From: an uncultured Gammaproteobacteria bacterium | Lineage (GTDB): Bacteria > Patescibacteriota > Microgenomatia > Levybacterales > UBA12049 | Direction: 5' to 3' | Length of the DNA: 64,000 bases | Assembly: GCA_964503265.1 (NCBI GenBank) | Contig: CAZCYO010000001.1 | Location: 226,064 to 290,063 of the forward strand | Shown here: positions 1-64,000 of the stretch, in pieces | How the letters are laid out: each line of letters starts with the position of its first letter | How positions within the stretch are numbered: the first letter of the stretch is position 1 | The notes under the pieces: generated by a model | Told to the model about the DNA's origin: nothing | The model's input: only the letters and a program-made list of their open reading frames with translations | Databases searched by the model: none | Program-made: the position numbers and the translations under genes

Positions 1-856
1 CAGTTACTATAATTTCTCCTACATAGAACGGAAGTCTTAGTGATGAATTGTTTAAAAATGTATCAAGTGGCTTCAGGAGTCTATGAAATTCAGGACCAAA
101 ATTAGTAAGCATATTATAAACATATCCAATTGGAAGAATTTTTATATGTCTTTGGAATCGAATGTTTTTAAATCCTTGTGAGGTAAGTGCTTTGGTTATA
201 CTCTTTCTACTTGATAGATGAATGTGCTCGACAGGGGAGTAGGGTGGCCAATATTTCCCCATACATTTTGCCATGAGTGAAGAACTATCAGGAGTTTGTA
301 TGATAATTGTCCCATTTTTTTTGAGAAGTTCTGCCGATCGTTTAATAAGTTTTAATGGATCAGTAACATGCTCAACAATCCCAAGTAAACTAATTACATC
401 GTATTTTCTCTGAGGAAATTTGTGATCCATTACGTCAGCCTGGAAAACTTTTCCTGGAAGTTTTTTATTTGCTATTTTTACTGCTTCTTTTTGTAGTTCT
501 AAACCATAGACGTCTGCTCCTTCAGTAGAAAGTAATTCTAAAAATCCTCCCGTAAAACAACCAATATCGAGAACTTTCATTTTTTTCAATGTTACATTTT
601 TTTCTTTTAAATTATTTTTAATAATTTTTACAAAATATGCATAGACATCTTGATATTGTGAAGCATATTTATGGAGAAGTTCATAATTACCCTTTTTAAA
701 TTTACTTGTATAGTGTTTCTTAATACTTTCTATTGTTGGATAAGGATAGGTTGAAACGATGTCGCAGTTGCTACATTTAAAGTAATGATGATCTCTATAA
801 AAGAAAATTTCTTTTTGTTTCTTGCCGCAAATAATGCATGTTTTCAAATCTGCCAT
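1..856 (-). CDS. Class I SAM-dependent methyltransferase with an N-terminal CxxC...CxxC zinc ribbon. The 3' end runs off the window start.
   Basis: Reverse-strand frame is open from ATG at 856 (MADLKTCIICGKK...KCSNCD) through LDIGCFTGGFLELL (methyltransferase motif I) and DVISLLGIVEHV (motif II-like) to position 1 with no stop. Not in the ORF track because it is edge-truncated. Confidence 0.7.
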   Translation of the reverse strand, partial: MADLKTCIICGKKQKEIFFYRDHHYFKCSNCDIVSTYPYPTIESIKKHYTSKFKKGNYELLHKYASQYQDVYAYFVKIIKNNLKEKNVTLKKMKVLDIGCFTGGFLELLSTEGADVYGLELQKEAVKIANKKLPGKVFQADVMDHKFPQRKYDVISLLGIVEHVTDPLKLIKRSAELLKKNGTIIIQTPDSSSLMAKCMGKYWPPYSPVEHIHLSSRKSITKALTSQGFKNIRFQRHIKILPIGYVYNMLTNFGPEFHRLLKPLDTFLNNSSLRLPFYVGEIIVT

Positions 857-948
857 GTGAATAATATGAATGAATTATACGTAAGGACCTCTTATATGTA
901 AACATGCATCTTGTTCTATACTTTACATTTTTATGTATTTCTAATAAG

Positions 949-2022
949 ATGAGCAATATGAAAAAAACACTTATAGTAACCGGGGGATGTGGATTTATTG
1001 GAACCAATATTTGTTTATTGGCAATTAAAAAAGGATATCATGTTGTTGCATTTGATTCTTTTATTCGCCCGCATACTGAAGAGAATGCTGTTATCCTCAA
1101 AGAGTCAGGTGTCGAGATTATCAGGGGAGATGTACGAAGTGAACACGATTTCGAGAGACTACCCAAAAAAGCAAATGGGATTATCCATCTGGCTGCAAAT
1201 CCTGGTATACCATGGTCTATTAAGTGGCCAATGTATGATTTTTCTGTAAACGCTATGGGTACTCTCAACGTATTGGAATTTGCTCGCAAAAACAACTTAA
1301 TTCCAGTTATATTTGCATCAACCAATAAAGTTTACTCAGAAGAAATAAATCTTATTCCAGTTAAAGAAGAAAAAACTAGACATGTCTGGAATTTTGAAAA
1401 AAATGTAAAACCGCCACTGCGAAGCTCAGTTCTTGAAGGTCTTACAGAAAAAGGAGTAAATGAAAATTTCCCTATGGATAGCGCTGGAAAATTCCCACAT
1501 AGTCCTTATGGAGTATCTAAAGCAACAGGGGATCTATATTGTCAAGAATATTATCATATGTATGGTGTTCCGACGGTTGTCAATAGAATGTCTTGTATTT
1601 ATGGTCTATATCAAAAAGGAGTTGAAGATCAGGGTTGGACTGATTGGTTTGTTCAAGCGAAAATACATAATAGGCCACTCAATATTTATGGAGATGGAAA
1701 ACAGGTAAGAGATTGTTTATTTGGTGGAGATGTGGCTGAGTTATATTTATTAGAATTAGAAATGATCGAGAAAGTTAAAGGACAGATTTTTAATGTCGGA
1801 GGTGGAATAACGAATACCATCAGCCTTCTTGAAACAATTACTTACTTAAATGAAAAAGGTGGCAAGCCACTATCTTTATCCTTTAAACCATGGCGCCCTG
1901 CAGATCAAAAGATTTATATCTCTGATATCAGTAAAGTTAAAAAAGCAACAGGTTGGAAACCAAAAACATCAATTGTAGATGGGCTTGATCAAATTTGGAA
2001 TCAATATAATGATAAAAAGTAA
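949..2022 (+). CDS. NAD-dependent sugar epimerase/dehydratase, SDR family, CDP-paratose/tyvelose 2-epimerase-like.
   Basis: Rossmann motif KTLIVTGGCGFIGTN, catalytic YGVSK (YxxxK), length about 360 aa. Start trimmed to MSNMKK just before the Rossmann fold. Confidence 0.75.
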   Translation: MSNMKKTLIVTGGCGFIGTNICLLAIKKGYHVVAFDSFIRPHTEENAVILKESGVEIIRGDVRSEHDFERLPKKANGIIHLAANPGIPWSIKWPMYDFSVNAMGTLNVLEFARKNNLIPVIFASTNKVYSEEINLIPVKEEKTRHVWNFEKNVKPPLRSSVLEGLTEKGVNENFPMDSAGKFPHSPYGVSKATGDLYCQEYYHMYGVPTVVNRMSCIYGLYQKGVEDQGWTDWFVQAKIHNRPLNIYGDGKQVRDCLFGGDVAELYLLELEMIEKVKGQIFNVGGGITNTISLLETITYLNEKGGKPLSLSFKPWRPADQKIYISDISKVKKATGWKPKTSIVDGLDQIWNQYNDKK

Positions 2023-2729
2023 CCCAAATACTTTTTTTTAATTCCATAAAAATACCATCGAATATAATAGCGGATATTACTTTTTAAGGTAAACTGTGAA
2101 GTACCATGCATTCTATCCTGCCATGTAGTTGGTACTTCTGTTATTCTATATCCTAAGTTATAGGCTTTTACTGCTAACTCTAGTGGCATTTCAAACCCTT
2201 CCTTACTTTCGATTTGTATATCTTTCATCACTTTTTTTCTAAAACATTTATATGCGTTTGTTGCATCATTTGTCGGTATTCCTGTTAAAGTCCTCAGTGT
2301 TAGACAACCGAGCCGTGAGAGTAGTCCTTTTATAAGTGGTCCTCCTATATGTTTTCCATCTTTCATATAGCGAGAGGCACAGACGAGATCATATCCTTCA
2401 TTAATTTTTGATACCATTTTATCAATATCTCGTGGATCATCTGATAAATCGGCCATCGATATAACAATAATCTCTGATTTTGCATAATCAATACCAGTTT
2501 TAAGTGCTTTTAACATGCCTTTTCCATCTTTGGTGAAGATGATTGTTAGATTGCTAACGTTATTTTTAATTTTAGTAAGTACTTTGATTGTCGGATCTTT
2601 TTTATCCTGAAGGACAATTATAATTATATGAGGAGTCTTTACATATTTCTCAATACCATTTATTACTTGCTCAATATTTTTCTCTTCATGATAGGTTGGG
2701 AGGATAATTGTAATGGCATTTTTTGTCAT
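2001..2729 (-). CDS. GT2 glycosyltransferase, polyprenol-phosphate sugar transferase (DPM1/ArnC-like).
   Basis: ITIILPTYHEEKNIEQV N-terminal GT-A motif, DLSDDP (DxD-type), about 240 aa, no TM domain. Confidence 0.75.
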   Translation of the reverse strand: MTKNAITIILPTYHEEKNIEQVINGIEKYVKTPHIIIIVLQDKKDPTIKVLTKIKNNVSNLTIIFTKDGKGMLKALKTGIDYAKSEIIVISMADLSDDPRDIDKMVSKINEGYDLVCASRYMKDGKHIGGPLIKGLLSRLGCLTLRTLTGIPTNDATNAYKCFRKKVMKDIQIESKEGFEMPLELAVKAYNLGYRITEVPTTWQDRMHGTSQFTLKSNIRYYIRWYFYGIKKKYLGYFLSLY

Positions 2730-2819
2730 AAAGGCCTCAATTATATGTAATAAATCACAGGAATACAAACTCTTAATACGATGTGTATACTGTATGCAGT
2801 ATTATTTTATAATGAGTAA

Positions 2820-4328
2820 ATGAAAAAATCAGAAAAGGTACTAATTAAGTATAAAAATATACTGACAAAAAATCTTAGTATTGAAAAAATAATCTTTGCA
2901 GCGTGTTCAAGTGTTATTTTCTTTATTCTTCTTTACTTTTATACACACGGTTTTATTCCACATGATGAAGGTTGGATTATTAATCCAGCAGCGCGAATTT
3001 TATATGGAGATATTCCATATCGAGATTTTCATTACATTTATACTCCTGGGGTTGCATATAGTAATGCATTAGTATTTAAATTGTTTGGCATTAGTATTCT
3101 AACTTCTCGTATTTTCACGATGGGAATTGCGTTATTAACAGTGCTTCTTTTTTATAAGATTTCTCTCTCTATTTCTGATAAGCGATACTATTCACTTCTT
3201 CCTATCTCAATTTATCTTACTTGGGGGCCGATGCATATTAATTTCGCATGGCCGATTATCTATACAATTTTTAGTGGATTACTTTGTATTTATCTTCTCT
3301 TAGTTGCAAAGGAAAAAGAAAAAGTTTCTTATTTTTTCTTTGCAGGTGTTGCAGCTGGTCTTACAATCCTTTTTAAACAAAATTTTGGCGCCGCACTGCT
3401 ATGTAACATCATTCTATTTTTTATACTAACTAAGGAGGTTAGGAAAGTGCAATACTTAACTTCTCTTATCGGTGGTGTACTTATTCTCCCGGTTATCATG
3501 TGTATTTATTTTATGATGAACCAGGCATTTATTCCTTTTATTCAAGATATGTACTTTTTTATGATTGATCAAATCTATCTAAAAGGAATGCAAAAAACTC
3601 AATTTATTTACCCGGATATATGGTACAAGCAAATTGCTAAAACATTCTTCTATCTGATACCTCTTATTGTTTCTGGGTATGCAAGTATTATCAGTGTTAA
3701 ATACAATAAATCATTTCTCTTTCTTTCTGGAATGTGCTTCTGGTATTACCTATTTGGTATCCGTCCAACAACTGATTATGTCCATTTAACTGGTCTTATG
3801 GCTTTAATTGGGATACCAATTATTCAAATACTTGTAAGTGATGTTAAACAAATTGTTAAAATAACTCTTTTATTACTTACTGGAATACTTGTTGTGGTTG
3901 GAATATATACCTCTCTTTTCCGAAACTATTATAGATGGGATACACCACTTATATATCAAAATAATTTTATAGAAAACCCCACTGTTCGAATTTCAACAGA
4001 TGCGATTTATATGAAGGTTATTCCTGAAGTGTCGAATTATATAAAAAGTACTACATCACAAAATGATCCGATATTTATCTATACTTTCTCACCTTCTTTT
4101 TATCTCATAACCAATAGGAGAAACCCTACTAAATATATTTTTGCACCCCCACAACTTCTTTCTTTAAACGATCAGGAAGAAATAGTAAAAAACCTTATAG
4201 ATAATAATGTAAAACTTATTTTGGCTGATATTCGACTACAAGATGATCATTCATTTTTATCTCGGTATATTCAGAAACATTATAAAGAAGTGAAGCATGT
4301 GAACAACTATACCTTTTGGAAAAAATAA
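2820..4328 (+). CDS. Polytopic membrane protein, GT-C-fold glycosyltransferase-like (PMT/ArnT-like).
   Basis: More than 10 predicted hydrophobic helices. The first extracytoplasmic loop carries PHDEGW...YGDIPYRDF, an acidic DE motif typical of GT-C enzymes. Confidence 0.5.
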   Translation: MKKSEKVLIKYKNILTKNLSIEKIIFAACSSVIFFILLYFYTHGFIPHDEGWIINPAARILYGDIPYRDFHYIYTPGVAYSNALVFKLFGISILTSRIFTMGIALLTVLLFYKISLSISDKRYYSLLPISIYLTWGPMHINFAWPIIYTIFSGLLCIYLLLVAKEKEKVSYFFFAGVAAGLTILFKQNFGAALLCNIILFFILTKEVRKVQYLTSLIGGVLILPVIMCIYFMMNQAFIPFIQDMYFFMIDQIYLKGMQKTQFIYPDIWYKQIAKTFFYLIPLIVSGYASIISVKYNKSFLFLSGMCFWYYLFGIRPTTDYVHLTGLMALIGIPIIQILVSDVKQIVKITLLLLTGILVVVGIYTSLFRNYYRWDTPLIYQNNFIENPTVRISTDAIYMKVIPEVSNYIKSTTSQNDPIFIYTFSPSFYLITNRRNPTKYIFAPPQLLSLNDQEEIVKNLIDNNVKLILADIRLQDDHSFLSRYIQKHYKEVKHVNNYTFWKK

Positions 4329-4387
4329 CTCATTAACATTACAAAGAATATGATAGAATTGGCCTACAATTCAGCCAAATTAATTCT

Positions 4388-6937
4388 ATGATATCTCCCA
4401 AATTTTCATTTGTTACAACGGTTTATAACGAAGAGAAGACTATTGAGAAATTTCTTGACTCTCTTTTCTTTCAAACTAAAAAAGTTGATGAAATTATTAT
4501 CGTAGATGGAGGAAGCACAGATACTACAGTAGAAAAAATCAAGTTTCAAACCACAAGATTCAAGAAAAAGAATATATCATTTAATTTTTTTGTCAAAAAA
4601 GGAAATAGATCAGTCGGAAGAAATGAAGCGATAAAGCATACAAGTGGTGATATTATTCTTTGCTCTGATGCTGGAAATATTTTAGATAAAAAATGGGTGG
4701 AAAATATTATAAAACCATTTTCTGACGAATCTGTAGATGTCGTAGCGGGATATTATAAAGGAAAAGCATCTAATACTTTTCAGAAATGTTTAATTCCATA
4801 TGTCCTTGTAATGCCAGACAAAGTTGATGAATCTACATTTCTTCCTGCAACACGCTCAGTTGCGTTCACGAAAGCTATATGGAAAAAAGTAGGGAAGTTC
4901 CCAGAAGAATTTAGTCATAACGAAGATTATGTTTTTGCTAATAAACTAAAAGAGAAAAAAGCAAATATGGTATTTGCTCGCGATGCGATTGTATATTGGA
5001 TTCCAAGAAATACCTGGAATGAAGTGTTTGTTATGTTCTTTCGGTTTGCGTATGGAGATACTGAATCGAACATAATTCGAACGAATGTTTTACTTCTTTT
5101 TGCAAGATATTTTCTGGGAGTGTATCTTATTTTTCTTACAATTCTTTATAAGAGTTTATTTGGTATGTTGCTTTTAATTTGCATCATTTTGGTATATGGC
5201 ATTTGGTCAATAACAAAAAATTATCGATATGTGAAAAAAAATAAAGCCCTCTATTTACTTCCATCCATGCAGGTTGTTGCTGATGCAGCTGTTATAAGTG
5301 GGACATCAGTAGCGTGTGTTCGAATACTATTACGGTACAACTATATTTCTTTTGCAAAACGGAATATATTTCTCCTTTTAATGATAAGTATTTATTCATT
5401 TTTGATGATCCTAACGATTCACTCGGGAGCTCCAAATAGTAATCATCCGTACCCTTATAACATGGATGAATGGCACCAGTTACAAGCGGTGCGTGAGACC
5501 TTTATTAAAGGCACTCCAAATACGGCAGGTGCTGCAAATGGAACAATGTTTCACTTTTTCCTATCAGGTTTATATCTAACTCCTTTTGTATTGAGTAAAT
5601 ATATTAGCGTTACAAACATGACGGTTTTTGACTTAGAAATGAGGAGTAAAGTATTTGAGGTTCTACGATTTAGCACAATACTTTGGGGAGTCTTGTCACT
5701 ATTTATGCTTAATAAAATTATTGATTTAACCGGAGCAGCTAAAAAAATAACATTATTCCTTTTTACATTTTGTCCATTATGGTTGAGTTTAAGTGGCTAT
5801 TTTAAATACGATATTGGATTGATGTTTTGGCTACTAGCTGCAGTATATACGCTTATTTATTTTGCAAAAAATCCCACCAATAGAAATTTTATTATTGCAG
5901 CAATCCCATCAGCCCTCTCTTTTGCTGTTAAAGTAAGTGCGATTCCACTTTTCCCAATATTCATAATTTCTTTTTTCTGGTTTCACCCTACATGGAAGCA
6001 GAACATAAAATATTTATTCATTGGAATTTTTATCTATTTAAGTATAACTATTCTCTTTGGAATGCCTGACACGCTATTTGGGAAAGGGAATATTATAGAT
6101 TATTTAATAAATAATATTCTTCAAACGCCAACGACGACAGATAACATTACTTTCGGTATAAATCCATGGGTATATCTTTTCGTTCGTCATTACCCAATTA
6201 TATTTGGACCAGGACTTATCGTAACATTTATTATCTCCCTGTATGTTATTTTATATAATACTCTTAAAGAAGGTCTAAAAAAACATAGCATTGATTTATT
6301 TCTAGTTGTTATGTGTATAGCCTTTATTGCGAGTATCTTACCCTTACAGATTTTGGGAGGAGGGAACAGGAGTTTAGTGATGTTACCGTTTTTTGCATTG
6401 ATTAGTGGGATTGGAATCAATGTGTTAATAAAGCGTAAAAAAAATATAGTATTAGTTGTTTGTTTCATTTTACTAGTTTTTTTTACCCAAGCTTACTACT
6501 CATTTGCTATCGTTTATTTAAAATCAATTCCGTCTCCACAAGAGAATTCCTCATATTGGCTTACTAAACATATTCAGCATCGAGCAATGATAGGACTAGA
6601 AAATATACCAATTTATCAAAATATCCCAGATTTACTGCAAAAAGAATTTTATTTTACTCAATCAAAAGGAGGAAAGAATAATATATTTAATTATGTCGTT
6701 ATTGATAGTAAATCAATAAAACTACCTCCTGTTGTTGTTATAACAAATGATAATATCGAAGAGAAATATATTAAAGCATCTCCTAAAAAAGATTTGATTT
6801 CGCGCTTAAAAAAAGAAAACTACGTTGTTGTTGCTAGGTTTTATCCAGATATTCGCTTTTTAGGACTGAACGATCTTGACTATTCTTTCTCTGCTCTCAT
6901 ACCTTCTCCTTATGTAACATCGGTGTATATTAAATGA
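4388..6937 (+). CDS. Fusion protein: N-terminal GT2 glycosyltransferase, large polytopic GT-C-like membrane domain, C-terminal soluble domain.
   Basis: N-terminus FSFVTTVYNEEKTIEKFL...IIIVDGGSTDTT (GT2). Residues about 230-700 are hydrophobic multi-TM with an MDEW motif. The C-terminal about 150 aa is soluble. 849 aa. Confidence 0.7.
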   Translation: MISPKFSFVTTVYNEEKTIEKFLDSLFFQTKKVDEIIIVDGGSTDTTVEKIKFQTTRFKKKNISFNFFVKKGNRSVGRNEAIKHTSGDIILCSDAGNILDKKWVENIIKPFSDESVDVVAGYYKGKASNTFQKCLIPYVLVMPDKVDESTFLPATRSVAFTKAIWKKVGKFPEEFSHNEDYVFANKLKEKKANMVFARDAIVYWIPRNTWNEVFVMFFRFAYGDTESNIIRTNVLLLFARYFLGVYLIFLTILYKSLFGMLLLICIILVYGIWSITKNYRYVKKNKALYLLPSMQVVADAAVISGTSVACVRILLRYNYISFAKRNIFLLLMISIYSFLMILTIHSGAPNSNHPYPYNMDEWHQLQAVRETFIKGTPNTAGAANGTMFHFFLSGLYLTPFVLSKYISVTNMTVFDLEMRSKVFEVLRFSTILWGVLSLFMLNKIIDLTGAAKKITLFLFTFCPLWLSLSGYFKYDIGLMFWLLAAVYTLIYFAKNPTNRNFIIAAIPSALSFAVKVSAIPLFPIFIISFFWFHPTWKQNIKYLFIGIFIYLSITILFGMPDTLFGKGNIIDYLINNILQTPTTTDNITFGINPWVYLFVRHYPIIFGPGLIVTFIISLYVILYNTLKEGLKKHSIDLFLVVMCIAFIASILPLQILGGGNRSLVMLPFFALISGIGINVLIKRKKNIVLVVCFILLVFFTQAYYSFAIVYLKSIPSPQENSSYWLTKHIQHRAMIGLENIPIYQNIPDLLQKEFYFTQSKGGKNNIFNYVVIDSKSIKLPPVVVITNDNIEEKYIKASPKKDLISRLKKENYVVVARFYPDIRFLGLNDLDYSFSALIPSPYVTSVYIK

Positions 6938-6958
6938 CTCAGCTGATATACTAATTGT

Positions 6959-8200
6959 ATGGGTTATAAATCAAATGCACTAAAAGGTGTTTCATGGATT
7001 ACCTTACTTCGAGGTCTCACAAGAATTGTAACGATTCTCCGTCTTTCTGTATTAGGAAGACTTCTTACACCGGCTGAATTTGGATTTTTCGGTATCGCCT
7101 CACTCCTTCTTTCGCTTCTTGAAATACTTACTGAAACTGGAATAAATGTGTTTTTAGTCCAGGAAAAAAAAGATTTAAAAGAATATATTAATTCTGCCTG
7201 GATTGTTTCCCTTCTGCGAGGAATTATTCTGACAATAGTTATTATTCTTACGGCTCCTATTATTACAAGTTTTTTCAATTCTCCTGAGGCGTTAAATATC
7301 ATATTACTTATTTCTATCGTTCCATTTATTCGAGGGTTTATTAACCCTGAAATAATTACGTATCAAAAAGACTTATCTTTTGATAAAGAATTTCGACTAC
7401 GATTCGTGTTATTTCTAGTTGATGTAGGTGTCTCAATTACTGTAGGGTTTATAACTCGGAGCGCTGAAAGTTTCGTATGGGGATTAATTGCATCTGCGCT
7501 CATTGAGGTGATTCTTTCTTATGTTCTTTTCCCTCTAAGACCAAAGCTTAAAGGCGAACTGGAACAGATAAAACTTATTTTAAGACGGGGATTTTGGGTA
7601 ACGGTAACGGGTATATTTTCTTATTTCGCGGATAATGGAGATAATATTACTGTTGGTAAGTTGTTGGGATCTGGATCACTTGGTATTTATCAAATTGCAT
7701 ATAAATTTTCTACACTTCCAATCAGCGAAATAACCAACGTCGTAAATCAAGTTATTTTCCCTGTATATACCAAGTTTCATAATGATAGAGAGAGATTGAT
7801 AAAAGCTTTTATAAAAGTAACTTTCGCTAGTTCACTAGTCGGAATTGTTTTAGGTAGTGGAATCTTTTTACTTGCTCAACCTATTATTCTTATTTTTATG
7901 GGTGTACAATGGGTAGCTGCTGTTCCCGTGATACAAGTTCTCTCGATTTACGGTATATTGAGAACCATTTTTGGAAGTTTTTCACCTCTTTTTCTTGCTG
8001 TGGGAAAGCAAGATTTTGTGGCTCGAATGCTCTTTTTCCGTGTTGTGACACTATTAGTTAGTATTGTGCCACTAGTTCAGATGTATGGGATGATAGGTGC
8101 TGCATATGCAATGGTTCTTTCAGTACTCATTGAGATACCTATCATCATATTTCTTACCCGTTCTGTTTTTCAAAAGCATAATTTCCCCTCTCCCGCTTAA
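6959..8200 (+). CDS. Polysaccharide biosynthesis protein, Wzx-like flippase (MOP superfamily).
   Basis: 413 aa, about 12 hydrophobic helices, typical flippase architecture. Lies inside the glycosyltransferase cluster. Confidence 0.6.
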   Translation: MGYKSNALKGVSWITLLRGLTRIVTILRLSVLGRLLTPAEFGFFGIASLLLSLLEILTETGINVFLVQEKKDLKEYINSAWIVSLLRGIILTIVIILTAPIITSFFNSPEALNIILLISIVPFIRGFINPEIITYQKDLSFDKEFRLRFVLFLVDVGVSITVGFITRSAESFVWGLIASALIEVILSYVLFPLRPKLKGELEQIKLILRRGFWVTVTGIFSYFADNGDNITVGKLLGSGSLGIYQIAYKFSTLPISEITNVVNQVIFPVYTKFHNDRERLIKAFIKVTFASSLVGIVLGSGIFLLAQPIILIFMGVQWVAAVPVIQVLSIYGILRTIFGSFSPLFLAVGKQDFVARMLFFRVVTLLVSIVPLVQMYGMIGAAYAMVLSVLIEIPIIIFLTRSVFQKHNFPSPA

Positions 8201-8237
8201 GTTAGAATGTTTATGCTTGCTCTGTGTTTAACTAAGT

Positions 8238-9389
8238 ATGTGTAGTATAATTTCTGAAGTTTATATGTCACGTGATTTACAGATTAATAGAAAAGAACGA
8301 ATAGCCTTTTTTCATGAGTTACATGTAGGCGGGGCACGAAGAGCGTGTGATGAATTTGCAACTGCGTTAAAAAATAAATACTTTGTCGATTTATACTATG
8401 TTGATGAAGATGCAGATAAGACTTCAACGAATATTTTTGACCGAGTCTACTTTTCTCCCTTTATTCCTAAACTGTGGAAAGGTGGAAACTGGAAAGTTAA
8501 ATTATATAAAGATACAATTGAACTCTATAATCTGTATAGATTACATAAGAAAATTGCAAAAAAAATTAATAATAAAGATTACTCATACGTTTTTATTCAT
8601 GGTTCAAAGTATACTCAAGCCCCGTTTCTTCTTCGTTTCGTAAACCATAAGAAAATTTATTACTGCCAAGAACCATTGCGAATTGCATATGAAGAGTATT
8701 TTGCAATCGATAAAAACCTTAGTTTTCCTAAGAAAGTATATGAATCAACAATTCGGTATGTCAGAAAGATAATTGATAAAAAGAATGCTCTCTCTGCAGA
8801 TATATTGCTTGCTAACTCAACTTTTACTAAAGAAAATATCTCTCATGCATTTGATCGAGAAGCAGTTGTATGTCATATGGGTGTTAAAACTGAAGTCTTT
8901 TATCCTGAGAAGAAGAAAAAAGATATTGATGTCTTATTTATTGGTTCATATGACTTTATCGATGGTTATTCGTTATTAGTTGACTCCCTCCAGGTATTGA
9001 AAGATAAAAAAGTAAAAGTAAAATATATTACTCGAGAAACAGAATGGATTAGTGATGATGCTATACTTCGTGATTATTACAATCGATCTAAATCTGTGAT
9101 AGCTTTTGGATATAAAGAACCTTTTGGCCTTATTCCCCTTGAAGCGATGAGTTGTGGTACACCAGTTATTGCTTTAAATGAGGGTGGATATAAGGACTCA
9201 GTCATTGAGGGAAAGACTGGGTTTCTTGTTCCTAGAGACAAAAAAGTTATTGCTGAGAGAATAGCATATCTCATTTCTCATCCGACTATAGTTCGTTATA
9301 TGGGTAAAAATGCGAGGCAGCAGATACTTAACCATTGGACATGGTCAGCTAGTTCAACTTACTTAGAAAGTCTATTAATACATGAATAG
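8238..9389 (+). CDS. GT4 (GT-B fold) glycosyltransferase.
   Basis: C-terminal EPFGLIPLEAMSCGTPVIALNEGGYKDSVIEGKTGFLV is the canonical GT4/GT1 E-x7-E region. Confidence 0.8.
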   Translation: MCSIISEVYMSRDLQINRKERIAFFHELHVGGARRACDEFATALKNKYFVDLYYVDEDADKTSTNIFDRVYFSPFIPKLWKGGNWKVKLYKDTIELYNLYRLHKKIAKKINNKDYSYVFIHGSKYTQAPFLLRFVNHKKIYYCQEPLRIAYEEYFAIDKNLSFPKKVYESTIRYVRKIIDKKNALSADILLANSTFTKENISHAFDREAVVCHMGVKTEVFYPEKKKKDIDVLFIGSYDFIDGYSLLVDSLQVLKDKKVKVKYITRETEWISDDAILRDYYNRSKSVIAFGYKEPFGLIPLEAMSCGTPVIALNEGGYKDSVIEGKTGFLVPRDKKVIAERIAYLISHPTIVRYMGKNARQQILNHWTWSASSTYLESLLIHE

Positions 9390-11655
9390 TATCAATCCCA
9401 CTCTTTCTATTATTATCGTACATTATCATGTGGAACATGAATTAGTTGATTTGTTGCAGTCACTTGGAACTTCCCGGGAGCAGGAGATTATTGTAGTAGA
9501 TAATGACGAAAAGCCATTCATAGAGAAGCAGTTGACCAAGCAGTTTCCGTCCGTTATTTATCTGAAAAATAAAAAAAATCTTGGATTTGGAGTAGCAAAT
9601 AATATTGGCTCTAGAGTTGCAAAAGGAAAATATCTTTTTTTCATTAATCCCGACACCATAGTTGAAAAAGGTACAGTTGAAAAACTAATAACATTTTTAG
9701 ATAATCACAAAAAAGCTGGCGCTGTAGCGCCACTTCTTTACCACCCTGACGGAACTATTTTTGAGAAGCAAGGTGTTAAGACACTTACACCTCTTCGTGC
9801 ACTATTTTCAACTTCTCTTATTCATCGAATATGGCCAAATAATCCGATTGCACGTATGTATTGGAATGCTTCCTGGAAAAAAAAGACAGTTAAAGAAGTT
9901 GGTGCCTTACCTGGGACTGCATGTATGATAAGAAAAGAGTTGTTCGACGCAGTAGGCGGTTTTGATGAGAAATTCTTTTTATACTTTGAAGAATTTGATC
10001 TATGCCAAAGAATTAATCAGGGGGGATTATCGTTATATATGATTCCTGATACTAAAGTCATACATTTATGGGGTGTTTCAACTGGACAAAAAGATGATAA
10101 AGACCTTATCTTTAAGGAAAGCCAAGAGTATTATTTTAGAAAATATTATGGTTATGTTATAGCAAAGATTCTTACGACTTTCTTAACATTTGATAAATAC
10201 TCCCTACTGTTACTTCTTCTCTTACTACTCGGATTATTTCTGAGGACATACAGGATTACTGAATTATTTATGTTTATTGGGGATTTCGGATGGTTTTACT
10301 TATCTGCCTGGGATATGGTAACCAAAGGAATAATACCGCTAGTGAGTATTCCCTCCTCTGTCGTCTGGCTTCACCAGGGGCCACTCGCTACGTATATGAT
10401 GGCATTTGCATTATGGGCAGGGAGAATGAACCCTGTGGCTCCAGCACTTCTTTTTTCAGTTATTGATATGGTAACTATTTATTTCGTTTTTTTGCTGGGA
10501 AAAAAAATACGGAACGTAGAAACAGGAATAGTAGCTGCGCTTCTTTATGCTACGTCACCGTTAGTGTTAATCAATGTTCGAATGCCATATCACACGGCAA
10601 TTATTCCGTTTTTTGCTTGTAGTGTTATTTTAATGACGTTACTGGTATTGGAAAAGAAAAGATATTACTTCTGGCTTTTTTTCCTATCAGGACTGCTCAT
10701 ACAATTAGAGCTTTCCAATGCCATCGTTATGCTAATCTTTATGTTTCTTTTTATTTTCTATCGAGAAGAGATTACACTTCGTGTTTCTATTATTCGCGAG
10801 AGTGTATGTGGAATGTTACTGGGGATTTCCCCTTTTATTCTCTATGATGTAACCCATCATTTTACCCAAACACTTGGGTTTCCCTTATGGGTGCTTAATC
10901 GCGTTAGGTTATTCTTAGGTCTTACTACTAGTGGAAACGCCACTACTCATAATCTTCCACAAGTATTTGTGGTCTTGTGGGAGCATATTGCAAGAATTAT
11001 ATTTCCGTACTCAGAAATAATCGTTGCCATCGTTATACTGCTTGCTGTTACTATAATAGGAAGAAAAATAGTAACTACAAAGAAAGCGCTGTTACATAAT
11101 AAATCTTTTATTTTATTATTATTGTGGATCATTGTTCCATTTGTTAGTTTCATAGTTCATGCGGCGCCGGGAGATGCTTATTTTCCATTTCTCTTCCCAG
11201 CCATTATTCTGGGCGTAGCATATGCTTTCTCAGAGCTTTCTAACAATAAACGTATATTCACGTTATTTGTGGTTGTTTTTTTAAGTGTTTTTAATGCAGG
11301 GTACACTCTTTCACAAGATTATTTTCTTTCCACAGAAACTGGTGCTCATTATATGCCACCACATGGATATGGTTTTGGGCCAGCTTTTTATATTCAGAAT
11401 ACAGTTGCAAATAAGGTAACGAAGGATGCTGATGGTAACTCTATTCGTTTACGGGTAGGAGGATATCAAGGAAGTGTTAAAACAGGTGGGGATCAGTTTA
11501 AATATCTGCTTATGCAAAAAGGAGTGAAGCTTTCCTCCAATGCATCGTTAACGTATACAATTTATGAATCAAAGCGTGATATTCCACCAAATGAATCTGT
11601 CTTTTATCAAAATAATTACTATTTTGTAACAAAGACAACTAATGTTAATTTATAG
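9382..11655 (+). CDS. Fusion protein: N-terminal GT2 glycosyltransferase plus polytopic GT-C-like membrane domain.
   Basis: LSIIIVHYHVEHELVDLLQSL...IIVVDNDEKP and FINPDT (GT2), followed by about 400 aa of TM helices and a short C-terminal soluble tail. 757 aa. Confidence 0.7.
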   Translation: MNSINPTLSIIIVHYHVEHELVDLLQSLGTSREQEIIVVDNDEKPFIEKQLTKQFPSVIYLKNKKNLGFGVANNIGSRVAKGKYLFFINPDTIVEKGTVEKLITFLDNHKKAGAVAPLLYHPDGTIFEKQGVKTLTPLRALFSTSLIHRIWPNNPIARMYWNASWKKKTVKEVGALPGTACMIRKELFDAVGGFDEKFFLYFEEFDLCQRINQGGLSLYMIPDTKVIHLWGVSTGQKDDKDLIFKESQEYYFRKYYGYVIAKILTTFLTFDKYSLLLLLLLLLGLFLRTYRITELFMFIGDFGWFYLSAWDMVTKGIIPLVSIPSSVVWLHQGPLATYMMAFALWAGRMNPVAPALLFSVIDMVTIYFVFLLGKKIRNVETGIVAALLYATSPLVLINVRMPYHTAIIPFFACSVILMTLLVLEKKRYYFWLFFLSGLLIQLELSNAIVMLIFMFLFIFYREEITLRVSIIRESVCGMLLGISPFILYDVTHHFTQTLGFPLWVLNRVRLFLGLTTSGNATTHNLPQVFVVLWEHIARIIFPYSEIIVAIVILLAVTIIGRKIVTTKKALLHNKSFILLLLWIIVPFVSFIVHAAPGDAYFPFLFPAIILGVAYAFSELSNNKRIFTLFVVVFLSVFNAGYTLSQDYFLSTETGAHYMPPHGYGFGPAFYIQNTVANKVTKDADGNSIRLRVGGYQGSVKTGGDQFKYLLMQKGVKLSSNASLTYTIYESKRDIPPNESVFYQNNYYFVTKTTNVNL

Positions 11656-13024
11656 GATATATCATACGTAGAAATTTCATAATGCCTTGTGAATTGGTAT
11701 TAACTCCTAAATCGTACGTAGGGGACTGATAAAATCCTAGGAAATAAATGATAAGAGAAAAATTTATAAGTATAAATAGAAAACAAATAATATACATTGT
11801 TTTTGTATTAAATCGATTTTTTAGATAATCAAATAAACATGCTATTCCAAATGAAAGGAAGGGAAGCGTAGAGGTTAACATTCTTACGCTAAATGATTCT
11901 CCTTGTTGCCACGCAGACCAACTAGCTATGAGGTAATACTCTACTACAAATAAGGTAATGAAATACCATCCAAGAGATTTTTCTTTTTTACTAAACGGTA
12001 CTAACCCTAGAATTCCTATGATAACTCCTGGTGACCACCAGAGAAGTCCAATTTTAGAGTTAATAAGTAGCTCAAGCAAATGGGGATTGAGTAAATAAAA
12101 CCCTTCTTTACCGGCAATATATGGACTACGCGTGAACGTCCCGTACATAAGATACCAAACATACATTTGAATCGAGAAAACTAATAGGAAGCCTGCAAAG
12201 AGTACTAGTATATAAAGAAAGTTAGCTACAATGGCACGAAAATTATGTGATTGTATTTTTTGCACTGCATGTTTTCCTATCGCGATAACTGGAAGAAGCA
12301 AAAATATACCCTCTTGTGTCCTAGTCATTGCCATATATCCAACAGTCATGCCAATTGTAAAATAGAGTAATTTTGAAGGATTTGAAATACTCCGTATAAA
12401 TAATAATAAAAAAATACAACTAAGGAGAAATGTTAATGGAAGTGAGTTAACGACATCGATAGCAGCGTAATAGAAAAGAAATGTCGCAAACGTCAGAAAA
12501 ATAATTGTCAACATTGTTACCGATTTACTAAAATATTTTTTAAGCTGAAGAGAAAGTAGATATAGTCCGAGAGAAACAAATAGTACGTTCCATACGCCAG
12601 TTATAATTTGGTATATATCGGAATAACCCAAATTGCTAATATTTGGATTAAAGAAACGTAGTGTATTTGATATACTATCTGCAAATGTAAAAGCTGGAAG
12701 CCATGAGAGAGGAGCTCCCACAGGATATCTGTTCACTGTATAACCAGTTTTTGTATAGTCATTGACGTAACCTAGGGGTTCTTCTACCGCTCTATTATTA
12801 TTTTCGTGAGAATAGTGATGTCCGAGTTCATTTTTAAATTGTATGTCATGATCTTTATAAATTGATCTCGTGAATGCATAGTAAAAAATTCCATCACCAT
12901 AGACTGCTTGACCGACAATTATATAGTGAAGAAGAAAAACTCCAACTAAAAAAGGGAAGATACCAAAGAATATTAATCGCTTAAAAAGCATCTTTTTATT
13001 ATACTGTGGTAGAATTAAATACAC
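11645..13024 (-). CDS. Polytopic membrane protein, GT-C-like. Converges on the previous gene with an 11-bp tail-to-tail overlap.
   Basis: 459 aa, many hydrophobic helices, extracytoplasmic loop YGDGIFYY... Confidence 0.45.
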   Translation of the reverse strand: MYLILPQYNKKMLFKRLIFFGIFPFLVGVFLLHYIIVGQAVYGDGIFYYAFTRSIYKDHDIQFKNELGHHYSHENNNRAVEEPLGYVNDYTKTGYTVNRYPVGAPLSWLPAFTFADSISNTLRFFNPNISNLGYSDIYQIITGVWNVLFVSLGLYLLSLQLKKYFSKSVTMLTIIFLTFATFLFYYAAIDVVNSLPLTFLLSCIFLLLFIRSISNPSKLLYFTIGMTVGYMAMTRTQEGIFLLLPVIAIGKHAVQKIQSHNFRAIVANFLYILVLFAGFLLVFSIQMYVWYLMYGTFTRSPYIAGKEGFYLLNPHLLELLINSKIGLLWWSPGVIIGILGLVPFSKKEKSLGWYFITLFVVEYYLIASWSAWQQGESFSVRMLTSTLPFLSFGIACLFDYLKNRFNTKTMYIICFLFILINFSLIIYFLGFYQSPTYDLGVNTNSQGIMKFLRMIYPIN

Positions 13025-13027
13025 CAG

Positions 13028-13789
13028 ATGAACACATCAGTTATAATTATAACGAAAAACGAAGAAAAGAATATCGAAGAGTGTATTAAAACACTTGAAG
13101 GATACGATGAAATTATTGTGGTAGATGATAATTCATCGGATGCAACTGCAAAAATTGCTAAAAAACTTGGTGCCCAAGTATATGAGCATTCACTTGAGGG
13201 TGATTTTGCCGCCCAGCGGAATTTTGGGCTACAGAAAGCGAAAGGATCATGGATTCTTTTTATTGATGCAGACGAACGGATGAGCCCACAGCTTAATTAC
13301 GAAATTCATAGTCAGATTAATGATGCTATGAGTATTTACAGTGGGTTTTATATTCGGCGAATTGATAAAATGTGGGGAAAGACTATAACACATGGTGAAA
13401 GTAGTCAAACGAAATTTCTACGACTTGCTAAAAAGGGAAGTGGAGACTGGATAGGAATGGTGCACGAGCGATGGATGGTAAACGGAAAAGTTGGGATGCT
13501 TAAACATCCACTCATGCATTTTCCCCATCAAACGATTCGTGAATTTGTTACTGAGATTAATTATTATACTGATTTAAGAGCAGGGGAACTTAATGATAGA
13601 AAAGTAAAAGTTCGAAGACGTGATATTTTCCTTTTTCCATTAGGTAAATTTATTCAAAACTATTTTTTTCGATTAGGAATACTCGATGGGTTAATTGGAT
13701 TACTTCAAGCGATTCTCATGAGTTTTCATTCGTTTTTAGTTCGAGGTAAGCTTTGGTTGCTACAAAATAAAAACTATGAGCAGCTATAA
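13028..13789 (+). CDS. GT2 glycosyltransferase (LPS-core-type, WaaE/KdtX-like).
   Basis: SVIIITKNEEKNIEECIKTL...IIVVDDNSSD, FIDADE (DxD). Confidence 0.75.
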   Translation: MNTSVIIITKNEEKNIEECIKTLEGYDEIIVVDDNSSDATAKIAKKLGAQVYEHSLEGDFAAQRNFGLQKAKGSWILFIDADERMSPQLNYEIHSQINDAMSIYSGFYIRRIDKMWGKTITHGESSQTKFLRLAKKGSGDWIGMVHERWMVNGKVGMLKHPLMHFPHQTIREFVTEINYYTDLRAGELNDRKVKVRRRDIFLFPLGKFIQNYFFRLGILDGLIGLLQAILMSFHSFLVRGKLWLLQNKNYEQL

Positions 13790-14483
13790 AGGGCTACCAA
13801 CACTTGAAGTACTTGAAGGAGCTTGGAGATATAATACTTGGATATCTGAAGCCATACTTCCACATCTTCACAGTCCTATCCTTGAGGTTGGGGCTGGGAC
13901 CGGAAATATAAGTTCAATAGTATTGCGGCATCACTCTCTGTATGTTTCAGATGTAGATGAATATCTTGTAAATACACTAAAAAAGAAACTATCAAAAAAT
14001 GGAAATGTTAATTGTGAAAAACTAGATATAACAAAAAATAATTCCCGTTTCACTAATTATTTTTCTTCACTTTACGCAATTAATGTACTTGAACATATAG
14101 ACGACGATTTACAAGCTTTAAAAAACATGTATAGTCTACTTAATGATGGTGGTACTTTGGTGATACTTGTTCCAGCAAAACAAAATGTATATTCTCGACT
14201 TGATAAGGTACTTGGGCACTATCGAAGATATGAAAAAGAAGGATTGAAAATAAAAGTAGAAGAAGCAGGCTTTATAGTAAAAAAAATATATTTTTTTAAT
14301 TTTCTTGGTCTTATTAGCTGGAGAATTCGTGATCTCTTTGATAAGAGATCTATTCATCTATCTTCTACGCAGATAGCATTATTTGATACACTTGTGCCGT
14401 TATTAAAAAGAGTTGAAAAATATTTTCATATTCCAATCGGAATTTCACTAATTGTTGTTGCGAGGAAGCCGAATGAAAAATAA
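13776..14483 (+). CDS. Class I SAM-dependent methyltransferase.
   Basis: ILEVGAGTGNISS glycine-rich motif I. Overlaps the upstream GT2 gene by 14 nt. Confidence 0.75.
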   Translation: MSSYKGLPTLEVLEGAWRYNTWISEAILPHLHSPILEVGAGTGNISSIVLRHHSLYVSDVDEYLVNTLKKKLSKNGNVNCEKLDITKNNSRFTNYFSSLYAINVLEHIDDDLQALKNMYSLLNDGGTLVILVPAKQNVYSRLDKVLGHYRRYEKEGLKIKVEEAGFIVKKIYFFNFLGLISWRIRDLFDKRSIHLSSTQIALFDTLVPLLKRVEKYFHIPIGISLIVVARKPNEK

Positions 14484-14582
14484 GGGTATAATCATTTTTC
14501 TTATTTGGAGCATCAGTATCTTTTTTTTATATTTCTTTTTTCTTTTCCAGCGTAATATTAGTTCTATAACTACTATTTTAAA

Positions 14583-16322
14583 ATGAAAAATATTTGGTTT
14601 AAAATATTTATTTCTTGTATATTTTTTCTTGGACTATCAACGTATCTCACGTATCCTCTTATTTTTCATTTCACTGATAGTGTAACTAGTCTCGGTGATG
14701 AGCTTCTTATAATATGGATACAAAACTGGGTAATTCACTCATTGCAAACAAATATATGGGGAATTTTTCAAGCAAATATATTTTATCCTTATCATAATTC
14801 TCTAGCATTTTCTGAGACATTTATTACCACAAGTGTATTAGCATATCTCCCATATCTGTTAACTAAGCAGCCGGTAATTACCTTGAATTTCACACTTTTT
14901 ACGTCGACATTTCTTTTTGGTTTTTCTGTTTACTTACTCTGTTTTTATGTGACAAAAAAGAATGCTATTGCATTGGTATGTGGAACACTGGCTATATGCT
15001 CACCAGTGGTGTTAGACAAATCAGTACACTTGCAAGTACTTTCAATTTCGTTTGTACTATTTGCATTACTGGCATACATAGCATTCCTAAAGCGTAAAAA
15101 GATTTCCTATTTTCTTTTATTTCTTTTCTTTTTTCTTTTACAAGTCTATAACAGTTTTTTACCTGGTTACTTTATTATTTGTAGTTCAGTTATTCTAACG
15201 TATTTTTTTGTTCAATATAAGAAAGCTTCGATTACTATTTTTTGGAATAAATACATTGTTATTTCTACTCTATTTTGTGTAATGCTTTGTCTGCCAGTTA
15301 TAGTCCCATACTATCAAGTATCAAAAGAATTTAATTTTGTTCGTGATATCCGAGAATCGATTCATTTGGGACTTCAGCCTGAAGATCTTCTTTATGGGAG
15401 TCAGTATACTCGATTAGCTCCTTTTCTCACGAAGAATTTGAGTTTCTTACATCAATCAACTATTGAACTAAAAAATGGATATTTGGGGGTAGTATTGACG
15501 CTGTTAAGTATTATAGCAGTAGGGTATGGATGTAAAAAATGGAAAAAAAAGGACCCGCTGTCAAATGGGTTTCTCTCGATTGCCTTATTTGGGTTGATAT
15601 TAAGTTTCGGCCCATTTCTCCATCTTGGAAGACACACAATTCATACACCCTTTCCAATTCCTCTTCCTTACGCTCTATTTTATGCTCTTGCACCAGGTTT
15701 TAAAGGATTTCGAAATGCAGCTCGATGGGAAATGTTATTTGTTATAGGGATCACTGTCGTTATCGCAATTATGCTTTCAGATTTTCTCAAAAACAAAACT
15801 AAAATAGTTGTATGTATCATTCTTTTTAGTTTATTAGTAGGAACTGTTATTGAATATGATTTTCCTAGGCATCTTCAGCCTATCCCTTCAATTCCAAAAG
15901 TAAACCAATGGCTTACAACGAGATTAGATACGAGTGTTGTAATAGAAATGCCGATATATGCATGGTATATGCATCCATATGCAACTCAGGAGCTGTTTAG
16001 AGATTATTATTCAGTCTCGAACTTTCTTCCGTTAGTAAATGGTGCCAGTGGGTATTCACCAATTCCTTGGGAAAAAAACTCCAAGCAACTGATGATAGAA
16101 TTTCCCTATGAGCCTTCGTTTGTTAGAATGAAAAAAATTGGTATAAATTATATTATTTTTCATAAAAATGAATTTGACATGCTTAATAAAAATAATTTCA
16201 TGATTGATAGTAAACGAATAGATGATGGAGAAACAATACTCAATCAGCTAAAAAATAATAGAAATGTTACCTTAGTGAAAGAATTCCCTGGTGATTATGT
16301 TTTCAAAATAAATTATGATTAG
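14583..16322 (+). CDS. Polytopic membrane protein with C-terminal soluble domain, GT-C-like.
   Basis: About 400 aa hydrophobic N-terminal region with an LGDELL acidic loop motif. About 150 aa soluble C-terminus. Confidence 0.45.
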   Translation: MKNIWFKIFISCIFFLGLSTYLTYPLIFHFTDSVTSLGDELLIIWIQNWVIHSLQTNIWGIFQANIFYPYHNSLAFSETFITTSVLAYLPYLLTKQPVITLNFTLFTSTFLFGFSVYLLCFYVTKKNAIALVCGTLAICSPVVLDKSVHLQVLSISFVLFALLAYIAFLKRKKISYFLLFLFFFLLQVYNSFLPGYFIICSSVILTYFFVQYKKASITIFWNKYIVISTLFCVMLCLPVIVPYYQVSKEFNFVRDIRESIHLGLQPEDLLYGSQYTRLAPFLTKNLSFLHQSTIELKNGYLGVVLTLLSIIAVGYGCKKWKKKDPLSNGFLSIALFGLILSFGPFLHLGRHTIHTPFPIPLPYALFYALAPGFKGFRNAARWEMLFVIGITVVIAIMLSDFLKNKTKIVVCIILFSLLVGTVIEYDFPRHLQPIPSIPKVNQWLTTRLDTSVVIEMPIYAWYMHPYATQELFRDYYSVSNFLPLVNGASGYSPIPWEKNSKQLMIEFPYEPSFVRMKKIGINYIIFHKNEFDMLNKNNFMIDSKRIDDGETILNQLKNNRNVTLVKEFPGDYVFKINYD

Positions 16323-17916
16323 TGCTGCAATTCTAATAGGTATTTATGCATATAGCATTTTTTTTCTTGGAATTGCAAAAGTTCTAACATCATTTACTAT
16401 TGGCATAGTTACAATAGTATTTGTTTCTATTCTTTTAGCTCTCTTTCTAAAAAAGAGAAGAGATTTTTCTTTCTCGTTTCAACAGTTCGATACTACAAAT
16501 CTAATTGTATTACTAATTCTCTTGTTACAAGCTGTTTTTAATCTTATCGGTGCGTTGGGTCCTGAATATTCATTTGATGCGCTGTGGTATCATTTAATGC
16601 TTCCGAAATTGTATCTTACGCATCATGCCATATACCATGTTCCTGGTGGCTTACTCTATTATTCCGACATGCCAAAACTAGGAGAGATGCTGTTTGTAGC
16701 TGCGCTAACTTTTCATACTGAAATACTCGCTAAGCTTATTCAATTTTCTTTCGGAGTCCTAATTTCTGTTCTCATATATCAAACTTCACGAAAATACTTC
16801 TCTTACTTCATATCACTTCTTGTCGTGCTATTGTTTTATGGAAATCTAGTTGTTGCTTGGGAATCCACAGTAGCGTACATAGATCTTATCAGAACATTTT
16901 ATGAATTTTTTTCATTACTTATTTTTCTAACATGGGTTAAAGAATCAAAAGATCGTTACTTGTATTTGAGTGGAGTGATACTTGGGTTTGCAATTTGTAC
17001 AAAACTTCTTTCTCTTAGTTCACTAGTTATTCTTAGCGGTATGGTTCTCTTTTTTGTAGGTAAGCAGAGAAAAGAAATAGCAATAAAAAAAATGATTTAT
17101 TTTTTGTTTTCTGCACTAATTATTCCTCTCCCTTGGTTTGTTTTTTCTTTTATAAATACGCACAATCCAGTATACCCATTTTTTACTCCTCTCTATCCTA
17201 CTCACGTTTCATGGACTCTTTTACATCCTTTTATTTTTTTTCGGGATATAGTTCAGATTTTTACTCAAGCTGCCGATCCTATTTCACCAGTTTATTTAGT
17301 TGTTCTGCCTTTTTTGTTATTTTATCCTTCTTTTCGAAAAGAAATCAAGATTATTGCAATTTATAGTTTGGGGTCGATTATTCTTTGGTATATCACACCA
17401 CGAACAGGTGGGGGAAGATTCATGCTGCCTTATTTACCAGGTTTTTCTCTGATTGTAGGTGAAATACTTTTCATTCTCTCAAAAGATAAAAAGTATAATT
17501 TCTATCGTATTGCGATTACAGGAATGATTATTTGTATCTCCGTAAGCACACTTATCTATAGAGGAGTTGCCAGTGCTAAATATTTTCCATATCTGTTAGG
17601 AAAAGAGTCGAAGCAATCGTTTCTTGTTAATCATTTGAATTTTTCTTTTGGGGATTTTTTAGATATCGATGGGAAAATACAAAAAATGCTACTACCTACT
17701 GATGTCGTGTTACTTATTGGTTTTCATAATCTTTATTACGTAGATTTTCCATTTATTGACATGTCATATATTCGCAATGGTGATAGGTTCACCTATATCG
17801 CTACACAATATGCATCTCTTCCGCTTAACTATACCAACGCACAGAAGGTCTACGAAGAAAAAAAGACAGGGGTTGTACTCTATCGAGTTGGAGAAGAAAC
17901 ATGGAAAAGCGAATAA
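16315..17916 (+). CDS. Polytopic membrane protein, GT-C-like (GT39/ArnT-like).
   Basis: 533 aa, more than 10 TM helices. In operon with the other GT-C-like genes. Confidence 0.45.
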   Translation: MISAAILIGIYAYSIFFLGIAKVLTSFTIGIVTIVFVSILLALFLKKRRDFSFSFQQFDTTNLIVLLILLLQAVFNLIGALGPEYSFDALWYHLMLPKLYLTHHAIYHVPGGLLYYSDMPKLGEMLFVAALTFHTEILAKLIQFSFGVLISVLIYQTSRKYFSYFISLLVVLLFYGNLVVAWESTVAYIDLIRTFYEFFSLLIFLTWVKESKDRYLYLSGVILGFAICTKLLSLSSLVILSGMVLFFVGKQRKEIAIKKMIYFLFSALIIPLPWFVFSFINTHNPVYPFFTPLYPTHVSWTLLHPFIFFRDIVQIFTQAADPISPVYLVVLPFLLFYPSFRKEIKIIAIYSLGSIILWYITPRTGGGRFMLPYLPGFSLIVGEILFILSKDKKYNFYRIAITGMIICISVSTLIYRGVASAKYFPYLLGKESKQSFLVNHLNFSFGDFLDIDGKIQKMLLPTDVVLLIGFHNLYYVDFPFIDMSYIRNGDRFTYIATQYASLPLNYTNAQKVYEEKKTGVVLYRVGEETWKSE

Positions 17917-19016
17917 AAATAATACTCTATTTAATTGCAATTTTACTAGCGCTTATCGTTAGTAAAGTATTTTTTCAAGATTCCTATTTGGACTTCCGAG
18001 TGTATTATGAAGCTGCTATAAATACATTACAGTATGGTGATCCTTACTCCACGACAGATCCAAACATGTCGTATTTATACCCTCCTTTAACAATTATTCT
18101 TTTTTTACCTCTTACTGTTTTTTCTGTGACGAGTGCAGAAAAAATATGGCTTGTTTTATCAATACTTCTTTTAATTATTTCATTATGGATACTATTTAAA
18201 TTACTTCGTATTTCGTGGAGATCTTATGAGGGACTAGCGTATAGTATATGCTGTTTAGTTTTTTTTCCATTTAAATTCACACTTGGCATGGGACAAATCA
18301 ATATCGTTATTCTTTTTTTTCTTATTCTTTTTTTATATTTCTATGAAAAACAGAAAACATTGTCAGGATTATTTTTAACAGTCGCTATTTTTATCAAAAT
18401 CTCACCCCTTCTATTTCTTGGCGAACTTTTTCTGAGAAAACAGTGGAATATCCTGTTTGGGGTGGTGATCACGGCACTTTGTTTAAGTATTATGTCACTC
18501 TTTATGTTTCCACTTCCGACTGCATATTATGTTTCTTCGATCCTTCCGAGTATTTCACAAGCTTGGCCAACTGCATATTTCAATCAATCACTTACCGGAT
18601 TTTTAGGGAGATTGCCTGTTATGGCATATATGCTTATTATCGCTCGTAGCCTAATTGTTTTAGGAGTACTTGTTATAACAAGTGTGATAGTTAAAAAATA
18701 TGAAAAAGAACGAAATCAACTGCTTGTACTGAGTAGTATCTTTCCAGTACTTTTGATTATTAGTAGCTTTTCATGGCAACATCATTTTATCCTGCTTATC
18801 CCGTCTTATATTATTCTGAGTCATGTGGTCGTTTGCCGTAACGTATTTAATCGCCAAACTATAGTAATTCTCATAAGTATTTTGATAAGTTATCTTTTAG
18901 TTGGGTATAATATAAAGCAACCTGAACTCATGCCCGTACTAGTACAGTCACATGTCTTTTATGGAACCGTAATGCTATGGATAGTGCATTTGTATGTTAT
19001 TCAGAAAGAGTTATGA
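17901..19016 (+). CDS. Polytopic membrane protein, GT87/DUF2029-like mannosyltransferase family.
   Basis: 371 aa, multi-TM, size and hydropathy typical of DUF2029 proteins. Confidence 0.4.
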   Translation: MEKRIKIILYLIAILLALIVSKVFFQDSYLDFRVYYEAAINTLQYGDPYSTTDPNMSYLYPPLTIILFLPLTVFSVTSAEKIWLVLSILLLIISLWILFKLLRISWRSYEGLAYSICCLVFFPFKFTLGMGQINIVILFFLILFLYFYEKQKTLSGLFLTVAIFIKISPLLFLGELFLRKQWNILFGVVITALCLSIMSLFMFPLPTAYYVSSILPSISQAWPTAYFNQSLTGFLGRLPVMAYMLIIARSLIVLGVLVITSVIVKKYEKERNQLLVLSSIFPVLLIISSFSWQHHFILLIPSYIILSHVVVCRNVFNRQTIVILISILISYLLVGYNIKQPELMPVLVQSHVFYGTVMLWIVHLYVIQKEL

Positions 19017-20221
19017 AAAAAATACTTCTTACTTGTTTACTCATAAGTTTCATAGGGGGCGAAGTGACTCGTTTTACTATTTTTAGTAATATTTCTTTTC
19101 GATTACTTGATGTCATTGCACTGTGTATATTCTTAGCATGTATCTTTGAAAATGTTCGTTCAATCTCTAAAAAAAATGTATTTAATTTCACAGCAGCTAA
19201 ATGGTTAGGCGGATTTTTTATAATTGGAATCTTATCGCTTCTTTTTAATCTTCCTAATTTCCCTATTTCTGAGGTTGGTGAAGGATTACTCTATCTGATG
19301 CGACTTGTACTGTATAGTGGCATCTTCTTTTATCTAAAGGATATAAGGAAAGATGAACAATCATACGTAGTTACAGGTATTACGATTACCGGAAGTATAT
19401 TAGTGGTCTTCGGGTTTATCCAGTATTTTTATTATAACAATCTTCGCAATGTGTATTATCTTGGGTGGGATGATCATATGTATCGCATCTTTTCAGTATT
19501 TTTAGATCCTAATTTTACTGGTATGCTTTTTTCACTTTTTGCTCTTTTTCTGATGGGAAGAATTTGGTCGAAACGAAAAGATTCGCAGAAAAATGGTATA
19601 TATTTATTGGTGTGTATACTTGCCGTTACACTTGTGGCTGTCGTAATGACGTTTTCACGAAGTGCACTGATTTCACTTGGAACTGGGAGTATCATCTTTT
19701 TATCGCTAATTGGTAGAAAGAAATATTTTCTTTATTTACTATTAGTACTTGGTGGAATGATAGTTTTGACAATTCCATTCTTTTATATTGAAAATGTAAA
19801 TTTGTTTCGATCAGCATCCAGTGAAGCCCGAATTGAATCAGCACGAAATGCGATTAGTATTAGTAAAGATCATCTTTTAACAGGAGTTGGGTTCAATACC
19901 TACCGCTATGTACAGGTAAAATATGGGTTTAGGCAGGGAATAGGAGCTGAAGTGAGTCATGCAGATAGTGGCACTGATAATAGTTATCTTTTTATTCTCG
20001 CAACGACAGGAATAGGGGGACTTATTGTGTATATTGGTTTTTTGCGTTCACTTTTTCAAATGTCGTGGAATGCGTATAAAGAGAAAAGATCTATTTTTGC
20101 TATCGTTTTTATTGCGTCACTCTCAAGTGTGCTTATTGATAGTTTATTTATCAACAGCTTGTTTTATCCGTTTATTATTGTATGGCTCTGGATGCTCGTA
20201 GGACTCATTAATTATAGTTGA
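19013..20221 (+). CDS. O-antigen ligase/polymerase family protein (Wzy_C-like).
   Basis: TFSRSALISLGTG motif typical of the O-antigen ligase family. Multi-TM. ATGA start/stop overlap with the upstream gene. Confidence 0.65.
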   Translation: MKKILLTCLLISFIGGEVTRFTIFSNISFRLLDVIALCIFLACIFENVRSISKKNVFNFTAAKWLGGFFIIGILSLLFNLPNFPISEVGEGLLYLMRLVLYSGIFFYLKDIRKDEQSYVVTGITITGSILVVFGFIQYFYYNNLRNVYYLGWDDHMYRIFSVFLDPNFTGMLFSLFALFLMGRIWSKRKDSQKNGIYLLVCILAVTLVAVVMTFSRSALISLGTGSIIFLSLIGRKKYFLYLLLVLGGMIVLTIPFFYIENVNLFRSASSEARIESARNAISISKDHLLTGVGFNTYRYVQVKYGFRQGIGAEVSHADSGTDNSYLFILATTGIGGLIVYIGFLRSLFQMSWNAYKEKRSIFAIVFIASLSSVLIDSLFINSLFYPFIIVWLWMLVGLINYS

Positions 20222-20915
20222 TATGAATGGTTTGCTGTTTCGTGTTTCCTGCCATGTCTGTGGCCACTACAGAGATATCGTTGCCACCGTCGTGGAGTGG
20301 GAGATTGTAAGAATACCCACCATTGCTATCCATCACTGCTTGAAAGCCATTTACTTTTACTTGTGCGTTTATATCGGTTTTGCCTCGTACGGTGATTGAC
20401 CTATTATCTTTAAATGTTGCGCCGTCACTTGGATAGTCTATAGAAAGGCTTGGTTCTTTATTTGAGTATAGTACGTGGGTGATCTCAGAATCTTTACTCT
20501 GTTTATTTTTCTTCGTATCTTTCGCAATTACTTTTAGAGCGTTGTCTCCGTCTTTGAGGTGTACATTACGGAATTGAAATGTTCCGTTATCTTTTGAAGA
20601 CATTTCTTCAAGAAATGTATCATTATTATATAAACGGATAGTATATGAGCCAGTACTAGATCCACTAACGGTAATCGTTGCACTATTTGTCGCACTAAAT
20701 AGGGGATCAATCGATGGAGGGGCGATAAAAGTAGTAGCATCTGTCTGTGCCTCGATATTTGTATCACTGTGAGAGAGCGCGCTTCCGAGCTTTATGATAG
20801 CAGGAACACCAAAAAATATGAGAAGGAGAATAATTGCGATAGACCCGAGAATACTAAGAATGATAGTATGCATCGATTTTTCTTGGAGTTGACGGTTAAT
20901 TCGTGATCGAGCCAT
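20208..20915 (-). CDS. Membrane-anchored surface protein with Ig-like beta domains.
   Basis: N-terminal TM anchor (IILSILGSIAIILLLIFF) followed by a Thr/Ser/Asn-rich region typical of bacterial Ig-like folds. Confidence 0.4.
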   Translation of the reverse strand: MARSRINRQLQEKSMHTIILSILGSIAIILLLIFFGVPAIIKLGSALSHSDTNIEAQTDATTFIAPPSIDPLFSATNSATITVSGSSTGSYTIRLYNNDTFLEEMSSKDNGTFQFRNVHLKDGDNALKVIAKDTKKNKQSKDSEITHVLYSNKEPSLSIDYPSDGATFKDNRSITVRGKTDINAQVKVNGFQAVMDSNGGYSYNLPLHDGGNDISVVATDMAGNTKQQTIHINYN

Positions 20916-20957
20916 ATGTGTAGAATAAAGAATTATGAATTAAGAATCAAGTATGTG

Positions 20958-21029
20958 AGCCGAAGGTGGGATTCGGACCCACGACTTGCTCTTTACGAAA
21001 GAGCTACTCTACCCCTGAGTTACTCCGGC
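20958..21029 (-). tRNA. tRNA-Thr (anticodon CGT).
   Basis: Cloverleaf folded by eye: acceptor GCCGGAG/CTTCGGC, D-arm, anticodon stem GCTCT/AGAGC with loop TTCGTAA, T-arm GTGGG-TCCGAAT-CCCAC, discriminator U. Confidence 0.8.
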
Positions 21030-21300
21030 ACAGGTGTTATTTTAGGAGATTTTACACATGGAAGCAATACTCGAGAAAATAATCGTCTCATAGTTTGATT
21101 ATACAAAAATAATTTAGTATACTCTCGTAGTCTTTTAGGAAAGAATCATAATTGCATGATCTCTTTGCTATTAGTGCATTTTTTAGCACATTAATAGTTT
21201 TTGCGAACAAATTATCTACTTGGACGAGGTGATAGGTGAGTAATTCATTACTTTTCTTTCTTCTCGTCCAAGTTGGACGAACACAAAAAAGGAGGAGTCG

Positions 21301-21666
21301 ATGTCTACTATCTTTGCACAATCTGATCTCGATGCTGCAAAACGACGAGCGATAGATCGCTATTTTTTTACACAGCTGGAAAAACAGCTTGCTAGTGCGA
21401 CTACCATACCTCTGGAAATCCGCCTTAGCGGAGCTCGGGTTATCTTTACTGTTTTCGGGGGCAAAGCCCACCGTGAGCAGTACAAGAAGAATTGGGTACT
21501 ACCATTAGGCATTATCGAGCTATTGATTGCTGCGGAAGTGCCGCCGGCGATGCTTATTCACTTCCTGGAGGAGGATTTACTGCTGATTCCAGGTATTGGA
21601 GAGGAGGAGGAGGAACAGATTCTCATTGCTCGTGCCCCGTTTCTCCCGGTATTCACCGGAAGTTGA
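21301..21666 (+). CDS. Hypothetical small protein with a C-terminal helix-hairpin-helix motif (GC-rich islet 1, ORF 1).
   Basis: AAAAGGAGGAG Shine-Dalgarno 7 nt upstream of ATG. GC-rich codon usage. LLLIPGIGEEEEEQILIAR matches the HhH consensus L-P-G-I-G...I. Confidence 0.55.
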   Translation: MSTIFAQSDLDAAKRRAIDRYFFTQLEKQLASATTIPLEIRLSGARVIFTVFGGKAHREQYKKNWVLPLGIIELLIAAEVPPAMLIHFLEEDLLLIPGIGEEEEEQILIARAPFLPVFTGS

Positions 21667-21684
21667 AGGTTCAGGAGGTATACT

Positions 21685-21891
21685 ATGGTGGAAGACGTCC
21701 GATATGACTTGGCAGGTCTCGAAGAGATCTGTCATAGCATCTTCCGAGGTCACAATCAGGTTATTCTTCTGGCTGAAAACTATTCTGGTCGCGAGCTGGA
21801 AGCAGTTATGCGGCGACTCAAGGAGGCTACCGGGAAGAACTATACCTATGAATGGGAGCCCGGAAAGCGCATCGAAGTTCGGTGCACATAG
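21685..21891 (+). CDS. Hypothetical small protein (GC-rich islet 1, ORF 2).
   Basis: AGGAGG SD 8 nt upstream. 68 aa. GC-rich codons. Confidence 0.5.
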   Translation: MVEDVRYDLAGLEEICHSIFRGHNQVILLAENYSGRELEAVMRRLKEATGKNYTYEWEPGKRIEVRCT

Positions 21892-21922
21892 TACTTACAT
21901 GCCGAAAGGCAAGGAGGAGGTC

Positions 21923-22201
21923 ATGGAATTTGAACGTGCGTGTATCGCGTATGGCATGCATTTGATGACATTGTCTATGACTCTGTCACAAATGAAGGAC
22001 ATCACCGAAACACCAGCATTTGACGTATTTCTTCACGCATTGAAGGAGACGTCAACGTCTATGGCGTATGGGTCTCTCACAAAGGAGGAGGTGAGTGCTT
22101 TTAGCGCTTCTCTTGGTATTTTGCTCCAAGTTGGTGGGGCGCAGCTAGCTGAAATCAACTTCCAGAAGATGCTGAAGTCATTGGCCGCATTGCAACAATA
22201 G
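21923..22201 (+). CDS. Hypothetical small protein (GC-rich islet 1, ORF 3).
   Basis: AAGGAGGAGG SD directly upstream of ATG at 21923. The long 201-aa form in the ORF track spans the upstream gene and is unlikely. Confidence 0.5.
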   Translation: MEFERACIAYGMHLMTLSMTLSQMKDITETPAFDVFLHALKETSTSMAYGSLTKEEVSAFSASLGILLQVGGAQLAEINFQKMLKSLAALQQ

Positions 22202-22320
22202 AATAGCAAGAGAATGGCGTTTTTGTGAGAAGAATTATTCACAAATGTATAACGTAGTGTTCAACTGATTGCCATCGCGATTTGCGTGTATGGAGTACCA
22301 GTTGGCACAACACTATACAT

Positions 22321-22349
22321 GTTCTTCTTCACAAGAACGCCTTTTTTAT
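22321..22349 (+). terminator. Candidate intrinsic terminator for the islet 1 operon.
   Basis: GTTCTT-cttcac-AAGAAC hairpin followed by gccTTTTTTaT. Confidence 0.35.
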
Positions 22350-22394
22350 GTCTTTTTTCTCTGAAACTTTGAAACTATGAGGCTCTGAAACTAT

Positions 22395-22823
22395 TTAGGA
22401 GATTGGTGTGGTTCTTCGGTGGCGGTATTTGTTTCCGATTTCTAGTTCCATGATGGCTCGTCTCATGTCGGCTTGGGCGAGGGCGTAATCTCGTTCACTG
22501 ACTCCGTCTTCTTTTTTCTTTATGATTTCTTCTGCTTTCTTTTGTGCTGCGAGTGCTTTTTCTACTTCGATTTCTTCCACTCGTACTGCATAATCTGAGA
22601 GAATAACACACTTACCATCAGTGATTTGAAGAAATCCACCAGTCGCACCAAGTGATTGCTGCTTGCCCTTCATTTTAATAATGAGCTCACCTGGGAGAAC
22701 TTCTGTCATGAGATTAACGTGATGGGGGAGAATTGCGAGCTGACCTTTTGGTGTTTGCAGTAAAAATTCATCGACTTCGTCGGTAAACATTACTTTTTCT
22801 GGGGTGATGATTTCTAGGTGCAT
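22395..22823 (-). CDS. atpC: F0F1 ATP synthase subunit epsilon.
   Basis: Position after beta. 142 aa with an N-terminal beta-sandwich-like sequence (MHLEIITPEKVMF...). Confidence 0.85.
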   Translation of the reverse strand: MHLEIITPEKVMFTDEVDEFLLQTPKGQLAILPHHVNLMTEVLPGELIIKMKGKQQSLGATGGFLQITDGKCVILSDYAVRVEEIEVEKALAAQKKAEEIIKKKEDGVSERDYALAQADMRRAIMELEIGNKYRHRRTTPIS

Positions 22824-22868
22824 AGTATGTGTTTTATTGAAGTTTGTATAATCTTCACATTATTTACT

Positions 22869-22894
22869 GGATCCTGAATCAAGTTCAGGATGAC
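22869..22894. repeat. Intergenic palindromic repeat (GGATCCTGAA-tcaa-GTTCAGGATGAC), member of the GTCAT/ATGAC-ended family.
   Basis: Read directly. Copies with the same architecture: 27201..27226, 46048..46071, 46114..46135, 38313..38335, 57252..57274, 57288..57344. GTCATTGCGAG-type copies: 35830..35893, 48807..48850, 53213..53251. Confidence 0.8.
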
Positions 22895-22905
22895 ATAAAG
22901 AAGAA

Positions 22906-25267
<2,362 letters not shown>

Positions 25268-25274
25268 ATCTTAT

Positions 25275-26801
25275 TCATTTTTCAACTGAAAAAACTTTCT
25301 TGAATTTCTCAACGATTTTCTTAAGTTCTTCATTTGCTTCGTCATCTAATTTTTTACCATTACTCAGTCTTTCGACGAGTTTTTTCGCATTTGCTTCGAT
25401 GTAATCATGAAGTTCTAGTTCAAATCGAACAACAGATGGAACTGGAATGTCATTCATGTAGCCATTATTTACAGACCACATACTAGCAATTTCTTTCCAT
25501 TCAGGAAGTGGCTGGTATTGAAGCTGTTTTAAAAGTTCAGTCATTCTTTTTCCACGTTCTAGCTGTTCCATGGTCGCTTTATCTAACTCTGATCCGAACT
25601 GCGCGAATGCTGCAAGTTCGCGATATTGTGCAAGTTCGAGTTTTAATTTTCCTGCAACAGATTTCATCGCACCAGTTTGAGCAGCACTTCCTACGCGTGA
25701 CACTGAAATACCTACGTTTACCGCTGGACGAATACCACTGTTAAATAAGTCACCTTGAAGGAAAATTTGTCCATCAGTAATCGAAATAACGTTCGTTGGA
25801 ATATATGCTGAGATATCTCCTGCTTGGGTTTCGATAATAGGGAGTGCTGTGATAGATCCTCCGCCATTTTCTTTATTTAATTTTACTGCACGTTCAAGAA
25901 GTCTACTGTGAAGGTAAAAAACATCTCCTGGATATGCTTCTCGTCCTGCAGGGCGGCGAAGAACAAGACAGAGTTGGCGATATGCCCATGCTTGTTTGGT
26001 TAAATCGTCATATACGATCAGTACATCTTCACCTTTTTCCATGAAGTATTCAGCAATAGCTGTTCCGCCATATGGTGCTAAGTACTGAAGTGCTGCTGGA
26101 TCTGGAGCATTTGCTGCAACGATAACTGTATATTCCATAGCTCCAGCTTCTTTAAGGCGTTGTGCAATTTGAGCGACGGTACTCTGTTTCTGTCCGATCG
26201 CGACATAAATACAAATAACACGCTTTTGATCTTTACCGACATTCTTCTGGTTAATGATCGTATCAACAGCGATAGCTGTTTTACCAAGTCCGCGATCTCC
26301 AATAATAAGCTCACGCTGTCCACGTCCGACTGGAATCATCGCATCGATACCTTTAATACCTGTTTTCATCGGGGTATCAACCGGTTCGCGCTCTACGACT
26401 CCTGCAGCGATTCTTTCAAGTGGCATGAGTTTACCCTTTGTGATTGCTGGTTTTCCATCAAGTGGGACACCTAGTGTATTTACAACCCTACCAAGTAAAC
26501 TATCATCTGCAGTAATCGAAAGGAGTTCTTCTGTTCTTTTAATGGTATCGCCTTCTTTTACATCTGTTCGAGTGTCCATGAGAATAACTGATGCATAGTC
26601 TTCATCAAGTCCGAAGATGACGCCGTTAATACCATTTTCGGTAACCACACGTTCTCCCATGACTGCTTTTGAAAGCCCTGACACAGTGAGTACACCGTCA
26701 TTGTTCTTCTCGACGATACCGACGTTCTCAATTTTTGCATTTCCTGAGAAAGAGGTAAGTCGTGATTCTAGTTGTTTTAAAATGTCTTCTGTATTTGCCA
26801 T
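25275..26801 (-). CDS. atpA: F0F1 ATP synthase subunit alpha.
   Basis: GDRGLGKT Walker A. 508 aa. Confidence 0.95.
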   Translation of the reverse strand: MANTEDILKQLESRLTSFSGNAKIENVGIVEKNNDGVLTVSGLSKAVMGERVVTENGINGVIFGLDEDYASVILMDTRTDVKEGDTIKRTEELLSITADDSLLGRVVNTLGVPLDGKPAITKGKLMPLERIAAGVVEREPVDTPMKTGIKGIDAMIPVGRGQRELIIGDRGLGKTAIAVDTIINQKNVGKDQKRVICIYVAIGQKQSTVAQIAQRLKEAGAMEYTVIVAANAPDPAALQYLAPYGGTAIAEYFMEKGEDVLIVYDDLTKQAWAYRQLCLVLRRPAGREAYPGDVFYLHSRLLERAVKLNKENGGGSITALPIIETQAGDISAYIPTNVISITDGQIFLQGDLFNSGIRPAVNVGISVSRVGSAAQTGAMKSVAGKLKLELAQYRELAAFAQFGSELDKATMEQLERGKRMTELLKQLQYQPLPEWKEIASMWSVNNGYMNDIPVPSVVRFELELHDYIEANAKKLVERLSNGKKLDDEANEELKKIVEKFKKVFSVEK

Positions 26802-26804
26802 ATA

Positions 26805-27152
26805 TTACTTTGAAACGTATGTTTCAAGATCTGTTAATTGTTGTTTCAAGTTCATATTATACACTATGTCGCCACTGACTATGCGAGTACCTAATAATAG
26901 CGATTTGTCAGTATTATACGAAACTTTTTTATCTGAAAAAAGAGCTTCTAATTCTTTTTTCTGCTCGCTACCTAGTGGAAGAGCATTTGTAACAGTGACT
27001 GATCTTCGACTAATCTCGAGTTTGAGTAATCTAATATAATCTTTTAGCTCACTTCTGGTTAGTGCATCACCAATTCTTTTTATAACAGGTTCATTGAGTT
27101 CTGTTTTATCAAAACTAATGTCGATTAATTGTTTTAAGTCTCTTTTTGTCAT
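26805..27152 (-). CDS. atpH: F0F1 ATP synthase subunit delta, unusually short (about 115 aa).
   Basis: C-terminal LLLGTRIVSGDIVYNMNLKQQLTDLETYV matches the delta/OSCP C-terminus. Start set at MTKRDL because the longer ORF would read through an intergenic palindromic repeat. Confidence 0.7.
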   Translation of the reverse strand: MTKRDLKQLIDISFDKTELNEPVIKRIGDALTRSELKDYIRLLKLEISRRSVTVTNALPLGSEQKKELEALFSDKKVSYNTDKSLLLGTRIVSGDIVYNMNLKQQLTDLETYVSK

Positions 27153-27239
27153 ATTTTTATTTATTTGTCTTCCGCCAGCTGGCGGATCTATTTTAATACT
27201 GGATCCTCGATCACGTCGAGGATGACACAAGAGTGACAG

Positions 27240-27746
27240 CTAGTCAGCTTTTGTTTTTAAACTTTTCATTGCTTGTTTCATTATTACTTCTTGTTCTTTG
27301 TCGGTGAAGGCATTTTCTAGAGATTTCTGAAGGAATTGTACAGCGAGTGTGCTGATATGTCCTGTTAATCTCTTTTCTGTTTCTTTTGCTTCAAATGCGA
27401 TTTGTTCTCGTGCTTCTTTAAGAATGATGTCTGCTTGATTTTTTGCATTCTCTTGTGCAATTTGGAGCATTTCTGCATGCTGCTTCTTTGCTTCTTCAAG
27501 AAGTTTTTTAGATTCAACTTGTGCTTTTTTGAGAATTTCTTTTTCTTTCTCTTCAGCTTTTTCATACATGAGACGTGCTTCTTCTGCTTCTTTAAGGCCC
27601 GTAGCTATCGTTTCACGGCGAGTTTTAAGTGTATCGAGAATTGGTTTATATAAAAACTTTTTTAGGATCCACAAAACGATCAAAAAATTGACGATTTGTG
27701 CTACGAGTAATATTGGATTAAATCCAAATTCGTGTAATAATTCCAT
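27240..27746 (-). CDS. atpF: F0F1 ATP synthase subunit b.
   Basis: N-terminal TM helix followed by a long charged coiled-coil. 168 aa. Confidence 0.85.
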   Translation of the reverse strand: MELLHEFGFNPILLVAQIVNFLIVLWILKKFLYKPILDTLKTRRETIATGLKEAEEARLMYEKAEEKEKEILKKAQVESKKLLEEAKKQHAEMLQIAQENAKNQADIILKEAREQIAFEAKETEKRLTGHISTLAVQFLQKSLENAFTDKEQEVIMKQAMKSLKTKAD

Positions 27747-27857
27747 GGTTTTTTTATTTGATTAACAACAATCAAAAGGCAAAAGCAAAATTAACAATTC
27801 AAAAGAAATATACTTTAAAATCTTGTAATTTTGACTTTTGACCTTTAACTTTTGCCT

Positions 27858-28825
<968 letters not shown>

Positions 28826-28882
28826 ATTTGAAGCATATGGCTTATGGCACATGGCAAATAGTTATTACTTATTTTGAAAAAC

Positions 28883-28910
28883 TATTAGCTATACGCTATT
28901 AGCTATACGC
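28883..28910. repeat. Perfect 14-bp tandem duplication (TATTAGCTATACGC x2) upstream of atpB.
   Basis: Read directly from the sequence. Confidence 0.9.
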
Positions 28911-29023
28911 TAGATTCTATTTTACCTCGTGAGCCTATTTCGAGTCAAGGCGGAAATTGGATGGGCGCTGGCGCCCACCCGTGATAAGTGGTGCGCCAGC
29001 ATGTGTGCACTGGGAATTTGTTG

Positions 29024-29557
29024 TTAGTTGCAGTTTATCTTCAGCAGTGGTGACAGTGTGTGTTGACCTCCGAGAATGAACCCTTCGAGTATGTTCCCTT
29101 CGTGCTCGGCGAGAGTGCACGTCTGCGTGATGAGCGTGCGGGCATCATGGATATCGCTCAGAAGCACGTTTGCGGTAAATGTTTCTCCCCGCCTAAGCCC
29201 AAGGGCTCGTTTCCGGAATTCATCGCGACTGAGAGTAGAGTATTCCTCGACGGTCTCCTCCTTCGCACGTATGTTTTCCACGCTTGTCCAGTTGACATGG
29301 TGCAGAGCTTTGAAAACGCCGTTGAGCATGATCGAGAAGACGAGTGTGAACTGTTCAGGGGTACTGTCGGCGCAGAGTTCCAGAGTATCCATCAACTTGT
29401 GGATGAGGAAGTGGACCTGTTCGTAGATCTCCGCGTAGGTGAGATGAACGCCCGTGAGCGTTTGTGATGCTTCCATCAGTTTCTTGATGTGCATCTCGGT
29501 TAGCTTCGGGGTAGACATAATACCTTCTGCAGTGACAGTAACTTCGATCTCATCCAT
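29024..29557 (-). CDS. Hypothetical protein (GC-rich islet 2, ORF 2).
   Basis: AAAGGAG SD upstream of ATG. 177 aa. GC-rich codon usage (GAG, CTG, GTC) unlike neighbouring genes. Confidence 0.5.
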   Translation of the reverse strand: MDEIEVTVTAEGIMSTPKLTEMHIKKLMEASQTLTGVHLTYAEIYEQVHFLIHKLMDTLELCADSTPEQFTLVFSIMLNGVFKALHHVNWTSVENIRAKEETVEEYSTLSRDEFRKRALGLRRGETFTANVLLSDIHDARTLITQTCTLAEHEGNILEGFILGGQHTLSPLLKINCN

Positions 29558-29646
29558 GAACAGACTCCTTTCGTTGGGGAGATATCATGACAGAGAGGAA
29601 GGCGGTCCTCTCATTGAGTGCCGGTAACCTACCGGCAGGATGGACC

Positions 29647-30042
29647 TCAAGTTGCAGTCTCATTTTCCTCGCCACGAATGACGAGGTCAATGGGTTGATC
29701 ATTGAAAACGATGAGCGTAGGTATATCGCTCTTTTCGTCTTCAGAATCATCAGGGCTTGTTTCCAGAACGAGTCGTGGCTGAGTAGACAGGACGATGTCA
29801 GATTTCATGCAGACTTCTACGACCTGTCCTAGCTCATCACTGCTATATACAATGATGAAGACAAGAAGCGAAGAATTCTCAAGCTTAATCCAGCCGTGAT
29901 TATCTATTTGCTCGAGAAGTTCGTCGATCGATTCACTGGATGCACCAGGAATAATCGAGATATCGAGCACATAGATTAACGGTTTTAGCTCGAGAAAAAA
30001 ATCACTAGGTGCGTCAGGTATATTCAGCATCGGAACCTCCAC
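29647..30042 (-). CDS. Hypothetical protein (GC-rich islet 2, ORF 1).
   Basis: GGAGGTTCCG SD upstream of ATG. 131 aa, acidic. Confidence 0.5.
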   Translation of the reverse strand: MEVPMLNIPDAPSDFFLELKPLIYVLDISIIPGASSESIDELLEQIDNHGWIKLENSSLLVFIIVYSSDELGQVVEVCMKSDIVLSTQPRLVLETSPDDSEDEKSDIPTLIVFNDQPIDLVIRGEENETAT

Positions 30043-30273
30043 AGTACGCTAATTGTCTATGTACCTTCCGCCCAAGGCAAAGACACGAGATGGAGAAGTA
30101 CTTCTCGACCTGGTGACTGTGCCTTAGGCGTTATAACAACAAATTTTAATGTGCGAAAAAATGATGCTTTCTCAAGATACATACGCAAATACTATGCTCT
30201 TTTGAAAGCAGGGGGATTATACTAAAAATAGAGCACGAGAACAATTATAGGACTGTATACTATATATACTATA

Positions 30274-33200
30274 TTAATTAAGGGTTTTTCGAGGGTTGAT
30301 GATTCGCTCTGCTAAGATGACTTGTTTGTCATCTTTCGTGTTTAATTTCCCGTCAATCACGACGACATTATCCTGAACGAGGACGTCTTTAAAGAGTTCA
30401 TATACTTTCGGGAAAACGACGACCTCAACGGTAATACCTTTTTCGTTCGCAATCGTGATAAACGCCATTTCAGCATTATTTTTCTTTGTAAAGATTTTTT
30501 TCGCAGATTCGATGATGCCACCTATTTTAACGATCATTCCTTCTTCTTCACCTTCAAGCAGTTCAATTTCATGCGTGATCACTTCTTTAATTTGAAGGAG
30601 CGTATCCTGGTAGGGGTGGGCTGTTAAGTAAAAGCCTAAGTATTCTTTCTCAAAATTAAGGCGCTCTTCGTTCGTAAATTCTTCGATGTCTTCAGCTGGA
30701 TTAAACGCAATCTCATTCGCGTCATCATCACCAAAAAGAGAAACTTGGCCTTCGGCAGCATCTTTTTTCGTTTTGTTACACATGTTTATAATCTCAGGCA
30801 TGTCCATAAGCATCTGTGCTCTTTTTCCAAATGCGTCCATCGCGCCTGCCTTAATCAGGCTTTCCATAGTCTTTTTATTTACAGTTCCCATATCGACACG
30901 TGAACAAAAGTCCGTAAGACTGATAAATGGTCGTATTTTTCTCGCAGCGAGAATTTTCTCGATCGCTGCTGTCCCGACGTTTTTGACAGCCGTAAATCCA
31001 AACCGCACATTTGTCTCGTCTTCGATGGAGAATTCATGAATAGATTTATTAATATCTGGTGGAAGGACCGGAACACCCAGGCGTTTACATTCAGCGACAG
31101 CCATAGCGATTTTTTCGTTTTTTGCAGGCCCTGTGGTGCCTCTAGACTCAGCGGTTAAGAGGGCTGCCATAAATTCGACAGGATAATGAGCTTTTAGATA
31201 CGCAGTTCGAAAAGCGATAGTGGCATAACATGATGCGTGAGCTTTATTAAATCCATATCCAGCAAATGGTGCGATAAGCTCAAACATGTCTTTGGCTTTT
31301 TTCTCACTTAAGCCTTTTTCAATCGCGCCAGAGATGAACTGTACCTCCTGTTTTTTCATCTCTGCTGGAATTTTCTTTCCCATAGCCTTACGGAATTTGT
31401 CCGCATCAAGCCAGGTATATCCTGCTATTTCAATCGCAGTGAGAAGTACATCATCTTGAAACGCGAGAATACCATATGAAGGTTTTAGAATCGTCTCAAG
31501 TCTTGGATCTGGATAGGTGATCGGCAGGCGACCATGTTTTCGAGCGATGAATTCAGGAATTGCAGCCATCGGACCTGGCCTGTAGAGTGCGACCATCGCC
31601 ATGAGATCGAAAATAGTGGTTGGACGAAGTTCTTTAATATATTTTCTCATGCCTGCAGACTCCAGCTGGAAAATACCTGTCGTTTCTCCTTGTGATAACA
31701 AACGGTAGGTAGGTGGATCATCGACGTCAACTTTCGTGAAATCTATGTCTATATTTTGATTTATTTTTACGAATTTCAGCGTTTCCTCGATAATAGTTAA
31801 ATTACGAAGACCTAAAAAGTCCATCTTGAGAAGTCCCACACCATCTTCACCGACAGTGTACATATCGTACTGAGTCACGACTTTATCTCCGTTCGTCTCT
31901 CGTTGAAGCGGAACGTACTCCGTGAGTGGTTTATCTGCGATCACGACTCCAGCTGCATGGATCGAAGCGTGTCTGGCGACACCTTCTAATTTTTGAGCGA
32001 TTTGAATGAGCTTTTGGGTTTCAGGTTCTGTATCGTATGCTCTTTTCAGGTCAGGGGACTGTTTCATGGCCTGCTCAAGTGACATTGAATGTCCCTGCCA
32101 TCCCGGTGGAATCATTTTCGAAATACGATCTGGTCCTGTGTATGGCATGCCAAGTGCACGCCCAGCATCTTTCACAGCCCCCTTTGCCTCCATCGTTCCA
32201 AAGGTAATAATTTGTGCGACTTTATCTTCACCGTATTTCTCAGTTACATATTTGATCACTTCCTCGCGACGAGTATCTGCAAAGTCGAGGTCGATATCTG
32301 GTGCAGAGGGACGCAGTGGATTTAAAAATCGTTCAAACGGAAGTTTAAAGTAAAATGGATCGACGTCAGTAATGCGAAGAATATATCCGACGACAGAGCC
32401 TGCAGCTGATCCTCTTCCAGGTCCCACAGCAATGCCATGATCCTTCGCCCAGTTCACGAAATCCTGTACAACGAGGAAATATGTTTCATATCCCTTCGTG
32501 ATAATAATCTCAAGCTCATACTTAACACGTTCCATAACTTCATCAGTGGCCTGAGGATATCGATTTGGCAACCATTCATAGACAAGTTCTTCCAAATATT
32601 CTTTCGCTGTTTTTCCATCTGGTACATCAAAAATAGGCATGATCCATTTACCAAGTGTTATCTCGACATTACATTTCTCAGCGATTTTGACTGAATTCTC
32701 AAGCGCTTCAGGTAAATCTGGGAATTCAGCTTCCATTTCCGCTGCACTTTTAATATAAAAATCAGGGGAGTTAACCATGGAGAGTTTACGGTTTTTATCA
32801 AGCATGGTCGACTGTGTTTGGATACAAAGGAGAATTTCATGAGCCTCGGCGTCTCCTTTACGGGTATAGTGGTTATCATTTGTGGCGACGAGCGGGATGC
32901 CGAGCTTTTTAGAGAGTGCGATCAGTTTTTCATTTGCTTTTTTTTGTGGGGGAACATCGATATGGCGCTGGATTTCGAGATAAAAATTATCTTGGCCAAA
33001 TATTTCATTTAATTTCTTCGCTCGTTTTTCTCCTTCTTCATCCTGGTCATTAACAAGTGGTTCAGTCACATAGCCATTGACACACGCTGAGAGACAAATG
33101 AGTCCTTGGCTATGCTTCTTAAGCAGTTCTAGATCGGTTCGAGGTTTATAATAGTAACCTTCAAGATAGGAAACAGAGACGATCTTCATGAGATTCTTAT

Positions 33201-33495
33201 ATCCTTCGTGATCTTTCGCAAGTAAAATCAAATGGTTATAATTTTTATCAATTCCAGCTTCTTTATCTTTCAGTGAACGGGAAGCGACATAGATCTCGCA
33301 TCCAATAATAGGTTTGATTTCTTGTTTTTTACATTCTTGGTAGAACTTAATGACACCATACATGCTGCCATGGTCAGTAATCGCTATCGAATCCATCTCA
33401 AGCTCTTTAGCCCGCGTCACCATATCCTTAACACGATTAAGGCCATCTAGGAGCGAAAACTCTGAGTGGTTATGGAGGTGAACAAATTTAGCCAT
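30274..33495 (-). CDS. dnaE: DNA polymerase III subunit alpha.
   Basis: N-terminal PHP domain FVHLHNHSEFSLLDG. 1073 aa. C-terminal OB-fold region. Confidence 0.95.
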   Translation of the reverse strand: MAKFVHLHNHSEFSLLDGLNRVKDMVTRAKELEMDSIAITDHGSMYGVIKFYQECKKQEIKPIIGCEIYVASRSLKDKEAGIDKNYNHLILLAKDHEGYKNLMKIVSVSYLEGYYYKPRTDLELLKKHSQGLICLSACVNGYVTEPLVNDQDEEGEKRAKKLNEIFGQDNFYLEIQRHIDVPPQKKANEKLIALSKKLGIPLVATNDNHYTRKGDAEAHEILLCIQTQSTMLDKNRKLSMVNSPDFYIKSAAEMEAEFPDLPEALENSVKIAEKCNVEITLGKWIMPIFDVPDGKTAKEYLEELVYEWLPNRYPQATDEVMERVKYELEIIITKGYETYFLVVQDFVNWAKDHGIAVGPGRGSAAGSVVGYILRITDVDPFYFKLPFERFLNPLRPSAPDIDLDFADTRREEVIKYVTEKYGEDKVAQIITFGTMEAKGAVKDAGRALGMPYTGPDRISKMIPPGWQGHSMSLEQAMKQSPDLKRAYDTEPETQKLIQIAQKLEGVARHASIHAAGVVIADKPLTEYVPLQRETNGDKVVTQYDMYTVGEDGVGLLKMDFLGLRNLTIIEETLKFVKINQNIDIDFTKVDVDDPPTYRLLSQGETTGIFQLESAGMRKYIKELRPTTIFDLMAMVALYRPGPMAAIPEFIARKHGRLPITYPDPRLETILKPSYGILAFQDDVLLTAIEIAGYTWLDADKFRKAMGKKIPAEMKKQEVQFISGAIEKGLSEKKAKDMFELIAPFAGYGFNKAHASCYATIAFRTAYLKAHYPVEFMAALLTAESRGTTGPAKNEKIAMAVAECKRLGVPVLPPDINKSIHEFSIEDETNVRFGFTAVKNVGTAAIEKILAARKIRPFISLTDFCSRVDMGTVNKKTMESLIKAGAMDAFGKRAQMLMDMPEIINMCNKTKKDAAEGQVSLFGDDDANEIAFNPAEDIEEFTNEERLNFEKEYLGFYLTAHPYQDTLLQIKEVITHEIELLEGEEEGMIVKIGGIIESAKKIFTKKNNAEMAFITIANEKGITVEVVVFPKVYELFKDVLVQDNVVVIDGKLNTKDDKQVILAERIINPRKTLN

Positions 33496-33500
33496 TATAA

Positions 33501-34487
33501 TTACGCAGCAAGAGCGAAATGTTCATCAATTCGTTGGAAAATAAAAGGTTGTTCTGGATCGTTTTCTGGGTTTTTTCTTATATATGTAGCATGATCTTTA
33601 CCATGATCTTTGGAGTACTTTGCTGCCACACTAGCTTTTTTAATGAGATCTTCGGCTGATTCACCTTCCCATATAGCAACTCCTAAGCTCATTGTTACCT
33701 CAGTAGGCCTATTTTCATCCGGTAATTCATCTTTCTTGCGATTTTCATCTAAAGGTAAGGTGGCGAGTAATGTTTTACTATTTCTATCTAATGTCTGTTG
33801 ATATCTCTGAGTTAAAGGAAAGAAGTCTGTAGGTTGGATTGGTTCTGTTAATAATTGTGCGAATTCATCTCCACCATATCGTGCGACTGTTTCTTTTTCC
33901 CGGTAAGGTAATGTATGCATTAATTCTAGTACTTTATTTCCGCCATCATAAGAATAGTAACTGTTATAGTCTTTGAAGCGATCAAGGTCTAAGAAAACAA
34001 TATGTACAGGCTGTTCGGTAATTTTTGCTTGTTCAATTTGCTTTTCAGTAGTCTCCAGTAGCCATTTTCTATTTAGAAATCCACCGTCTGCCGTATACGC
34101 TGCTTCTTGTGCCTGCATCGCCATTTCTTGAGCTTGATGGGCTGTAACTGTAGCAAACCCTGCTTGTAGTCTTTCAATCTCCGCTCTTCGATCAGCAAGT
34201 TCTTTTTCTGTTTGAGCAGCTTCCTTTGCTCTATTTGCTTCTTCTAAAGCTGCAACTAGTTCGTTAATTCGGACTCTCGATTCATTTTGACCTTGTCGAA
34301 GCTGACGTAAGGCCAATTCTTTTCCAACTTCTTCTAAACTTTTTACTGTTTCATCTTTTAGGGGATGTTGCGGTTCTGGGTCACTAACTCTTCGTCCTTG
34401 AGTTTCAGCGATTCGCTTATTTAAAGGACCTTTATTAGGGTCCGCAATAAAAGAAGGTGGTCTATTTTCTGAATTGCTATCTATCAT
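33501..34487 (-). CDS. GGDEF-domain diguanylate cyclase with an N-terminal coiled-coil region.
   Basis: FLDLDRFKDYN...ARYGGDEFAQLL (intact GGDEF active-site motif). Confidence 0.8.
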   Translation of the reverse strand: MIDSNSENRPPSFIADPNKGPLNKRIAETQGRRVSDPEPQHPLKDETVKSLEEVGKELALRQLRQGQNESRVRINELVAALEEANRAKEAAQTEKELADRRAEIERLQAGFATVTAHQAQEMAMQAQEAAYTADGGFLNRKWLLETTEKQIEQAKITEQPVHIVFLDLDRFKDYNSYYSYDGGNKVLELMHTLPYREKETVARYGGDEFAQLLTEPIQPTDFFPLTQRYQQTLDRNSKTLLATLPLDENRKKDELPDENRPTEVTMSLGVAIWEGESAEDLIKKASVAAKYSKDHGKDHATYIRKNPENDPEQPFIFQRIDEHFALAA

Positions 34488-35818
34488 TGTTTCAACAAGG
34501 CCTCAAGTCGTTCTTTTACTGTCTTTGCATCAGCACTACCACTGAGGGTTTTCATGACTTGGCCTACTAAATACATTATGACACTTTCTTTACCAGATTT
34601 ATAGTCTGTGACTGCTTTTTCATTCGCTTGGAGGACATCATTGAGAGCTTTCTTAAATGTATCTTCATCGACAGTTGGGCGAGCGTTATTTTTTTCGATG
34701 ATGTCGATAATTTCGATAGCGTCAGTAGTTGCGAGATCAATTTTTTTATTAATAATGATATTAGCGATTTGTTTGGGTGTTATCTCTTTCCTCCCAGCTT
34801 CAGCTACCACTAATTCGAAAGCGTCAGCTGTATCTTTCTCTCGTGTAAGGATTTCAGAATCGTACTCAGATAGTGAAAATAGCTTGATAAACCGGGCTTT
34901 TTTGATTTCCGGAAGCTCTGGCACTTGTAGTCTTAGAGTGCTAATCTGGTCTTCTGTGAATCTGAATGGGGGGATATCTGGTTCTGGAAAATAGCGATAA
35001 TCATTCGCTTCTTCTTTCACTCGTTGAGAAAAAGTGAGTGCACGCTTTTCGTCCCAGCCTCGAGTTTCTTGTAACGGATTTTTTCCAGTTTCAAGGATTT
35101 CTTCCTGACGAGTTAGCTCATAGTTTATTGCTTTCTCGACGAATTTAAAAGAGTTAATATTTTTTACCTCTACTTTATATTTTGGAAGACGATCGAGTGA
35201 TATCGGGAACTCTGAAAAGGGAATTGTACTGAGTGAAATATTTGGTTCAAGTCGCATATCACCTTTATCCATGTCGGCATTTGAAACCCCAAGGTATCTA
35301 ACTATTTGCTGAAGATTTTGTAAATATTCTTTTACTTCAAGTGCGTCATGAAAATCAGGTTCTGTCACAATCTCAACAAGGGGAACACTTGAACGGTTAA
35401 AATCAATCGAGCTTTCACCATCGACGTGAGATAACTTTCCCGTATCTTCTTCCATGTGAACCCGTGTGATTCCAATTTTTTTACCATTTTTGAGTATCAT
35501 ATGTCCGTTTTTTCCGAAAGGAAGGTCATATTGGCTGATTTGATAGCCTTTAGGCAGATCTGGGTAGAAATAATTCTTACGATCGAACTTAGAAAACATC
35601 GAGATCTCGCAGTTAAGGCTCATAGCGATGAGGATACACCAGTCGATTGCCTGTTTGTTCGTGACGGGAAGTGCACCAGGGAGACCAAGACAAACTGGGC
35701 ACGTATGCGTATTCGGTTCAGCTCCGAAATAGTCAGCAGAACAAGAACAGAACATTTTTGATTTCGTTTTGAGCTCAACATGAACCTCTAGACCAATAAT
35801 TGGGGTATATTTATTCAT
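34484..35818 (-). CDS. gatB: Asp/Glu-tRNA amidotransferase subunit B.
   Basis: IGLEVHVELKTKSKMFCSC...CPVCLGLPGALPV conserved N-terminus. Confidence 0.9.
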   Translation of the reverse strand: MNKYTPIIGLEVHVELKTKSKMFCSCSADYFGAEPNTHTCPVCLGLPGALPVTNKQAIDWCILIAMSLNCEISMFSKFDRKNYFYPDLPKGYQISQYDLPFGKNGHMILKNGKKIGITRVHMEEDTGKLSHVDGESSIDFNRSSVPLVEIVTEPDFHDALEVKEYLQNLQQIVRYLGVSNADMDKGDMRLEPNISLSTIPFSEFPISLDRLPKYKVEVKNINSFKFVEKAINYELTRQEEILETGKNPLQETRGWDEKRALTFSQRVKEEANDYRYFPEPDIPPFRFTEDQISTLRLQVPELPEIKKARFIKLFSLSEYDSEILTREKDTADAFELVVAEAGRKEITPKQIANIIINKKIDLATTDAIEIIDIIEKNNARPTVDEDTFKKALNDVLQANEKAVTDYKSGKESVIMYLVGQVMKTLSGSADAKTVKERLEALLKQ

Positions 35819-35894
35819 ATTTCATCCTTGTCATTGCGAGGACTGGAATGACGAATCAATCTTAAAAGATCGCCACGCTTTGCTCGCGATGACA

Positions 35895-37310
35895 TTATAG
35901 TTTTGGTGCCTCCTTCCACCATTGATGCTGTTCTTCGTATGCGTATCCTACTTGATAAAGCAAATCTTCTCTAAAATGAGGTGCGAATATCTGCATTCCA
36001 ATTGGGAGATTGGTTCCACTATCGAATCCCACAGGCACGGAAAGTCCAGGAATACCGGCTAAGTTACCAGTAACAGTGAAAATATCAGATAAGTACATTT
36101 TCAGTGGATCACTCATCTTCTCTCCTAATTTCCAAGGAAGAGTAGGGGACGATGGTGTAATAATGACATCCACTTTTTTGAATGCTTCTTCAAAGTCTTT
36201 AAGTATAAGCGTTCGCACTTTCATCGCCTTTTTATAGTACGCGTCGTAATATCCAGCTGAAAGGACGTAGGTTCCAAGCATTATACGGCGTTTAGCCTCA
36301 TCTCCAAATGTTTCCCTAGGATTCCCGAAGCGAATTCCATCAAATCTGGCGAGATTTGATGATACTTCAGCAGTCTGAACTATGTAGTAGACAGCAATTG
36401 CGTATTCTGTGTTTGGAAGAGATATGTCGACAATCTCAGCGCCCATAGATTCATATGCGTTAAGTGTCGTCTCCATCGCATCCGACACACTTTTATCCAT
36501 TCCAGAGGTGAAATATTCCTTCGGGCGACCAATCTTCATGCCTTTAACACCTTTTTTCATTCCAGACATATAATCTGGAACTTCTTTCTCAGGTGTTGTT
36601 CCGTCTTTTGGATCTTTTCCAGCAGTTATTGATAAGAAAAGCGCGTTATCTTCAACTGTTTTTGTAAAATGACCAATACTATCAAGTGACGAAGCCATAG
36701 AGATTACCCCATAGCGGCTAACACGACCATATGTGGGTTTAAGCCCCACAGTGTTCGTAAAGCTGGCTGGAAGGCGAATGGAGCCACCAGTATCAGTTCC
36801 TGTGGCAACAAGTGCCATAGAAGCCGCTACAGCGGCTGGAGAGCCACTGCTCGACCCACCAGGTATATAGTTTTTATTATATGGATTCTTGGTAGCCCCA
36901 AAATCTGAATTTTCACCACTTGAACCGTGAGCCCAGGCATCGCAGTTGGTTTTGCCGATAATGATGCCTCCAGCTTCTTTTATCTTAGTAACCACTGTTC
37001 CATCGTATTGTGGAATATAACCGCGAAGGACATTGGATGCTGCTGTTGTCTGGATGCCTTTGGTCATAAATATATCTTTTAGTGCTACCGGAATCCCAAG
37101 AAGAGGAGATGTATCACCAGCTGCTATTTTTTTATCCGCATCATATGCGCAAGCGAGCGCTTCTGTTTCAGATACAGTAATAAATGCATTGAGTGATTCG
37201 TTATGCTTTGTTATCTGTTCTAAACATGCTTTAGTGAGATCAGTTGAAGAAAACTCTTTTTCATAAAGTCCTTTTAAGGCTGATGTTATGGTGAGTGAGT
37301 GTATATTCAT
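35895..37310 (-). CDS. gatA: Glutamyl-tRNA(Gln) amidotransferase subunit A (amidase signature).
   Basis: GGSSSGSPAAVAA...GTDTGGSIRLPASF amidase signature. Confidence 0.9.
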   Translation of the reverse strand: MNIHSLTITSALKGLYEKEFSSTDLTKACLEQITKHNESLNAFITVSETEALACAYDADKKIAAGDTSPLLGIPVALKDIFMTKGIQTTAASNVLRGYIPQYDGTVVTKIKEAGGIIIGKTNCDAWAHGSSGENSDFGATKNPYNKNYIPGGSSSGSPAAVAASMALVATGTDTGGSIRLPASFTNTVGLKPTYGRVSRYGVISMASSLDSIGHFTKTVEDNALFLSITAGKDPKDGTTPEKEVPDYMSGMKKGVKGMKIGRPKEYFTSGMDKSVSDAMETTLNAYESMGAEIVDISLPNTEYAIAVYYIVQTAEVSSNLARFDGIRFGNPRETFGDEAKRRIMLGTYVLSAGYYDAYYKKAMKVRTLILKDFEEAFKKVDVIITPSSPTLPWKLGEKMSDPLKMYLSDIFTVTGNLAGIPGLSVPVGFDSGTNLPIGMQIFAPHFREDLLYQVGYAYEEQHQWWKEAPKL

Positions 37311-37312
37311 AT

Positions 37313-37936
37313 TTAGTTAGGTAATGGCCCACCAATTCCTTTCGTCTCTTTAACAGTAAATTCGACACCGTCTGATTCTAAAATAACATAAGCACCATTT
37401 GTAATTGAGCTATGATGATAGTCTTCATAGCGTAAGTTGCCAAGCTTAAGTAGAAGCGCTCTCATAATTCCTGCATGGGTTCCAACGAGTACGGTCTTAC
37501 CAGGGTGAGTGATAGCTGTTTCTCTAATAAATGTAATGAGTCTGGTTGAGATTTCTTCATCGCTTTCCATATCTTCAGTGAGTTTATAGGTAAACCGCTG
37601 TTCATTTGTTAATGTTTGGAGTAACGCATCATAGGCAGCAAATCCTTCTTTTGTTTTTCCTTCAAGTGGACCAAATTTGCGTTCTCTGAGTAATTCTGTG
37701 GTTATAACCTCGAGATTATGTTCAAGCGCGATAATTTCAGCAGTTCTTTTTGCACGGAGTAAATCTGATGAGAACGCAAGATCAAAACGTTCATGGCGAA
37801 GTTCTACAGCCAATTCTTTAGCTTGTGCTTCACCTTTTGCATTAAGGGGAATATCTGTTTGGCCTTGTGCCATATGTTTGGCATTCCAATCAGTCTCTCC
37901 GTGTCTAATGATATAAAATAATGTATTATTTTCCAT
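37313..37936 (-). CDS. Histidine phosphatase family protein (phosphoglycerate-mutase-like).
   Basis: FYIIRHGETDWN RHG motif. Sits between gatA and gatC. Confidence 0.75.
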   Translation of the reverse strand: MENNTLFYIIRHGETDWNAKHMAQGQTDIPLNAKGEAQAKELAVELRHERFDLAFSSDLLRAKRTAEIIALEHNLEVITTELLRERKFGPLEGKTKEGFAAYDALLQTLTNEQRFTYKLTEDMESDEEISTRLITFIRETAITHPGKTVLVGTHAGIMRALLLKLGNLRYEDYHHSSITNGAYVILESDGVEFTVKETKGIGGPLPN

Positions 37937-38219
37937 CTTCGTCTTTAAAAATACCTTTCACTTGAAACATTCCGTTTTTAGTCGCTTTTGCTGTTAAGAC
38001 TGCTTCTGCTTGTGAGAGGGAGGTGTCTGCGATATCTTCTCTAAGTACATTTTCAAGACCAGTGACCTGGCTTGTTTCTGTAATATCATCAGTATTTGCT
38101 TGATCTAATTTTTCGACATATTCAAGAACATCAGAAAGCTGTTTTTCGAACTTGGATATTTCGTCATCAGTTATAGTGAGGTTAGCGAGTTTTGCGATGT
38201 GAGGAACGTTGATTTTCAT
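37926..38219 (-). CDS. gatC: Glutamyl-tRNA(Gln) amidotransferase subunit C.
   Basis: 97 aa. Position upstream of gatA. Typical GatC length and composition. Confidence 0.75.
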   Translation of the reverse strand: MKINVPHIAKLANLTITDDEISKFEKQLSDVLEYVEKLDQANTDDITETSQVTGLENVLREDIADTSLSQAEAVLTAKATKNGMFQVKGIFKDEDGK

Positions 38220-38368
38220 GTTACATAGTCATTCCGGACTTGCGATTTTTCCTTTATTGAGGTTATTAACTCAAATCGCCCTTTAGGGCTCTGGAATTTA
38301 TTGTATGGCTGGATTCCTGCCTTCGCAGGAATGACAATAAAGGAGAATTCAAGCGTGAATTACAAGCA

Positions 38369-39130
38369 TTATACTCTAATTCCGAGCTTTCGTGCAATTG
38401 CTTTACGTGCTTGGTTTTCAAGTGAATCATCAAGTTGTGAGAGCGTTATTTCTTCTTTATATTTCTCCTCAAGTGCTTTCTTTATTAACCAATCAGCAAT
38501 TTGTGGGTTTTTAGGAAGAAGAGGTCCATGGAAATAGCAGCCAATGGCGTTTTTGTACAGCACACCTTCTGTTCCATCTTCACCATTATTTCCATTTCCT
38601 TTAATAACTTTTGCAAAAGGTTGTGCGCTTTTTCCGAGATATGTCCTGCCTCCATGGTTTTCAAATCCGATAATGAGTTTTTCACTAACACCTTCAAGTG
38701 TTACCTCGGCAGCGATATTTCCGATACACCGTTCTACATCTTTTCCTGGATGTTTCGATACCATATCGAAAATACCAAGTCCTTCTATTCGTGTTCCTTC
38801 AGCAGGTTCATAATACGTTCCCATAAGCTGTGGAGATCCGCATACGAATAGTGCAGGCTTTCCACCCTCAATAAGGCCACGAATAGTCGGACCTTTTTCG
38901 TGTAAATCTTCCATCACCATTTCTTGTTCTAAGTCCTGAGCACCACCGCCAAAAAGTATATCAATCGTACTAAGCTGGGTAAGTGAGGTTTCATTCGTTA
39001 TCGGCAAGATAATAACTTCTATATCTCTCCACTCGCAACGCTTCTGAAGAACAAGAATATTCCCACGGTCTCCATATGTACTCATAAGTTCTGGGTATAG
39101 CCAGCCAATAGTTAGTGTATATTTTGTCAT
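38369..39130 (-). CDS. gatD: Lipid II isoglutaminyl synthase, glutamine amidotransferase subunit (CobB/CobQ-like GATase).
   Basis: Class I GATase-like (CobB/CobQ-type) fold, about 250 aa, translationally coupled downstream of murT. Confidence 0.7.
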   Translation of the reverse strand: MTKYTLTIGWLYPELMSTYGDRGNILVLQKRCEWRDIEVIILPITNETSLTQLSTIDILFGGGAQDLEQEMVMEDLHEKGPTIRGLIEGGKPALFVCGSPQLMGTYYEPAEGTRIEGLGIFDMVSKHPGKDVERCIGNIAAEVTLEGVSEKLIIGFENHGGRTYLGKSAQPFAKVIKGNGNNGEDGTEGVLYKNAIGCYFHGPLLPKNPQIADWLIKKALEEKYKEEITLSQLDDSLENQARKAIARKLGIRV

Positions 39131-40410
39131 AATATTTTCTTTCCGGTTAACAGTTTTCGAACATCAAGCATGGCTGTGTAGGTTGGAAGTACATAAAGCG
39201 TTTCATCTGTTGGTGTTTTAGCTATACCAAGCTCAGTTGCTTTTATAAGATCTGCTTCGACTGAAAAATTGGTTGATTTTTCAGCGTATTTGAATCGAAG
39301 TGCCATATCAAAACATCTTGTTCCACTAATGGTAATAGTGCGCATTTCATCTACGTAGCTTTCTATCTCAGTATCCCAGATCCAAGAGATGTCTCTCCCG
39401 TCTGCTATTCCATCATTAAGTACGAGGAGTAAGTTTTTCCCCTGTAGTTCATGAATAGTTCTGAGTGACTGATTGAAGCTTGTTGGATTTTTTGAAAGAA
39501 AAATTTGAATCTTTCTCCCATCTTTACTTAGCAGTTCCTGTCTACCAAAAGCAGGAACGAATTCTTTACAGGCTGTGACAATTACTTTCTCATCGATCTC
39601 AAATAAGCGTGCTGTTAGTACTGCTGCATGGGTATTATACCGATTATAAATACCAGCAAGTGGATAGTGAGTAAATGATGAAATGTCGTGTGTGGGTCTA
39701 CTCAATTTGCATCGATTACACTGCCAGTCTCCCAAATGAGAATAGTAGATTTTCTTATATTCAAGCCTCGCATGACAACTAGGACAATGAACAGAATCAG
39801 CGGCATGATCACTTGTGACATCACTATCCTTAAGACCAAAATAACGAACAGTGGCCTTCATTTCTGTGCCTAGATGCGCGATCTCTGGGTCATCAGCGTT
39901 AAGAAGTAAATGAGTTTTGGAAGAAAGATGACTTAGTGCTTTTTGCCACCTCTGCGCAATTAAATGAACCTCACCATAGCGATCAAGTTGATCTCGAAAT
40001 AGGTTAAGAAGGATAAGCATATCCGGTGTAACTTCTTGTAAAAGATGGGGAAGTGCGTTCTCATCAGCTTCGAAGATTGCATAGTCATAAGGCAGTTGTC
40101 CTGTAGGCGTTGACGCAAGAAGGAGGGAAGATGCGATGCCGTTTAAAAGGTTAGCACCTGAGTCGTTTTGCAGCACGCGGTTTCCGTTTTTTACTAAGAT
40201 TGCTCGTAGTAACTTAGCGGTCGTAGTCTTACCATTTGTGCCTGCAATGATGATAACTTTAATCTGTGAAGAGGCAACGATTTGACGAATAAATTTTTTA
40301 TTCACTGTTAATGCGATATGCCCAGGCCAGGTTGATCCGTTTCCGAGGTTAAGACGTCTAAAAATTTTTGAGGTTACTTTCCCAAAAAGAATTAATGAAG
40401 AGTTTATCAT
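39127..40410 (-). CDS. murT: Lipid II isoglutaminyl synthase, Mur-ligase-like subunit.
   Basis: Mur ligase P-loop IIAGTNGKTTT plus four-Cys ribbon HCPSCH...CNRCK typical of MurT. Confidence 0.75.
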   Translation of the reverse strand: MINSSLILFGKVTSKIFRRLNLGNGSTWPGHIALTVNKKFIRQIVASSQIKVIIIAGTNGKTTTAKLLRAILVKNGNRVLQNDSGANLLNGIASSLLLASTPTGQLPYDYAIFEADENALPHLLQEVTPDMLILLNLFRDQLDRYGEVHLIAQRWQKALSHLSSKTHLLLNADDPEIAHLGTEMKATVRYFGLKDSDVTSDHAADSVHCPSCHARLEYKKIYYSHLGDWQCNRCKLSRPTHDISSFTHYPLAGIYNRYNTHAAVLTARLFEIDEKVIVTACKEFVPAFGRQELLSKDGRKIQIFLSKNPTSFNQSLRTIHELQGKNLLLVLNDGIADGRDISWIWDTEIESYVDEMRTITISGTRCFDMALRFKYAEKSTNFSVEADLIKATELGIAKTPTDETLYVLPTYTAMLDVRKLLTGKKIL

Positions 40411-40462
40411 TACATGTATTTTACGGTTATTGTTCGAGCTTGTCGAGAACTAGTGTGAGAGA

Positions 40463-41365
40463 TTACATTGAGCGGAGAATTTTAATTCGTTCTTCGATTG
40501 GTGGGTGAGTATTAAAAAGATTTGTAAACCACGCTTTACTGGTTTTTCCTGCAAGTGGGCTATCGATAAAAAGATGTGCGGTGGCGTTACTAGCTGTCTT
40601 AACTGGACGAGTGTCATCTCGAAGCTTTTCAAGCGCACTTGCTAAACCTTCTGGATATCGTGTGAGAAGTGCTCCTGATGCATCCGCTAAGAATTCACGA
40701 CGACGTGAAACAGCGAGTTGAATAAGCGTTGCAGCAATTGGTGAAAGAATAGCAAAAACAATACCTACTATGAGAAATATCATCTGAAGTTGGCCATTTC
40801 CCCTATCATCATCTCGTCTCATTCCACCAAACCAGAGAGAGCGCATAAACATGTCTGCAAGGATGGCTACAAAACCAACTAGAATTACGACGATAGCCAT
40901 GACGCGAATATCATAGTTTTTTACATGGGAAAGTTCATGTGCGATGACTCCTTCAAGTTCTGCTTTATTAAGGCGATCTAGCAGTCCTCTTGTGGCTACA
41001 ACCACTGCATGTTTTGGATCACGTCCTGTGGCAAAAGCATTTAAGGCTGCATCTTCAAGTATATATACCTTAGGCATTGGAAGCCCATCTGCCATGGCTA
41101 GATTTTCAACGATATGATAATACTCTGGATAATCATGTTCTTTAATTTCTTTAGCGCCTGTCGTGGCGATGACCATTTTATCTGAGAAAAAGAAGCTACC
41201 TGCACTTGAAATAATAGCGAAAATAAGTGCGATAAAGGCATAAGAAAGACCATATCCAGATGCTTTACCGAAGATAAAACCAAGTGTGGTTACGAAGATA
41301 ATAAAGAGTGCGATGATGAGATATGATTTCCAAATGTTGGAAGATATTTGATTATAGATGCTCAT
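40463..41365 (-). CDS. htpX: Zinc metalloprotease HtpX (M48).
   Basis: HELSHV zinc-binding motif. N-terminal TM helices. Confidence 0.85.
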   Translation of the reverse strand: MSIYNQISSNIWKSYLIIALFIIFVTTLGFIFGKASGYGLSYAFIALIFAIISSAGSFFFSDKMVIATTGAKEIKEHDYPEYYHIVENLAMADGLPMPKVYILEDAALNAFATGRDPKHAVVVATRGLLDRLNKAELEGVIAHELSHVKNYDIRVMAIVVILVGFVAILADMFMRSLWFGGMRRDDDRGNGQLQMIFLIVGIVFAILSPIAATLIQLAVSRRREFLADASGALLTRYPEGLASALEKLRDDTRPVKTASNATAHLFIDSPLAGKTSKAWFTNLFNTHPPIEERIKILRSM

Positions 41366-41465
41366 ATGAGTATTGGATTACGTATCAGGAAGTACGAATT
41401 ATGAATAATTTGAAGATATATTTTGCTTTGCTGTTTTTTCGTAATTCTTGATTCATTATTCAAGT

Positions 41466-42014
41466 CTAGAACTGGACTTTTACTTCTTTCTTCTCTTGTT
41501 CTGTTGCAGCAAAGAATTCAGCTGGGGTGAAATTGAACATATTAGCGAGAACGACGTTTGGAAATACCTGTATTTTTGTGTTGTAATCAAGTACATTATT
41601 GTTATAAAACTGTCGAGAATATGCAATTTTATTTTCAGTATCTGAGAGTTCCTCTTGAAGTTTTAAAAAGTTTTCATTTGCTTTAAGGTCTGGATAGCTT
41701 TCTGATACAGCAAAAAGACTTTTAAGGGTTTCTGTTACTTGGTTATTTGCTTCAGCTTTTTCAACTGTTGAATGAGCCGACATGAGGCTCGTTCGAGCTT
41801 TTGTAACACTTTCGAGGAGTTCTTTTTCATGTTTTGCATATCCTTTAACAGTCTCAATAAGATTAGGAATAAGGTCTGTACGGCGTTTTAACTGCACATC
41901 GATATGAGAAAGAGCCTCAGAAATACGAAGTTTTGCTGTCACGAGTGAATTGTATGTGAACCAGAAATATAGAGCGATAAGTATTGCGATTACAATGAGG
42001 ATTGTGTATGCCAT
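41466..42014 (-). CDS. lemA: LemA family protein.
   Basis: N-terminal TM followed by the conserved LemA region [45 protein letters not shown]. Confidence 0.8.
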
Positions 42015-42080
42015 ATAAATATATTGTATACGTGTATTTGCAAAAAGTCAAAGCCATCACTGATTAGTTTGAAAACACAA

Positions 42081-43868
42081 TCAAATCATTTCAAACCATT
42101 TTTTAACTTCTTCATATTTCCATGTGTTGACGACGTCTTTTTTCTCAAGCCAGCCTCGTCGTGCGACGTCTACACCATATTCCATCATATCCATCCCATC
42201 AAGTGAATGAGAATCTGTATCGATAAAAAAGACGTTTCCTGCGCTTTTAGCCTGTCTAATGAGTTCGTCAGGGAGATCTAATCGTTGTGGTGCAGCATTT
42301 ATCTCAAGTGCTTTATGGTGTTCTGCCGTAAATGCGAAGATTTGTTGCCAATCTGCGTTGATACTTGGTCGTTCATTTATCAGTCGTGCTGTAGGATGAG
42401 CGAATATTTTAACTTTTGGATGAGTAAGCCCTTTTATGATTCTTTTCGTCATTTCTTCACTCGTCATACTGAAAGAACTATGGATGGATACGAGTATTCC
42501 GTCGAGTAATTCTAAGGCTTCATCAGGGAGAGCGAGTTTCCCATCAGGGAGAATATCTGTTTCGATCAAGGAAAATATTCGAACACTATTTGTGTTCTTA
42601 ATATGATCAATAAATTTACTCCTTTTTTCAATAATACGCACAATTTCTTCCTGTGTATGCTTAGAGAGACTTGGGTTATGTTCGGAAAAACCGAGATAAT
42701 CGTAATGTAAATCTTTGGCTCGAGTTAACATTTGCTGCATTGTATGGCTTCCCATGTCGTGACTTGGCTCAAGATCATAATTTGAATGAAGATGAAAATC
42801 TCCTTTAATGTCTTTTAATTCGAGTAAAACTGGAAGTGCGTTTTTTTGAGCAAGTTCTATCTCTCCTGTATCTTCACGAATTTCTGGAGGAATATACGTT
42901 AATCCAATTGCTTCATAAAATTCTTTTTCTGTTTCGTATTTTTGAATTGTTTCAGTATCTCCCGATGTTTTTTTAATGCCCCATTCTGAAAGGGATAGTC
43001 CTTTTGAGAGTGCATATTCTCGTAAATGTACGTTATGATTTTTGCTTCCGGTGAAATGCTGAAGGAGAGATCCGAAGCTTTCTTTGGGTTGGGTTCGTAA
43101 ATCAACCCTAAACCCGCCAGCAGTCAGAAAGTTTGCTTCATTTTTCCCTTTACCAAGTATTCGCTCAATATATGGATATGCTACAAAATGTTCAATCACA
43201 GCAGCGTCGTTTTTTGTCGTAACAGCGATATCGACGTCACCAATAGTGTCACGCTTTCTACGCAAACTTCCCAGAGGATATGCCTCCAGCACATACGGAG
43301 ATTTTTTAAGAAAAGCAATTATTTTTTCAGCTAGTTCGTTTGCAAAGGGGAGAGGCATACGAATATTTTTTATTTTTCCAAGTCGATATTCATTTATAGC
43401 TGATAAAATAAGTTCTTGAGATTTTTCGCCGAATCCTTCGAGTTTTGCGATCTCACCAGATTTTGCTAGTTTTTCTACATCGTCGATAATCTTTTTTGGA
43501 TCTTCGAGGTTAAAATGTGTAACGAGTTTAAATGCTTTTTTCGGTCCAAAGCTTGGAATTTCTAACAGCGGGAACATAGCGGCTGGAAGTTCACCAAGTA
43601 GTTTCGTAAAATGGCTGGAAGACCCTTTAGAAAATAATTCAGTCAAATGTTCTCGAATAGATGGACCGACTCCAGGAATTCCCTCAGATCTTCCTTCTAA
43701 GAATAAACTTTCAATAGGGGTAGTCATTGATTCGATGGCTTCAGAAGCTTTGTTATACGCCATGATTTGAAAACGGAACTTACCTTCGTCTTTAATAGCG
43801 TAGGAGACTGCGACGTGGTGGAGGAGTGTGGCGACTTCTTTATTCGTCATTACTGACCAGTTTAGCAT
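42081..43868 (-). CDS. polX: DNA polymerase X family protein (HhH plus Pol-beta nucleotidyltransferase plus PHP domain).
   Basis: HhH motifs, GSLRRKRDTIGDVDI nucleotidyltransferase motif, C-terminal PHP histidine cluster (HLHSNYD...HTARL). Likely start MTNKEV. Confidence 0.8.
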   Translation of the reverse strand: MLNWSVMTNKEVATLLHHVAVSYAIKDEGKFRFQIMAYNKASEAIESMTTPIESLFLEGRSEGIPGVGPSIREHLTELFSKGSSSHFTKLLGELPAAMFPLLEIPSFGPKKAFKLVTHFNLEDPKKIIDDVEKLAKSGEIAKLEGFGEKSQELILSAINEYRLGKIKNIRMPLPFANELAEKIIAFLKKSPYVLEAYPLGSLRRKRDTIGDVDIAVTTKNDAAVIEHFVAYPYIERILGKGKNEANFLTAGGFRVDLRTQPKESFGSLLQHFTGSKNHNVHLREYALSKGLSLSEWGIKKTSGDTETIQKYETEKEFYEAIGLTYIPPEIREDTGEIELAQKNALPVLLELKDIKGDFHLHSNYDLEPSHDMGSHTMQQMLTRAKDLHYDYLGFSEHNPSLSKHTQEEIVRIIEKRSKFIDHIKNTNSVRIFSLIETDILPDGKLALPDEALELLDGILVSIHSSFSMTSEEMTKRIIKGLTHPKVKIFAHPTARLINERPSINADWQQIFAFTAEHHKALEINAAPQRLDLPDELIRQAKSAGNVFFIDTDSHSLDGMDMMEYGVDVARRGWLEKKDVVNTWKYEEVKKWFEMI

Positions 43869-43955
43869 ATGCGTTGAAAGACAGGCAATATTTTGGTAAA
43901 ATACGAACGTCCCTAATTCTAGCTTCTAGATTCTATCTTCTAGATGCTTAAATAA

Positions 43956-44032
43956 GGGGTGGTAGCTCAGTTGGTTAGAGCGCTTCCCTGTCACGGAAGA
44001 GGTCGCGGGTTCGAGTCCCGTTCATCCCGCCA
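43956..44032 (+). tRNA. tRNA-Asp (anticodon GTC), CCA encoded.
   Basis: GGGGTGGTAGCTCAGTTGGTTAGAGC...CCTGTCACGG...GGTTCGAGTCCCG...CCA. Cloverleaf folds with the anticodon loop CTGTCAC. Confidence 0.85.
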
Positions 44033-44120
44033 AATACATTTCACCCCATAGAACTTCTTGCCATCTCTAGAATTTGTGATATACTAAGCTCATAATCTTT
44101 TTCTGTCCGAGGAGTTATGT

Positions 44121-45056
44121 ATGGCAAATAAACGAACAGAAAAATCAGTAACCCCAAAGTCTTCAGCATCTCGTGCTAAAGAAACGATGAAAAAAACTCC
44201 AACTGAAAATTCAGTAAAGAGATCGTTTGACTATTTCCGAATTAGTGAATCATATACGAGTCTTATACTAGGAGTAGTCGTAGTAGTTATTACATCTATT
44301 CTTCTCATCGCATTTTTACGAAATCGTACGAATATGAATACTCCACAACCAACAAAAGATATTTCAACAGCGATGAAGATTGGTCCGACTATTTCTCCAA
44401 CTGATGCGCCAATCGATATCGTATCAAAAGCAATTTCTCAACCAATCACTCCAACTGTTACTCAAGGAGCAACGCCTACTCCTATAATTACTGTGACAAA
44501 TACACCAGTGCCGACAATGAAGCCAACCGCTATTCCAACAGTCAAACCAACGAGTATCCCAACTGAGATAGCTAAAAAAGTCACACCGATAGTTACTAAA
44601 AGTCCAGAGGTAAAGCCGACTGTTGTTGCAACTATAAAATCTGGACAGACTGTTAAAGCGACGACATATACGACTAAAGCCGGAGATGATCTGTGGGCGA
44701 TCGCTGAGAAGTATTATAATAGTGGGTACAACTGGACTGATATCGCTAAAGCAAATAATATTACTGACGGGAATGTTATTTACTCAGGAATGAAATTAGT
44801 AATTCCTAGTGTTGAGAAAAAAATTGCGACTGTAACCGTTACGCCGACACCTACGAACGCACCAACTGCTATGGCTAATTTAGGCAAACCATCACAAAAT
44901 CATGCAAAAACATATACTATTAATCCAGGTGATGATCTTTGGGATGTGGCAGTTGCGGTTTATAATGATGGATATCGATGGCCAGAAATCGCTAAAGCAA
45001 ATAATTTGACAGATCCAAATGTCATTCACTCAGGTAATGTACTTAAAATTCCGTAA
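44121..45056 (+). CDS. Membrane-anchored protein with two LysM peptidoglycan-binding domains and a Pro/Thr-rich linker.
   Basis: Two copies of GDDLW...IA...YNSGYNWTDIAKANN...G..L.IP. N-terminal TM helix. Confidence 0.8.
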   Translation: MANKRTEKSVTPKSSASRAKETMKKTPTENSVKRSFDYFRISESYTSLILGVVVVVITSILLIAFLRNRTNMNTPQPTKDISTAMKIGPTISPTDAPIDIVSKAISQPITPTVTQGATPTPIITVTNTPVPTMKPTAIPTVKPTSIPTEIAKKVTPIVTKSPEVKPTVVATIKSGQTVKATTYTTKAGDDLWAIAEKYYNSGYNWTDIAKANNITDGNVIYSGMKLVIPSVEKKIATVTVTPTPTNAPTAMANLGKPSQNHAKTYTINPGDDLWDVAVAVYNDGYRWPEIAKANNLTDPNVIHSGNVLKIP

Positions 45057-45095
45057 CTCTAGTCTTCAACGTAGTTTTCTTATACGATATATCTG

Positions 45096-46019
45096 ATGAA
45101 TAAAAAATCTGCTCCTCCTACGTCATCACATAAAAAAATAGTAGTGCTGATTTCTTGTTTAATTTTTTTGACATTAGCTACTTATTTAGGTATCAGTGTA
45201 TATGCAGCGTATGTATTTACACAGCCAAATAATAATCCTCTTGAAAAACCTGCGACAGTAATTAGTAAAAACTATGAAGATGTTAGTTTTACGACTTCAG
45301 ATAATGTGGTACTGAAAGGCTGGATTTTTCCAGGGGTGAGTAATAAAGCAGTGATTATGGTCCCTGGAATGTGGCAGAATCGACTGAACGCTGACTATGG
45401 TACTGTCGATATCGCGAAAGAATTACTCAGCTCTGGCTATACAGTCATGTTATTTGATCTACGCGGGAATGGAGAGTCACAAAAAGTACGAATAGGCTAT
45501 GGATTTGTCGAGAATCGAGATGTCGTGGCAGCGGTTAAAGTATTAACTGATAGACATTTTTTGGCTGCACGAATAGGGATTATCGGTGATTCACTGGGTG
45601 CGATTACTCTTCTTCACAGTGCTCCTGAATTATTCGATATTGGTGCAATTATCGCTGATAGCCCTGCAGCTGATATGAAACACCTCATCGCTGATCACAT
45701 GGTCTCAGACAAGCATCTTCCACGCTTTTTACATCCGGGTATTTTCTTTATGGCCGAACATCTATTTGGTATTCCGATAATTGATAGTATGCCGTTTTCA
45801 AGTGTGACTGCTACACCTGAAAGAACATATTTATATCTTCATGGAGAAAAAGACACATATATACCACTCGATAATAGTAAAAAACTATTATTTGAGTCAA
45901 ATATGTATTCAAAACTCATCACATTTAAGAACGCAGATCATATTCACACCTATAAAACAGATCCACAACTTTACCGAGAAACAGTGTTCTCATTCCTCGA
46001 ACAACAACTCGGGAAATAA
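45096..46019 (+). CDS. Alpha/beta hydrolase, membrane-anchored.
   Basis: IGDSLGAI (G-x-S-x-G nucleophile elbow), N-terminal TM. C-terminal HGEKD, with D and H completing a likely triad. Confidence 0.7.
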   Translation: MNKKSAPPTSSHKKIVVLISCLIFLTLATYLGISVYAAYVFTQPNNNPLEKPATVISKNYEDVSFTTSDNVVLKGWIFPGVSNKAVIMVPGMWQNRLNADYGTVDIAKELLSSGYTVMLFDLRGNGESQKVRIGYGFVENRDVVAAVKVLTDRHFLAARIGIIGDSLGAITLLHSAPELFDIGAIIADSPAADMKHLIADHMVSDKHLPRFLHPGIFFMAEHLFGIPIIDSMPFSSVTATPERTYLYLHGEKDTYIPLDNSKKLLFESNMYSKLITFKNADHIHTYKTDPQLYRETVFSFLEQQLGK

Positions 46020-46170
46020 ACCTTGGTGTGTTTTAATCTAAAATATTGTCATCCTCGACTAGATCGAGGATCTATATAATACTATTTTTTTTCAAAGGAC
46101 TTATCTAATAGATTCCCGATTTCACGGGAATGACAGTAATATGTCTTTTTGCTATACTTCGGTTAGTTCC

Positions 46171-46241
46171 GCGGGATTAGTACACCGGTAGTATGCTGCC
46201 TTCCCAAGGCAGAGAAGCGAGTTCAATTCTCGTATCCCGCT
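46171..46241 (+). tRNA. tRNA-Gly (anticodon CCC).
   Basis: Perfect acceptor stem GCGGGAT/ATCCCGC, anticodon stem CTGCC/GGCAG with loop TTCCCAA, T-arm GCGAG-TTCAATT-CTCGT, discriminator U. Confidence 0.7.
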
Positions 46242-46362
46242 CATAATATACAGAGAAAAATTAAAAGGAAAGTTATTTAGTCTTAAAAAATAGAGAGAGC
46301 TCTATATATAGCGTTATAAACTCCCACTTGACACCATTTGTCTTGATTTGTTAGCATAAATC

Positions 46363-48036
46363 GTGCCCCGAACAAATTCTAACAAACATACAAAGTTCAT
46401 TTTTGTCTCAGGCGGTGTCATCTCCGGCATCGGTAAAGGGATCACCTCGGCATCGATCGCACTTTTGCTTAAATCTGCAGGTTTTAAAGTAGCCCCTCTT
46501 AAATTTGAAAATTATCTCAACCTGGACGCTGGAACGATTAATCCTATTGAACATGGTGATCCATTCTTATGTGAAGACGGGACTGAAGGAGATATGGATA
46601 TCGGAACCTATGAGAAATTCTTAAGTCAAGATATGGGAAAACTTAATTTCGTGACGATGGGAAGAATTTATCAAACAGTTATCGATCGGGAGCGACGATT
46701 TGAATATAACGGAGAAGATGTTGAGGCGATTCCACATATTACTGATGAAATTACGAGACGAATTGATGAACTTGCCGATACGACAGGTGCAGACATCGTC
46801 ATGATTGAACTGGGGGGAACGGCTGGGGAATACCAGAACATTTTTTACTACGAAGCATCTCGAATCATGACACTTCGCCGTCCAGGAGATGTGATTCACG
46901 TTCACGTGAGTTACATGCCGACCCCGAACCATTTAGGTGAGCCAAAGACGAAACCCACGCAGCTTTCTGTTCGAACGCTTAACTCCATGGGTATTCAACC
47001 AGATTTTATTATCGCGCGTTCTGATAAATTCTTAGATCAGAGACGACGGGAGCGTTTCGCTCTATTTTGTAACATGCATCCAGAAGATATTATTTCAAAT
47101 CCAGATGTTAAATCAGTTTATGAAATACCACAAGTCTTACAAGATCAGGGAATAGTTGATCGTATTACACAGAAATTAAATCTTCCAAAAGCTACGCCAA
47201 AATTGACCGAATGGAATGCACTTGTTGAGCGAGTAAAAAAAGAAAAGAAGAAATCAATCGAAATCGCGATTGTCGGAAAATACTTTGGCACTGGTGAATA
47301 TGAACTGCGTGATTCATATGCAGCACTTCTGGATGCGATCGATCATGCGTGTTGGAAAGTCGGTGTAAATGTAAAAACGAAATGGGTAAGTGCTGAAAAG
47401 GTTGAAAAAAACGGAGTTGAAAAAGAAATTGGAAATCCAGATGGAATTATCGTTCCGATTGGTTGGGGAGAGCGAGGAACAGAGGGCATGATCTCGGCTG
47501 CTAGTTATGCTCGTACAAAGAAAATTCCGTATCTAGGACTCTGTTATGGTATGCAGTTAGCGACAATCGCTTTTGCACGTGATATGTTAGGCTGGAAAGA
47601 TGCGACTTCGACGGAAATCAATCCTGAGTCAAAACATCAGGTAATTCACCTGATTCCGTCTCAGAAAGAACTCATGGAACGACGAGCATATGGTGGGACG
47701 ATGAGACTGGGTGGATGGGAAGCTAAGGTTAAAAAAGGAACGAAATCTTATGACTTATATAAGAAGCATGATGAGATGACTGATGTAGAAAAAGGCTTAA
47801 CAAGTGAACGCCACCGACATCGATATGAATTTAATGATGACTATGCAAAAGAACTTGAAGATAAAGGACTTATCATCGCAGCACGCTCAGTTGTCGAGGG
47901 ATTAGTCGAAATTGTGGAGTTATCAGAAAAAGATCACCCATTTTACGTGGGAACACAGGGACATCCCGAATATAAAAGCAGACCGCTTAAACCACATCCA
48001 CTTTTCATTGGCTTTATCGAAGCGAGTGCGAAATAA
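46363..48036 (+). CDS. pyrG: CTP synthase.
   Basis: KFIFVSGGVISGIGKGI N-terminus. C-terminal GATase with GLCYGMQ. The start codon (GTG at 46363) is uncertain. Confidence 0.9.
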   Translation: MPRTNSNKHTKFIFVSGGVISGIGKGITSASIALLLKSAGFKVAPLKFENYLNLDAGTINPIEHGDPFLCEDGTEGDMDIGTYEKFLSQDMGKLNFVTMGRIYQTVIDRERRFEYNGEDVEAIPHITDEITRRIDELADTTGADIVMIELGGTAGEYQNIFYYEASRIMTLRRPGDVIHVHVSYMPTPNHLGEPKTKPTQLSVRTLNSMGIQPDFIIARSDKFLDQRRRERFALFCNMHPEDIISNPDVKSVYEIPQVLQDQGIVDRITQKLNLPKATPKLTEWNALVERVKKEKKKSIEIAIVGKYFGTGEYELRDSYAALLDAIDHACWKVGVNVKTKWVSAEKVEKNGVEKEIGNPDGIIVPIGWGERGTEGMISAASYARTKKIPYLGLCYGMQLATIAFARDMLGWKDATSTEINPESKHQVIHLIPSQKELMERRAYGGTMRLGGWEAKVKKGTKSYDLYKKHDEMTDVEKGLTSERHRHRYEFNDDYAKELEDKGLIIAARSVVEGLVEIVELSEKDHPFYVGTQGHPEYKSRPLKPHPLFIGFIEASAK

Positions 48037-48121
48037 GGCACGCTAGATAGTTTTTTAGACTTTTATGAGTATACTGTCTAACTATTGAGCAAATTCAAAA
48101 AATACGCTATAATACACACAT

Positions 48122-48409
48122 ATGATTTCAGATGTAACATTTGCACCAGGCGATATTGTTAAAGTTCACCAGAAAATCCAGGAAGGGGATAAAACTCGTA
48201 TCCAAATTTTTCAAGGAACTGTACTTGGTATGAAAGGACGAGGAATTAATCGTTCTTTTGAAGTACAGAAAATGGTAGGACAAATTTCAGTTGAAAGAAT
48301 TTGGCCTATATCTTCACCTAACATCGAAAAGGTTGAAGTCGTAGGACATCAAAAACGTCGCGTTCGTCGAGCAAAACTTAACCACATGCGAATTGCAAAA
48401 ACCTCCTAA
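48122..48409 (+). CDS. rplS: 50S ribosomal protein L19.
   Basis: GDIVKVHQKIQEGDKTRIQIFQGTVL...VERIWPISSP..EKVEVV...VRRAKL matches the L19 profile. Confidence 0.85.
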   Translation: MISDVTFAPGDIVKVHQKIQEGDKTRIQIFQGTVLGMKGRGINRSFEVQKMVGQISVERIWPISSPNIEKVEVVGHQKRRVRRAKLNHMRIAKTS

Positions 48410-48441
48410 TAGTTTTTCTTTCCCCTTGGTATACTATTCAT

Positions 48442-48801
48442 ATGAAACATAATCAAACATTTGGTTTTCGTGGAGAAGATAAAGCTGCGGCTTTTTTAAC
48501 ACGAAAAGGATATAAAATCGTAATTCAGAATTTTCGAACGAAAAATGGCGAAATAGACATCATCGCTACAAAAGATAATACCCTTGTCTTTATTGAGGTA
48601 AAAACACGCTTAACGACTGAATTCGGAACACCGCTTGAGGCAATCACTCCACGTAAAGTCATGATAATGGCACGAACTGCACAGTATTTCAAATCGACTC
48701 ACCTAAATCTTCCTGATCTCATGCGACTTGATGCAATAGCGATAACACTTGAACCTGATGGAAATGTGATCGAGATTGAACATATTGAAAACATAGGTTA
48801 A
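48442..48801 (+). CDS. yraN: YraN family endonuclease (UPF0102).
   Basis: GEDKAAAFL...GYKIV..NFRTK.GEIDIIA......FIEVKTR. Confidence 0.8.
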   Translation: MKHNQTFGFRGEDKAAAFLTRKGYKIVIQNFRTKNGEIDIIATKDNTLVFIEVKTRLTTEFGTPLEAITPRKVMIMARTAQYFKSTHLNLPDLMRLDAIAITLEPDGNVIEIEHIENIG

Positions 48802-48867
48802 GTATTGTCATTGCGAGATCTACGACTTCGTTATACTTTCTCTCAATGACATGTTGGTACAATAAGC

Positions 48868-50304
48868 TTGATAAATGAGCCTAAAAAAAGTACAATAATC
48901 TACATGCATGATAAAAAAGTAAAAATCATCGCCACAGTTGGACCTGCAAGTGACACGTTAGAGACGATTGAAGCTCTCGCACATGAAGGTGTCGATGTTT
49001 TCCGCATTAACCTCTCTCATTCCACCAAAGATTACGTTCAGAAAGTTGTTTCTCATATTCGTGCCGTTGAAAAAAAGAGTGGTCGACCACTAACTATCAT
49101 GGGGGATTTAGCAGGCCCAAAAATTCGTATCGGTGATGTCGAAGATAATGTAGAACTTGTTCGAGGAGAAATAATTAAAGTTCATAGAGATACTGTTCTC
49201 GGAACAGTAGAAGGATTTAGTCTGAATCGAAAAGAAATTGTTGATGCACTTGAGAAAGATGCTGAGGTATTTATCGATGATGGGAATCTAAAACTTGTGG
49301 TTGAGGACAAAATTCCAGAAGGAGTTCTTGCACGAGTACTTGTAGGTGGAATTCTTAAACCACGAAAAGGGTTTTCAGCTGAAGGACTATCTGTATCAAG
49401 TACAGGACTTTCTGCAAAAGATAAAGCAGATATCGAAATTATGTTAGAAGAAGGTACAGATGCATTTGCTGTATCTTTCGTTCAAAATGCGAAAGATATT
49501 GAAGCCGTACGTCACCATTTTCCCAAAGATTCACGTATTATGTTGATTGCAAAGATTGAAACAAAAGCTGGAATTGAAAATATTGAAGAAATTTTAGCCG
49601 TTGCAGATGGTATTATGGTGGCCAGAGGTGACATGGGACTTGCTGTTCCTATCGCTGAAGTTCCACATATTCAGAAAAAACTGATTGACCTGTGTCTCAA
49701 ATATGAAAAACCTGTTATTACAGCGACACAAATGCTTGAATCGATGGTAAATACACCTATGCCGACTCGTGCTGAGGTAACTGATGTGGCAAATGCGATT
49801 TTAGATGGAACTGATGCTGTGATGTTATCTGCTGAAACAGCGAGTGGAAAATTCCCTGTCGAGACAGTGCATATGATGGTCAAGATTATTAATGAAGCTC
49901 TCCATCACACAACTCCCCGTGAATTTAATGATGAAAAAGAGATAGGTAGTGCGGTAAGTGGATCTGTCGGATGGATAGCTGATCATATTAAGGCGAGATT
50001 AGTTATCGCATTTACCGAGACTGGCCGATGTGCGCGACGAGTATCGCGAACACGTCATTCACAGACGATCATCGCTCTTTCCCCAAACCAGCAGACCATC
50101 CACAATCTTAATTTCTCATGGGGAGTACACCCTCACTACATCCATTCAACCCATGATTTCGATAACATGCGTGAACAGGCGAAAGATTTCGCGAAGAAAA
50201 ATGAAATCACGAAACTTGAAAGTGGAGAACCATTTGTTATTGCAGCAGGAATGCCTTTCGGAACTACAGGCAGCACGAATATGGTGTATGTGGAAAAAGC
50301 CTAG
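48868..50304 (+). CDS. pyk: Pyruvate kinase.
   Basis: KIIATVGPAS, MVARGDLG, conserved barrel. The start may be internal (MHDKK). Confidence 0.9.
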   Translation: MINEPKKSTIIYMHDKKVKIIATVGPASDTLETIEALAHEGVDVFRINLSHSTKDYVQKVVSHIRAVEKKSGRPLTIMGDLAGPKIRIGDVEDNVELVRGEIIKVHRDTVLGTVEGFSLNRKEIVDALEKDAEVFIDDGNLKLVVEDKIPEGVLARVLVGGILKPRKGFSAEGLSVSSTGLSAKDKADIEIMLEEGTDAFAVSFVQNAKDIEAVRHHFPKDSRIMLIAKIETKAGIENIEEILAVADGIMVARGDMGLAVPIAEVPHIQKKLIDLCLKYEKPVITATQMLESMVNTPMPTRAEVTDVANAILDGTDAVMLSAETASGKFPVETVHMMVKIINEALHHTTPREFNDEKEIGSAVSGSVGWIADHIKARLVIAFTETGRCARRVSRTRHSQTIIALSPNQQTIHNLNFSWGVHPHYIHSTHDFDNMREQAKDFAKKNEITKLESGEPFVIAAGMPFGTTGSTNMVYVEKA

Positions 50305-50310
50305 GAAAAG

Positions 50311-50350
50311 AGGTATCAAGGGTATCAAAAAGTATCAGGGGTATCAGGAG
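50311..50350. repeat. Four direct GGTATCA(A/G) repeats at 9-10 bp spacing in the pyk/uvrB convergent gap.
   Basis: gaGGTATCAAgGGTATCAAaaaGTATCAGgGGTATCAGg, read directly from the sequence. Confidence 0.85.
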
Positions 50351-50415
50351 CTGTCTCTTCTTTAATAGTTTTGATTTCTAATTCAACAGATCGTTGCTTT
50401 TTCCCTTAATATCTT

Positions 50416-52413
50416 TTATTTATTCTCTAGCTCCTTAATCTTATCCCTTATTTGTAATGCACTTTCGAAATCTAAATGCTCTGCGGCTAATTTCATTTCT
50501 TTTCGCAATCGACTAATAACATCTTTTCGCTCATCTGGAAGAAGTACCTCTTTTGTTCCGAGTTCTACCATAAAATCGATTGATCGCTGTTCACCTTTTT
50601 GTTCTTTTTCCTCGACGAGCCGTGCACGAATCGATTTTTCAATTCCAACCGGGGTAATGCCATGTTTCTTATTGTAGGCTGTCTGAACTTCTCGTCGGCG
50701 TTCGACTTCATCTATCGCGTATTTCATCGAGTCAGTGATTCGGTCTGCATACATGATGACCTGTGAGTCGACGTGCCTGGCTGCGCGTCCCATGGTTTGG
50801 ATAAGAGACGTACGAGAACGTAAAAATCCTTCTTTATCTGCATCGAGAATCACGACGAGGGATACTTCTGGAAGATCGAGTCCTTCACGAAGAAGATTGA
50901 TTCCGACTAATACATCATAATCACCCACGCGAAGCTTATCGAGGACATCTTGGCGTTCAAGTGTAATAATATCTGAGTGAAGATATGCGACTTTTACTTT
51001 TTTATCGTCGAGATAGCTGGTCAGTTCTTCAGCCATACGCTTGGTGAGAGTTGTAACGAGTACACGTTCTTTTTTAACTACTCGTTTTTCAATTTCGAGC
51101 AAGAGATCTGGAATTTGTCCTGCTGATGGTTTGATCGTAATGACTGGATCGACGAGTCCTGTTGGACGGATAAGCTGTTCGGCGACATTTTCTGGACCAC
51201 TCAGGGACACTTCAAATTCATTTGGGGTTGCTGATACGAATACTTTGCGGTTTACCTTTCTCATAAATTCATCAAAGCGAAGTGGGCGATTATCTAGTGC
51301 TGAGGGAAGTCTGAATCCATAATCGATGAGTGTCCGTTTTCGAGCTTGGTCTCCGTTATACATTCCTCTGATTTGAGGAAGTGTTATATGAGATTCGTCG
51401 ATGATAAGTAGCCAATCATTTTTTGCAGCTGCTTTAAAGTATTCAAGAAGTGTATATGGTGGATCGCCAGGCTTACGGTCTTCGAAGTAAAATGAATAAT
51501 TTTCAATTCCGTTTACATATCCAACTTCTTGCATCATTTCAAGGTCAAATTGTGTTCGTTGGGCAAGGCGCTGAGCTTCAAGAAGTTTGTTCTCGCTTCG
51601 AAGCTCTGCCACACGTTTGTCGAGATCAGCTTTAATTCGAGCGAACGCATCATTACGTGTCGAGGGGTCTGTCATGTAATGTTTCGCTGGGTAAATCACA
51701 GTTTTCGGAAGAGCTTTCGTGATTTCACCAGATACAGGATTAAATTCAGACATTTTGGTAATAAATCCTTCATTTGTTTCAATACGGATCCCTATATCCA
51801 TGTAGGCTGGGAAGAGGTCAATAACGCCTCCACGAATGCGAAATGATCCTCGTTTAAATTCATAGTCATTTCGTAGATACTGAAGATCAGTGAGGCGAAC
51901 GAGGATATCTCGCATCTCGACTTTAAGCCCTTCCATCAGTTCGAGGACGAACTTTCCATATTCAAGAGGTGAACCTAAGTTATAAATACATGACACTGAT
52001 GCGACGACGATAGCGTCTTTACGTGTTAAGAGGTTAGTAGTGGCCGAGAGACGAAGTTTGTCTATCTCATCGTTAATTTCAGCTTCTTTCTCTATATATG
52101 TATCGGTAGTAGGCATGTATGCTTCTGGCTGATAGTAATCATAGTAAGAAACGAAGTAAGAGACAGCATTTTCAGGGAAGAAATCTCTGAACTCCTGGTA
52201 GAGTTGCCCTGCAAGTGTTTTATTATGCGAGATGATAAGAGTAGGTTTTTGAATTTGCTGGATGACATTTGCCATGGTAAACGTTTTACCACTTCCTGTA
52301 ACACCGAGAAGCACTTGGTTTTGTTCATCTTTTTTAAGTCCTGAGACGAGTTTCGCAATAGCATCAGGCTGATCACCCATAGGTTTGAAATCTGATTTAA
52401 GTTTAAAATCCAT
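50416..52413 (-). CDS. uvrB: Excinuclease ABC subunit B.
   Basis: LLGVTGSGKTFT Walker A, helicase motifs, C-terminal UVR domain. 665 aa. Confidence 0.95.
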   Translation of the reverse strand: MDFKLKSDFKPMGDQPDAIAKLVSGLKKDEQNQVLLGVTGSGKTFTMANVIQQIQKPTLIISHNKTLAGQLYQEFRDFFPENAVSYFVSYYDYYQPEAYMPTTDTYIEKEAEINDEIDKLRLSATTNLLTRKDAIVVASVSCIYNLGSPLEYGKFVLELMEGLKVEMRDILVRLTDLQYLRNDYEFKRGSFRIRGGVIDLFPAYMDIGIRIETNEGFITKMSEFNPVSGEITKALPKTVIYPAKHYMTDPSTRNDAFARIKADLDKRVAELRSENKLLEAQRLAQRTQFDLEMMQEVGYVNGIENYSFYFEDRKPGDPPYTLLEYFKAAAKNDWLLIIDESHITLPQIRGMYNGDQARKRTLIDYGFRLPSALDNRPLRFDEFMRKVNRKVFVSATPNEFEVSLSGPENVAEQLIRPTGLVDPVITIKPSAGQIPDLLLEIEKRVVKKERVLVTTLTKRMAEELTSYLDDKKVKVAYLHSDIITLERQDVLDKLRVGDYDVLVGINLLREGLDLPEVSLVVILDADKEGFLRSRTSLIQTMGRAARHVDSQVIMYADRITDSMKYAIDEVERRREVQTAYNKKHGITPVGIEKSIRARLVEEKEQKGEQRSIDFMVELGTKEVLLPDERKDVISRLRKEMKLAAEHLDFESALQIRDKIKELENK

Positions 52414-52493
52414 GCACCTATTCTATCACATGAGAGAGAAGAGTGCTTAAGTCCTATAAAAATATTGATATGCTTTGTCTATGTTTGTCCGAT

Positions 52494-52526
52494 TGTCTAA
52501 ATTATACGAAATTCGTATAATTTTCA
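52494..52526 (+). promoter_or_regulatory. lexA promoter (TTGTCT-17-TATAAT) overlapped by a perfect 9-1-9 palindrome TTATACGAA-a-TTCGTATAA (candidate SOS/LexA box).
   Basis: Palindrome at 52502..52520 spans the spacer and -10 hexamer. It lies between the divergent uvrB and lexA genes. Confidence 0.55.
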
Positions 52527-52563
52527 TATCATTAGTTTATTTTTATAACTGCTGATAATCATT

Positions 52564-53193
52564 ATGCCAGGCGTATTATATAAAAAAGAACGAGAACTCC
52601 TAGAATTTCTCGCACAATTCCAAAAACAGTATGGGTACTCACCAACTCTCGTCGAAATGGCGAAAGGAACAGGACATAAGAGTGTCTCAACGATCCACAC
52701 GATTATCCGAAATTTAGTTGAAAAAGGATATATCCAGAAAGTAGATGGAAACGCACGTGTACTTCGCATCATCGAAGATAACATTTCACCTAATATGTAT
52801 AAAGTCTCGCCATCTATCGAACTTCCTCTTATGGGTTTTATCGCAGCAGGCAAGCCACTTGAACCACACACAGATCCAAATGCGACATTCCCAGTTTCAG
52901 CGAGTCTGATCTCAGGTGGAAAAACAGCATATGTGCTTCAGGTAAAGGGAACATCGATGATAGATGATGGTATTATGGATGGTGATTATGTCGTAATCGA
53001 AAAAGTATCAGAAGCACGTAATGGTGAGATCGTGGTCGCACTCGTTGATGATAACCTCGCGACATTAAAACGATTTTATATGGAAGATGGAAGAGTAGTA
53101 CTTAAGCCAGCTAATGCAACCATGGAACCGATCTATCCTAAAAGCATCCGCATCCAAGGAAGAGCAGTCTCTCTCGTTCGTAAATTCCTCTAA
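52564..53193 (+). CDS. lexA: LexA repressor (S24 peptidase).
   Basis: N-terminal wHTH. C-terminal S24 domain GTSMIDDGIMDGDYVV with the Ser...Lys catalytic pair in context. Confidence 0.9.
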   Translation: MPGVLYKKERELLEFLAQFQKQYGYSPTLVEMAKGTGHKSVSTIHTIIRNLVEKGYIQKVDGNARVLRIIEDNISPNMYKVSPSIELPLMGFIAAGKPLEPHTDPNATFPVSASLISGGKTAYVLQVKGTSMIDDGIMDGDYVVIEKVSEARNGEIVVALVDDNLATLKRFYMEDGRVVLKPANATMEPIYPKSIRIQGRAVSLVRKFL

Positions 53194-53459
53194 TTAGCTT
53201 ATTGTCATTGCGAGAAGCCAAGCGACGAAGCAATCTCTTCTCCTGTTATTCTGGAAAGCACCGACTTTTCCAGAATCCTATATCAAAATTAACCCCATAG
53301 TTCTATTTTTCCTTATCTTTTGTTATAATTCAGGCGTACATTTACATTGTGAGATATCACACATGGTCGGCTTTTTGTTCATTCACGAAGTGAATAAGAA
53401 GCTTGCCATGTGGCAGCCAAGTTGTACTACAATTTGCATTACTACGGTTGGAGAAAAAG

Positions 53460-53762
53460 ATGGAAAACATGTTCGGAGGAAAAGTTGTCTATCGACCGGA
53501 GTTCATGCCCGAAGATGGGAAGTACATGCTGATCCTCTTTACGGTAGAAGAAATCAATGTGCCTGCTCATGGTGAAACTGCCGAAAAGCAGTTGGTCGTA
53601 CCTACTCATCAGATTGAAGCCTATGTCGATCTCGAGAGCATTTCTCAACGTGTCGAAGGTCTGATGAAACGTGAGCCAGGTCGAACTGACTTCATTATCC
53701 TGCATGCCGACCAGCTCCAGGTCGTGACGAATTATACCCTCACGGGCTGTAGTAGGACATAA
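53460..53762 (+). CDS. Hypothetical small protein (GC-rich islet 3, ORF 1).
   Basis: GGAG 7 nt upstream of ATG. 100 aa. GC-rich codons. Confidence 0.45.
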   Translation: MENMFGGKVVYRPEFMPEDGKYMLILFTVEEINVPAHGETAEKQLVVPTHQIEAYVDLESISQRVEGLMKREPGRTDFIILHADQLQVVTNYTLTGCSRT

Positions 53763-53818
53763 TCACTGCATACAGTCAATTCTTGCACCATATAGGTGCT
53801 GAACTTAGGGGGGTCTCT

Positions 53819-54037
53819 ATGGACGAGAAGGATGTCCTGCGGATCAAGAATCGGCACTCTCGGCAGTTGAGGCAGAGGCCGAAAGTTAACGGTGTTGGCA
53901 CGTGTGTGATTAACGGAGTGCACTGTGTGCACGTCTGGCTGACAAGTGAAGCTGAACCGTCTGACAACCTGCCGGCGACCCTTGAGGGTGTTCCGGTGGT
54001 CTACGAAGTTCTCGGCGAGATCATTCCTCGGAACTAG
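53819..54037 (+). CDS. Hypothetical small protein (GC-rich islet 3, ORF 2).
   Basis: AGGGGGG upstream of ATG. 72 aa. GC-rich codons. Confidence 0.45.
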   Translation: MDEKDVLRIKNRHSRQLRQRPKVNGVGTCVINGVHCVHVWLTSEAEPSDNLPATLEGVPVVYEVLGEIIPRN

Positions 54038-54220
54038 AAGCTGTATGATTTTCTCATTCACCAATCACAGTAACTATACATAAGCACCAGAAGGGTGCGG
54101 AAGTAAAAGGAGGATTTGGCCTGTCACTCGCTGATAGGACGCAAAAACCCTTGGTCTTCCGACCACACCCCAAGGTGCTTTTTGCGTTTTATACAGCTGT
54201 TTTGTGCTAAAATACGCACA

Positions 54221-54943
54221 ATGGGAATTTTATTTGTGGTGGGGACACCGATTGGGAACTTACAAGACATTACGATTCGTGCGATTCATACACTTTTTCA
54301 TGTAGATACGATTGCATGTGAAGATACGAGACGTACTGGGAGTCTTCTGCAGTCCCTCATGCCTGTGTATGAAACGCTCATGCATGTGGAAGATAGAGCA
54401 CTTAAACGTCCGAAACTCCTTTCATATTTCGAACAGAACGAGCTTCGGCGTATTCCAGAGATCCTATCCCTACTTCATAATGATGAACATGTCGCACTCG
54501 TATCAGATGCAGGCATGCCAGCGATTTCAGACCCGGGATATAAACTCATTCGCGAATGTATTAGAGCCGGGGTAAAGATAGAGGTAATTCCTGGGCCTTC
54601 AAGTACGCTTATGGCCTTGGTTGGATCAGGGATGCCGACTGATAAATGGACATTTGTCGGTTATCCTCCACATAAATCAGGACATCGAAAATCACTGTTT
54701 GAAAGTGTTAAAAAAGCAAATGAATTTATTAAATCCACGATTATAATGTTTGAAGCGCCTCATAAAATTATTAAAACACTTGAAGAGATGCAGATGGTAT
54801 TTGGAGATATCGAAGTAGTACTTGCGAGGGAGCTGACGAAAATCCATGAAGAATCACGACATTTCAGAATCTCAGAAGCTCTCATTCATTTCTCCAAAAC
54901 CAACCCTAAAGGAGAATACGTGGTAGTATTTTCATTGAGTTAA
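54221..54943 (+). CDS. rsmI: 16S rRNA 2'-O-ribose C1402 methyltransferase RsmI (tetrapyrrole methylase fold).
   Basis: ILFVVGTPIGNLQDIT..A...L...D.IACEDTRRT. Confidence 0.85.
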   Translation: MGILFVVGTPIGNLQDITIRAIHTLFHVDTIACEDTRRTGSLLQSLMPVYETLMHVEDRALKRPKLLSYFEQNELRRIPEILSLLHNDEHVALVSDAGMPAISDPGYKLIRECIRAGVKIEVIPGPSSTLMALVGSGMPTDKWTFVGYPPHKSGHRKSLFESVKKANEFIKSTIIMFEAPHKIIKTLEEMQMVFGDIEVVLARELTKIHEESRHFRISEALIHFSKTNPKGEYVVVFSLS

Positions 54944-56274
54944 ATCAAGAAAAGACCCAATACACTTGTGACGATAATACACATGACACTCAGTCCAAAT
55001 TTTACTGTAAATTCTTTGGTTCCTAGAAAGTAACTATATGCTGTTTTACCGATTAGATTTACTGCATTAGCTAGAATAAAGGCGATAGCGGCTAGTTGGT
55101 ATGAAACGGTAGTTCCTGAAAGTTGGGCGGTGTTAATCATGACTGCATCTAGCCCTGCGAGCGCTCCAATTCCAGTGGTTACTAAAAAACCACTGCTGCC
55201 AAAATACTTCAATGCTACTTTCGAAAGAATGCTTATCACAAGAAATATTCCTGCAAACTTTATTGCAGGTGACAAGGCAAAAATCTCAGTCTCTTTTTCA
55301 TGTGACTTGTCTGGCTTGAGTTTCTTTTTACTTGATTGCATGGTGAAAAATATTGTGACGGCCAGACTGCTCACGATCATTAATCCAAGAATCGGGAGGA
55401 GTCTGATTACAAAAGTGATATTAAGCGGGGAAAGAAGAATCGCAATCTGAAAAAAGCTGACCAAATTCGCGATCAGTGCAGCTGAAAGGAGATGATTTAC
55501 ATCTTTTGACGTCTTACTTTGCAGTGCAAGAGACTGAGTGGTCGCAGTACTTGAGATAAAGCCTCCAGCGATACTTGCTAGTATCCATCCTTTTTGGCGT
55601 CCAAGTGTTCGCTCGAGAATGTATCCGATAAGGTCGACTCCGGTAATGAGTGCGACTATCAGCCACAATTTAAATGGGTTAACTATCTCAAGCTGAAAAA
55701 GACCGTTTACTGGCACCTGTGCGTTATTAAAGAAATTGGTTAGTCCGGGGATATCCTTTAGTGCATACGATGTATTTGGTAGAAAGGGAAGGATAACCAG
55801 GGCGATGATGGCATAACTAATAAAAGCGTTAAGTTCTGCGCGCTTTATACCTCCGATCACCTGTTTAATAGCTCTTTTTTGAGAGAGAGTGAGTGCCAGA
55901 ACTGCAGTCATAGCTATTGTTACTTGTACTGGAATAATCGTGGTTGCGATCAGTATGCCGATGATAAAACAGAAAAGCATGGCTAATTCAGTAGTAATTC
56001 CTGTATCTTTTGTTTGGTTTGTATCAAGGACATAAAACACGATAAGAAGAACGAGAAACGCTGCGCTAATGAGGATAGAGAATCCAATAAAATTGGTATA
56101 GAGTATCCCTGCAACTGCTCCTAACGTCGCGATAAGCGCGAAGCTGCGCAATCCCAGAACCGAAACAATCTTACCATTAATGATGTTTTTTTCATTAATT
56201 TCTCGTTCTATCCCGATCGCTGCACCAAGAATAAATGAAATAAGTAGAGTAAACGAAATAGTTATGCTATCCAT
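54940..56274 (-). CDS. MgtC/SapB-family membrane protein with extended C-terminal multi-TM domain (DUF4010-like).
   Basis: N-terminal GAAIGIEREINEK matches the MgtC G-x-E-R-E motif. About 12 TM helices overall. Confidence 0.6.
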   Translation of the reverse strand: MDSITISFTLLISFILGAAIGIEREINEKNIINGKIVSVLGLRSFALIATLGAVAGILYTNFIGFSILISAAFLVLLIVFYVLDTNQTKDTGITTELAMLFCFIIGILIATTIIPVQVTIAMTAVLALTLSQKRAIKQVIGGIKRAELNAFISYAIIALVILPFLPNTSYALKDIPGLTNFFNNAQVPVNGLFQLEIVNPFKLWLIVALITGVDLIGYILERTLGRQKGWILASIAGGFISSTATTQSLALQSKTSKDVNHLLSAALIANLVSFFQIAILLSPLNITFVIRLLPILGLMIVSSLAVTIFFTMQSSKKKLKPDKSHEKETEIFALSPAIKFAGIFLVISILSKVALKYFGSSGFLVTTGIGALAGLDAVMINTAQLSGTTVSYQLAAIAFILANAVNLIGKTAYSYFLGTKEFTVKFGLSVMCIIVTSVLGLFLI

Positions 56275-56348
56275 AGGCAGGTATTGTACTGCATCATGCG
56301 TAAAATGAAAAGCATTTTCATATGTATTTCATATGTTAAAATCAACAT

Positions 56349-56621
56349 ATGGAAGAAATCGAACAGGTAAAAAAAGAATTAGCCGAGATAAAAGCGCGAA
56401 ATAAGCGGGTTGAAATGCAAAAAGCGTGGGAAACATCAAATACTCGTCGATTATCTATTATTTGCTTAACATATATCGTGATGGTGGTACTGCTTTCTAT
56501 TATCGGTACACCAGTTCCCTTCATGAATGCAGTTGTTCCAACGCTAGGATTTTTCTTATCTACCGTTTCAATTAGTGTTATTAAAACATGGTGGATTAAA
56601 AAGAACAACTTAGGAGTCTAA
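56349..56621 (+). CDS. Hypothetical small membrane protein with an N-terminal coiled-coil.
   Basis: 90 aa. Charged helix followed by two hydrophobic helices. Confidence 0.4.
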   Translation: MEEIEQVKKELAEIKARNKRVEMQKAWETSNTRRLSIICLTYIVMVVLLSIIGTPVPFMNAVVPTLGFFLSTVSISVIKTWWIKKNNLGV

Positions 56622-57244
56622 ACAGTATTCTCTCTATGATGGCGGAGTTCTTTTGAGGTTACTTTTCCTGAAGAATCTAATTGATATAGATAAATTTCAC
56701 CAGTCGCGATTTCAAGCGAGGCTACTTCCTCATCGGGCATATTGTCTAAATACTTGACCAATGCTCTGAGTGCATTTCCACTTGAGGCAAGGATAACGTT
56801 TTTTCCGTCCTTTAGGTGGGGAAGAATTTCAGATTCAAAATATGGAATTTCACGTTCATATACTTGTTTTAGTGATTCACCGTTTGGAACAGGGTAATCC
56901 CATGCACGGCGTAATTTCAAAAAGTCTTCCTCACCAAGTGTTTCTTTCACTTCCCATTTATTTTTAGCAGTAAAATCACCATAATTTCGTTCATTAAGAG
57001 CTTTATTTTCAGTAGTAGGAATAGATGAGAGGTTGAGTGATTCTAGAATAATATGGAGTGTGTGTTTTGCACGAGTGAGAACGGAGGAATATGCTAGGTC
57101 AAATGAAATGTCTTTCAGTTCTGAACCTGCAACTTTTGCTTCTTCAATTCCTTTTTCGGTTAGTTCTGGATCATCCCAGCCAGCCCAAATACCTTTTTTA
57201 TTATATTCAGATTCACCATGTCGTACGAGTGCTAGGTAGGCCAT
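56618..57244 (-). CDS. gpmA: 2,3-bisphosphoglycerate-dependent phosphoglycerate mutase (histidine phosphatase superfamily).
   Basis: LALVRHGESEYN RHG motif. Adjacent to eno. Confidence 0.75.
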   Translation of the reverse strand: MAYLALVRHGESEYNKKGIWAGWDDPELTEKGIEEAKVAGSELKDISFDLAYSSVLTRAKHTLHIILESLNLSSIPTTENKALNERNYGDFTAKNKWEVKETLGEEDFLKLRRAWDYPVPNGESLKQVYEREIPYFESEILPHLKDGKNVILASSGNALRALVKYLDNMPDEEVASLEIATGEIYLYQLDSSGKVTSKELRHHRENTV

Positions 57245-57352
57245 AAAAATTGTCATTCCCGCGAAGGCGGGAATCTATTGAAAGTCTGGATCCCCGATCC
57301 CAACTTCGCCAAGGCTTCGCTGGGCGAGGCAGGTCGGGGATGACACAATGAT

Positions 57353-58612
57353 TTATTGTGTTTGTAATTGTCTGTCGATTTGTGAGAGTCTGTTGTATTT
57401 GGCGATGCGTTCACCACGGGCTGGGGCGCCGAATTTGACGTAGTCTGCTGTCACTCCGACAGCGAAATCAGCGATGAAATCGTCGTTCGTCTCGCCACTT
57501 CGATGTGAGGTAATGACTTTTATACCTGCTTCCCGAGCCATTTCAACGACTGCAATTGATTCAGATACAGATCCGATTTGGTTTGGTTTTATGATAATGC
57601 CAGAAATAGTTTTTTTCTCAAGTGCCATCTGTAGTCTAATGGGATTTGTGACTGTTAAATCATCACCAGTTAAAATAATGTCTTTATTAATACTCGTATA
57701 TGCTACCTGCCATCCCTCCCAGTCGTCTTCAGCTAGTGCGTCTTCAAGGTAAAGAATATGATATTTCTCGATGAGTTCTTTATAAAATTCTACCAACTCA
57801 GCTGCATTTAATGCGATATTTTTATCCTTTACTGAATATTTTTTATTTAGGTAGAAACTACTCCCAGCTGCATCAATGCCTGTAAAAACGTCATACCCTA
57901 GTCTATATGTTGCTGCTTCAATTGCTTGAGAAATAAGTGATAATGCATCTTCATTCGTTGAAAGTGTTGGGCCATATCCACCTTCATCTCCGACAAGTGT
58001 ACTAAAATTTCCTTTATGTAATACTTCATGAAGTTTTTTATAAATCGTAACACCCATTTCAAGGCCTTGCGTGTATGATTTGGAACTCGCTGGAGTCACG
58101 ATAAATTCTTGCATATTAATATTATCTCCAGCATGTTTTCCACCATTTATAATATTAAAAAGGGGAGTGGGGACTTTCATTTCAGTGTCTTCTCGTTTTG
58201 TTAATGAATGAATATATCGGTATAGTGGGACTCCAGCTGAGATAGCAGCAGCTTTAGCAGTACTCATTGAAACAGCCAAAATTGCGTTCGCACCAAGTTT
58301 GCTTTTATTTTCTGTACCATCTAGATCAATCATTGCTTTATCTACTTCAGATTGAACTCCAGCATCCATTCCAACTAATTGCTTGGCGATGATTTTTTCA
58401 ACATTCTCTACTACTTTTAGCATACCATTGCCTGAGTATCGTTTCGGATCCATATCTTTGAGTTCAAATGCTTCATAGGTACCAGTTGATGTGCCACTTG
58501 GAACATCAGAGACACCGATACTTCCGTCATCGAGTATCACGACAGCTTCAACAGTGGGATTACCTTTAGAATTGAGGATTTCGAATGCTTTAATTTCTGC
58601 AATTTTCGCCAT
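57353..58612 (-). CDS. eno: Enolase.
   Basis: Conserved N-terminus (ILNSKGNPTVEA), SHRSGETED-like active site (SHRSGETND), and the eno-typical IKPNQIGSVSE segment (IKxNQIGTxxE). 419 aa. Confidence 0.95.
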   Translation of the reverse strand: MAKIAEIKAFEILNSKGNPTVEAVVILDDGSIGVSDVPSGTSTGTYEAFELKDMDPKRYSGNGMLKVVENVEKIIAKQLVGMDAGVQSEVDKAMIDLDGTENKSKLGANAILAVSMSTAKAAAISAGVPLYRYIHSLTKREDTEMKVPTPLFNIINGGKHAGDNINMQEFIVTPASSKSYTQGLEMGVTIYKKLHEVLHKGNFSTLVGDEGGYGPTLSTNEDALSLISQAIEAATYRLGYDVFTGIDAAGSSFYLNKKYSVKDKNIALNAAELVEFYKELIEKYHILYLEDALAEDDWEGWQVAYTSINKDIILTGDDLTVTNPIRLQMALEKKTISGIIIKPNQIGSVSESIAVVEMAREAGIKVITSHRSGETNDDFIADFAVGVTADYVKFGAPARGERIAKYNRLSQIDRQLQTQ

Positions 58613-58675
58613 ATGTTTCTATAAGAATATATATACTGTAGCAAATAAAGATTGTATTTACAATGTATTCTGATG

Positions 58676-60943
58676 CTATTTAAGTATTTTCCGTTCAATT
58701 TTAGCAATGTGTTCTCGAACACGAGGAACGACATCTGATGAAACAGAAACACTCGTTACACCCCATTCTAATAATTTTTCAAGAAGTTCTGGATAAAGTG
58801 ATGCAGCCTGCCCACAGACTGAAGAAGTGATATGATTTTTACGCGCAGTCTTAATAGTGTGCTCAAGTGCCCAGAGCATCGCTGGGTTTTGTTCATCATA
58901 AGATCGTGCTACTTCGCTATTATCTCGATCAGTTCCAAGCATAAGCATTGTTAAATCATTTGTCCCCACAGAAACACCATCGATGCCTACTTTTATGAAC
59001 TCATCAAGAAGTACAACGTTTGCTGGGATTTCAACCATCATCCAGAGTCTAAAGAGAGGAGAACGTTGTAACCCTGCATCATTAATGATTTTTTTTACTT
59101 CAATTAATTCTCGAACAGTTCTCACGAATGGAACCATAAGCCAAAGATTTTTAAGATTTTTTTTCTGTCTTACAATTTTAATTGCTTCTAGCTCAAGTGC
59201 GAAAACCTCAGGATCATGAATATATCGAAATGCACCTCGATATCCAAGCATGGGATTTGCTTCGACTGGCTCATATTCGCGACCACCGACGAGTCCTCGA
59301 TATTCATTTGTTTTAAAATCAGATGCTCGATAAATAACAGGGCGAGGATTAAAAGCAGTACAGAATATTTCAATTTGTGATGCTAATTTTTCGATAAATT
59401 CTTGTTTCTTGCCATCTCTAATCATTTTCTTTGGATGAACACCAATTCCAGCCATCATAAATTCAGCTCTCAGTAGTCCAATCCCATCGACATTTTTAGC
59501 GGCCATACTACTTGCTAGTTCTGGCTCAGCAAGATTTATATATACTTTGGTAGCTGTTTTCGTATGAATATTTTCATCGTGTGGGGAGTTCTGATCGTTT
59601 GATAAAAAGGTCGCACCTTTATAGACTTCACCTTTGGATCCGTTGACTGTAACGACCATGCCATTTTTAAGTATCGACAATGCATGTTCTGTCCCGACGA
59701 CAGCTGGAGTTCCAAGTTCTCGTGACACAATGGCAGCATGGGATGTTCGTCCACCCTTTTCAGTGATTATGGCAGCTGCTTTTTTCATCGCAGGAACAAA
59801 GTCCGGGTTGGTCTGTGAAGCAACTAGAATATCTCCTGGCATGAGTGATTCCATATCTCGAATTGAATGAAGTATCTTAACCGGTCCTGAAGCAAGACCA
59901 GGGGAAGCAGGTGAGCCTTGAAGCAGTAGTTCTAATTTTGTTGATGGAGTATGCGTCTCAGCTACCTTTTTATTATGAAGTGTTGTAATCGCACGAGTCT
60001 GGACGACATAAATATGATTTTTTTCAATAGCCCATTCTATGTCTTGTGGAAAATAATAGTGCTTCTCAAGCTTACGACCAAGATCTGCCAGGCCTAATAT
60101 TTCCATTTCTGTTAGTTTTTGTGTTTTTCCTTCTCGAGCAGATAGTTTACTTTCTTTATTCTTTCCGTTAATTCTTTCTAATTTCACATCTTGTGTCGCA
60201 ACGCTCGTTTTTAAAATTGTATTTCTATCTTTTGCAACTTCATAGTGATCTGGTGTTACCTTGCCCCCGACGATGTATTCTCCGAGTCCATAAATCGCTT
60301 CAATAATAATCTTTGATTTATCCTGTAACACAGGATCAACTGTGAACATAATACCTGATTTCTCAGACTCGATCATTGCCTGCACGACAACTGCGATGCC
60401 AACTCTAAAGTGGTCAAATTTTTGTTCATGTCGATAAAAAATTGCCCGTGCGTCAAATAATGATGCCCAGGCATCTTTTATTTTTAGAATCAGGTTGGCT
60501 TCGCCTTTAACATTGAGATATGTTTCTTGTTGGCCAGCAAATGAGGCAGTAGGGAGGTCTTCAGCGGTAGCACTTGAGCGAACTGCAACAAGTGGATCTT
60601 CAAGCACGCCACCTAATGATTTGTAGAAATGAAAAATTTCTTGAATTAGTTCTTCTGAGAGATGTTCATGCGTAATGAGATTTTTTATATGACTTGAGAC
60701 TTGCATGAGAGATTCTGGATGATCGAAGTTAACTGTACGCAAGAGGTGATTTATTTTTGTGGTAAGATTATTTTCTTTAAGAAATTGGAAATACGCTTTG
60801 GACGAAACAATAAATCCTGGAGGGACAGGAAAACCAGCTTTCGTCATTTCACCTAAGTTAGCACCTTTGCCACCAACGAGTGAAATATCATCTTTAGTAA
60901 CTTCTTTAAACCAGTAGATCTGATTCGTTCGTTTCGTGGGCAT
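58676..60943 (-). CDS. ppsA: Phosphoenolpyruvate synthase / pyruvate,water dikinase family.
   Basis: N-terminal ATP-grasp (SLVGGKGANLGEM), central phospho-His domain (GGRTSHAAIVSRELGTPAVVG), C-terminal PEP-utilising TIM barrel. Confidence 0.85.
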   Translation of the reverse strand: MPTKRTNQIYWFKEVTKDDISLVGGKGANLGEMTKAGFPVPPGFIVSSKAYFQFLKENNLTTKINHLLRTVNFDHPESLMQVSSHIKNLITHEHLSEELIQEIFHFYKSLGGVLEDPLVAVRSSATAEDLPTASFAGQQETYLNVKGEANLILKIKDAWASLFDARAIFYRHEQKFDHFRVGIAVVVQAMIESEKSGIMFTVDPVLQDKSKIIIEAIYGLGEYIVGGKVTPDHYEVAKDRNTILKTSVATQDVKLERINGKNKESKLSAREGKTQKLTEMEILGLADLGRKLEKHYYFPQDIEWAIEKNHIYVVQTRAITTLHNKKVAETHTPSTKLELLLQGSPASPGLASGPVKILHSIRDMESLMPGDILVASQTNPDFVPAMKKAAAIITEKGGRTSHAAIVSRELGTPAVVGTEHALSILKNGMVVTVNGSKGEVYKGATFLSNDQNSPHDENIHTKTATKVYINLAEPELASSMAAKNVDGIGLLRAEFMMAGIGVHPKKMIRDGKKQEFIEKLASQIEIFCTAFNPRPVIYRASDFKTNEYRGLVGGREYEPVEANPMLGYRGAFRYIHDPEVFALELEAIKIVRQKKNLKNLWLMVPFVRTVRELIEVKKIINDAGLQRSPLFRLWMMVEIPANVVLLDEFIKVGIDGVSVGTNDLTMLMLGTDRDNSEVARSYDEQNPAMLWALEHTIKTARKNHITSSVCGQAASLYPELLEKLLEWGVTSVSVSSDVVPRVREHIAKIERKILK

Positions 60944-61009
60944 TACATCTATTATGTATTAAATGGATAGGATGTATCAAGAGTATTTTAGGGGTTTTTA
61001 AGAATGGTT

Positions 61010-61036
61010 GTACCGGGGATTTGAGATCCCCGGTAC
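61010..61036. terminator. Perfect 11-bp GC-rich hairpin (GTACCGGGGAT-ttgag-ATCCCCGGTAC) between the islet 4 operon end and the ppsA start.
   Basis: Read directly from the sequence. No clear U-tract on either side. Confidence 0.35.
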
Positions 61037-61067
61037 ATCTGATTGCACTGAAATGGCGAGAGTGAGA

Positions 61068-61376
61068 TTAATAGTTGATCTGAATTCCTGAAGCTGTTTC
61101 TATGCTTTTTTTGAAGAGTTTTCCCCGCATCAGCCAATGCTGTTTGTTAGGCATTGCTTTGAACGGGACTGGCTTTTCGAGAGCGATGAAAACGCTAGAA
61201 AGAGAGATGGGCATCAAGTTGTGCGTATATCGGACACGAATCCAGACATTTGGACTCATTCCCGGTAGACGCCATTCTACGAACACGCGAGGTGACAAAT
61301 CTGGAATATTTTCCAGAGTCTCCCAGTCATCGGGTGGATTCTGAAGTAATTCGACAGGAATGTGAATCGTCGGCAT
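61068..61376 (-). CDS. Hypothetical small protein (GC-rich islet 4, ORF 2).
   Basis: AGGAGGTG SD directly upstream of ATG. 102 aa. Confidence 0.5.
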   Translation of the reverse strand: MPTIHIPVELLQNPPDDWETLENIPDLSPRVFVEWRLPGMSPNVWIRVRYTHNLMPISLSSVFIALEKPVPFKAMPNKQHWLMRGKLFKKSIETASGIQINY

Positions 61377-61386
61377 GTGGCACCTC

Positions 61387-61782
61387 CTACAGATGTGTTA
61401 TGACGATATGGTCGATGTGATCCTGCATCGAGATAAGTTGTTCATGACGCATCCGATTCTTGTTTGAGTATACGACACCTTTGATTTGCTTTTTCTTCCA
61501 GACAACCTCGATTCGAGTGATCTTTAGTGGATGGTCACTCGATTGTACATGTGCCCTGACCTGGAAAAGGTTTTTGTGATACTTTTTCCAGGAAATTACA
61601 TAGCCAGCGGCTACTGCATCAGGACAATCTACTATCGTCCAGTCACTGGGTATAGTGCCGAGAAAACGCGAGATCGGAATGGTAATCTTCAGGGGTTTTT
61701 TCAACTGACTCTCCTTTACTTTCTGTTCATCTTGAACAGGACGAGAGAAGGGGAATCTATCCCATCCTTTCTTCCTGTTCAA
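61387..61782 (-). CDS. Hypothetical small protein (GC-rich islet 4, ORF 1). Start uncertain.
   Basis: The ORF-track start is TTG without an SD. An internal AAGGAG-N7-TTG is an alternative start. Confidence 0.4.
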   Translation of the reverse strand: MNRKKGWDRFPFSRPVQDEQKVKESQLKKPLKITIPISRFLGTIPSDWTIVDCPDAVAAGYVISWKKYHKNLFQVRAHVQSSDHPLKITRIEVVWKKKQIKGVVYSNKNRMRHEQLISMQDHIDHIVITHL

Positions 61783-61912
61783 AACTATTCTTATAAAAGT
61801 GCAAAGCTAACTATGATTTCTTGTAGTATAAAACGCAAAAATGTTCTATAAGACGCGAAACTTGTTTTGATTATACTAGATTTAGAGGAAAAGTGTAAGT
61901 TATAGGATGTGA

Positions 61913-62968
61913 CTAGCTTTTTTTGAGTTCGTCTTTAAACCAATCTACCCATGGGTTGGTTGCAGGGTTTTGATCATAGCGAAGTCCTAGATAAAGTGTT
62001 AGATAACTTCCGTAAGCCAGAACTTCTAAGAAATCATCATAAATAGTGGCTCCCGAAGTCATCATCTCGTGTACGACATGATTATTTTGTTTGACGACAT
62101 CAATCGTGAGTTCCATTCTTTTTTTAATTTTAGGCGAGTAATTTGGTGAGTTAAGGACGATAAAATGAAGTGGTGATTCAGTCGGGAATTGAAGTCCTTC
62201 CATTAAGTGATGATTTAAATCTGGTACGAGATAGAAAGCTGAGAACGCTTTACTTGTTTCGTTAAACTGATTTCTAAAGATTTGACCGTTACCTGATAAA
62301 TGTTCAGCTGCGAAAATGACGGGAATTTTATTCACGAATGTTTCTGAATCCTGCATCGCTCGTGCTTTAATATTAGGAAGGTTTTCTTTGAGTCTCGTGA
62401 CAGCATCACGAATTTCACGTTCTTCGACATCTATGATACCTGTCTTATTAAGAAGTCCGATAAGACCAAGGATGGTATATCCATTTCCAAGTCGTGGAAC
62501 ACCAGCTGGATTTAATTTTCCGTCAAAGATATATGCAGGAATAGAGTTTGTTTTCGCAAATTCTGCCAACTGACCACCTTTGGTGAGAATAACCATCTTC
62601 GCACTTTTATCTTTCGCTTCCTGTGCACATGACAAAACTTCTTCAGTTGTTCCAGAATAACTAGTCAGAACCACGAGGGTGTTTTCATTAACATACGAGG
62701 GAAGGTGATAATCAGAAATTACTTCAGTTGGATATGGCATTTCTGAACCTTGAAGAGCTTTAATAACAAGTGCACCATAGACAGATGCTCCCATACCGCA
62801 GAAGACGATATTTTGAATATTTCCCAGGTCAGTCGGAAGATCAAGCGCATTCACTTGCTGCCAAGCTGCTTCCATCTGCTCAGCCATCATTTCAGTTGAG
62901 GCTACAGTATCCTGTGGATCGATTTTTTTAATTGCTTCTAAGTCAGTTAAATTTTGCATATATTTCAA
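61913..62968 (-). CDS. pgi: Bifunctional phosphoglucose/phosphomannose isomerase (SIS domain, archaeal-type PGI/PMI).
   Basis: SIS motif FCGMGASVYGAL, about 350 aa, two SIS halves. Confidence 0.75.
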   Translation of the reverse strand: MKYMQNLTDLEAIKKIDPQDTVASTEMMAEQMEAAWQQVNALDLPTDLGNIQNIVFCGMGASVYGALVIKALQGSEMPYPTEVISDYHLPSYVNENTLVVLTSYSGTTEEVLSCAQEAKDKSAKMVILTKGGQLAEFAKTNSIPAYIFDGKLNPAGVPRLGNGYTILGLIGLLNKTGIIDVEEREIRDAVTRLKENLPNIKARAMQDSETFVNKIPVIFAAEHLSGNGQIFRNQFNETSKAFSAFYLVPDLNHHLMEGLQFPTESPLHFIVLNSPNYSPKIKKRMELTIDVVKQNNHVVHEMMTSGATIYDDFLEVLAYGSYLTLYLGLRYDQNPATNPWVDWFKDELKKS

Positions 62969-63093
62969 AAAACATATAGAGTATGAAAATAACAGCCCCT
63001 ACCTTCGCGATAAAAGCTTTTGATCCCCAATATGTATCAAGTCTGAGACCCCCAATTTTATAACAAATCTCAAATAGGACTTGTCTTAAAGTA

Positions 63094-63531
63094 CTAGGAT
63101 TCTCCACGCTCTTTTGCTCGCTGCTCTTCTGTTTCATCAGGTCGTTTAAAGTCGTCCTCTAGTCTAAAAGTTGTGCCAATTTCAGGAGTAGAAACTTCGA
63201 TAACGTCACAATCAGTTATACCACAAAGTCTATGCTTTTGACCAATAAGAGACGTATATCCAACTCCTGGTTGAAGAACTGTTTCGATCAGTTCTCCTGA
63301 ATTATTCTCCCAAACAACTTTTGCTTCACCACTCATGAGTGTCCAAGATTCTTGTTTTTGATCATGTACTTGAAGTGAAAGCCGTTTCCCGGCGTCGATG
63401 TGAAGAATTTTACCCATGTAGGGAAGAGTGTCTGGTGTCCAGTGGAGTTCGTATCCCCATGGCTTTTCTACTCGTTTAATGTAGGGTTCGTTTGAAAACT
63501 GTGATTTATTAATACTGTTCAGATCAAACAT
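63094..63531 (-). CDS. Cupin-domain protein, type II mannose-6-phosphate-isomerase-like.
   Basis: RVEKPWGYE followed by an HxH metal site (LQVHDQK) typical of cupin_2/PMI type II. Confidence 0.6.
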   Translation of the reverse strand: MFDLNSINKSQFSNEPYIKRVEKPWGYELHWTPDTLPYMGKILHIDAGKRLSLQVHDQKQESWTLMSGEAKVVWENNSGELIETVLQPGVGYTSLIGQKHRLCGITDCDVIEVSTPEIGTTFRLEDDFKRPDETEEQRAKERGES

Positions 63532-63572
63532 ACAGATATACTATCACTCCTTTTTTATTAATACAATACTAT

Positions 63573-64000
63573 TTATTTATCTTTTGGAAAAATAAGTCCT
63601 TCAGATTCGTTAGCAAATATATTGGGAGTAAATGCAATGTAATTATGCATTGCTCCAGCTGAGAAATCGAGATGGAATTCATCCCCGTAGAGGTCTTTTA
63701 TAACAGCGCCTGCTTCTTCCATAAGAAAACATTCAGGAGCCGTATCCCATAGAGGTTGATCAAGTTTAATTAATACATCAATGCTGCCACTCGCTAAGTA
63801 ACTGCTTTCAACACCTGCACTGTGAGCGATTCTGGTTCGGTGTTTTTCGGCAATCGATTCAAGGTGATCTTTATATCGATCATTATAAAAATTCTTGTGC
63901 GTTAATGACACAATGCCATAATCTTTTCCAAGCGCTTCGATAGTACTGACAACAATTTTCTTTCCATCTCTGAATGCTCCTTCACCTTTTTTAGCTGAAT
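63573..64000 (-). CDS. Inositol monophosphatase / FBPase family protein. The 5' end lies beyond the window end.
   Basis: WDTAPECFLMEEAG matches the IMPase C-terminal WD-x-AAG motif. The frame stays open upstream of the track ATG through position 64000. Confidence 0.6.
   Translation of the reverse strand, partial: SAKKGEGAFRDGKKIVVSTIEALGKDYGIVSLTHKNFYNDRYKDHLESIAEKHRTRIAHSAGVESSYLASGSIDVLIKLDQPLWDTAPECFLMEEAGAVIKDLYGDEFHLDFSAGAMHNYIAFTPNIFANESEGLIFPKDK

Follow-up and report, generated by a model that had tools for sequence, protein, structure and literature searches.

What kind of genetic unit is a short GC-rich segment wedged between a tRNA gene and the ATP-synthase operon, and how did it come to carry three small genes that resemble no known family? 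The segment, islet 1, occupies positions 21030 to 22394 (~1.3 kb) of the window, the whole 64-kb stretch of DNA analyzed here, with tRNA-Thr on one side and the ATP-synthase operon on the other. Its wider neighborhood comprises atpC, tRNA-Thr, a Big-domain gene, and dnaE. The host looks like an uncultured bacterium with a small genome and may belong to the Candidate Phyla Radiation (Patescibacteria). The features that bear on the question are as follows.

20957 to 21029, minus strand: tRNA-Thr(CGT), the left neighbor, which reads away from islet 1 (ARAGORN and Rfam)
21039 to 21067, minus strand: probable tRNA-Thr promoter, TTGCTT-17-TAAAAT, host sequence (read from the sequence)
21041 to 21051, plus strand: left copy of an 11-nt perfect direct repeat, TTTAGGAGATT; the right copy, at 22394 to 22404, overlaps the atpC stop codon
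21095 to 21123, plus strand: predicted islet 1 promoter, TTGATT-17-TATACT (consensus scan), inside the conserved block CTCATAGTTTGATTAT...TAGTATACTC
21186 to 21194, plus strand: leader box GCACATTAA, family consensus GCACWTTWA (alignment of five leaders)
21213 to 21279, plus strand: leader hairpin, ~68 nt, core stem 21219 to 21228 and 21263 to 21272
21301 to 21666, plus strand: ORF1, 121 aa, orphan, AGGAGG at 21290 to 21295
21685 to 21891, plus strand: ORF2, 68 aa, orphan, AGGAGG at 21673 to 21678
21923 to 22201, plus strand: ORF3, 92 aa, orphan, the replaceable third gene, Shine-Dalgarno sequence AAGGAGGAGG at 21911 to 21920
22204 to 22352, plus strand: long 3' hairpin with U-tract, a probable terminator and insulator against convergent atpC, core GGCG...CGCC at 22215 to 22342
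22359 to 22392, plus strand: three direct repeats CTYTGAAACT, between the tail hairpin and the atpC stop codon
22395 to 22823, minus strand: atpC (ATP synthase epsilon subunit), the right neighbor, convergent with islet 1 (Pfam)

A preliminary description of this DNA had placed islet 1 between the 5' side of tRNA-Thr and atpC, as the map confirms. It had also assigned the segment a 260-bp leader; a leader is indeed present, but the first ~40 nt (21039 to 21067) are the tRNA-Thr gene's own promoter and lie outside the operon leader. The TTGCTT-17-TAAAAT promoter is kept in lineage R, a close relative, and its -10 box is kept in L002, a distant one. No integrase, transposase, or other mobility gene was found within or beside islet 1.

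The GC-rich composition and deviant codon usage reported earlier both hold up when measured against host genes. GC content is 0.481 for positions 21251 to 22200 against 0.379 for the 64-kb window, and GC3 is 0.46, 0.54, and 0.52 for ORF1, ORF2, and ORF3 against 0.25 to 0.31 in host genes. RSCU of the islet 1 ORFs correlates with that of the host at 0.19 to 0.32, whereas host chunks of equal size average 0.71, with a minimum of 0.49. With GC content and codon usage outside the host range, islet 1 is distinguishable from the flanking host genes, and its designation as compositionally foreign is supported.

Three co-directional ORFs of 121, 68, and 92 aa, each led by AGGAGG, were likewise found as described. 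The motif begins at 21290, 21673, and 21912/21915, 2 to 6 nt upstream of ATG, and 10 of the 17 plus-strand AGGAGG sites of the 64-kb window fall inside 21290 to 22086. Host genes, as had been noted, mostly do without strong ribosome-binding sites, a Shine-Dalgarno core of 4 nt or longer preceding just 5 of 41. A 68-aa host ORF at 27858 to 28064 also carries AGGAGG. Its place within the atp operon identifies this ORF as atpE, encoding the ATP synthase c subunit, and the syntenic 68-aa gene of lineage R matches PF00137 (ATP-synt_C). Because atpE has this motif, the host ribosome appears able to use Shine-Dalgarno sites.

Comparison with a sister strain, V, gives a pN/pS of 0.25 for ORF1, with 16 substitutions distributed 4/1/11 over codon positions 1/2/3, and of 0.34 for ORF1 and ORF2 combined. 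At the level of these substitutions, ORF1 shows the mark of purifying selection. Further, GC1 exceeds GC2 in the islet 1 ORFs, a pattern typical of coding sequence. Islet 1 is probably a real Shine-Dalgarno-led three-gene operon, with cotranscription predicted.

Because the sequence comes from a metagenome-assembled genome and its proteins lack relatives, an artifact might be suspected, either an assembly chimera or noncoding DNA with chance ORFs. However, an independent Logan assembly of SRR12487046 contains the identical atp-islet 1 junction, and the tRNA-leader-ORF1-ORF2 arrangement is present in two further sequencing runs. The codon-position bias of the substitutions and the excess of GC1 over GC2 are those of coding sequence, the segment is filled by three ORFs, each behind a Shine-Dalgarno site at the correct spacing, and no Rfam family matches. 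An artifact is effectively refuted. A structured noncoding RNA in place of genes was also ruled out, by the Rfam results together with the codon-position evidence.

The three products had been said to resemble no family, and protein-cluster, HMMER, and profile searches bear this out, with no match to housekeeping or other proteins. ORF1 to ORF3 have no relatives among 5.8 billion protein clusters, and a full HMMER search of 1.84 billion representatives returned only self-matches. Searches of Pfam, PHROGs, PADLOC, and NCBIfam gave no match, Protein Data Bank sequence searches gave nothing (for ORF1, no match at E ≤ 10), and tblastn against phages and plasmids and scans of viral and metagenome contigs came back empty. 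The preliminary description saw an HhH motif at the end of ORF1, but the likeness is purely visual: Pfam gave no match at E ≤ 1. Structure prediction, an avenue it had proposed, gave little to build on for ORF1 and ORF2. The AlphaFold2 model of ORF1 is unusable (pLDDT 46 overall and 30 to 40 across the supposed HhH region), and the model of ORF2 (pLDDT 70) yields only promiscuous, generic matches to small alpha/beta domains. ORF1 is not supported as an HhH or nucleic-acid-binding protein, for which there is neither profile support nor a confident fold, nor is ORF2 as a member of the L7Ae/L30e family, for which no profile match exceeds the curated cutoff. Polyubiquitin matches of ORF2 are repeat-summing artifacts in which no single stretch is significant. 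Small, strain-specific, fast-turning-over proteins most often serve conflict functions, and our guess is that the cargo acts in phage defense or counter-defense, toxin/immunity, or host interaction.

The preliminary description had pointed to the same intergenic gap in relatives, and there the site indeed varies. In L002 (AtpC 58% identical), it consists of 62 bp only, within the gene order atpG-atpC-62 bp-tRNA-Thr(CGT)-Big-domain gene-O-antigen-ligase-like (Wzy) gene. Lineage R is closer (AtpC 89.5% and AtpD 94% identical, tRNA-Thr identical at 72 of 73 positions), with 44 to 63% of 4-fold degenerate sites differing from the window. Its site holds different cargo, a 2,008-nt GC-rich islet with five different Shine-Dalgarno-led orphans.

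Sister strain V (L005 and L006; short Logan contigs of ~1.1 kb) is ~95% identical to the window over the leader, ORF1, and ORF2. In this strain, ORF3 is replaced by an unrelated 143-aa gene that has two C-terminal hydrophobic helices and no Pfam match. The replacement extends exactly from the ORF3 start codon to ~22195, the base of the tail hairpin. An 18-residue ELIxRLN patch shared by the variant third gene and a 74-aa ORF of lineage R was considered and is too weak to count as homology. Directly before the tail hairpin, strain V also has a stray Shine-Dalgarno sequence with no gene attached.

The promoter, leader hairpin, and tail hairpin are 72 to 81% identical between the window and lineage R despite near-saturated synonymous divergence. 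Judged from this alignment, the leader and tail hairpin are older than the split between the two and frame quite different genes in R. A simple one-off insertion does not fit this result, since leader and tail predate the split. Across the lineages, the alignments show the cargo turning over while the putative frame persists: the third gene is swapped in V, the whole cargo differs in R, and the site is near-empty in L002. No donor of the cargo was found; we infer its horizontal acquisition from composition and from presence/absence.

The conserved frame shown by these alignments comprises a predicted promoter-leader of ~200 nt and a putative 3' hairpin of ~130 nt with a U-tract. Sister strain V and R module 1 both keep the promoter, which is also found in R module 2 and upstream of islets 2 and 5. 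Both leader elements reported previously, a 10-bp perfect inverted repeat and a short motif present three times, are borne out. The repeat consists of CTTGGACGAG at 21219 to 21228 and CTCGTCCAAG at 21263 to 21272, and TTGGACGA has three copies in 21220 to 21280 (7 in the whole window, against 1.9 expected). The third arm copy of TTGGACGA, at 21273 to 21280, permits an alternative short leader hairpin. RNAalifold applied to the window, V, and R gives 30 pairs in the leader hairpin, 4 of them changed on both sides, counts that are small because there are only three independent locus versions; for leader and tail alike, these versions are related, and relatedness can mimic structural conservation.

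A covariance model of the leader scores 103 bits in the sense orientation and 35 bits in the antisense, and matches the islet 5 leader at E = 4.5e-5. Similarly, a profile trained only on the leaders of islet 1 (window and R) and run on both strands of 117,596 bp (~235 kb) matched R module 2 (E = 1e-6), islet 5 (E = 2e-3), and islet 2 (E = 2.5e-3); beyond the training sequences and their reverse-strand matches, the 117,596 bp contained no further matches. Leave-out E-values for the islet 2 and islet 5 leaders are modest (1e-4 to 2.5e-3), and the paralogous leaders are only 42 to 56% identical, in AT-rich sequence. The islet 1 leader box region shares an 18-nt match with the islet 2 leader. Searching the islet 1 flanks by BLAST for a repeated DNA family gave nothing beyond one 18-nt match and missed the leader family; profile and covariance-model searches were needed. 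These searches show that islets 1, 2, and 5 share a homologous putative promoter-leader module of ~200 nt. The leader and tail hairpins have no Rfam match at the gathering threshold or at E ≤ 1, where only tRNAs were recovered. A viral-contig match to the leader-hairpin pattern (L018) was dismissed as chance, as it lies inside a coding region of a phage contig of 65% GC.

The tail hairpin (~130 nt) folds at -59.3 kcal/mol, with z = -8.1 on the plus strand and z = -4.5 on the minus strand. It is 78% identical to its counterpart in lineage R over ~150 nt, the outer stem being near-identical and the interior diverged, and the R version still folds (-62.6 kcal/mol, z = -8.7). The preliminary description had recorded a hairpin and T-tract at 22321 to 22349; the hairpin exists, but those positions cover only the 3' half of a structure that spans ~22204 to 22352. 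No other copies that would make the tail hairpin a dispersed family were found. A palindrome of the CTYTGAAACT motif, which is repeated just downstream of the hairpin, sits in the R module 2 leader.

Integron-like capture would look similar: a promoter and leader that stay in place, exchangeable cargo behind them, and a long imperfect palindrome at the end of the cargo. The leader and tail hairpins would then be single-strand recombination sites (attI/attC analogues) serving promoter-less cassettes, with the recombinase encoded elsewhere. The exchange of the third gene takes in exactly one gene and stops at the hairpin base, and the gene-less Shine-Dalgarno sequence of strain V could be read in the same way. 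However, no integrase is encoded nearby, the operon has a single hairpin instead of one for each gene, and the left boundary of the swap has no hairpin. Further, the 3' arm reads GTTCTTC and lacks the attC core GTTRRRY, G-U pairs favor the sense strand, as for an RNA element, and homologous recombination in the conserved flanks gives the same boundaries more simply. We regard integron-like capture as very improbable.

Islet 1 had been described as part of a dispersed family of mini-operons. This stands insofar as islets 1, 2, and 5 share the promoter-leader; it fails for the proteins, which are unrelated to one another, so that a shared protein family among islets was rejected. The proposed islet 4 is no gene islet; positions 57257 to 57352 are a 96-nt GC-rich hairpin spacer. 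By comparison with lineage R, the other islets are likewise lineage-variable sites: islet 2 is missing there (a 143-nt gap), a GC-rich kup gene occupies the site of islet 3, and two other GC-rich orphans occupy that of islet 5.

A leader family at at least three loci here and in two modules of R could instead belong to a native, vertically inherited regulon, the leader acting in cis in response to stress or host contact, the genes encoding fast-evolving, lineage-specific effectors, and the odd composition and Shine-Dalgarno sites reflecting special needs of expression and not a foreign origin. Conservation of leader and tail between lineages, the evident ability of the host to use Shine-Dalgarno sites (AGGAGG of atpE), and purifying selection on ORF1 would all be in keeping with such a regulon. 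Yet the cargo is nonhomologous among the window, V, and R, the L002 site is empty, and islet 2 is missing from R, a matter of presence/absence and replacement and not of divergence. In addition, a GC3 shift of 0.2 to 0.3 would not arise in place, and an ordinary transporter gene, kup, bears the same foreign signature at one such site in R. A native regulon is, in our assessment, quite unlikely.

The borders of islet 1 raise another alternative. TTTAGGAGATT has exactly two copies in 64 kb and these bracket islet 1 exactly; a pair so placed at the two borders has an empirical chance of ~1e-3. Islet 1 might accordingly be the remnant of a site-specifically integrated element, a small genomic island or satellite with an 11-bp core by tRNA-Thr, that has lost its integrase and left the leader and tail as its backbone. 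The adjoining tRNA gene, the foreign composition, a 10-nt inverted repeat (repeat I8) near both ends, and the leader module at several loci, as a mobile backbone would predict, agree with this. In contrast, the absence of a mobility gene in or beside islet 1 and its position on the tRNA 5' side argue against it; tRNA-targeting integrases normally use the tRNA 3' side. Moreover, TTTAGGAGATT does not abut the inverted repeats, the borders of lineage R are only 10/13 alike, and the left copy also serves as the tRNA -10 region, kept even at the empty site of L002. We consider an integrated element unlikely. A transposon with terminal inverted repeats and target-site duplication was rejected, as the repeats are not abutting and are not kept in R. 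Around islet 5, a further 11-nt direct repeat falls within two coding sequences, encoding WFK in each, and is probably a coincidence.

Our preferred reading is that islet 1 is probably a moron-like expression cassette of the accessory (flexible) genome, lodged between atpC and tRNA-Thr at a recombination hotspot, with cargo that is turned over by recombination. The promoter-leader would consist of a sigma-70-like promoter, the GCACWTTWA box, and the ~68-nt hairpin just upstream of the first Shine-Dalgarno site. Transcription would start at ~21130 and stop at the long 3' hairpin. At the RNA level, the leader hairpin may serve as a common regulatory or stabilizing element for any downstream gene. 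Cargo could be exchanged by recombination in the conserved leader, Shine-Dalgarno region, and tail, following DNA uptake from related strains, and the ultimate donor pool would be one of ~50% GC that uses Shine-Dalgarno sites.

A more far-reaching proposal, possible but doubtful as a whole, is that the promoter-leader, with or without the 3' hairpin, constitutes an undescribed platform for gene capture and expression in a small-genome uncultured bacterium. A multicopy structured leader may have been planted between housekeeping genes at several sites, and unrelated foreign genes may repeatedly have been inserted or exchanged behind it, under one common RNA-level control. The cargo of such a platform so far may include orphans and the foreign-composition kup at one variable site in R. 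Functionally, it may resemble an integron, by analogy, with no recognizable integrase. Another possibility is that the leader represents a new cis-regulatory RNA in charge of a whole mobile accessory regulon.

The origin and turnover of orphan genes, which are abundant in small-genome uncultured bacteria, are poorly understood. This locus displays orphan turnover at single-gene resolution, with three gene sets in three close lineages and an empty site in a fourth. Conservation of the promoter-leader and hairpin suggests that incoming genes find their expression signals ready-made, provided by the cell or by a mobile element, and they would need such signals because host genes hardly use ribosome-binding sites. 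If widespread, the leader family would provide a practical marker for a flexible, probably conflict-related, gene pool and a candidate new regulatory RNA.

Among known systems, type II toxin-antitoxin and small anti-phage operons resemble islet 1 in being compact, strain-variable units of small proteins with foreign composition, located at hotspots. Membership of the islet 1 cargo in a known toxin-antitoxin or defense system is nevertheless unsupported because there is no Pfam, NCBIfam, PHROG, or PADLOC match. Integrons share the fixed upstream promoter, the exchangeable small genes, often orphans, and the long imperfect palindrome at the end. Unlike an integron, islet 1 has no IntI or attI at the locus, where the neighbors are atpC and a tRNA gene, and a single hairpin follows three genes, without RYYYAAC or GTTRRRY cores. 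In addition, every gene of islet 1 comes with a strong Shine-Dalgarno site, and the loci are scattered and do not form an array.

Additive and replacement flexible genomic islands occur at tRNA-linked hotspots (PMC4898812), and the tycheposons of Prochlorococcus offer a further comparison (doi 10.1101/2020.12.28.424599). Here too, a tRNA-side site carries unrelated cassettes in the window, V, and R, and is near-empty in L002, while the core gene order is kept. Islet 1 differs in being very small (1.3 to 2 kb) and in having no integrase and no partial-tRNA repeats; it lies on the tRNA 5' side, and its sole repeat is 11 nt long and not tRNA-derived. Its cargo, all orphans, is framed by a structured leader and a 130-nt hairpin.

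Phage morons are independent accessory transcription units (PMC3594210). Like a moron, islet 1 is extra DNA relative to relatives at the same position (62 bp in L002, other cargo in R), differs in GC from its neighbors (0.48 against 0.38), and has its own predicted promoter, kept in V and R, and a predicted hairpin/U-tract terminator. Its genes are small, as in morons, where the function is accessory. The differences lie in its setting and its dynamics. Islet 1 is outside any prophage, because its neighbors are atpC and a tRNA gene, and has no phage matches. Morons carry one gene, whereas islet 1 carries three, and its promoter-leader and terminator are kept while the genes are exchanged, the leader belonging to a multicopy chromosomal family.

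Islet 1 (window 21030-22394), which lies between tRNA-Thr and atpC, carries three ORFs between a promoter-leader and a 3' hairpin. Its features are listed here with their conservation in the related lineage R (contigs L007 to L016).

20957-21029, minus strand: tRNA-Thr(CGT), left neighbour of islet 1
21039-67, minus strand: probable tRNA promoter TTGCTT-17-TAAAAT, conserved between window and R
21095-21123, plus strand: predicted islet promoter TTGATT-17-TATACT, conserved between window and R, diverging from the tRNA promoter
~21213-21279, plus strand: leader hairpin, 81% identical between window and R
21301-21666, plus strand: ORF1, 121 aa
21685-21891, plus strand: ORF2, 68 aa
21923-22201, plus strand: ORF3, 92 aa
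~22204-22352, plus strand: 3' hairpin, 78% identical between window and R
22395-22823, minus strand: atpC, right neighbour, whose stop codon borders the islet

The three ORFs are co-directional, each with AGGAGG 2-6 nt upstream of its ATG, and 10 of the 17 plus-strand AGGAGG sites in the 64-kb window fall inside this 0.8-kb part of islet 1. The islet has a GC content of 0.48 vs 0.379 for the window. Its ORFs have GC1, GC2 and GC3 values of 0.58, 0.38 and 0.50, a pattern normal for coding DNA; host GC3 is 0.25-0.31. The RSCU correlation between these ORFs and the host is 0.19-0.32, whereas equal-size host chunks average 0.71 and never fall below 0.49. The preliminary description had called the segment GC-rich, Shine-Dalgarno-led and foreign. 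GC, GC3, RSCU and AGGAGG counts bear this out, placing islet 1 outside the host range with a composition that is clearly foreign. In the public NCBI record the third gene is longer (P0006; 117 aa, window 21848-22201) and begins at an earlier ATG, overlapping ORF2 and lacking a ribosome-binding site; a start at 21923, which follows AAGGAGGAGG and gives the 92-aa form, is preferable.

Shine-Dalgarno sites are missing from 36 of 41 host genes, with even a 4-nt core in just 5. About one-third of host genes carry a TANNNT box resembling a -10 element, its first base 10-16 nt upstream of the start codon (background frequency 15%). Examples of the box lie upstream of host genes at 48122, 48442, 50416-52413 and 56349. 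Together, the scarcity of Shine-Dalgarno sites and the enrichment of TANNNT at 10-16 nt suggest that many host mRNAs may be leaderless or have very short leaders.

ORF1-3 have no family match in Pfam, PHROGs, PADLOC or NCBIfam, and searches of JGI metagenomes, viral contigs and the records of phages and plasmids were equally empty. Among 5.8 billion clusters each matches solely itself, as does ORF1 when 1.84 billion representatives are searched exhaustively with HMMER. This confirms the earlier view that islet 1 is made of orphan genes. The HhH motif once proposed for ORF1 lacks profile support, and the stretch sits where AlphaFold pLDDT is 30-40. For both ORF1 and ORF2, the 90%-identity cluster includes a variant from other sequencing runs. 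The variant contigs, L005 (SRR22387770) and L006 (SRR22387748), match across 772 nt and define a sister strain, V. Between window and V, ORF1 has 16 substitutions (codon positions 4/1/11; pN/pS 0.25) and ORF2 has 9 (pN/pS 0.58), for a combined pN/pS of 0.34. In the non-coding leader, 15 of 271 positions differ. The substitution pattern indicates purifying selection on the protein, for ORF1 at least. The trio is joined to the atp operon in an independent Logan assembly of SRR12487046 and to the tRNA in strain V, and these junctions therefore exclude an assembly chimera.

We compared four versions of the atpC-tRNA-Thr site.

Window: ORF1, ORF2 and ORF3 between atpC and tRNA-Thr
Sister strain V (L005, L006), ~95% identical: leader, ORF1 and ORF2 kept, third gene replaced
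Lineage R (L007-L015), close (AtpC 89.5%, AtpD 94% identical): a different 2008-nt GC-rich islet
Contig L002, distant (AtpC 58% identical): a gap of 62 bp only

L002 keeps the order atpG-atpC-tRNA-Thr(CGT)-Big-domain gene-O-antigen-ligase-like (Wzy) gene. It is deposited as 'uncultured Gammaproteobacteria bacterium', a label that looks doubtful because its gene content and order fit the window's AT-rich, small-gene lineage. Lineage R was found via the AtpD cluster in many JGI and Logan samples, with contigs up to 1.5 Mb; 44-63% of 4-fold degenerate sites differ between it and the window, close to saturation. Its gene order is that of the window, and its islet (GC 0.51-0.54, opposite strand) holds five other ORFs (104, 42, 135, 41 and 74 aa). 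Four of these have Shine-Dalgarno sites, and none is significantly similar to ORF1-3. In V, the third gene is swapped precisely, from the start codon at 21923 to ~22195, for an unrelated gene of 143 aa whose product has two hydrophobic helices near its C-terminus; V and window match again from the base of the 3' hairpin onward. L002, R and V all differ from the window at this site. The four versions show cargo replacement at two time-scales within one slot. By likeness to other small, strain-specific, rapidly exchanged operons, the cargo would most likely act in conflict (defence, counter-defence, toxin/immunity or host interaction).

Despite the near-saturated synonymous sites, three non-coding blocks are common to the window and R: the pair of divergent promoters, the leader hairpin and the 3' hairpin. 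RNAalifold (window, V and R) gives the leader hairpin 30 pairs, 4 of them changed on both sides and several more with one-sided, G-U-compatible changes; the apical stem varies from T-A through U-G to C-G, and the base from TT/AA to CC/GG. Its covariance model scores 103 bits on the sense strand vs 35 bits on the antisense strand, which favours a structure acting in the transcript. Directly 3' of the hairpin, a third arm copy makes an alternative short hairpin possible in all versions. The 3' hairpin has a near-identical outer stem in window and R and a diverged interior, each version forming one long hairpin (window, -59.3 kcal/mol, z = -8.1; R, -62.6 kcal/mol, z = -8.7; window minus strand, z only -4.5). 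Given the U-tract and the convergent genes on either side, it is most simply a predicted terminator and insulator. Neither hairpin matches an Rfam family. Between the 3' hairpin and the atpC stop codon lie three direct CTYTGAAACT repeats (window 22359-22392), and a palindrome of this motif, TCTGAAATGGTTTCAGA, occurs in the leader of a second promoter-leader module of R (L007 ~9115-9135); a protein may bind this motif.

Islet 1 is bracketed exactly by the two copies of an 11-nt perfect direct repeat (21041-51 and 22394-404), the only ones in the window, with an empirical chance of ~1e-3 for both borders; the repeat could be an att core or target duplication. The left copy, however, is the conserved tRNA -10 region, and the R borders match only 10/13.

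The remaining GC-rich segments of the window also occupy sites that vary between lineages.

Islet 2 (dnaE-atpB), 28853-30273, 1421 nt: in R, a 143-nt gap (L007 1394-1536)
Islet 3 (lexA-rsmI), 53403-54064: in R, a kup gene (L016 6978-8951)
Islet 4 (gpmA-eno), 57257-57352, 96 nt, two hairpins: in R, a 3-nt gap (L016 4264-4268)
Islet 5 (pgi-ppsA, upstream of ppsA), 60944-61912: in R, two other GC-rich orphans of 108 and 78 aa (L016 12-587)

Islet 2 encodes two Shine-Dalgarno-led orphan ORFs on the minus strand (127 and 177 aa; GC3 0.43 and 0.63) behind a leader with a 62-nt palindrome, and the two orphans of islet 3 (100 and 72 aa) are small and GC-rich. The R kup potassium transporter gene is itself GC-rich (GC 0.53, GC3 0.60) and Shine-Dalgarno-led. 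Islet 5 has two orphan ORFs on the minus strand; translation of the first probably begins with the TTG at ~61702, after AAAGGAG, the alternative TTG at 61782 sitting within the leader hairpin. Islet 5, too, is flanked by an 11-nt perfect direct repeat, TCTTTAAACCA (60903-60913 and 61932-61942). Both copies are coding (ppsA codons WFK(E) and pgi C-terminal codons WFK(D)), and the repeat is probably a coincidence, though it parallels that of islet 1. The variable gene pool of the window and R lineages, with ~50% GC and strong Shine-Dalgarno sites, is distinct in signature from the core genome, which has 33-40% GC and is almost entirely without such sites.

The leader-hairpin covariance model found one further site in the window, 61706-61788 on the minus strand (30.8 bits, E = 4.5e-5), which coincides exactly with the leader 5' of the islet 5 genes. 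Aligned over their full length, the leaders of islets 1, 2 and 5 and R have a common layout: a -10 box TAGTATAMT, a spacer of ~60 nt, a GCACWTTWA box and a long three-arm-copy hairpin, then an A-rich spacer, a Shine-Dalgarno site and the start codon. In a leave-out test, an nhmmer profile built from the window and R islet 1 leaders only was run over 117,596 bp on both strands (~235 kb), with training sequences and their reverse-strand matches set aside. It found only three sites: the R second-module leader (E = 1e-6) and the leaders of islet 5 (E = 2e-3) and islet 2 (E = 2.5e-3). Islet 3 has no match to the leader family, and islet 4 is merely a 96-nt GC-rich hairpin spacer, no gene islet. The dispersed family proposed earlier therefore holds at the level of the promoter-leader (islets 1, 2 and 5 and R) but not of the proteins. 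To our knowledge, a conserved structured leader family fronting unrelated foreign genes has not been described, and this is the result most worth following up.

Two further tracts are AT-rich. Window 1-20200 has a GC content of ~0.32 (GC3 0.25), and the rest of the core, at 22400-64000, has ~0.40 (GC3 0.31). The first 20 kb looks like a candidate cell-surface polysaccharide gene cluster because it adjoins the Wzy (O-antigen ligase) gene, the one gene of this stretch annotated here, and because GT87 and Wzy genes hold the syntenic place in R; its AT-richness would be typical of such replaceable clusters. Wzy is common to L002 and R at least, and GT87 is also in R. Beside pyk in R (L016 13451-14543), a PIN-domain gene (GC 0.30) and its 65-aa partner (GC 0.25) adjoin a NERD/UPF0102 gene; this AT-rich DNA is a second accessory class, distinct from the GC-rich islets. 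The window's MgtC/DUF4010 gene (54940-56274) has an 81-aa ORF in its place in R.

Islet 1 had been proposed to be a horizontally acquired insertion. It is foreign and belongs to a dispersed class, but it is a conserved slot with replaceable cargo, not a simple one-off insertion. The evidence best supports a self-contained, moron-like expression cassette located in a hotspot of the flexible genome, in which a conserved promoter-leader and a conserved, predicted terminator hairpin frame cargo that would be exchanged by recombination. The closest described concepts are phage morons (PMC3594210) and additive/replacement flexible genomic islands at tRNA-linked hotspots (PMC4898812). Islet 1 is a strict member of neither: it lies outside a prophage, and it has neither an integrase nor tRNA-derived repeats. 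It is no integron cassette either, as IntI is missing beside it, attC cores are absent and a single hairpin serves the whole operon.

Follow-up and report, generated by a model that had tools for sequence, protein, structure and literature searches.

Candidate-phyla bacteria have tiny genomes that are rich in genes of obscure origin, and how they gain genes is poorly understood. The described systems closest to the locus analyzed here are integron cassettes with their attC sites, phage morons (autonomous units of promoter, gene and terminator with deviant GC content), the Correia elements of Neisseria, which are promoter- and hairpin-bearing intergenic repeats, and the stabilizing or RNase III-processed stem-loops of 5′ untranslated regions, such as the sites in T7 early mRNA and the ompA 5′ hairpin. 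Islet 2 is a GC-rich insert of about 1.3 kb (28,950-30,260) between dnaE and the ATP synthase (atp) operon of a 64-kb window, by which we mean the whole stretch of DNA that was analyzed; its features lie on the minus strand unless stated otherwise. Like integron cassettes, it has a small, orphan payload of foreign composition that is exchangeable at a fixed position beside a promoter-bearing platform, and it carries an imperfect, strand-asymmetric hairpin marker of which the structure rather than the sequence is conserved. The insert opens with an AT-rich leader of about 120-140 nt, which contains a predicted promoter, a hairpin with a U-run and the box TTTTTTMGCACATTRAWA, and this is followed by a 62-nt hairpin and two small genes. 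An exchangeable, self-contained cassette is the best reading of this arrangement.

The initial annotation described the segment as compositionally foreign, and its GC content of 0.55 is the maximum of the entire 64 kb (300-nt windows, 28,836-29,903; mean 0.379, sd 0.051), an excess of more than 3 sd. GC3 is 0.63 in the gene for a 177-residue protein (ORF177) and 0.43 in that for a 127-residue protein (ORF127), as compared with 0.22-0.38 in seven host genes. The insert is flanked by dnaE on one side and the atp operon on the other, with no phage genes nearby. Among Levybacteria loci that hold both genes, the dnaE-atpB gap has a median length of 59 bp and does not exceed 150 bp in 62 of 75; neither ORF127 nor ORF177 is encoded at any of these 75 other loci, and the leader is missing from all of them. 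The short gap and the absence of both ORFs thus show, by comparison of relatives, that islet 2 is a lineage-specific insertion, and the earlier suggestion that it is an insertion rather than a core gene holds at this junction. The islet was recovered in independent assemblies, namely a 360,915-bp record (NCBI, ENA) and a Logan assembly (SRR12487046), and a separate run, SRR22387748, yielded a diverged copy. Islet 2 has all the features of a generic horizontally acquired genomic islet: its composition is deviant, relatives lack it at the syntenic site, and it varies from strain to strain. Islets 1 and 2 do bracket the atp operon, as had been pointed out: islet 1 (21088-22394) follows directly on atpC, and islet 2 directly precedes atpB.

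The right boundary of the insert is marked by the resident atp-operon promoter, TTGACT-N18-TAAAAT (28919-28948; 10 of 12 consensus matches in a promoter scan), which lies outside the insert and is intact. The promoter is kept across the clade, and CTTGAC-N17/18-TAAAAT(AG) is also found upstream of atpB in L083, a strain that is about 80-84% identical, and in distant relatives. Between this promoter and the conserved atpB start at 28825, the window has an extra 5′ UTR segment of roughly 70 nt or more (28832-28911) that forms a mismatch-punctuated hairpin (z −2.1) and contains the perfect 14-bp tandem duplication already noticed upstream of atpB (28882-28895 and 28896-28909). This segment is missing in L083, where some 20 nt separate the −10 box from the conserved atpB start ATGGCAGAGTTCGC.

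At the other end, the extent of the unit had to be revised; the insert itself stands as annotated, but an AT-rich stretch of about 140 nt that had been counted as mere spacer belongs to it as the leader. Its predicted promoter (30216-30251), read from the sequence, comprises the heptamer CCTATAA (30251-30245), a −35 element TTGTTC (30244-30239), a 17-nt spacer and a −10 element TATAAT (30221-30216). A consensus promoter scan skipped it because the −35 element matches at only three of six positions, yet the geometry TTGnTn-N17-TATAMT is present in alignments of all five leader copies (islet 1, islet 2, and the related contigs L001, L083 and L084), and three of the four occurrences of TAGTATAMT in the 64 kb are at islet leaders. 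Downstream lies hairpin A (30210-30165), which is followed by AUCAUUUUUU (30164-30155); the whole element (30155-30210; −15.9 kcal/mol, z −3.2) is predicted to be terminator- or attenuator-like. A hairpin with a different stem, again with a U-run, is found at the equivalent position in L083 (z −4.4), islet 1 (z −2.7) and L084 (z −1.3). The conserved leader box TTTTTCGCACATTAAAATTTGTTGTTA (30134-30160) comes next, and the exact pattern TTTTTNGCACATTRAWA has only two occurrences in the window, upstream of islets 1 and 2; it is also present in L001, L083 and L084, and 80 further Levybacteria loci all lack it. The last 12 nt of the box (30134-30145) form one arm of a perfect inverted repeat, of which the second arm, AATTTGTTGTTA, is on the plus strand at 29015-29026 and extends over part of the ORF177 stop codon. 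The window contains no further exact copy; with a BLAST E value of 0.25, the repeat may be due to chance. Two other features of the leader were considered and rejected: a 43-aa ORF (30188-30057) is not conserved as a leader peptide in L001, where an indel shifts the frame, and a second promoter within the conserved box would have −35/−10 spacing that is inconsistent across copies.

The two ORFs led by Shine–Dalgarno (SD) sequences on the minus strand were described as encoding 131 and 177 residues. The second length stands, whereas the first does not: the maximal first ORF (29647-30042, 131 aa) begins at a GTG that lies within the SD sequence, so that the real start of ORF127 is the ATG at 30030 (29647-30030, 127 aa, pI 4.05), with GGAGG at 30040-30036, 5 nt before it. 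The database call P0002 is likewise 127 residues long. ORF177 (29024-29557, pI 5.3, predicted to be mostly helical) has AAAGGAG at 29571-29565, 7 nt before its ATG. Coding periodicity is seen in both genes (GC1>GC3>GC2 or GC3>GC1>GC2), with a low GC2 of 0.30-0.35; for ORF127 the values at the three positions are 0.57/0.30/0.43, for which a hand calculation from counts gives a chi-square of about 19.5 (2 df). The label "Glu/Asp-rich" applies to ORF127 (D+E 20%, K+R 5%) and fails for ORF177, which at 14% D+E is no more acidic than host proteins. Comparison with L001 gave dN/dS of 0.14 over the first 21 codons of ORF177. For ORF127 the same comparison gave 0.43 at a dS of only 0.087, with 5, 5 and 8 substitutions at the three codon positions, and no clear protein-level constraint can be read from this. 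Taken together, SD spacing, GC periodicity, the N-terminal dN/dS of ORF177 and recovery in independent assemblies point to ORF127 and ORF177 being real genes. They are separated by 89 nt, in which RNA folding predicts two hairpins (29593-29637), UGCCGGUA-GGU-UACCGGCA at 29637-29619 and GAGAGGA-N6-UCCUCUC at 29612-29593. Both stems and the first loop are identical in L001, where the intergenic span has two changes: U to C at column 617, in the loop of the second hairpin, and A to C at column 602, in the nucleotides that separate the hairpins.

Both proteins had been called unassignable by eye, and family, homology and PDB-sequence searches gave no usable match. Neither ORF127 nor ORF177 matched anything in Pfam, PADLOC, PHROGs, NCBIfam or PDB sequences, and an index of 5.8 billion proteins returned only the two proteins themselves and one 93% copy of ORF127. 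This sole relative of ORF127, P0003 (93% aa identity), sits on L001 in the same arrangement. When 1.84 billion representative proteins were scanned in full with HMMER, no true relative of ORF177 emerged; its lone match, P0004 (E = 3e-5), is a translated tandem repeat with a score inflated by nine weak copies. A resemblance of ORF127 residues 23-58 to the helix-turn-helix of CRP/FNR regulators was also discarded as not significant (E ~0.2, one family counted eight times). Scans of viral contigs with both proteins and the leader pattern gave no match, nor did a scan of JGI metagenomes with ORF127, and tblastn returned nothing usable for ORF127 in a phage collection or for ORF177 in a plasmid collection. 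AlphaFold2 models of the two proteins were unusable (pLDDT 42 and 43). Free-standing homing endonucleases were rejected, as the proteins have no GIY-YIG, HNH or LAGLIDADG signal. It had been proposed that the islets might encode related families, which all-vs-all BLASTP and phmmer comparisons of 12 cassette proteins contradict, with no match below E = 0.2; the nine proteins of islets 1-4 are mutually unrelated at the sequence level. The common feature of the islets is their non-coding 5′ architecture, not their proteins.

The first payload element is hairpin B, an imperfect 62-nt hairpin (30069-30130) found by an inverted-repeat search, with a predicted folding energy of −34.4 kcal/mol (z −8.2). 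Its stem runs as 11 bp, mismatch, 2 bp, mismatch, 3 bp, mismatch, 4 bp, mismatch and 5 bp, closed by a loop of 4 nt, and every substitution in the L001 copy preserves or improves pairing. The mismatch spacing is nearly the same in the hairpins of islets 1, 2 and 4, despite their unrelated sequences. The four strongest long hairpins in the 64 kb are exactly the four islet 5′ hairpins, and the same scan applied to 1.08 Mb of other Levybacteria DNA found only eight. Across six such hairpins there are 16 G-U pairs versus two A-C positions and ten pyrimidine-pyrimidine versus two purine-purine mismatches, and each of the six folds more stably as the sense strand. The G-U asymmetry suggests that hairpin B functions on the sense strand, most simply as RNA. 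A hairpin-encoded single-strand promoter, as in plasmid leading regions, was rejected, since the arms contain no −35/−10 hexamers. The payload ends in a GC-rich hairpin without a U-tract, CTGGCGCACCAC...GTGGGCGCCAG (28967-29000; −25.9 kcal/mol, z −3.4). An imperfect stem-loop of about 11 bp with one bulge had been described at this end, and 14 pairs with one bulge were computed. The L083 payload and islet 4 end in analogous GC hairpins (z −5.3 and −5.5, respectively). Against Rfam 15, the window gave only three tRNAs at the gathering score, and a search of 28700-30400 at E ≤10 gave two chance-level matches of 15-17 bits against thresholds above 100.

Comparison with L083 separates leader and payload. 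This sister strain has the same leader and the same atp promoter, with a different payload of about 0.96 kb (GC 0.50-0.53) made up of a hairpin B of its own, three small ORFs and a hairpin at the end. The homology of window and L083 breaks at the hairpin B base, after the leader box, and a second time immediately beyond the terminal hairpin; the payload alignment has a z of only 1.5, against 8.8 for the leader. These alignments show that the payload has been replaced at the same site in the sister strain. The leader also aligns with those of L084 (z 7.2), islet 1 (z 5.4) and islet 4 (z 5.0); in the window it recurs upstream of islets 1 and 4, and the long hairpin is present upstream of all four islets. 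A further leader copy lies on a groundwater contig among other neighboring genes, and the leader is absent from a 9-kb extension of the genome to the left. Few independent copies underlie the family (the four window islets, L083 and L084), and for islets 3 and 4 the leader can be aligned only in part and was not recovered by nhmmer. What is new here is the leader, its recurrence together with the hairpin at other islets, and the payload difference in L083; no title or abstract found in a literature search described a leader-plus-payload element.

Islet 2 is probably a horizontally acquired accessory cassette, one of a leader-plus-payload family in this Levybacteria sub-lineage. The cassette would have landed in the interval from the dnaE stop codon to the ancestral atp promoter. 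Its AT-rich leader, conserved between copies, would supply a sigma-70-type promoter and the conserved box, and the leader hairpin with its U-run, about 55-60 nt after the predicted start, could act as an attenuator or give rise to a small leader RNA. The GC-rich payload, wholly different between copies, would consist of a 5′ hairpin with 1x1 mismatches, mostly pyrimidine-pyrimidine, then two or three SD-led orphan genes and a GC-rich hairpin at the end. We infer that the unit is transcribed from its own promoter and that hairpin B would lie in the 5′ UTR of the mRNA, where it might confer stability, be a site of processing or bind a protein. The terminal hairpin may end or protect the transcript, so that the untouched atp promoter would still drive its operon. 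All three proposals, for promoter, attenuator and hairpin role, are predictions. As to the proteins, we would guess at a strain-specific, fast-turnover role of the conflict or host-interaction type, from their orphan status and turnover only. Among the window genes checked, none encodes a recombinase that could account for insertion or payload exchange.

That homology with L083 breaks exactly where hairpin B begins and again immediately beyond the terminal hairpin would also be expected if the unit moves as single-stranded DNA, with hairpin B and perhaps the terminal hairpin serving as structure-specific recombination sites for an integron-attC-like or IS200/IS605-like recombinase encoded elsewhere; in that case the leader would either belong to the element or be its preferred landing platform. 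A strand-asymmetric hairpin that keeps its structure and not its sequence, as attC sites do, is in line with this, as are the intergenic positions of all four inserts between housekeeping genes, orphan payloads as compositionally foreign as those of most integron cassettes, and flanking repeats at islet 2 (12-nt inverted), islet 4 (9-nt direct) and islet 1 (10-nt inverted). Each of these repeats is, however, compatible with chance (BLAST E 0.25), and the RNA role explains the G-U asymmetry equally well. The 64-kb window and the 9 kb to its left contain no integrase, transposase or HUH protein; the hairpin bases lack an RYYYAAC/GTTRRRY core, and the stems have only symmetric mismatches with no bulged extrahelical bases. 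The 5′ and 3′ hairpins are dissimilar, unlike IS200/IS605 ends, and the long hairpin lies 5′ of the genes behind a promoter, where attC is 3′ of its gene. We consider movement as single-stranded DNA unlikely. A wider form of the idea, in which all four islets are undescribed small mobile cassettes of candidate-phyla bacteria, each a conserved promoter-leader platform with exchangeable GC-rich payloads that are bounded by a structure-specific hairpin of the sense strand and inserted or swapped by a trans-acting enzyme recognizing hairpin shape and not sequence, is speculative and would need some luck to be right. If true, it would amount to a way of capturing genes that follows integron-like logic with other components, and would let these minimal genomes receive orphan genes. 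Independent leftovers of horizontal transfer, with nothing systematic behind them, would look similar upstream if a usual strong promoter and common 5′ stem-loops sufficed to explain the resemblance, and candidate-phyla genomes abound in orphan genes and small islands. CCTATAA is nonspecific, with nine occurrences in the window, islets 3 and 4 fit the leader profile poorly, and the mismatch-punctuated hairpin in the atpB 5′ UTR means that such hairpins are not exclusive to islets. This account is nevertheless very improbable in our judgment: the leader similarity extends over about 120 nt, past the promoter hexamers, and is significant (z 5-9), the 17-nt box is confined to the islets and three related contigs, the four best hairpins of the window coincide exactly with the four GC-rich islets, and the resident atp promoter looks quite different.

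Two further readings concern what the payload encodes. The 5′ two-thirds of the islet (~30,210 to 29,560) could be chiefly structured RNA, with ORF127 either untranslated or part of a dual-role RNA and ORF177 an ordinary protein gene. Sliding-window z scores of −1.4 to −6.3 over most of 30,260-29,540 on the minus strand (the exception being 30100-29981, at +0.84) favor this, as does the range of 0 to +1.5 in ORF177, dnaE and atpB, which is that of ordinary coding sequence. Third-position divergence from L001 is 6% in ORF127 and 26% in adjacent dnaE, the dS of ORF127 compares with 0.60 in dnaE (Fisher p = 9e-6), and its substitutions are spread over the codon positions as given above. The 39 substitutions avoid positions paired in the minimum-free-energy fold of the window copy (18 observed vs 26.3 expected, P = 0.0015) and break 9 pairs where 17.1 are expected (P = 0.002). 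Within ORF127 alone, however, the structure test is not significant (P = 0.16), and the low divergence, seen in a single pairwise comparison, could equally reflect a recent recombination tract common to both strains. The canonical ORF127 start (GGAGG, 5 nt, ATG), its strong GC periodicity and the lack of any indel in its 384 nt, against three in flanking non-coding DNA, argue for translation, no Rfam family comes near threshold in 28700-30400, and we rate the RNA reading as improbable. A similarly low likelihood attaches to a two-component conflict module (toxin-antitoxin, abortive-infection or anti-defense), of which rapid gain and loss would be a consequence. A two-gene operon of small proteins with its own predicted promoter at a fast-turnover site is what such a module would look like; L021, another of the Levybacteria, has at the same junction a small gene pair that by eye (size, sequence) is toxin-antitoxin-like, the L083 payload includes a 38-aa hydrophobic peptide of a kind seen among small membrane toxins, and ORF127 is highly acidic, like DNA-mimic anti-restriction proteins. 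The genes are, however, spaced apart with intervening hairpins and do not overlap, both proteins are acidic with no basic toxin-like partner, and neither matches the 5,027 PADLOC defense models, Pfam toxin/antitoxin families or PHROGs; as orphans with unusable AlphaFold models, they give no handle on remote homology.

At the conserved essential-gene junction dnaE-atp, two sister strains each hold an orphan payload of their own, preceded by one and the same leader, and this leader-payload grammar occurs four times in 64 kb. If this is general, the leader box and the mismatch-punctuated hairpin would be a signature with which to find the flexible gene pool of these organisms, and the leader would be a new conserved non-coding RNA element of about 120 nt plus hairpin. 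On a more modest reading, insertion beside an essential operon was tolerated because the resident atp promoter was left intact.

Measured against described systems, islet 2 departs from integrons in having one payload per platform and no array, and in a platform that is repeated at several loci. No IntI tyrosine recombinase was present in gene lists with Pfam matches for some 17 kb surrounding the islet and some 21 kb at the left edge, and a Pfam scan of ten more window proteins yielded housekeeping genes only. The bases of the six hairpins (ACTTGG.., CGCCTAAGG.., CACATGG.., TTTTGAACAGG.., GTAATGG.. and TGACGATGCC) have no common AAC/GTT core, and their irregularities are symmetric 1x1 mismatches (one 2x2), not bulges. 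As the hairpin is placed 5′ of the ORFs behind a dedicated promoter, not 3′, with a single payload per site and no intI, R″/R′ core or extrahelical bases seen, an integron was rejected. An IS200/IS605 element was also rejected: the payload proteins have no Pfam match, and the 5′ hairpin (55-62 nt, AT/GC mixed) is unlike the 3′ one (~32 nt, GC-rich). With regard to type II toxin-antitoxin systems, the pair gave no Pfam, PADLOC or NCBIfam match at E ≤1, has an 89-nt gap and is acidic in both members. As in retrons a long hairpin precedes the genes, but the ORFs match neither RVT families nor PADLOC retron models. Like phage morons, islet 2 is self-contained, with its own predicted promoter and terminal hairpin, has deviant GC content and leaves conserved neighboring transcription units undisturbed; unlike morons, which reside inside a prophage or phage genome, it lies in the chromosome between dnaE and the atp operon, and its proteins and leader match no viral contig. 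Hairpin B, as predicted from its sequence, resembles the 5′ UTR stabilizer and RNase III stem-loops as a long mismatched hairpin between promoter and SD, in the sense strand only, and differs from them in its regular 1x1 mismatch spacing (mostly pyrimidine-pyrimidine) and its tie to swappable payloads. Correia elements share with the leader a repeated intergenic unit of about 100-150 nt that brings a promoter and an RNA stem-loop before neighboring genes. Unlike them, the leader has no terminal inverted repeats and was not found alone; behind every copy lies a GC-rich orphan payload.

The window derives from a member of Candidatus Levybacteria (Patescibacteria), and its DnaE shares 66–76% identity with those of 80 Levybacteria genomes. 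On the minus strand, dnaE (33495–30274) is followed by a 1,421 bp interval, then by atpB (annotated from 28852) and the rest of the atp operon. GC content peaks inside this interval at 0.55, the maximum of the 64 kb (300-nt windows; mean 0.379, sd 0.051), which confirms the GC-rich islet described in the initial annotation (islet 2). Two co-directional ORFs take up most of the interval. Both of the minus-strand genes led by Shine–Dalgarno (SD) sequences that had been described are present, and the length of the second, ORF177 (29557–29024, 177 aa, 7 nt after AAAGGAG), was correct, but the first encodes 127 rather than 131 aa: the GTG start of the longer version falls within its own SD sequence, and ORF127 begins at ATG 30030, 5 nt after GGAGG, in agreement with the database gene call. 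Canonical SD spacing and a coding-type codon-position GC pattern (GC1/2/3 of 0.57/0.30/0.43 for ORF127 and 0.56/0.35/0.63 for ORF177; host GC3 0.22–0.38) suggest that both are coding. The GC stem-loop (28967–29000) that ends the payload, the variable GC-rich part of the islet, and a perfect 14-bp tandem duplication (28882–28909) match their earlier description. This duplication is part of one arm of a further long hairpin with regularly spaced 1×1 mismatches (z −2.1), into which the atpB 5′ UTR (28822–28918, minus) folds; the UTR exceeds that of L083, a sister-strain contig, and of other relatives by about 70 nt or more. The conserved atpB start is ATG 28825 (ATGGCAGAGTTCGC; 252 aa) rather than 28852 as annotated (261 aa).

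A synteny survey of dnaE and its 6-kb flanks from 80 species-level genomes, with atpB located by tblastn, recovered both genes in 75 loci with a median gap of 59 bp. The gap is at most 150 bp in 62 of the 75 and exceeds 300 bp in only seven (L006, L009, L010, L021, L028, L033 and L077; 656–2061 bp), where the genes in between are unrelated and have normal GC; they include an acetyltransferase-like gene (L006), a small pair resembling a toxin–antitoxin system (L021), membrane-protein fragments and others. The occurrence of unrelated genes at the same junction in seven other Levybacteria points to a recurrent insertion spot across the clade. Neither ORF127, ORF177 nor the leader, the AT-rich conserved 5′ segment of the islet, was found in any of the surveyed dnaE–atpB loci. 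The short spacers of the relatives hold a conserved atp promoter, CTTGAC-N17/18-TAAAAT(AG), and this promoter is intact in the window (28948–28919); the insert therefore lies after the dnaE stop codon and ahead of the −35 box of the ancestral atp promoter. Synteny of the junction therefore upholds the insertion that had been proposed; the initial observation and its core interpretation stand, and islet 2 is filed as a horizontally acquired islet with an undescribed conserved leader and hairpin.

The closest relative of the window's AtpB (P0005, 93% aa identity) is encoded on L083, an 89-kb Logan contig (run SRR15237805) which across dnaE and the atp genes shares about 80–84% DNA identity with the window and has a dnaE–atpB spacing of about 1.15 kb. 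Homology runs beyond the dnaE stop codon and through the AT-rich leader up to the motif GCACATTGATAATT, and restarts just upstream of the atp −35 box. The L083 sequence between these breaks, about 0.96 kb, is unrelated (GC 0.50–0.53; payload alignment z = 1.5) and has a long 5′ hairpin of its own, three small SD-led ORFs (L083 9152–9868) and a terminal GC hairpin. All three products are orphans: an 83-aa protein with two predicted hydrophobic membrane helices, the 38-aa hydrophobic peptide MEHQPDRPGGTIVIAVMLSLCIFLCILILIISIILYNH and a soluble 84-aa protein. The leader and resident promoter are retained, with the payload between the two hairpins replaced.

The leader spans about 140 AT-rich nucleotides after the dnaE stop codon and carries, on the minus strand, promoter elements (CCTATAA-TTGTTC-N17-TATAAT, 30251–30216), a hairpin followed by a U-run (30210–30155, z −3.2) and the box TTTTTCGCACATTAAAATTTGTTGTTA (30160–30134). 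These elements recur in the same series upstream of islet 1, in L083, in L001 (a 1-kb Logan contig with a diverged islet 2 copy) and in the groundwater metagenome contig L084, where it comes after a cupin gene and a CDGSH gene. Pairwise leader alignments gave z scores against shuffles of 5.4 (islet 1), 8.8 (L083), 7.2 (L084) and 5.0 (islet 4). All five full leader copies have a −35/−10 spacing of 17 nt. The two exact matches of the 17-nt box pattern in the window both lie at islets, and 80 other Levybacteria loci have none; of the four TAGTATAMT occurrences in the 64 kb, three fall at islet leaders (islets 1, 2 and 4). The two full copies in the window (21088–21205, plus; 30134–30252, minus) are inverted, both facing the atp operon, and enclose about 9.1 kb that take in this operon and payloads 1 and 2; reading from the islet 1 unit would enter atpC in the antisense direction.

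Directly after the box, the payload opens with hairpin B, an imperfect 62-nt hairpin (30130–30069, minus; −34.4 kcal/mol, z −8.2), and long hairpins occupy the equivalent position in islets 1, 3 and 4, L083 and L084. Paired runs separated by mismatches measure 11, 2, 3, 4 and 5 bp (loop 4) in islet 2, 12, 2, 3 and 6 (loop 4) in islet 1 and 13, 2, 4 and 4 (loop 5) in islet 4, and these three hairpins are unrelated in sequence. In a whole-window scan the four most stable long hairpins are the four islet 5′ hairpins; 1.08 Mb of other Levybacteria DNA yielded only eight long hairpins, that of L083 among them. The sense strands of the six hairpins contain 16 G–U pairs versus 2 A–C positions (p = 0.0013) and 10 pyrimidine–pyrimidine versus 2 purine–purine mismatches (p = 0.04), the fold is better on the sense strand in all six, and all four L001 substitutions in hairpin B keep or improve pairing. 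This strand asymmetry, together with the pairing-preserving substitutions, places hairpin function on the sense single strand. That strand could act as single-stranded DNA, although a hairpin in the mRNA 5′ UTR seems the simplest reading.

The other GC-rich inserts share this layout, with a promoter of the form TTGnTn-N17-TATAMT, a long 5′ hairpin punctuated by mismatches and SD-led GC-rich orphan ORFs. Islet 1 (21088–22394, plus; hairpin 21218–21273) lies between tRNA-Thr and atpC, islet 3 (about 53284–54060, plus; hairpin 53360–53412) between lexA and rsmI, and islet 4 (61912 to about 61005, minus; hairpin 61786–61730) between a pgi-like gene and the next gene. Islets 1, 3 and 4 have two or three ORFs each (two in islets 3 and 4). 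The terminal hairpin is strong at islets 1 and 4 (GC-rich in islet 4, z −5.5); islet 3 ends in only a weak 5-bp stem with no significant structure (z −0.2). The four islets together encode the nine proteins of the initial annotation. Family-library searches matched none of these nine or the three L083 proteins, and an all-versus-all comparison found no resemblance between any two of the twelve, contrary to the idea that islets 1–4 encode related families. What the islets have in common is a non-coding architecture rather than protein families.

Islet 1 ends (22216–22342, plus) in a 127-nt extended stem-loop followed by a six-U run (−56.8 kcal/mol, z −7.4). This stem-loop separates the final gene of the islet from the convergent atpC and may serve as a terminator in both directions or be a small structured RNA. 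Its ORF68 (21685–21891, plus) bears a weak, non-significant resemblance to the RNA-binding L7Ae/L30e family (Pfam E = 0.18, NCBIfam eL8 E = 0.063) centred on VILLAEN...ELEAVMRRLKEA, which beside so much structured RNA is suggestive, not significant. Short repeats, each of which could be chance, accompany three islets: a 9-nt direct repeat ACATCCTAT flanking islet 4 (60967–60975/61902–61910), a 10-nt inverted repeat CTCATAGTTT flanking islet 1 (21087–21096/22372–22381) with two further window sites, and a 12-nt inverted repeat AATTTGTTGTTA at the islet 2 payload (29015–29026/30134–30145). A hairpin-forming repeat type, GTCATTGCGAGAAGCCAAGCGACGAAGCAATC/GTCATCCTGAACGTAGTGAAGGATC (53204–53235, plus), recurs in intergenic DNA of several Levybacteria (L005 9300–9340, L036, L047, L061 and L065) and appears unrelated to the islet leader. 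Positions 1–20000, the left third of the window, and the 9 kb to their left (L085) hold a low-GC (0.28–0.36) glycosyltransferase, epimerase and polysaccharide-synthesis cluster, a second compositional anomaly opposite in direction to the islets.

ORF177 had no match in Pfam, PADLOC, PHROGs, NCBIfam or PDB sequences and found only itself in a 5.8-billion-protein index; a full HMMER pass over 1.84 billion representatives added one tandem-repeat protein, a spurious match. ORF127 has a single relative besides itself, the 93% identical P0003, encoded on L001 (run SRR22387748), where the order dnaE–leader–ORF127–ORF177 is kept at 95% nucleotide identity. Nothing was found for ORF127 in phage or JGI metagenome data, for ORF177 in plasmid data, or for either protein in viral contigs, and AlphaFold2 models of both proteins were unusable (pLDDT 42–43). 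Independent assemblies of two or more sequencing runs contain the unit, so an assembly artefact is rejected.

Between the window and L001, the dnaE C-terminus (30274–30502) shows 20 synonymous and no non-synonymous changes (dS 0.60), and the first 21 codons of ORF177 resemble it (dS about 0.5, dN/dS 0.14). ORF127 (29647–30030) has dS 0.087 and dN 0.038, with 5/5/8 changes by codon position, a synonymous divergence seven-fold lower than in adjacent dnaE (Fisher p = 9e-6), and three leader segments are 5–8% diverged. RNA-folding z scores on the minus strand from 30,260 to 29,540 range from −1.4 to −6.3 except in one window (+0.84, 30100–29981), versus near 0 to +1.5 in ORF177, dnaE and atpB. The 39 substitutions spare paired positions of the window's MFE structure (18 versus 26.3 expected, P = 0.0015) and break fewer of its pairs (9 versus 17.1, P = 0.002). 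In this one pairwise comparison, the low divergence of the leader–ORF127 part could reflect either RNA-level constraint on the transcript or a recent recombination tract.

Islet 2 is a unit of foreign composition inserted upstream of an intact resident promoter, with payload turnover at a fixed site. Its repeated leader has promoter geometry, with a hairpin and U-run early in the predicted transcript, and is followed by a sense-strand hairpin conserved in structure, then by orphan genes led by SD sequences and a terminal hairpin. Transcription would start about 7 nt after 30216, and the early hairpin and U-run could form an attenuator or be the source of a leader RNA of about 55–60 nt. Read-through transcripts would bear hairpin B as a 5′ stabiliser, processing site or protein-binding site, and the terminal hairpin would close the unit, leaving the atp operon under its own promoter. 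Fast turnover, together with orphan status, suggests a strain-specific role for ORF127 and ORF177 in conflict or host interaction. Neither a defence or toxin signature nor a known toxin–antitoxin family was found for the two proteins; their genes may be a novel toxin–antitoxin pair. That the islets are mobile cassettes we regard as rather unlikely.

No Rfam family matched islet 2, and membership tests for an IS200/IS605 element or a retron were negative. Islet 2 shares autonomy and deviant GC with phage morons, but lies outside any prophage. In its logic it comes closest to the integron cassette, with its orphan payloads, structure-defined hairpin and promoter platform. However, no integrase was found in the window or the 9 kb to its left, the islet 2 hairpin has no R′′/R′ core or extrahelical bases and is 5′ of the genes rather than 3′, and there is no array; it is not an integron cassette, every testable defining feature having failed. 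New here are the leader and hairpin grammar common to the islets and the payload swap in a sister strain, and the undescribed conserved leader and hairpin deserve follow-up.

Follow-up and report, generated by a model that had tools for sequence, protein, structure and literature searches.

Within the window, by which we mean the whole 64-kb stretch of DNA analysed here, lexA (52564..53193, plus strand) encodes a protein of 209 aa whose domains are a winged HTH and an S24 peptidase (Pfam PF01726 and PF00717). Its divergent neighbour uvrB, recognised by its UvrB domains (Pfam), occupies 50416..52413 on the minus strand. A promoter scan placed the lexA -35 hexamer TTGTCT at 52493..52498 and the -10 hexamer TATAAT at 52516..52521, both on the plus strand. 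With its 17-bp spacer this promoter (52493-52521) agrees with the consensus at 10 of 12 positions, and lexA transcription would be predicted to start near 52528. The scan thus recovered the well-formed promoter that a preliminary description had placed around a palindrome overlapping the lexA -10; the start coordinate given there, 52494, was off by one, because TTGTCT lies at 52493-52498.

By direct reading of the window, the region around the palindrome is ...cgaTTGTCTaaatTATACGAaatTCGTATAATtttc... and contains a 12-1-12 inverted repeat, AAATTATACGAA-a-TTCGTATAATTT, at 52499..52523 (no strand assigned), the proposed LexA operator. It fills the spacer and the -10 hexamer, from about -29 to -5 of the lexA promoter. 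Its two arms (52499-52510 and 52512-52523) have 12 nt apiece, are complementary at every position and flank a single central base, the a at 52511. The 9-1-9 repeat reported previously at 52502..52520 is exactly as claimed, the perfect complementarity being even longer. The left half-site TTATACGAA (52502..52510, minus strand) is TTCGTATAA in reverse complement and belongs to the promoter spacer, outside both -35 and -10, and the right half-site TTCGTATAA (52512..52520, plus strand) overlaps the -10 hexamer. The start codons of lexA and uvrB are 41-44 bp and 86-89 bp away, respectively (about 40 and 90 bp in the earlier description).

The 13-mer core of the palindrome has a single exact copy in the 64 kb. 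In 200 first-order Markov simulations, perfect palindromes with arms of at least 12 and a spacer of at most 5 were expected 0.025 times per window (5 of the 200 simulations gave one or more); two were observed, the lexA one and a GC-rich one at 61009. The latter, a perfect 12-5-12 palindrome (TGTACCGGGGAT-ttgag-ATCCCCGGTACA, 61009-61037) between a pgi-like gene and the gene of a PEP-utilising enzyme, is unrelated to the lexA palindrome and equally improbable by chance; possible roles are those of a terminator or of an operator for a metabolic regulator. An Rfam search of the window returned three tRNAs and no other family.

Downstream of lexA, the stretch 53463-54037, before an rsmI-like methylase gene, contains a pair of small ORFs of about 99 and 84 aa without Pfam matches. 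They gave no tblastn match in 80 related loci, 70 of which carry a methylase homologue downstream of lexA, and the pair looks like a lineage-specific insertion.

Conservation of the half-site in related lexA promoters

We compared the region with 80 species-level loci from GTDB genomes, whose LexA proteins are 58-80% identical to that of the window. The closest LexA homologues carry the names Candidatus Levybacteria or Patescibacteria. Many Levybacteria-type lexA-uvrB MAG records (L002-L012 and others) are titled 'uncultured Gammaproteobacteria bacterium', and a few Berkelbacteria, Saccharimonadales, Lysobacterales or Limnocylindrales; such titles of Levybacteria-type records are probably the result of mislabelling or mis-binning.

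The layout of the lexA promoter is kept in the relatives as TTGACA, 17-18 bp and TATAWW. The -35 hexamer is TTGACA in 46 of 65, the spacer measures 17-18 nt in 63 of 65, and the -10 reads TATAAA, TATATT or TATAAT. In 18 of 65 lexA genes no more than 6-13 nt separate this -10 from the ATG. The lexA -10 of the relatives is overlapped by an 8-bp element, TTCGTATA. Its core TCGTATA is exact in 64 of the 80 lexA upstream regions, whereas the rest of these loci has 0.067 occurrences per kb, counted on both strands. The lineage-specific LexA box that had been proposed is hence present upstream of lexA in related genomes, and phylogenetic footprinting over 80 Levybacteria species and 23 metagenome contigs picked out an element under selection and specific to lexA promoters, as would be expected of an autoregulatory LexA operator. 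The conserved unit is TTCGTATA (TATACGAA on the opposite strand) instead of the half-site TACGAA named at first. Conservation of the right half-site is partly due to the -10 hexamer that it overlaps; the TTCG 5' to the -10 is nearly invariant as well, at about 2 bits per position, though it is no sigma-70 element.

In the clade of the window, the element has a second, inverted copy, giving TATACGA-N3-5-TCGTATA, and the window palindrome itself is made up of two inverted, not direct, TTCGTATA half-sites. The left TATACGA is the exact reverse complement of TCGTATA and was found in 24 of the 80 species, with 7/7 positions in 17 and 6/7 in 7. The spacing between the inverted half-sites is N4 in 20 species, N3 in two and N5 in two. 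Across 21 inverted-class lexA promoters the left half-site reaches about 2 bits per position at TA.ACGAA, which equals the right half, though it is no promoter element. Versions of the left element with 5/7 positions, such as TACTCGA, occur in nine further species. In the nearest relatives, with LexA 92-95% identical, ACGAAATTCGTATAATTTTC is invariant and the downstream leader has diverged. These relatives read TACACGA and lack perfect symmetry, so that the perfect symmetry of the window is strain-specific.

The last point, together with the inclusion of the -10 hexamer in the right arm and a single-stranded DNA fold of -7.8 kcal/mol (z = -3.9) for the palindrome region, would be in keeping with DNA that no protein binds, either mere promoter sequence (-10 plus spacer) or a fortuitously symmetric hairpin or cruciform. 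Such an account seems most improbable to us. TTCG and the entire left half-site reach nearly 2 bits per position without being sigma-70 elements, and the spacing varies from N3 to N5 while the half-site sequences persist, which fits protein recognition and not a hairpin. Moreover, the other promoters in the window lack TCGTATA. We also rejected TCGTATA as a general promoter sequence: the two strands of the window have only 9 copies, and the others are intragenic with one exception.

uvrB and the search for further targets

The palindrome was initially described as shared with the divergent uvrB, which would make it a bidirectional SOS operator from which LexA also represses uvrB. uvrB is a classic SOS gene in other phyla. 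Its divergent synteny with lexA holds in 75 of the 80 loci, each from a different species, and where the intergenic region is shortest (77-94 bp) only about 50-75 bp separate the operator from the uvrB ATG. Against this, uvrB has a promoter of its own, of leaderless type: an extended -10, TGATAGAAT (52420..52428, minus strand), ends 6 nt before its ATG. The same TGnTAnAAT element ends 6-10 nt before the ATG in 74 of 76 loci, which implies a leaderless uvrB mRNA. In the window the palindrome is centred about 97 bp upstream of the start of uvrB, outside the uvrB core promoter, and across loci the distance between operator and uvrB ranges from below 100 bp to more than 1.5 kb. Where a gene has come between uvrB and lexA (20 loci), uvrB retains its promoter, and no box was found at uvrB in 19 of them; the exception, L061, carries something repeat-like at a distance of about 100 bp upstream. 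With an own promoter and no box on separation, the shared operator is unsupported, and we regard repression of uvrB from this site as unlikely. Judged from these alignments, the operator probably serves lexA only, with uvrB a syntenic neighbour carrying a leaderless-type promoter. The genes inserted in the 20 loci form a mixed set, encoding HD-domain proteins, riboflavin synthase and membrane proteins, and gave no hint of a conserved SOS partner.

Similarly, the search for further sites in the window gave no second target. With up to 2 mismatches, the 13-mer core has 4 matches against 3.6 expected, and pairs of half-sites, whether direct, inverted or everted, yielded no credible candidate across the window. 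The only near match of the core, at 13298, was discarded as a second site, being inside a glycosyltransferase gene, and so was a match at 44253 inside a LysM gene; a 414-bp periodicity of TATACGA near the latter was put down to coincidence. Window genes were annotated by Pfam, and dnaE was recognised by a signature peptide. No site was found in the window at the glycosyltransferase, ATP synthase, GatAB, MurT/GatD, PolX, CTP synthase and glycolytic genes, at dnaE or in uvrB's own promoter. The family-X DNA polymerase gene polX (42081-43868, minus strand) has its own extended -10, TGCTAAACT, near the ATG, and tRNA-Asp (43956-44032) lies just upstream; a lone TTCGTAT, without a partner half-site, is found about 55 bp upstream of polX.

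In 660 kb of related loci, only weak matches with 2 mismatches were present. Of recA, uvrA, ruvB, recN and dinB, sought by signature peptides in the sequence covered by the regulon search, a single uvrA (L067) turned up, and no recA. We then scanned metagenomes, for perfect matches to the 24-nt pattern AWWTATACGANNNNTCGTATAWWT only, and obtained at least 80 loci. Among the matches listed, at least 22 are directly upstream of a Levybacteria-type lexA, and one more (L250) is apparently the same lexA promoter, cut off at the contig end. Every match of the Levybacteria lineage among those listed is a lexA promoter, with no second regulon member. The other 57 of the matches listed belong to unrelated organisms (GC 0.23-0.64), where the sequence lies beside TetR, XRE, PadR and assorted genes. 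In unrelated organisms with GC 0.36-0.57 (L204, L241, L246/L259 and L254), TATACGA-N4-TCGTATA is immediately upstream of TetR-, XRE- or PadR-type genes. Versions that are palindromic throughout, for example TATACGAATATTCGTATA and TATACGAACGTTCGTATA, recur in several of the unrelated contigs. In viral contigs, matches to the 14-base pattern appeared to be chance ones among the matches listed.

Since the same 14-base palindrome occurs beside TetR, XRE and PadR genes elsewhere, its sequence alone cannot identify the binding protein. A different dimeric regulator, for instance of TetR or XRE type and encoded elsewhere, could therefore be imagined to control lexA from the palindrome: the identical TATACGA-N4-TCGTATA stands beside such genes in unrelated contigs, and the window, the related loci and the metagenome matches listed yielded no second LexA-type target. 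We hold this to be very unlikely. Among the Levybacteria matches listed the element is found only at lexA, and lexA itself is the sole regulator gene that consistently adjoins it. In addition, the half-site is constant where the LexA recognition helix is constant and changed in a clade with the LexA substitution K39N (see below), and autoregulation of LexA is near-universal (PMC8565304).

A candidate LexA operator and its architectures

Taken with the position of the element, shared over the core promoter by 63 of 65 relatives, the comparisons above make it quite likely, on sequence grounds, that the palindrome serves lexA as its autoregulatory operator in a genome of Candidatus Levybacteria (Patescibacteria). 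A LexA dimer would place one winged-HTH domain on each of the inverted TTCGTATA half-sites, whose centres are 9-10 bp, about one helical turn, apart. Since its site extends over both spacer and -10 hexamer (about -29 to -5), LexA, once bound, would keep RNA polymerase off the lexA promoter. Upon DNA damage, RecA would stimulate self-cleavage at Ala95-Gly96 through the Ser131/Lys169 dyad, LexA would be released and lexA transcribed again. In this organism LexA as the binder, repression upon binding and RecA as the trigger of cleavage are all presumed.

The protein has the features that such a scheme would call upon. The cleavage site A95-G96 (AAG) and the catalytic S131 and K169 are invariant in 27 homologues and align residue by residue with A84-G85, S119 and K156 of E. 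coli, which makes RecA-stimulated self-cleavage plausible for this LexA. The region of the winged HTH and its recognition helix is nearly constant across clades, which fits a constant half-site. In one clade (L060, L064, L066 and L068), TCGTGTA replaces TCGTATA, in both repeats in L064, and LexA carries K39N (and H38R); in a comparison of residues 36-39, K39N adjoins the recognition helix. This may represent covariation of protein and DNA within that single clade.

The E. coli lexA gene is autoregulated through SOS boxes, CTGT-N8-ACAG, in its own promoter, and the mechanism proposed for Levybacteria is that of E. coli lexA: LexA with winged-HTH and S24 domains, an operator over the lexA core promoter and the Ala-Gly, Ser and Lys residues of self-cleavage are all kept. 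The site itself is different, consisting in the window of TTCGTATA half-sites in an AT-rich dyad of 19-25 bp with a single-base centre, and no CTGT...ACAG was present in window positions 52480-52560. Beyond lexA, no regulon emerged from the window, the related loci and the metagenome matches listed, in sequence with a single uvrA and no recA.

The Cheo box of Gram-positive bacteria, CGAAC-N4-GTTCG, is palindromic; Firmicutes and Actinobacteria have it in their lexA and recA promoters (PMC7739468). The window site resembles it in being a palindrome with CGAA...TTCG. However, CGAA and TTCG are 6 bp apart in the Cheo box and 1-3 bp apart here (1 bp in the window), the outer conserved bases here are TATA, and direct reading gave no GAAC-N4-GTTC at the window site. 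Neither consensus matches, as the preliminary description had held in setting the site apart from the E. coli and Gram-positive boxes. A further likeness is to the GTTC-N7-GTTC motif of Alphaproteobacteria and Acidobacteria: basal and several other Levybacteria have GTTCtac-ttttt-TTTCGTATA, in which the units repeat directly every 11 bp. The window site, unlike GTTC-N7-GTTC, is inverted, and the GTTC/TTTC likeness is superficial.

LexA motifs are known to differ between phyla, direct repeats included (PMC8565304). The study of Patescibacteria by Sanchez-Osuna, Barbe & Erill (2017, Environ Microbiol 19:3465) is cited there among the sources for 17 distinct LexA-binding motifs, and the same laboratory cites it among direct-repeat LexA cases (PMC7739468). 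As far as these citations tell, a lineage-specific LexA motif of Patescibacteria is thus already published. Its listing as a direct repeat agrees with the direct TTC(G)-N7/8-TTCG of many Levybacteria lexA promoters; the likeness, within the same superphylum, is drawn through the later citations. Since lineage-specific autoregulation of LexA is well established and the Patescibacteria motif published, the broader value of the present site is modest. The element is of an ordinary kind, and its sequence is lineage-specific. For the SOS repressor of an uncultured lineage with reduced genomes it provides a definite candidate operator that can be tested, and its analysis corrects two assumptions that readily suggest themselves, namely an operator shared with uvrB and a TACGAA half-site.

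What may be new is only the orientation of the left half-site, which forms a direct, hybrid and inverted series within one lineage. In basal and several other clades, a direct copy 11 bp upstream replaces the inverted left element. The clearest direct repeats are those of L072/L073 (TTCGTATATTTTTCGTATA) and L064 (TTCGTGTAATTTTCGTGTA), the direct form is also found in L022, L069, L078, L060 and L068, and TTC(G) stands at -11 in 23 loci in all. Two loci can be read in both orientations, L002 with TTCGCGAA, itself a palindrome, and L052 with TTCTCGA, and are apparent intermediates between the two arrangements. In a neighbour-joining tree of LexA, built on about 200 residues and not robust, the deep clade has mostly the direct form and the window's clade mostly the inverted form.

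The 11-bp direct repeat implies that two DNA-binding domains can sit head-to-tail, and the tolerance of N3-N5 spacing together with direct and inverted partners argues for DNA-binding domains that would be loosely tethered in LexA. It is conceivable, as a tentative reading, that one half-site, TTCGTATA, and an almost unchanged recognition helix serve two architectures, direct with an 11-bp period in basal clades and inverted with N3-N5 in the clade of the window. If LexA binds all these forms, Levybacteria would preserve a stepwise natural series in which one operator half-site flips while the protein remains unchanged, direct evidence that flexible tethering of the DNA-binding domains permits a switch between palindrome and direct-repeat motifs. 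LexA proteins that are close relatives of one another appear to meet a single half-site in direct, hybrid and inverted arrangement, which would render the evolution of LexA motifs testable.

Two other repeated elements were seen in these promoters. A second conserved palindrome, TTTGTC-N5-GACAAA, overlaps the lexA -35 in ten loci (L001, L002, L016, L018-L020, L023, L037, L043 and L063), about 20-40 bp upstream of the operator, and is degenerate in the window (52484-52501). Some further factor could bind there, or the palindrome could merely result from tandem -35-like elements. In L020, L028, L039, L072-L079 and other loci of the direct-repeat class, TCGTATA is followed 11-13 bp downstream, near the predicted lexA start, by a third repeat-like element, (T)AGTATA; with it, up to three tandem units follow one another with a period of about 11 bp.

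Follow-up and report, generated by a model that had tools for sequence, protein, structure and literature searches.

A GC-rich two-gene islet between lexA and rsmI of a Levybacteria genome encodes a small protein folded like the NAL1 pre-protease domain

In the rice serine protease NARROW LEAF 1 (NAL1), an 'ATP-binding domain' (residues 89-172) precedes the catalytic domain, binds ATP-Mg and mediates trimer contacts with the protease domain (PMC12012508). The pro-region of alpha-lytic protease (PDB 2pro) and prodomain-like proteins (PDB 4hlb) have a related fold and, like the small-protein family described below, are associated with trypsin-fold proteases; regarding bacterial homologues of NAL1, nothing relevant was found in the literature. 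At the genomic level, the closest counterparts of the locus studied here are the ORFan islets of hypervariable intergenic slots, together with the DedA/VTT gene which, in Levybacteria and Gottesmanbacteria, is the usual occupant of the slot between lexA and rsmI. Here, we analyze an islet located in this very slot, within a window of 64 kb (the whole stretch of DNA considered) from a genome of Ca. Levyibacteriota, a candidate phylum of the Patescibacteria. It resembles ORFan islets in its deviant composition, its absence from relatives, its conserved core neighbours and the varying content of the slot, but differs from them in having no integrase, no tRNA attachment site and no flanking direct repeat and in spanning only ~0.8 kb, while its genes, which lie at the same position as the DedA/VTT gene, are unrelated to it in sequence. 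The genes of the locus and the native promoter that follows the islet are listed below.

52564-53193, plus strand: lexA (TIGR00498, 167.7 bits, cutoff 111)
53460-53762, plus strand: ORF1, 100 aa, with the Shine-Dalgarno site GGAG at 53450-53453, 6 nt before the ATG
53819-54037, plus strand: ORF2, 72 aa, with the Shine-Dalgarno site AGGGGGG at 53807-53813, 5 nt before the ATG
54205-54213, plus strand: native rsmI promoter TGcTAAAAT, 7 nt 5' of the ATG at 54221
54221-54943, plus strand: rsmI (TIGR00096, 218.9 bits, cutoff 168)

The order uvrB(-), lexA(+), rsmI(+) is kept in ~160 related loci (80 from genomes and 80 from metagenomes), in which the gap between lexA and rsmI contains nothing (~23 loci), a DedA-family membrane gene or other genes. 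Most of the non-empty gaps are occupied by DedA/VTT: 54 gap ORFs, spread over ~52 of the 80 genome loci, fall into the DedA cluster, and in the metagenome loci 36 gaps match DedA-type gaps in size, the size alone being compared, with other genes filling the remaining ones. ORF1, ORF2 and the DNA of the islet core were found in none of these ~160 loci (80 genome and 80 metagenome), and a DedA pseudogene was rejected as the content of the gap, no DedA remnant being present in the islet or in the 64-kb window. A sequence-only reading of this DNA, which had described the islet as two ORFan genes of foreign composition preceded by operator-like palindromes, had proposed to compare this gap across the lineage and had named a conserved cassette of normal composition as the outcome that would speak against it; the cassette proved to be neither conserved nor normal in GC3. 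On the right-hand side, the rsmI promoter marks the limit of the insert, relatives with an empty gap having the same TATAAT-N7-ATGGGAA arrangement before rsmI, and its position 7 nt from the ATG implies a leaderless rsmI mRNA. The foreign core extends roughly from 53400 to 54195 (~0.8 kb), the limits and the date of the insertion being approximate, since the nearest relative shares only 81% identity in LexA.

Composition sets the two ORFs apart from their surroundings, as the sequence-only reading had claimed. Relative to the long ORFs found in the window (n = 44; average GC 0.381 ± 0.043, GC3 0.296 ± 0.078), ORF1 has a GC of 0.48 and a GC3 of 0.52 (z-score +2.9) and ORF2 a GC of 0.56 and a GC3 of 0.67 (z-score +4.7). 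Among ~125 loci with a measurable gap, only this one shows a clear excess of GC in the gap over the flank (0.46 vs 0.39), the others being equal to or below their flank or above it by at most 0.02-0.03. Moreover, strong Shine-Dalgarno sites precede both ORF1 and ORF2, as had been noted of their purine-rich ribosome-binding sites, while such sites precede only 5 of the 38 long ORFs that are native; the genes of the host appear to be mostly leaderless, a -10 box directly adjoining the ATG in many of them, so that donor-type signals stand out in this host of the candidate phyla radiation (CPR). The donor was probably a higher-GC bacterium using Shine-Dalgarno sites, and the contigs carrying homologues of ORF2 have a GC content of 67-73%. 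Both features by which a horizontally acquired islet is recognized, an unusual composition and a lack of counterparts in relatives with the same flanking genes, are present. Regarding the hallmarks of mobility, neither an integrase or transposase gene nor a tRNA junction is found at the islet, the nearest tRNA being 7 kb away, and no integron attC-like core (GTTRRRY/RYYYAAC) was seen by eye in the islet. TTCATTCAC-type 16-mers (13 of 16 positions matching), considered as flanking direct repeats that could represent attachment sites or target duplications, were discarded as being at chance level. The idea that the window's three GC islets share an origin was likewise rejected, no DNA or protein similarity being found between them.

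ORF2, which is unannotated in public records and skipped by gene callers, is a coding sequence and a member of a widespread family of small proteins, as judged from sequence conservation. A phmmer search of 1.8e9 representative proteins returned homologues with E-values of 8e-6 to 8e-4, sharing 34-40% identity over the whole length, with V23, G25, L41, P52, G57, P59 and G66 invariant; ORF2 is itself full length and keeps all the residues invariant in the family. The family profile retrieves 221 members, proteins of ~70-90 aa with the conserved motif VxGVG ... LP..leGvPV ... G, which reach E-values down to 1e-11 in pairwise tblastn and for which Pfam and NCBIfam hold no model. Of the two genes described as ORFans by the sequence-only reading, only ORF1 retains this status, all homology searches with it being negative, ORF2 belonging to this family of ~220 proteins. 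The homology and structure searches called for by that reading gave ORF2 not only a family but also a fold, and ORF1 no homologue. ORF2 folds as a helix followed by a three-stranded sheet, as in the pre-protease domain of NAL1, and is thus a stand-alone small alpha/beta protein of the NAL1 pre-protease-domain or alpha-lytic-pro-region type. The likeness to the rice domain was compared at the level of the fold only, and no similarity in sequence to PDB chains was found; with the alpha-lytic pro-region, sequence identity is only 5%, and no match to Pfam Pro_Al_protease was obtained at E-values up to 1. The arrangement also differs, since the pre-catalytic domain of rice NAL1 is part of the protease and the alpha-lytic prodomain is covalently N-terminal to it, whereas the ORF2 family is encoded by a separate gene, downstream of the protease elsewhere, and ORF2 itself is a free-standing protein with no protease nearby.

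The genomic contexts of the family connect it to proteases of the NAL1 type. In seven of eight contexts of homologues, the small gene lies directly 3' of a gene for a protein of 325-373 aa; all four of the upstream proteins tested match Nal1_C (best E-value 1.3e-10), and in one family member (P0013) the small protein is fused N-terminally to a Nal1_C/trypsin domain. Since in other bacteria the small gene accompanies a NAL1-like protease and lies directly downstream of it, ORF2 is most likely a protease-binding protein, which would be an assembly factor, a chaperone or an inhibitor for a protease of the trypsin fold; by analogy with the alpha-lytic pro-region, a role as a chaperone or inhibitor is plausible. 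When the ORF2 family was compared by hhalign with the N-terminal part of the bacterial proteases encoded next to it, the probability was 0.25, which is not significant. At the present locus, ORF2 is not located 3' of a NAL1_C-type protease, its upstream gene being the unrelated ORF1, and no protease partner is encoded in any of the six frames of the islet or in the 64-kb window, which leaves its proposed action without a visible target here. ORF2 would thus be orphaned from its protease and paired with ORF1.

ORF1 is probably a protein without relatives. No matches were obtained in Pfam, PHROGs, PADLOC and NCBIfam, a word-indexed search of 5.8e9 proteins returned ORF1 itself alone, no homologue was found in scans of viral and metagenome contigs, in tblastn searches of phages and plasmids or among PDB sequences, and hhalign detected no relationship with the ORF2 family. 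That ORF1 might derive from the NAL1-like protease that is missing here was examined and rejected, phmmer at maximum sensitivity, tblastn and a six-frame hmmsearch with protease profiles all being negative. Only three features support it as a coding sequence, namely a length reached in no more than 1.5% of simulations (p ~0.015), the Shine-Dalgarno site and the GC content by codon position; the sole variant known differs by one nonsynonymous change.

The features named by the sequence-only reading were all found where it had placed them. The elements located between lexA and ORF1 are the following.

53202-53239, plus strand: short intergenic repeat GTCATTGCGAG...GAAGCAATC, directly 3' of the lexA stop, with GTCATTGCGAG at 53204
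53248-53276, plus strand: perfect hairpin ATTCTGGAAA / 9-nt loop / TTTCCAGAAT, 10 perfect pairs
53321-53329, plus strand: predicted extended -10 promoter TGtTATAAT, read from the sequence, in an AT-rich stretch (33% GC)
53348-53363, no strand assigned: near-palindrome TGTGAGATATCACACA = TGTGAGAT/ATCACACA (7 of 8 positions), ~+11 to +26 relative to the predicted start
53360-53412, plus strand: 23-bp RNA hairpin with four G·U pairs, in the ~120-nt 5' leader of ORF1

The repeat is a host-type sequence that lies outside the foreign core. Its GTCATTGCGAG motif (at most one mismatch) has 7 matches in the window vs 0.7 expected, a number reached in none of 100 shuffles, three more full copies of the repeat are located at 24637, 35830-35893 and 48807-48850, and it is the only DNA of the islet in common with other Patescibacteria loci (L078, at 97%, L134 and L155), in one of which, L134, it likewise follows lexA; nothing relevant to it was found in the literature. 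The next hairpin, which had been described with a 9-bp stem and as a possible lexA terminator, folds with -10.9 kcal/mol (z -3.6), equally well on both strands; it has no U-tract and is not called by the terminator scan, and it is possibly the 3' end or terminator of lexA. Of the two palindromes put forward as operators, TGTGAGATATCACACA has a position relative to the predicted start that would plausibly suit such a role; it has no second copy in the window and its statistics are at chance level (by our own estimate, a 16-mer palindrome with 7 of 8 positions is expected ~0.1-0.5 times in 270 nt). Single palindromes are individually not significant in this region, and its direct repeats are also at chance level. 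As for ATTCAC-gaa-GTGAAT (53381-53395), it is not a stand-alone operator but the loop-proximal end of the 23-bp hairpin at 53360-53412, whose plus strand folds with -30.7 kcal/mol (z -6.9) and whose minus strand folds with -18.1 kcal/mol (z -3.5), this asymmetry and the G·U pairs arguing for an element that acts as RNA and not for a site bound as DNA. An Rfam covariance-model search (E-values up to 10) returned a single match, to a plant miRNA, which is spurious (26 bits vs a gathering score of 102). Control of the cassette by LexA was also considered and rejected: a candidate LexA box, ATACGA-N3-4-TCGTAT, itself inferred, is conserved upstream of lexA in relatives and present here at ~52503-52519, and it is absent from 53194-53460, the cassette leader included; TACGAA-N-TTCGTA was discarded as a LexA box, being too strict.

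Further elements lie between the two genes and downstream of ORF2.

53785-53799, plus strand: hairpin/palindrome GCACC-ATATA-GGTGC, between ORF1 and ORF2
54084-54098, plus strand: second hairpin GCACC-AGAAG-GGTGC, 47 nt past the ORF2 stop
54139-54192, plus strand: inverted repeat forming a terminator-like long stem, ACGCAAAAACCCTTGG ... CCAAGGTGCTTTTTGCGT, followed by TTTAT

GCACC-N5-GGTGC occurs exactly twice in the 64 kb, both copies being perfect, located on either side of ORF2 and contained in a 19-nt direct repeat of 79% identity. The long stem belongs to a structured 3' trailer that is rich in GC (54080-54195; -44.1 kcal/mol, z -4.1). From 5' to 3', the cassette would thus consist of an extended -10 promoter, the ~120-nt leader with its 23-bp RNA hairpin, a Shine-Dalgarno site and ORF1, a short GCACC/GGTGC hairpin, a Shine-Dalgarno site and ORF2, the second GCACC/GGTGC hairpin and a terminator-like structure. 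The promoter and the terminator are consensus-level predictions listed by neither of the scans, the promoter being omitted because its -35 is weak.

We consider, with moderate confidence, that the best explanation of the locus is a recent horizontal transfer into a lineage-variable slot of a self-contained bicistronic cassette, from a higher-GC donor, with a protease-binding ORF2 orphaned from its protease and an ORF1 without relatives. The most serious alternative, which we nevertheless find unlikely, is that the islet is what remains of a decaying, transferred protease-accessory operon, functionless here, in which only ORF2 survives and ORF1 is a chance ORF within GC-rich foreign DNA. Such decay would fit the missing canonical protease partner, the lack of relatives of ORF1, the omission of ORF2 by gene callers and the presence of antisense ORFs of 87 and 110 aa, which indicates that open frames come easily in the islet; as the host seldom uses Shine-Dalgarno sites, donor-type signals may moreover work poorly. 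This reading is countered by the integrity of ORF2, full length with every family-invariant residue, by the lack of a protease remnant in any frame, by the well-placed Shine-Dalgarno site and ATG of ORF1, whose length is so rarely reached in simulations, and by the intact promoter-like and terminator-like ends of the cassette. Reduced CPR genomes, in addition, rarely keep ~0.8 kb of junk. That the segment is a chimera of assembly or binning, with foreign reads spliced into a Levybacteria contig, is scarcely credible: the change in composition is abrupt, the source is a MAG and one supporting contig has a coverage of only 2.2x, but the junction of lexA with the islet is reproduced in three assemblies and the right junction in two of them, all with native flanks. 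Besides the NCBI MAG contig (360,915 bp), these are Logan SRR12487046, identical to the locus over 5149 bp, and ENA ERZ4216102, in which 2038 bp contain 3 differences; the insert is also adjoined by elements of native type, the repeat on one side and the rsmI promoter on the other.

Two further readings concern the nature of the cassette. Two small adjacent genes with their own predicted promoter in a horizontally acquired islet recall an autoregulated addiction or defence module of the toxin-antitoxin type, for which TGTGAGATATCACACA, just 3' of the predicted start, and the two perfect 15-bp GCACC-N5-GGTGC palindromes, unique in the window and bracketing ORF2, would serve as operators for its own product; one homologue of ORF2 (L082) is also located among phage-like genes (N6/N4 methylase, HTH_17). 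We regard this as improbable, PADLOC, Pfam, NCBIfam and PHROGs giving no toxin, antitoxin or defence matches, neither product having a recognizable DNA-binding fold, the two ORFs being spaced by 56 nt with no overlap, and phage and plasmid collections yielding no matches, while the ORF2 family is overwhelmingly linked to proteases. GC-rich islands in AT-rich genomes often correspond to structured non-coding RNA, and the rise in GC seen here, with the strongly structured leader (z -6.9) and trailer (z -4.1), would fit a segment of this kind rather than protein genes. The full-length protein homologues of ORF2 largely refute this reading for that gene; no excess folding is found over ORF1 or ORF2 (z-scores of -1.1 and 0.0) and no Rfam family apart from the spurious match, making a purely RNA-coding segment highly improbable.

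Regarding the transferred cassette that we favour, the uptake of Shine-Dalgarno-led genes by a mostly leaderless CPR genome raises the question of their translatability there. A far-reaching and quite speculative proposal, to which we give little credence, is that the three GC-rich ORFan-bearing islets of the window are recent transfers from a high-GC organism (e.g., an actinomycete), possibly the physical host of the Levybacterium, ORF1 and ORF2 forming a new module that would target a NAL1-like protease of the host or partner. If true, the islets would be a genomic clue to the host of an episymbiont and would reveal a CPR bacterium borrowing a protease regulator from its host; on its own, the locus is a routine strain-specific islet of horizontal transfer with one modestly interesting passenger. 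The gap between lexA and rsmI, variable between strongly conserved neighbours, could nonetheless be used as a marker to follow gene flux in Microgenomates, and the definition of the ORF2 family could help to explain the assembly or control of bacterial NAL1-type proteases.

The lexA-rsmI interval (53194-54220) carries two plus-strand reading frames, ORF1 (100 aa) and ORF2 (72 aa), for which the best-supported reading is a small bicistronic cassette, recently acquired by horizontal transfer at a position whose content changes from one lineage member to another. Strain-specific islets of this kind, carrying ORFans, are commonplace in intergenic slots of variable content. The source genome belongs to Candidatus Levyibacteriota (Patescibacteria/CPR), and LexA-based locus searches returned only Levybacteria and Gottesmanbacteria MAGs, with best LexA identities of 79-81%. 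The genes of the locus are:

50416-52413, minus strand, uvrB
52564-53193, plus strand, lexA (passes the NCBIfam equivalog cutoff)
53460-53762, plus strand, ORF1
53819-54037, plus strand, ORF2
54221-54943, plus strand, rsmI (passes the NCBIfam equivalog cutoff)
54940-56274, minus strand, MgtC/DUF4010 gene

The order uvrB-lexA-rsmI is nearly universal in the 160 loci compared, of which 80 come from species-representative genomes and 80 from metagenomes. The gap measures only 3-130 nt in ~23 of these 160 loci; most others span ~600-850 nt and hold one gene of ~205-240 aa, most often a minus-strand one, and the remaining gaps are larger, with extra unrelated genes. The ~205-240 aa genes form a single cluster of DedA/VTT-domain proteins, counted in the genome loci only (54 gap ORFs in ~52 of 80); 36 metagenome gaps match the DedA-gap size, and the window contains no DedA remnant. 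This comparison, proposed in the sequence-only reading, shows that the cassette is not conserved in the lineage, tblastn at a cutoff of E 1e-3 having detected neither ORF1 nor ORF2 at any of the 160 loci. Only at the window locus is the gap clearly GC-richer than its flanks (0.46 vs 0.39), gap GC elsewhere being equal to or below the flank, or above it by at most 0.02-0.03. Empty-gap relatives show TATAAT-N7-ATGGGAA at the start of rsmI, an arrangement that implies a leaderless rsmI mRNA; since it is intact in the window (TGcTAAAAT at 54205-54213, ATG at 54221), the insert ends before ~54200. In L090, the retrieved locus with the closest LexA (81% identity), another unrelated plus-strand ORF (1233-1517) lies right after lexA, underlining the turnover of this slot. 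An assembly chimera is among the weaker explanations of the islet: three assemblies built with different software reproduce the left junction, and two of the three also the right one (a 2038-bp ENA contig stops ~170 nt short), with identical or nearly identical sequence, which argues against a chimera.

The foreign composition claimed for the interval proved quantitatively right. With reference to the window's 44 long ORFs (mean GC 0.381 ± 0.043, GC3 0.296 ± 0.078), GC3 is far higher in ORF1 (0.52, z +2.9) and ORF2 (0.67, z +4.7), and the GC profile in 100-nt windows climbs from 0.33 (53250-53350) to 0.54-0.58 (53650-54000) before returning to 0.39 at 54200. Comparable GC3 occurs elsewhere in the window only in two other GC-rich islets of the same reading (~21.3-22.2 kb and 28.9-30.0 kb). 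These lie at 21300-22240 and 28900-30050, either side of the ATP-synthase operon, one of them adjoining a tRNA-Thr (20957-21029). Their ORFs, with GC3 of 0.44 to 0.63 vs 0.30 for native genes, gave no Pfam match and no similarity between the two islets or to the lexA-rsmI islet:

21301-21666, plus strand, ORF
21596/21704-22201, plus strand, ORF
29024-29557, minus strand, ORF
29647-30042, minus strand, ORF

In a crude survey, an SD-like tetramer was found upstream of only 5 of 38 native long ORFs, and many had a -10-like or TATAAT-like box 6-8 nt before the ATG (54205-54223 for rsmI, upstream of 52413 for uvrB, and at 2820, 12991, 48904 and 56274), a pattern that suggests, and is consistent with, widespread leaderless mRNAs and leaderless translation. 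Their strong SD sites and long leader set ORF1 and ORF2 apart from most native genes, which again points to a foreign origin.

All the sequence elements listed earlier are present, at most 1-2 bases from the positions given. The 38-nt GTCATTGCGAG...GAAGCAATC repeat directly after lexA (53202-53239) is the only islet DNA recurring elsewhere in the 160 loci, and is one of a set of related short palindromic intergenic repeats, of the form GTCATTGCGAG...CTCGCAATGAC or GTCATTGCGAG...GAAGCAATC, with three other, full copies in the window (24637-24675 on the minus strand, 35830-35893 and 48807-48850), where the GTCATTGCGAG motif is over-represented (7 matches with at most 1 mismatch vs 0.7 expected). 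Common to other Patescibacteria (loci L078, L134 and L155, in L134 also directly after lexA), this repeat is host-type and lies outside the foreign core. The hairpin at 53248-53276, suggested as a lexA terminator, does exist, with 10 bp and no U-tract, and may mark the lexA 3' end. Judged by sequence, the best candidate for the cassette promoter is an extended -10, TGtTATAAT, at 53321-53329. The near-palindrome at 53348-53363, ~+11 to +26 from the predicted start, does not exceed chance expectation and is the only copy in the window. As for ATTCAC-gaa-GTGAAT, taken for an operator, it is the tip of a strand-asymmetric 23-bp hairpin (53360-53412), whose plus-strand RNA folds at -30.7 kcal/mol (z -6.9) vs -18.1 kcal/mol for the complement, because of four G·U pairs; rather than an operator, we take it for a predicted RNA structure of the leader that would influence stability or processing. 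A palindrome conserved across Levybacteria over the lexA promoter, ATACGA-N3-4-TCGTAT, overlaps the -10 in the divergent uvrB/lexA region (52503-52519 in the window; upstream of lexA in L004, L014, L020, L028 and other relatives) and is a likely candidate for a lineage-specific LexA box; the cassette leader lacks it, and hence nothing suggests SOS control of the cassette.

Around ORF2, GCACC-N5-GGTGC occurs in exactly two copies in the 64 kb, both perfect and within a 19-nt repeat, one before the gene (53785-53799) and one after (54084-54098); the first (TGCACCATATAGGTGCT) presumably resembles an NtrC-type site. Strong folding is also predicted for the 3' trailer (54080-54195; z -4.1), where a final long stem with TTTAT behind it resembles a terminator that could serve the cassette. 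The trailer also contains a perfect AAAGGAGGA (54106-54118), only 2 nt before the TTG opening the long rsmI reading frame and thus too close for this TTG to be a start; this element may have been left over from the donor or may contribute to the trailer fold.

Both proteins had been called ORFans, which does not hold for ORF2. Family libraries gave no match to it and a word-indexed search no candidate; exhaustive phmmer returned 15 matches (E 8e-6 to 8e-4), of which some are free-standing proteins of 68-96 aa, others repeat an ORF2-like unit in tandem, and one has it fused N-terminally to a Nal1_C/trypsin domain. The free-standing homologues are 34-40% identical to ORF2 along its entire length and share invariant G and P residues, and a profile search extended the family to 221 members, all labelled 'hypothetical' and none with a Pfam domain. 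An AlphaFold model on the family alignment (pLDDT 92) consists of a helix then a three-stranded sheet; its top Foldseek matches are all chains of the rice serine protease NAL1, including an 88-458 construct, which places the predicted fold in the domain of residues 89-172. This "ATP-binding domain" touches the protease domain in the NAL1 trimer (PMC12012508). Gene neighbourhoods agree with this result. In seven of eight homologue contexts the small gene lies directly 3' of, or overlaps by 1-4 nt, a gene of 325-373 aa, and the four upstream proteins translated are mutually 45-57% identical, carry an H/D/GDSGS signature and all match Pfam Nal1_C. A conserved module of a NAL1_C-like serine protease (325-373 aa) followed by a 72-83 aa ORF2-family protein is seen in high-GC bacteria (L084-L087, 1851-3225; L088/L089; L170; L171; L083), with an ankyrin-repeat protein and a second trypsin-like protease following in L084. 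Contigs with homologues have 67-73% GC, which fits the direction of the ORF2 anomaly, and the donor would be a high-GC organism. Homologues, fold and neighbourhoods establish ORF2 as a genuine protein-coding gene, called in no public source with either possible start.

ORF1 remains an ORFan by every search route used; searches also rejected it as a remnant of a missing protease. It is probably coding: a GGAG precedes its ATG at a suitable distance, ORFs of such length arose in 1.5% of Markov simulations of its region, RNA folding is not in excess, GC1 (0.60) exceeds GC2 (0.33) as in native genes, and two pipelines call it. Its single-sequence structure model is weak (pLDDT 55), with no significant fold match. 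The sole allelic variant of ORF1, one nonsynonymous change, is uninformative on selection.

The main rival reading is that the cassette survives, without function, from a protease-accessory operon. Weaker are a structured RNA, for which the folded leader and trailer speak and against which stand the lack of excess RNA folding in the ORF1 region and the protein-coding nature of ORF2, and a TA/defence-like module, the one homologue context of eight that departs from the protease-gene arrangement lying among phage-like genes. The preferred reading of a recently acquired bicistronic cassette builds on demonstrated points (composition, absence from relatives, and the family, fold and protease linkage of ORF2), and on inferred ones (promoter, terminator, coding status of ORF1 and a high-GC donor); under it, ORF2 would be a chaperone, an inhibitor or an assembly factor of a trypsin-fold protease. 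The interest of the locus hence lies in an unannotated gene and its widespread, undescribed protease-partnered family, and in SD-led foreign genes within a largely leaderless CPR genome.
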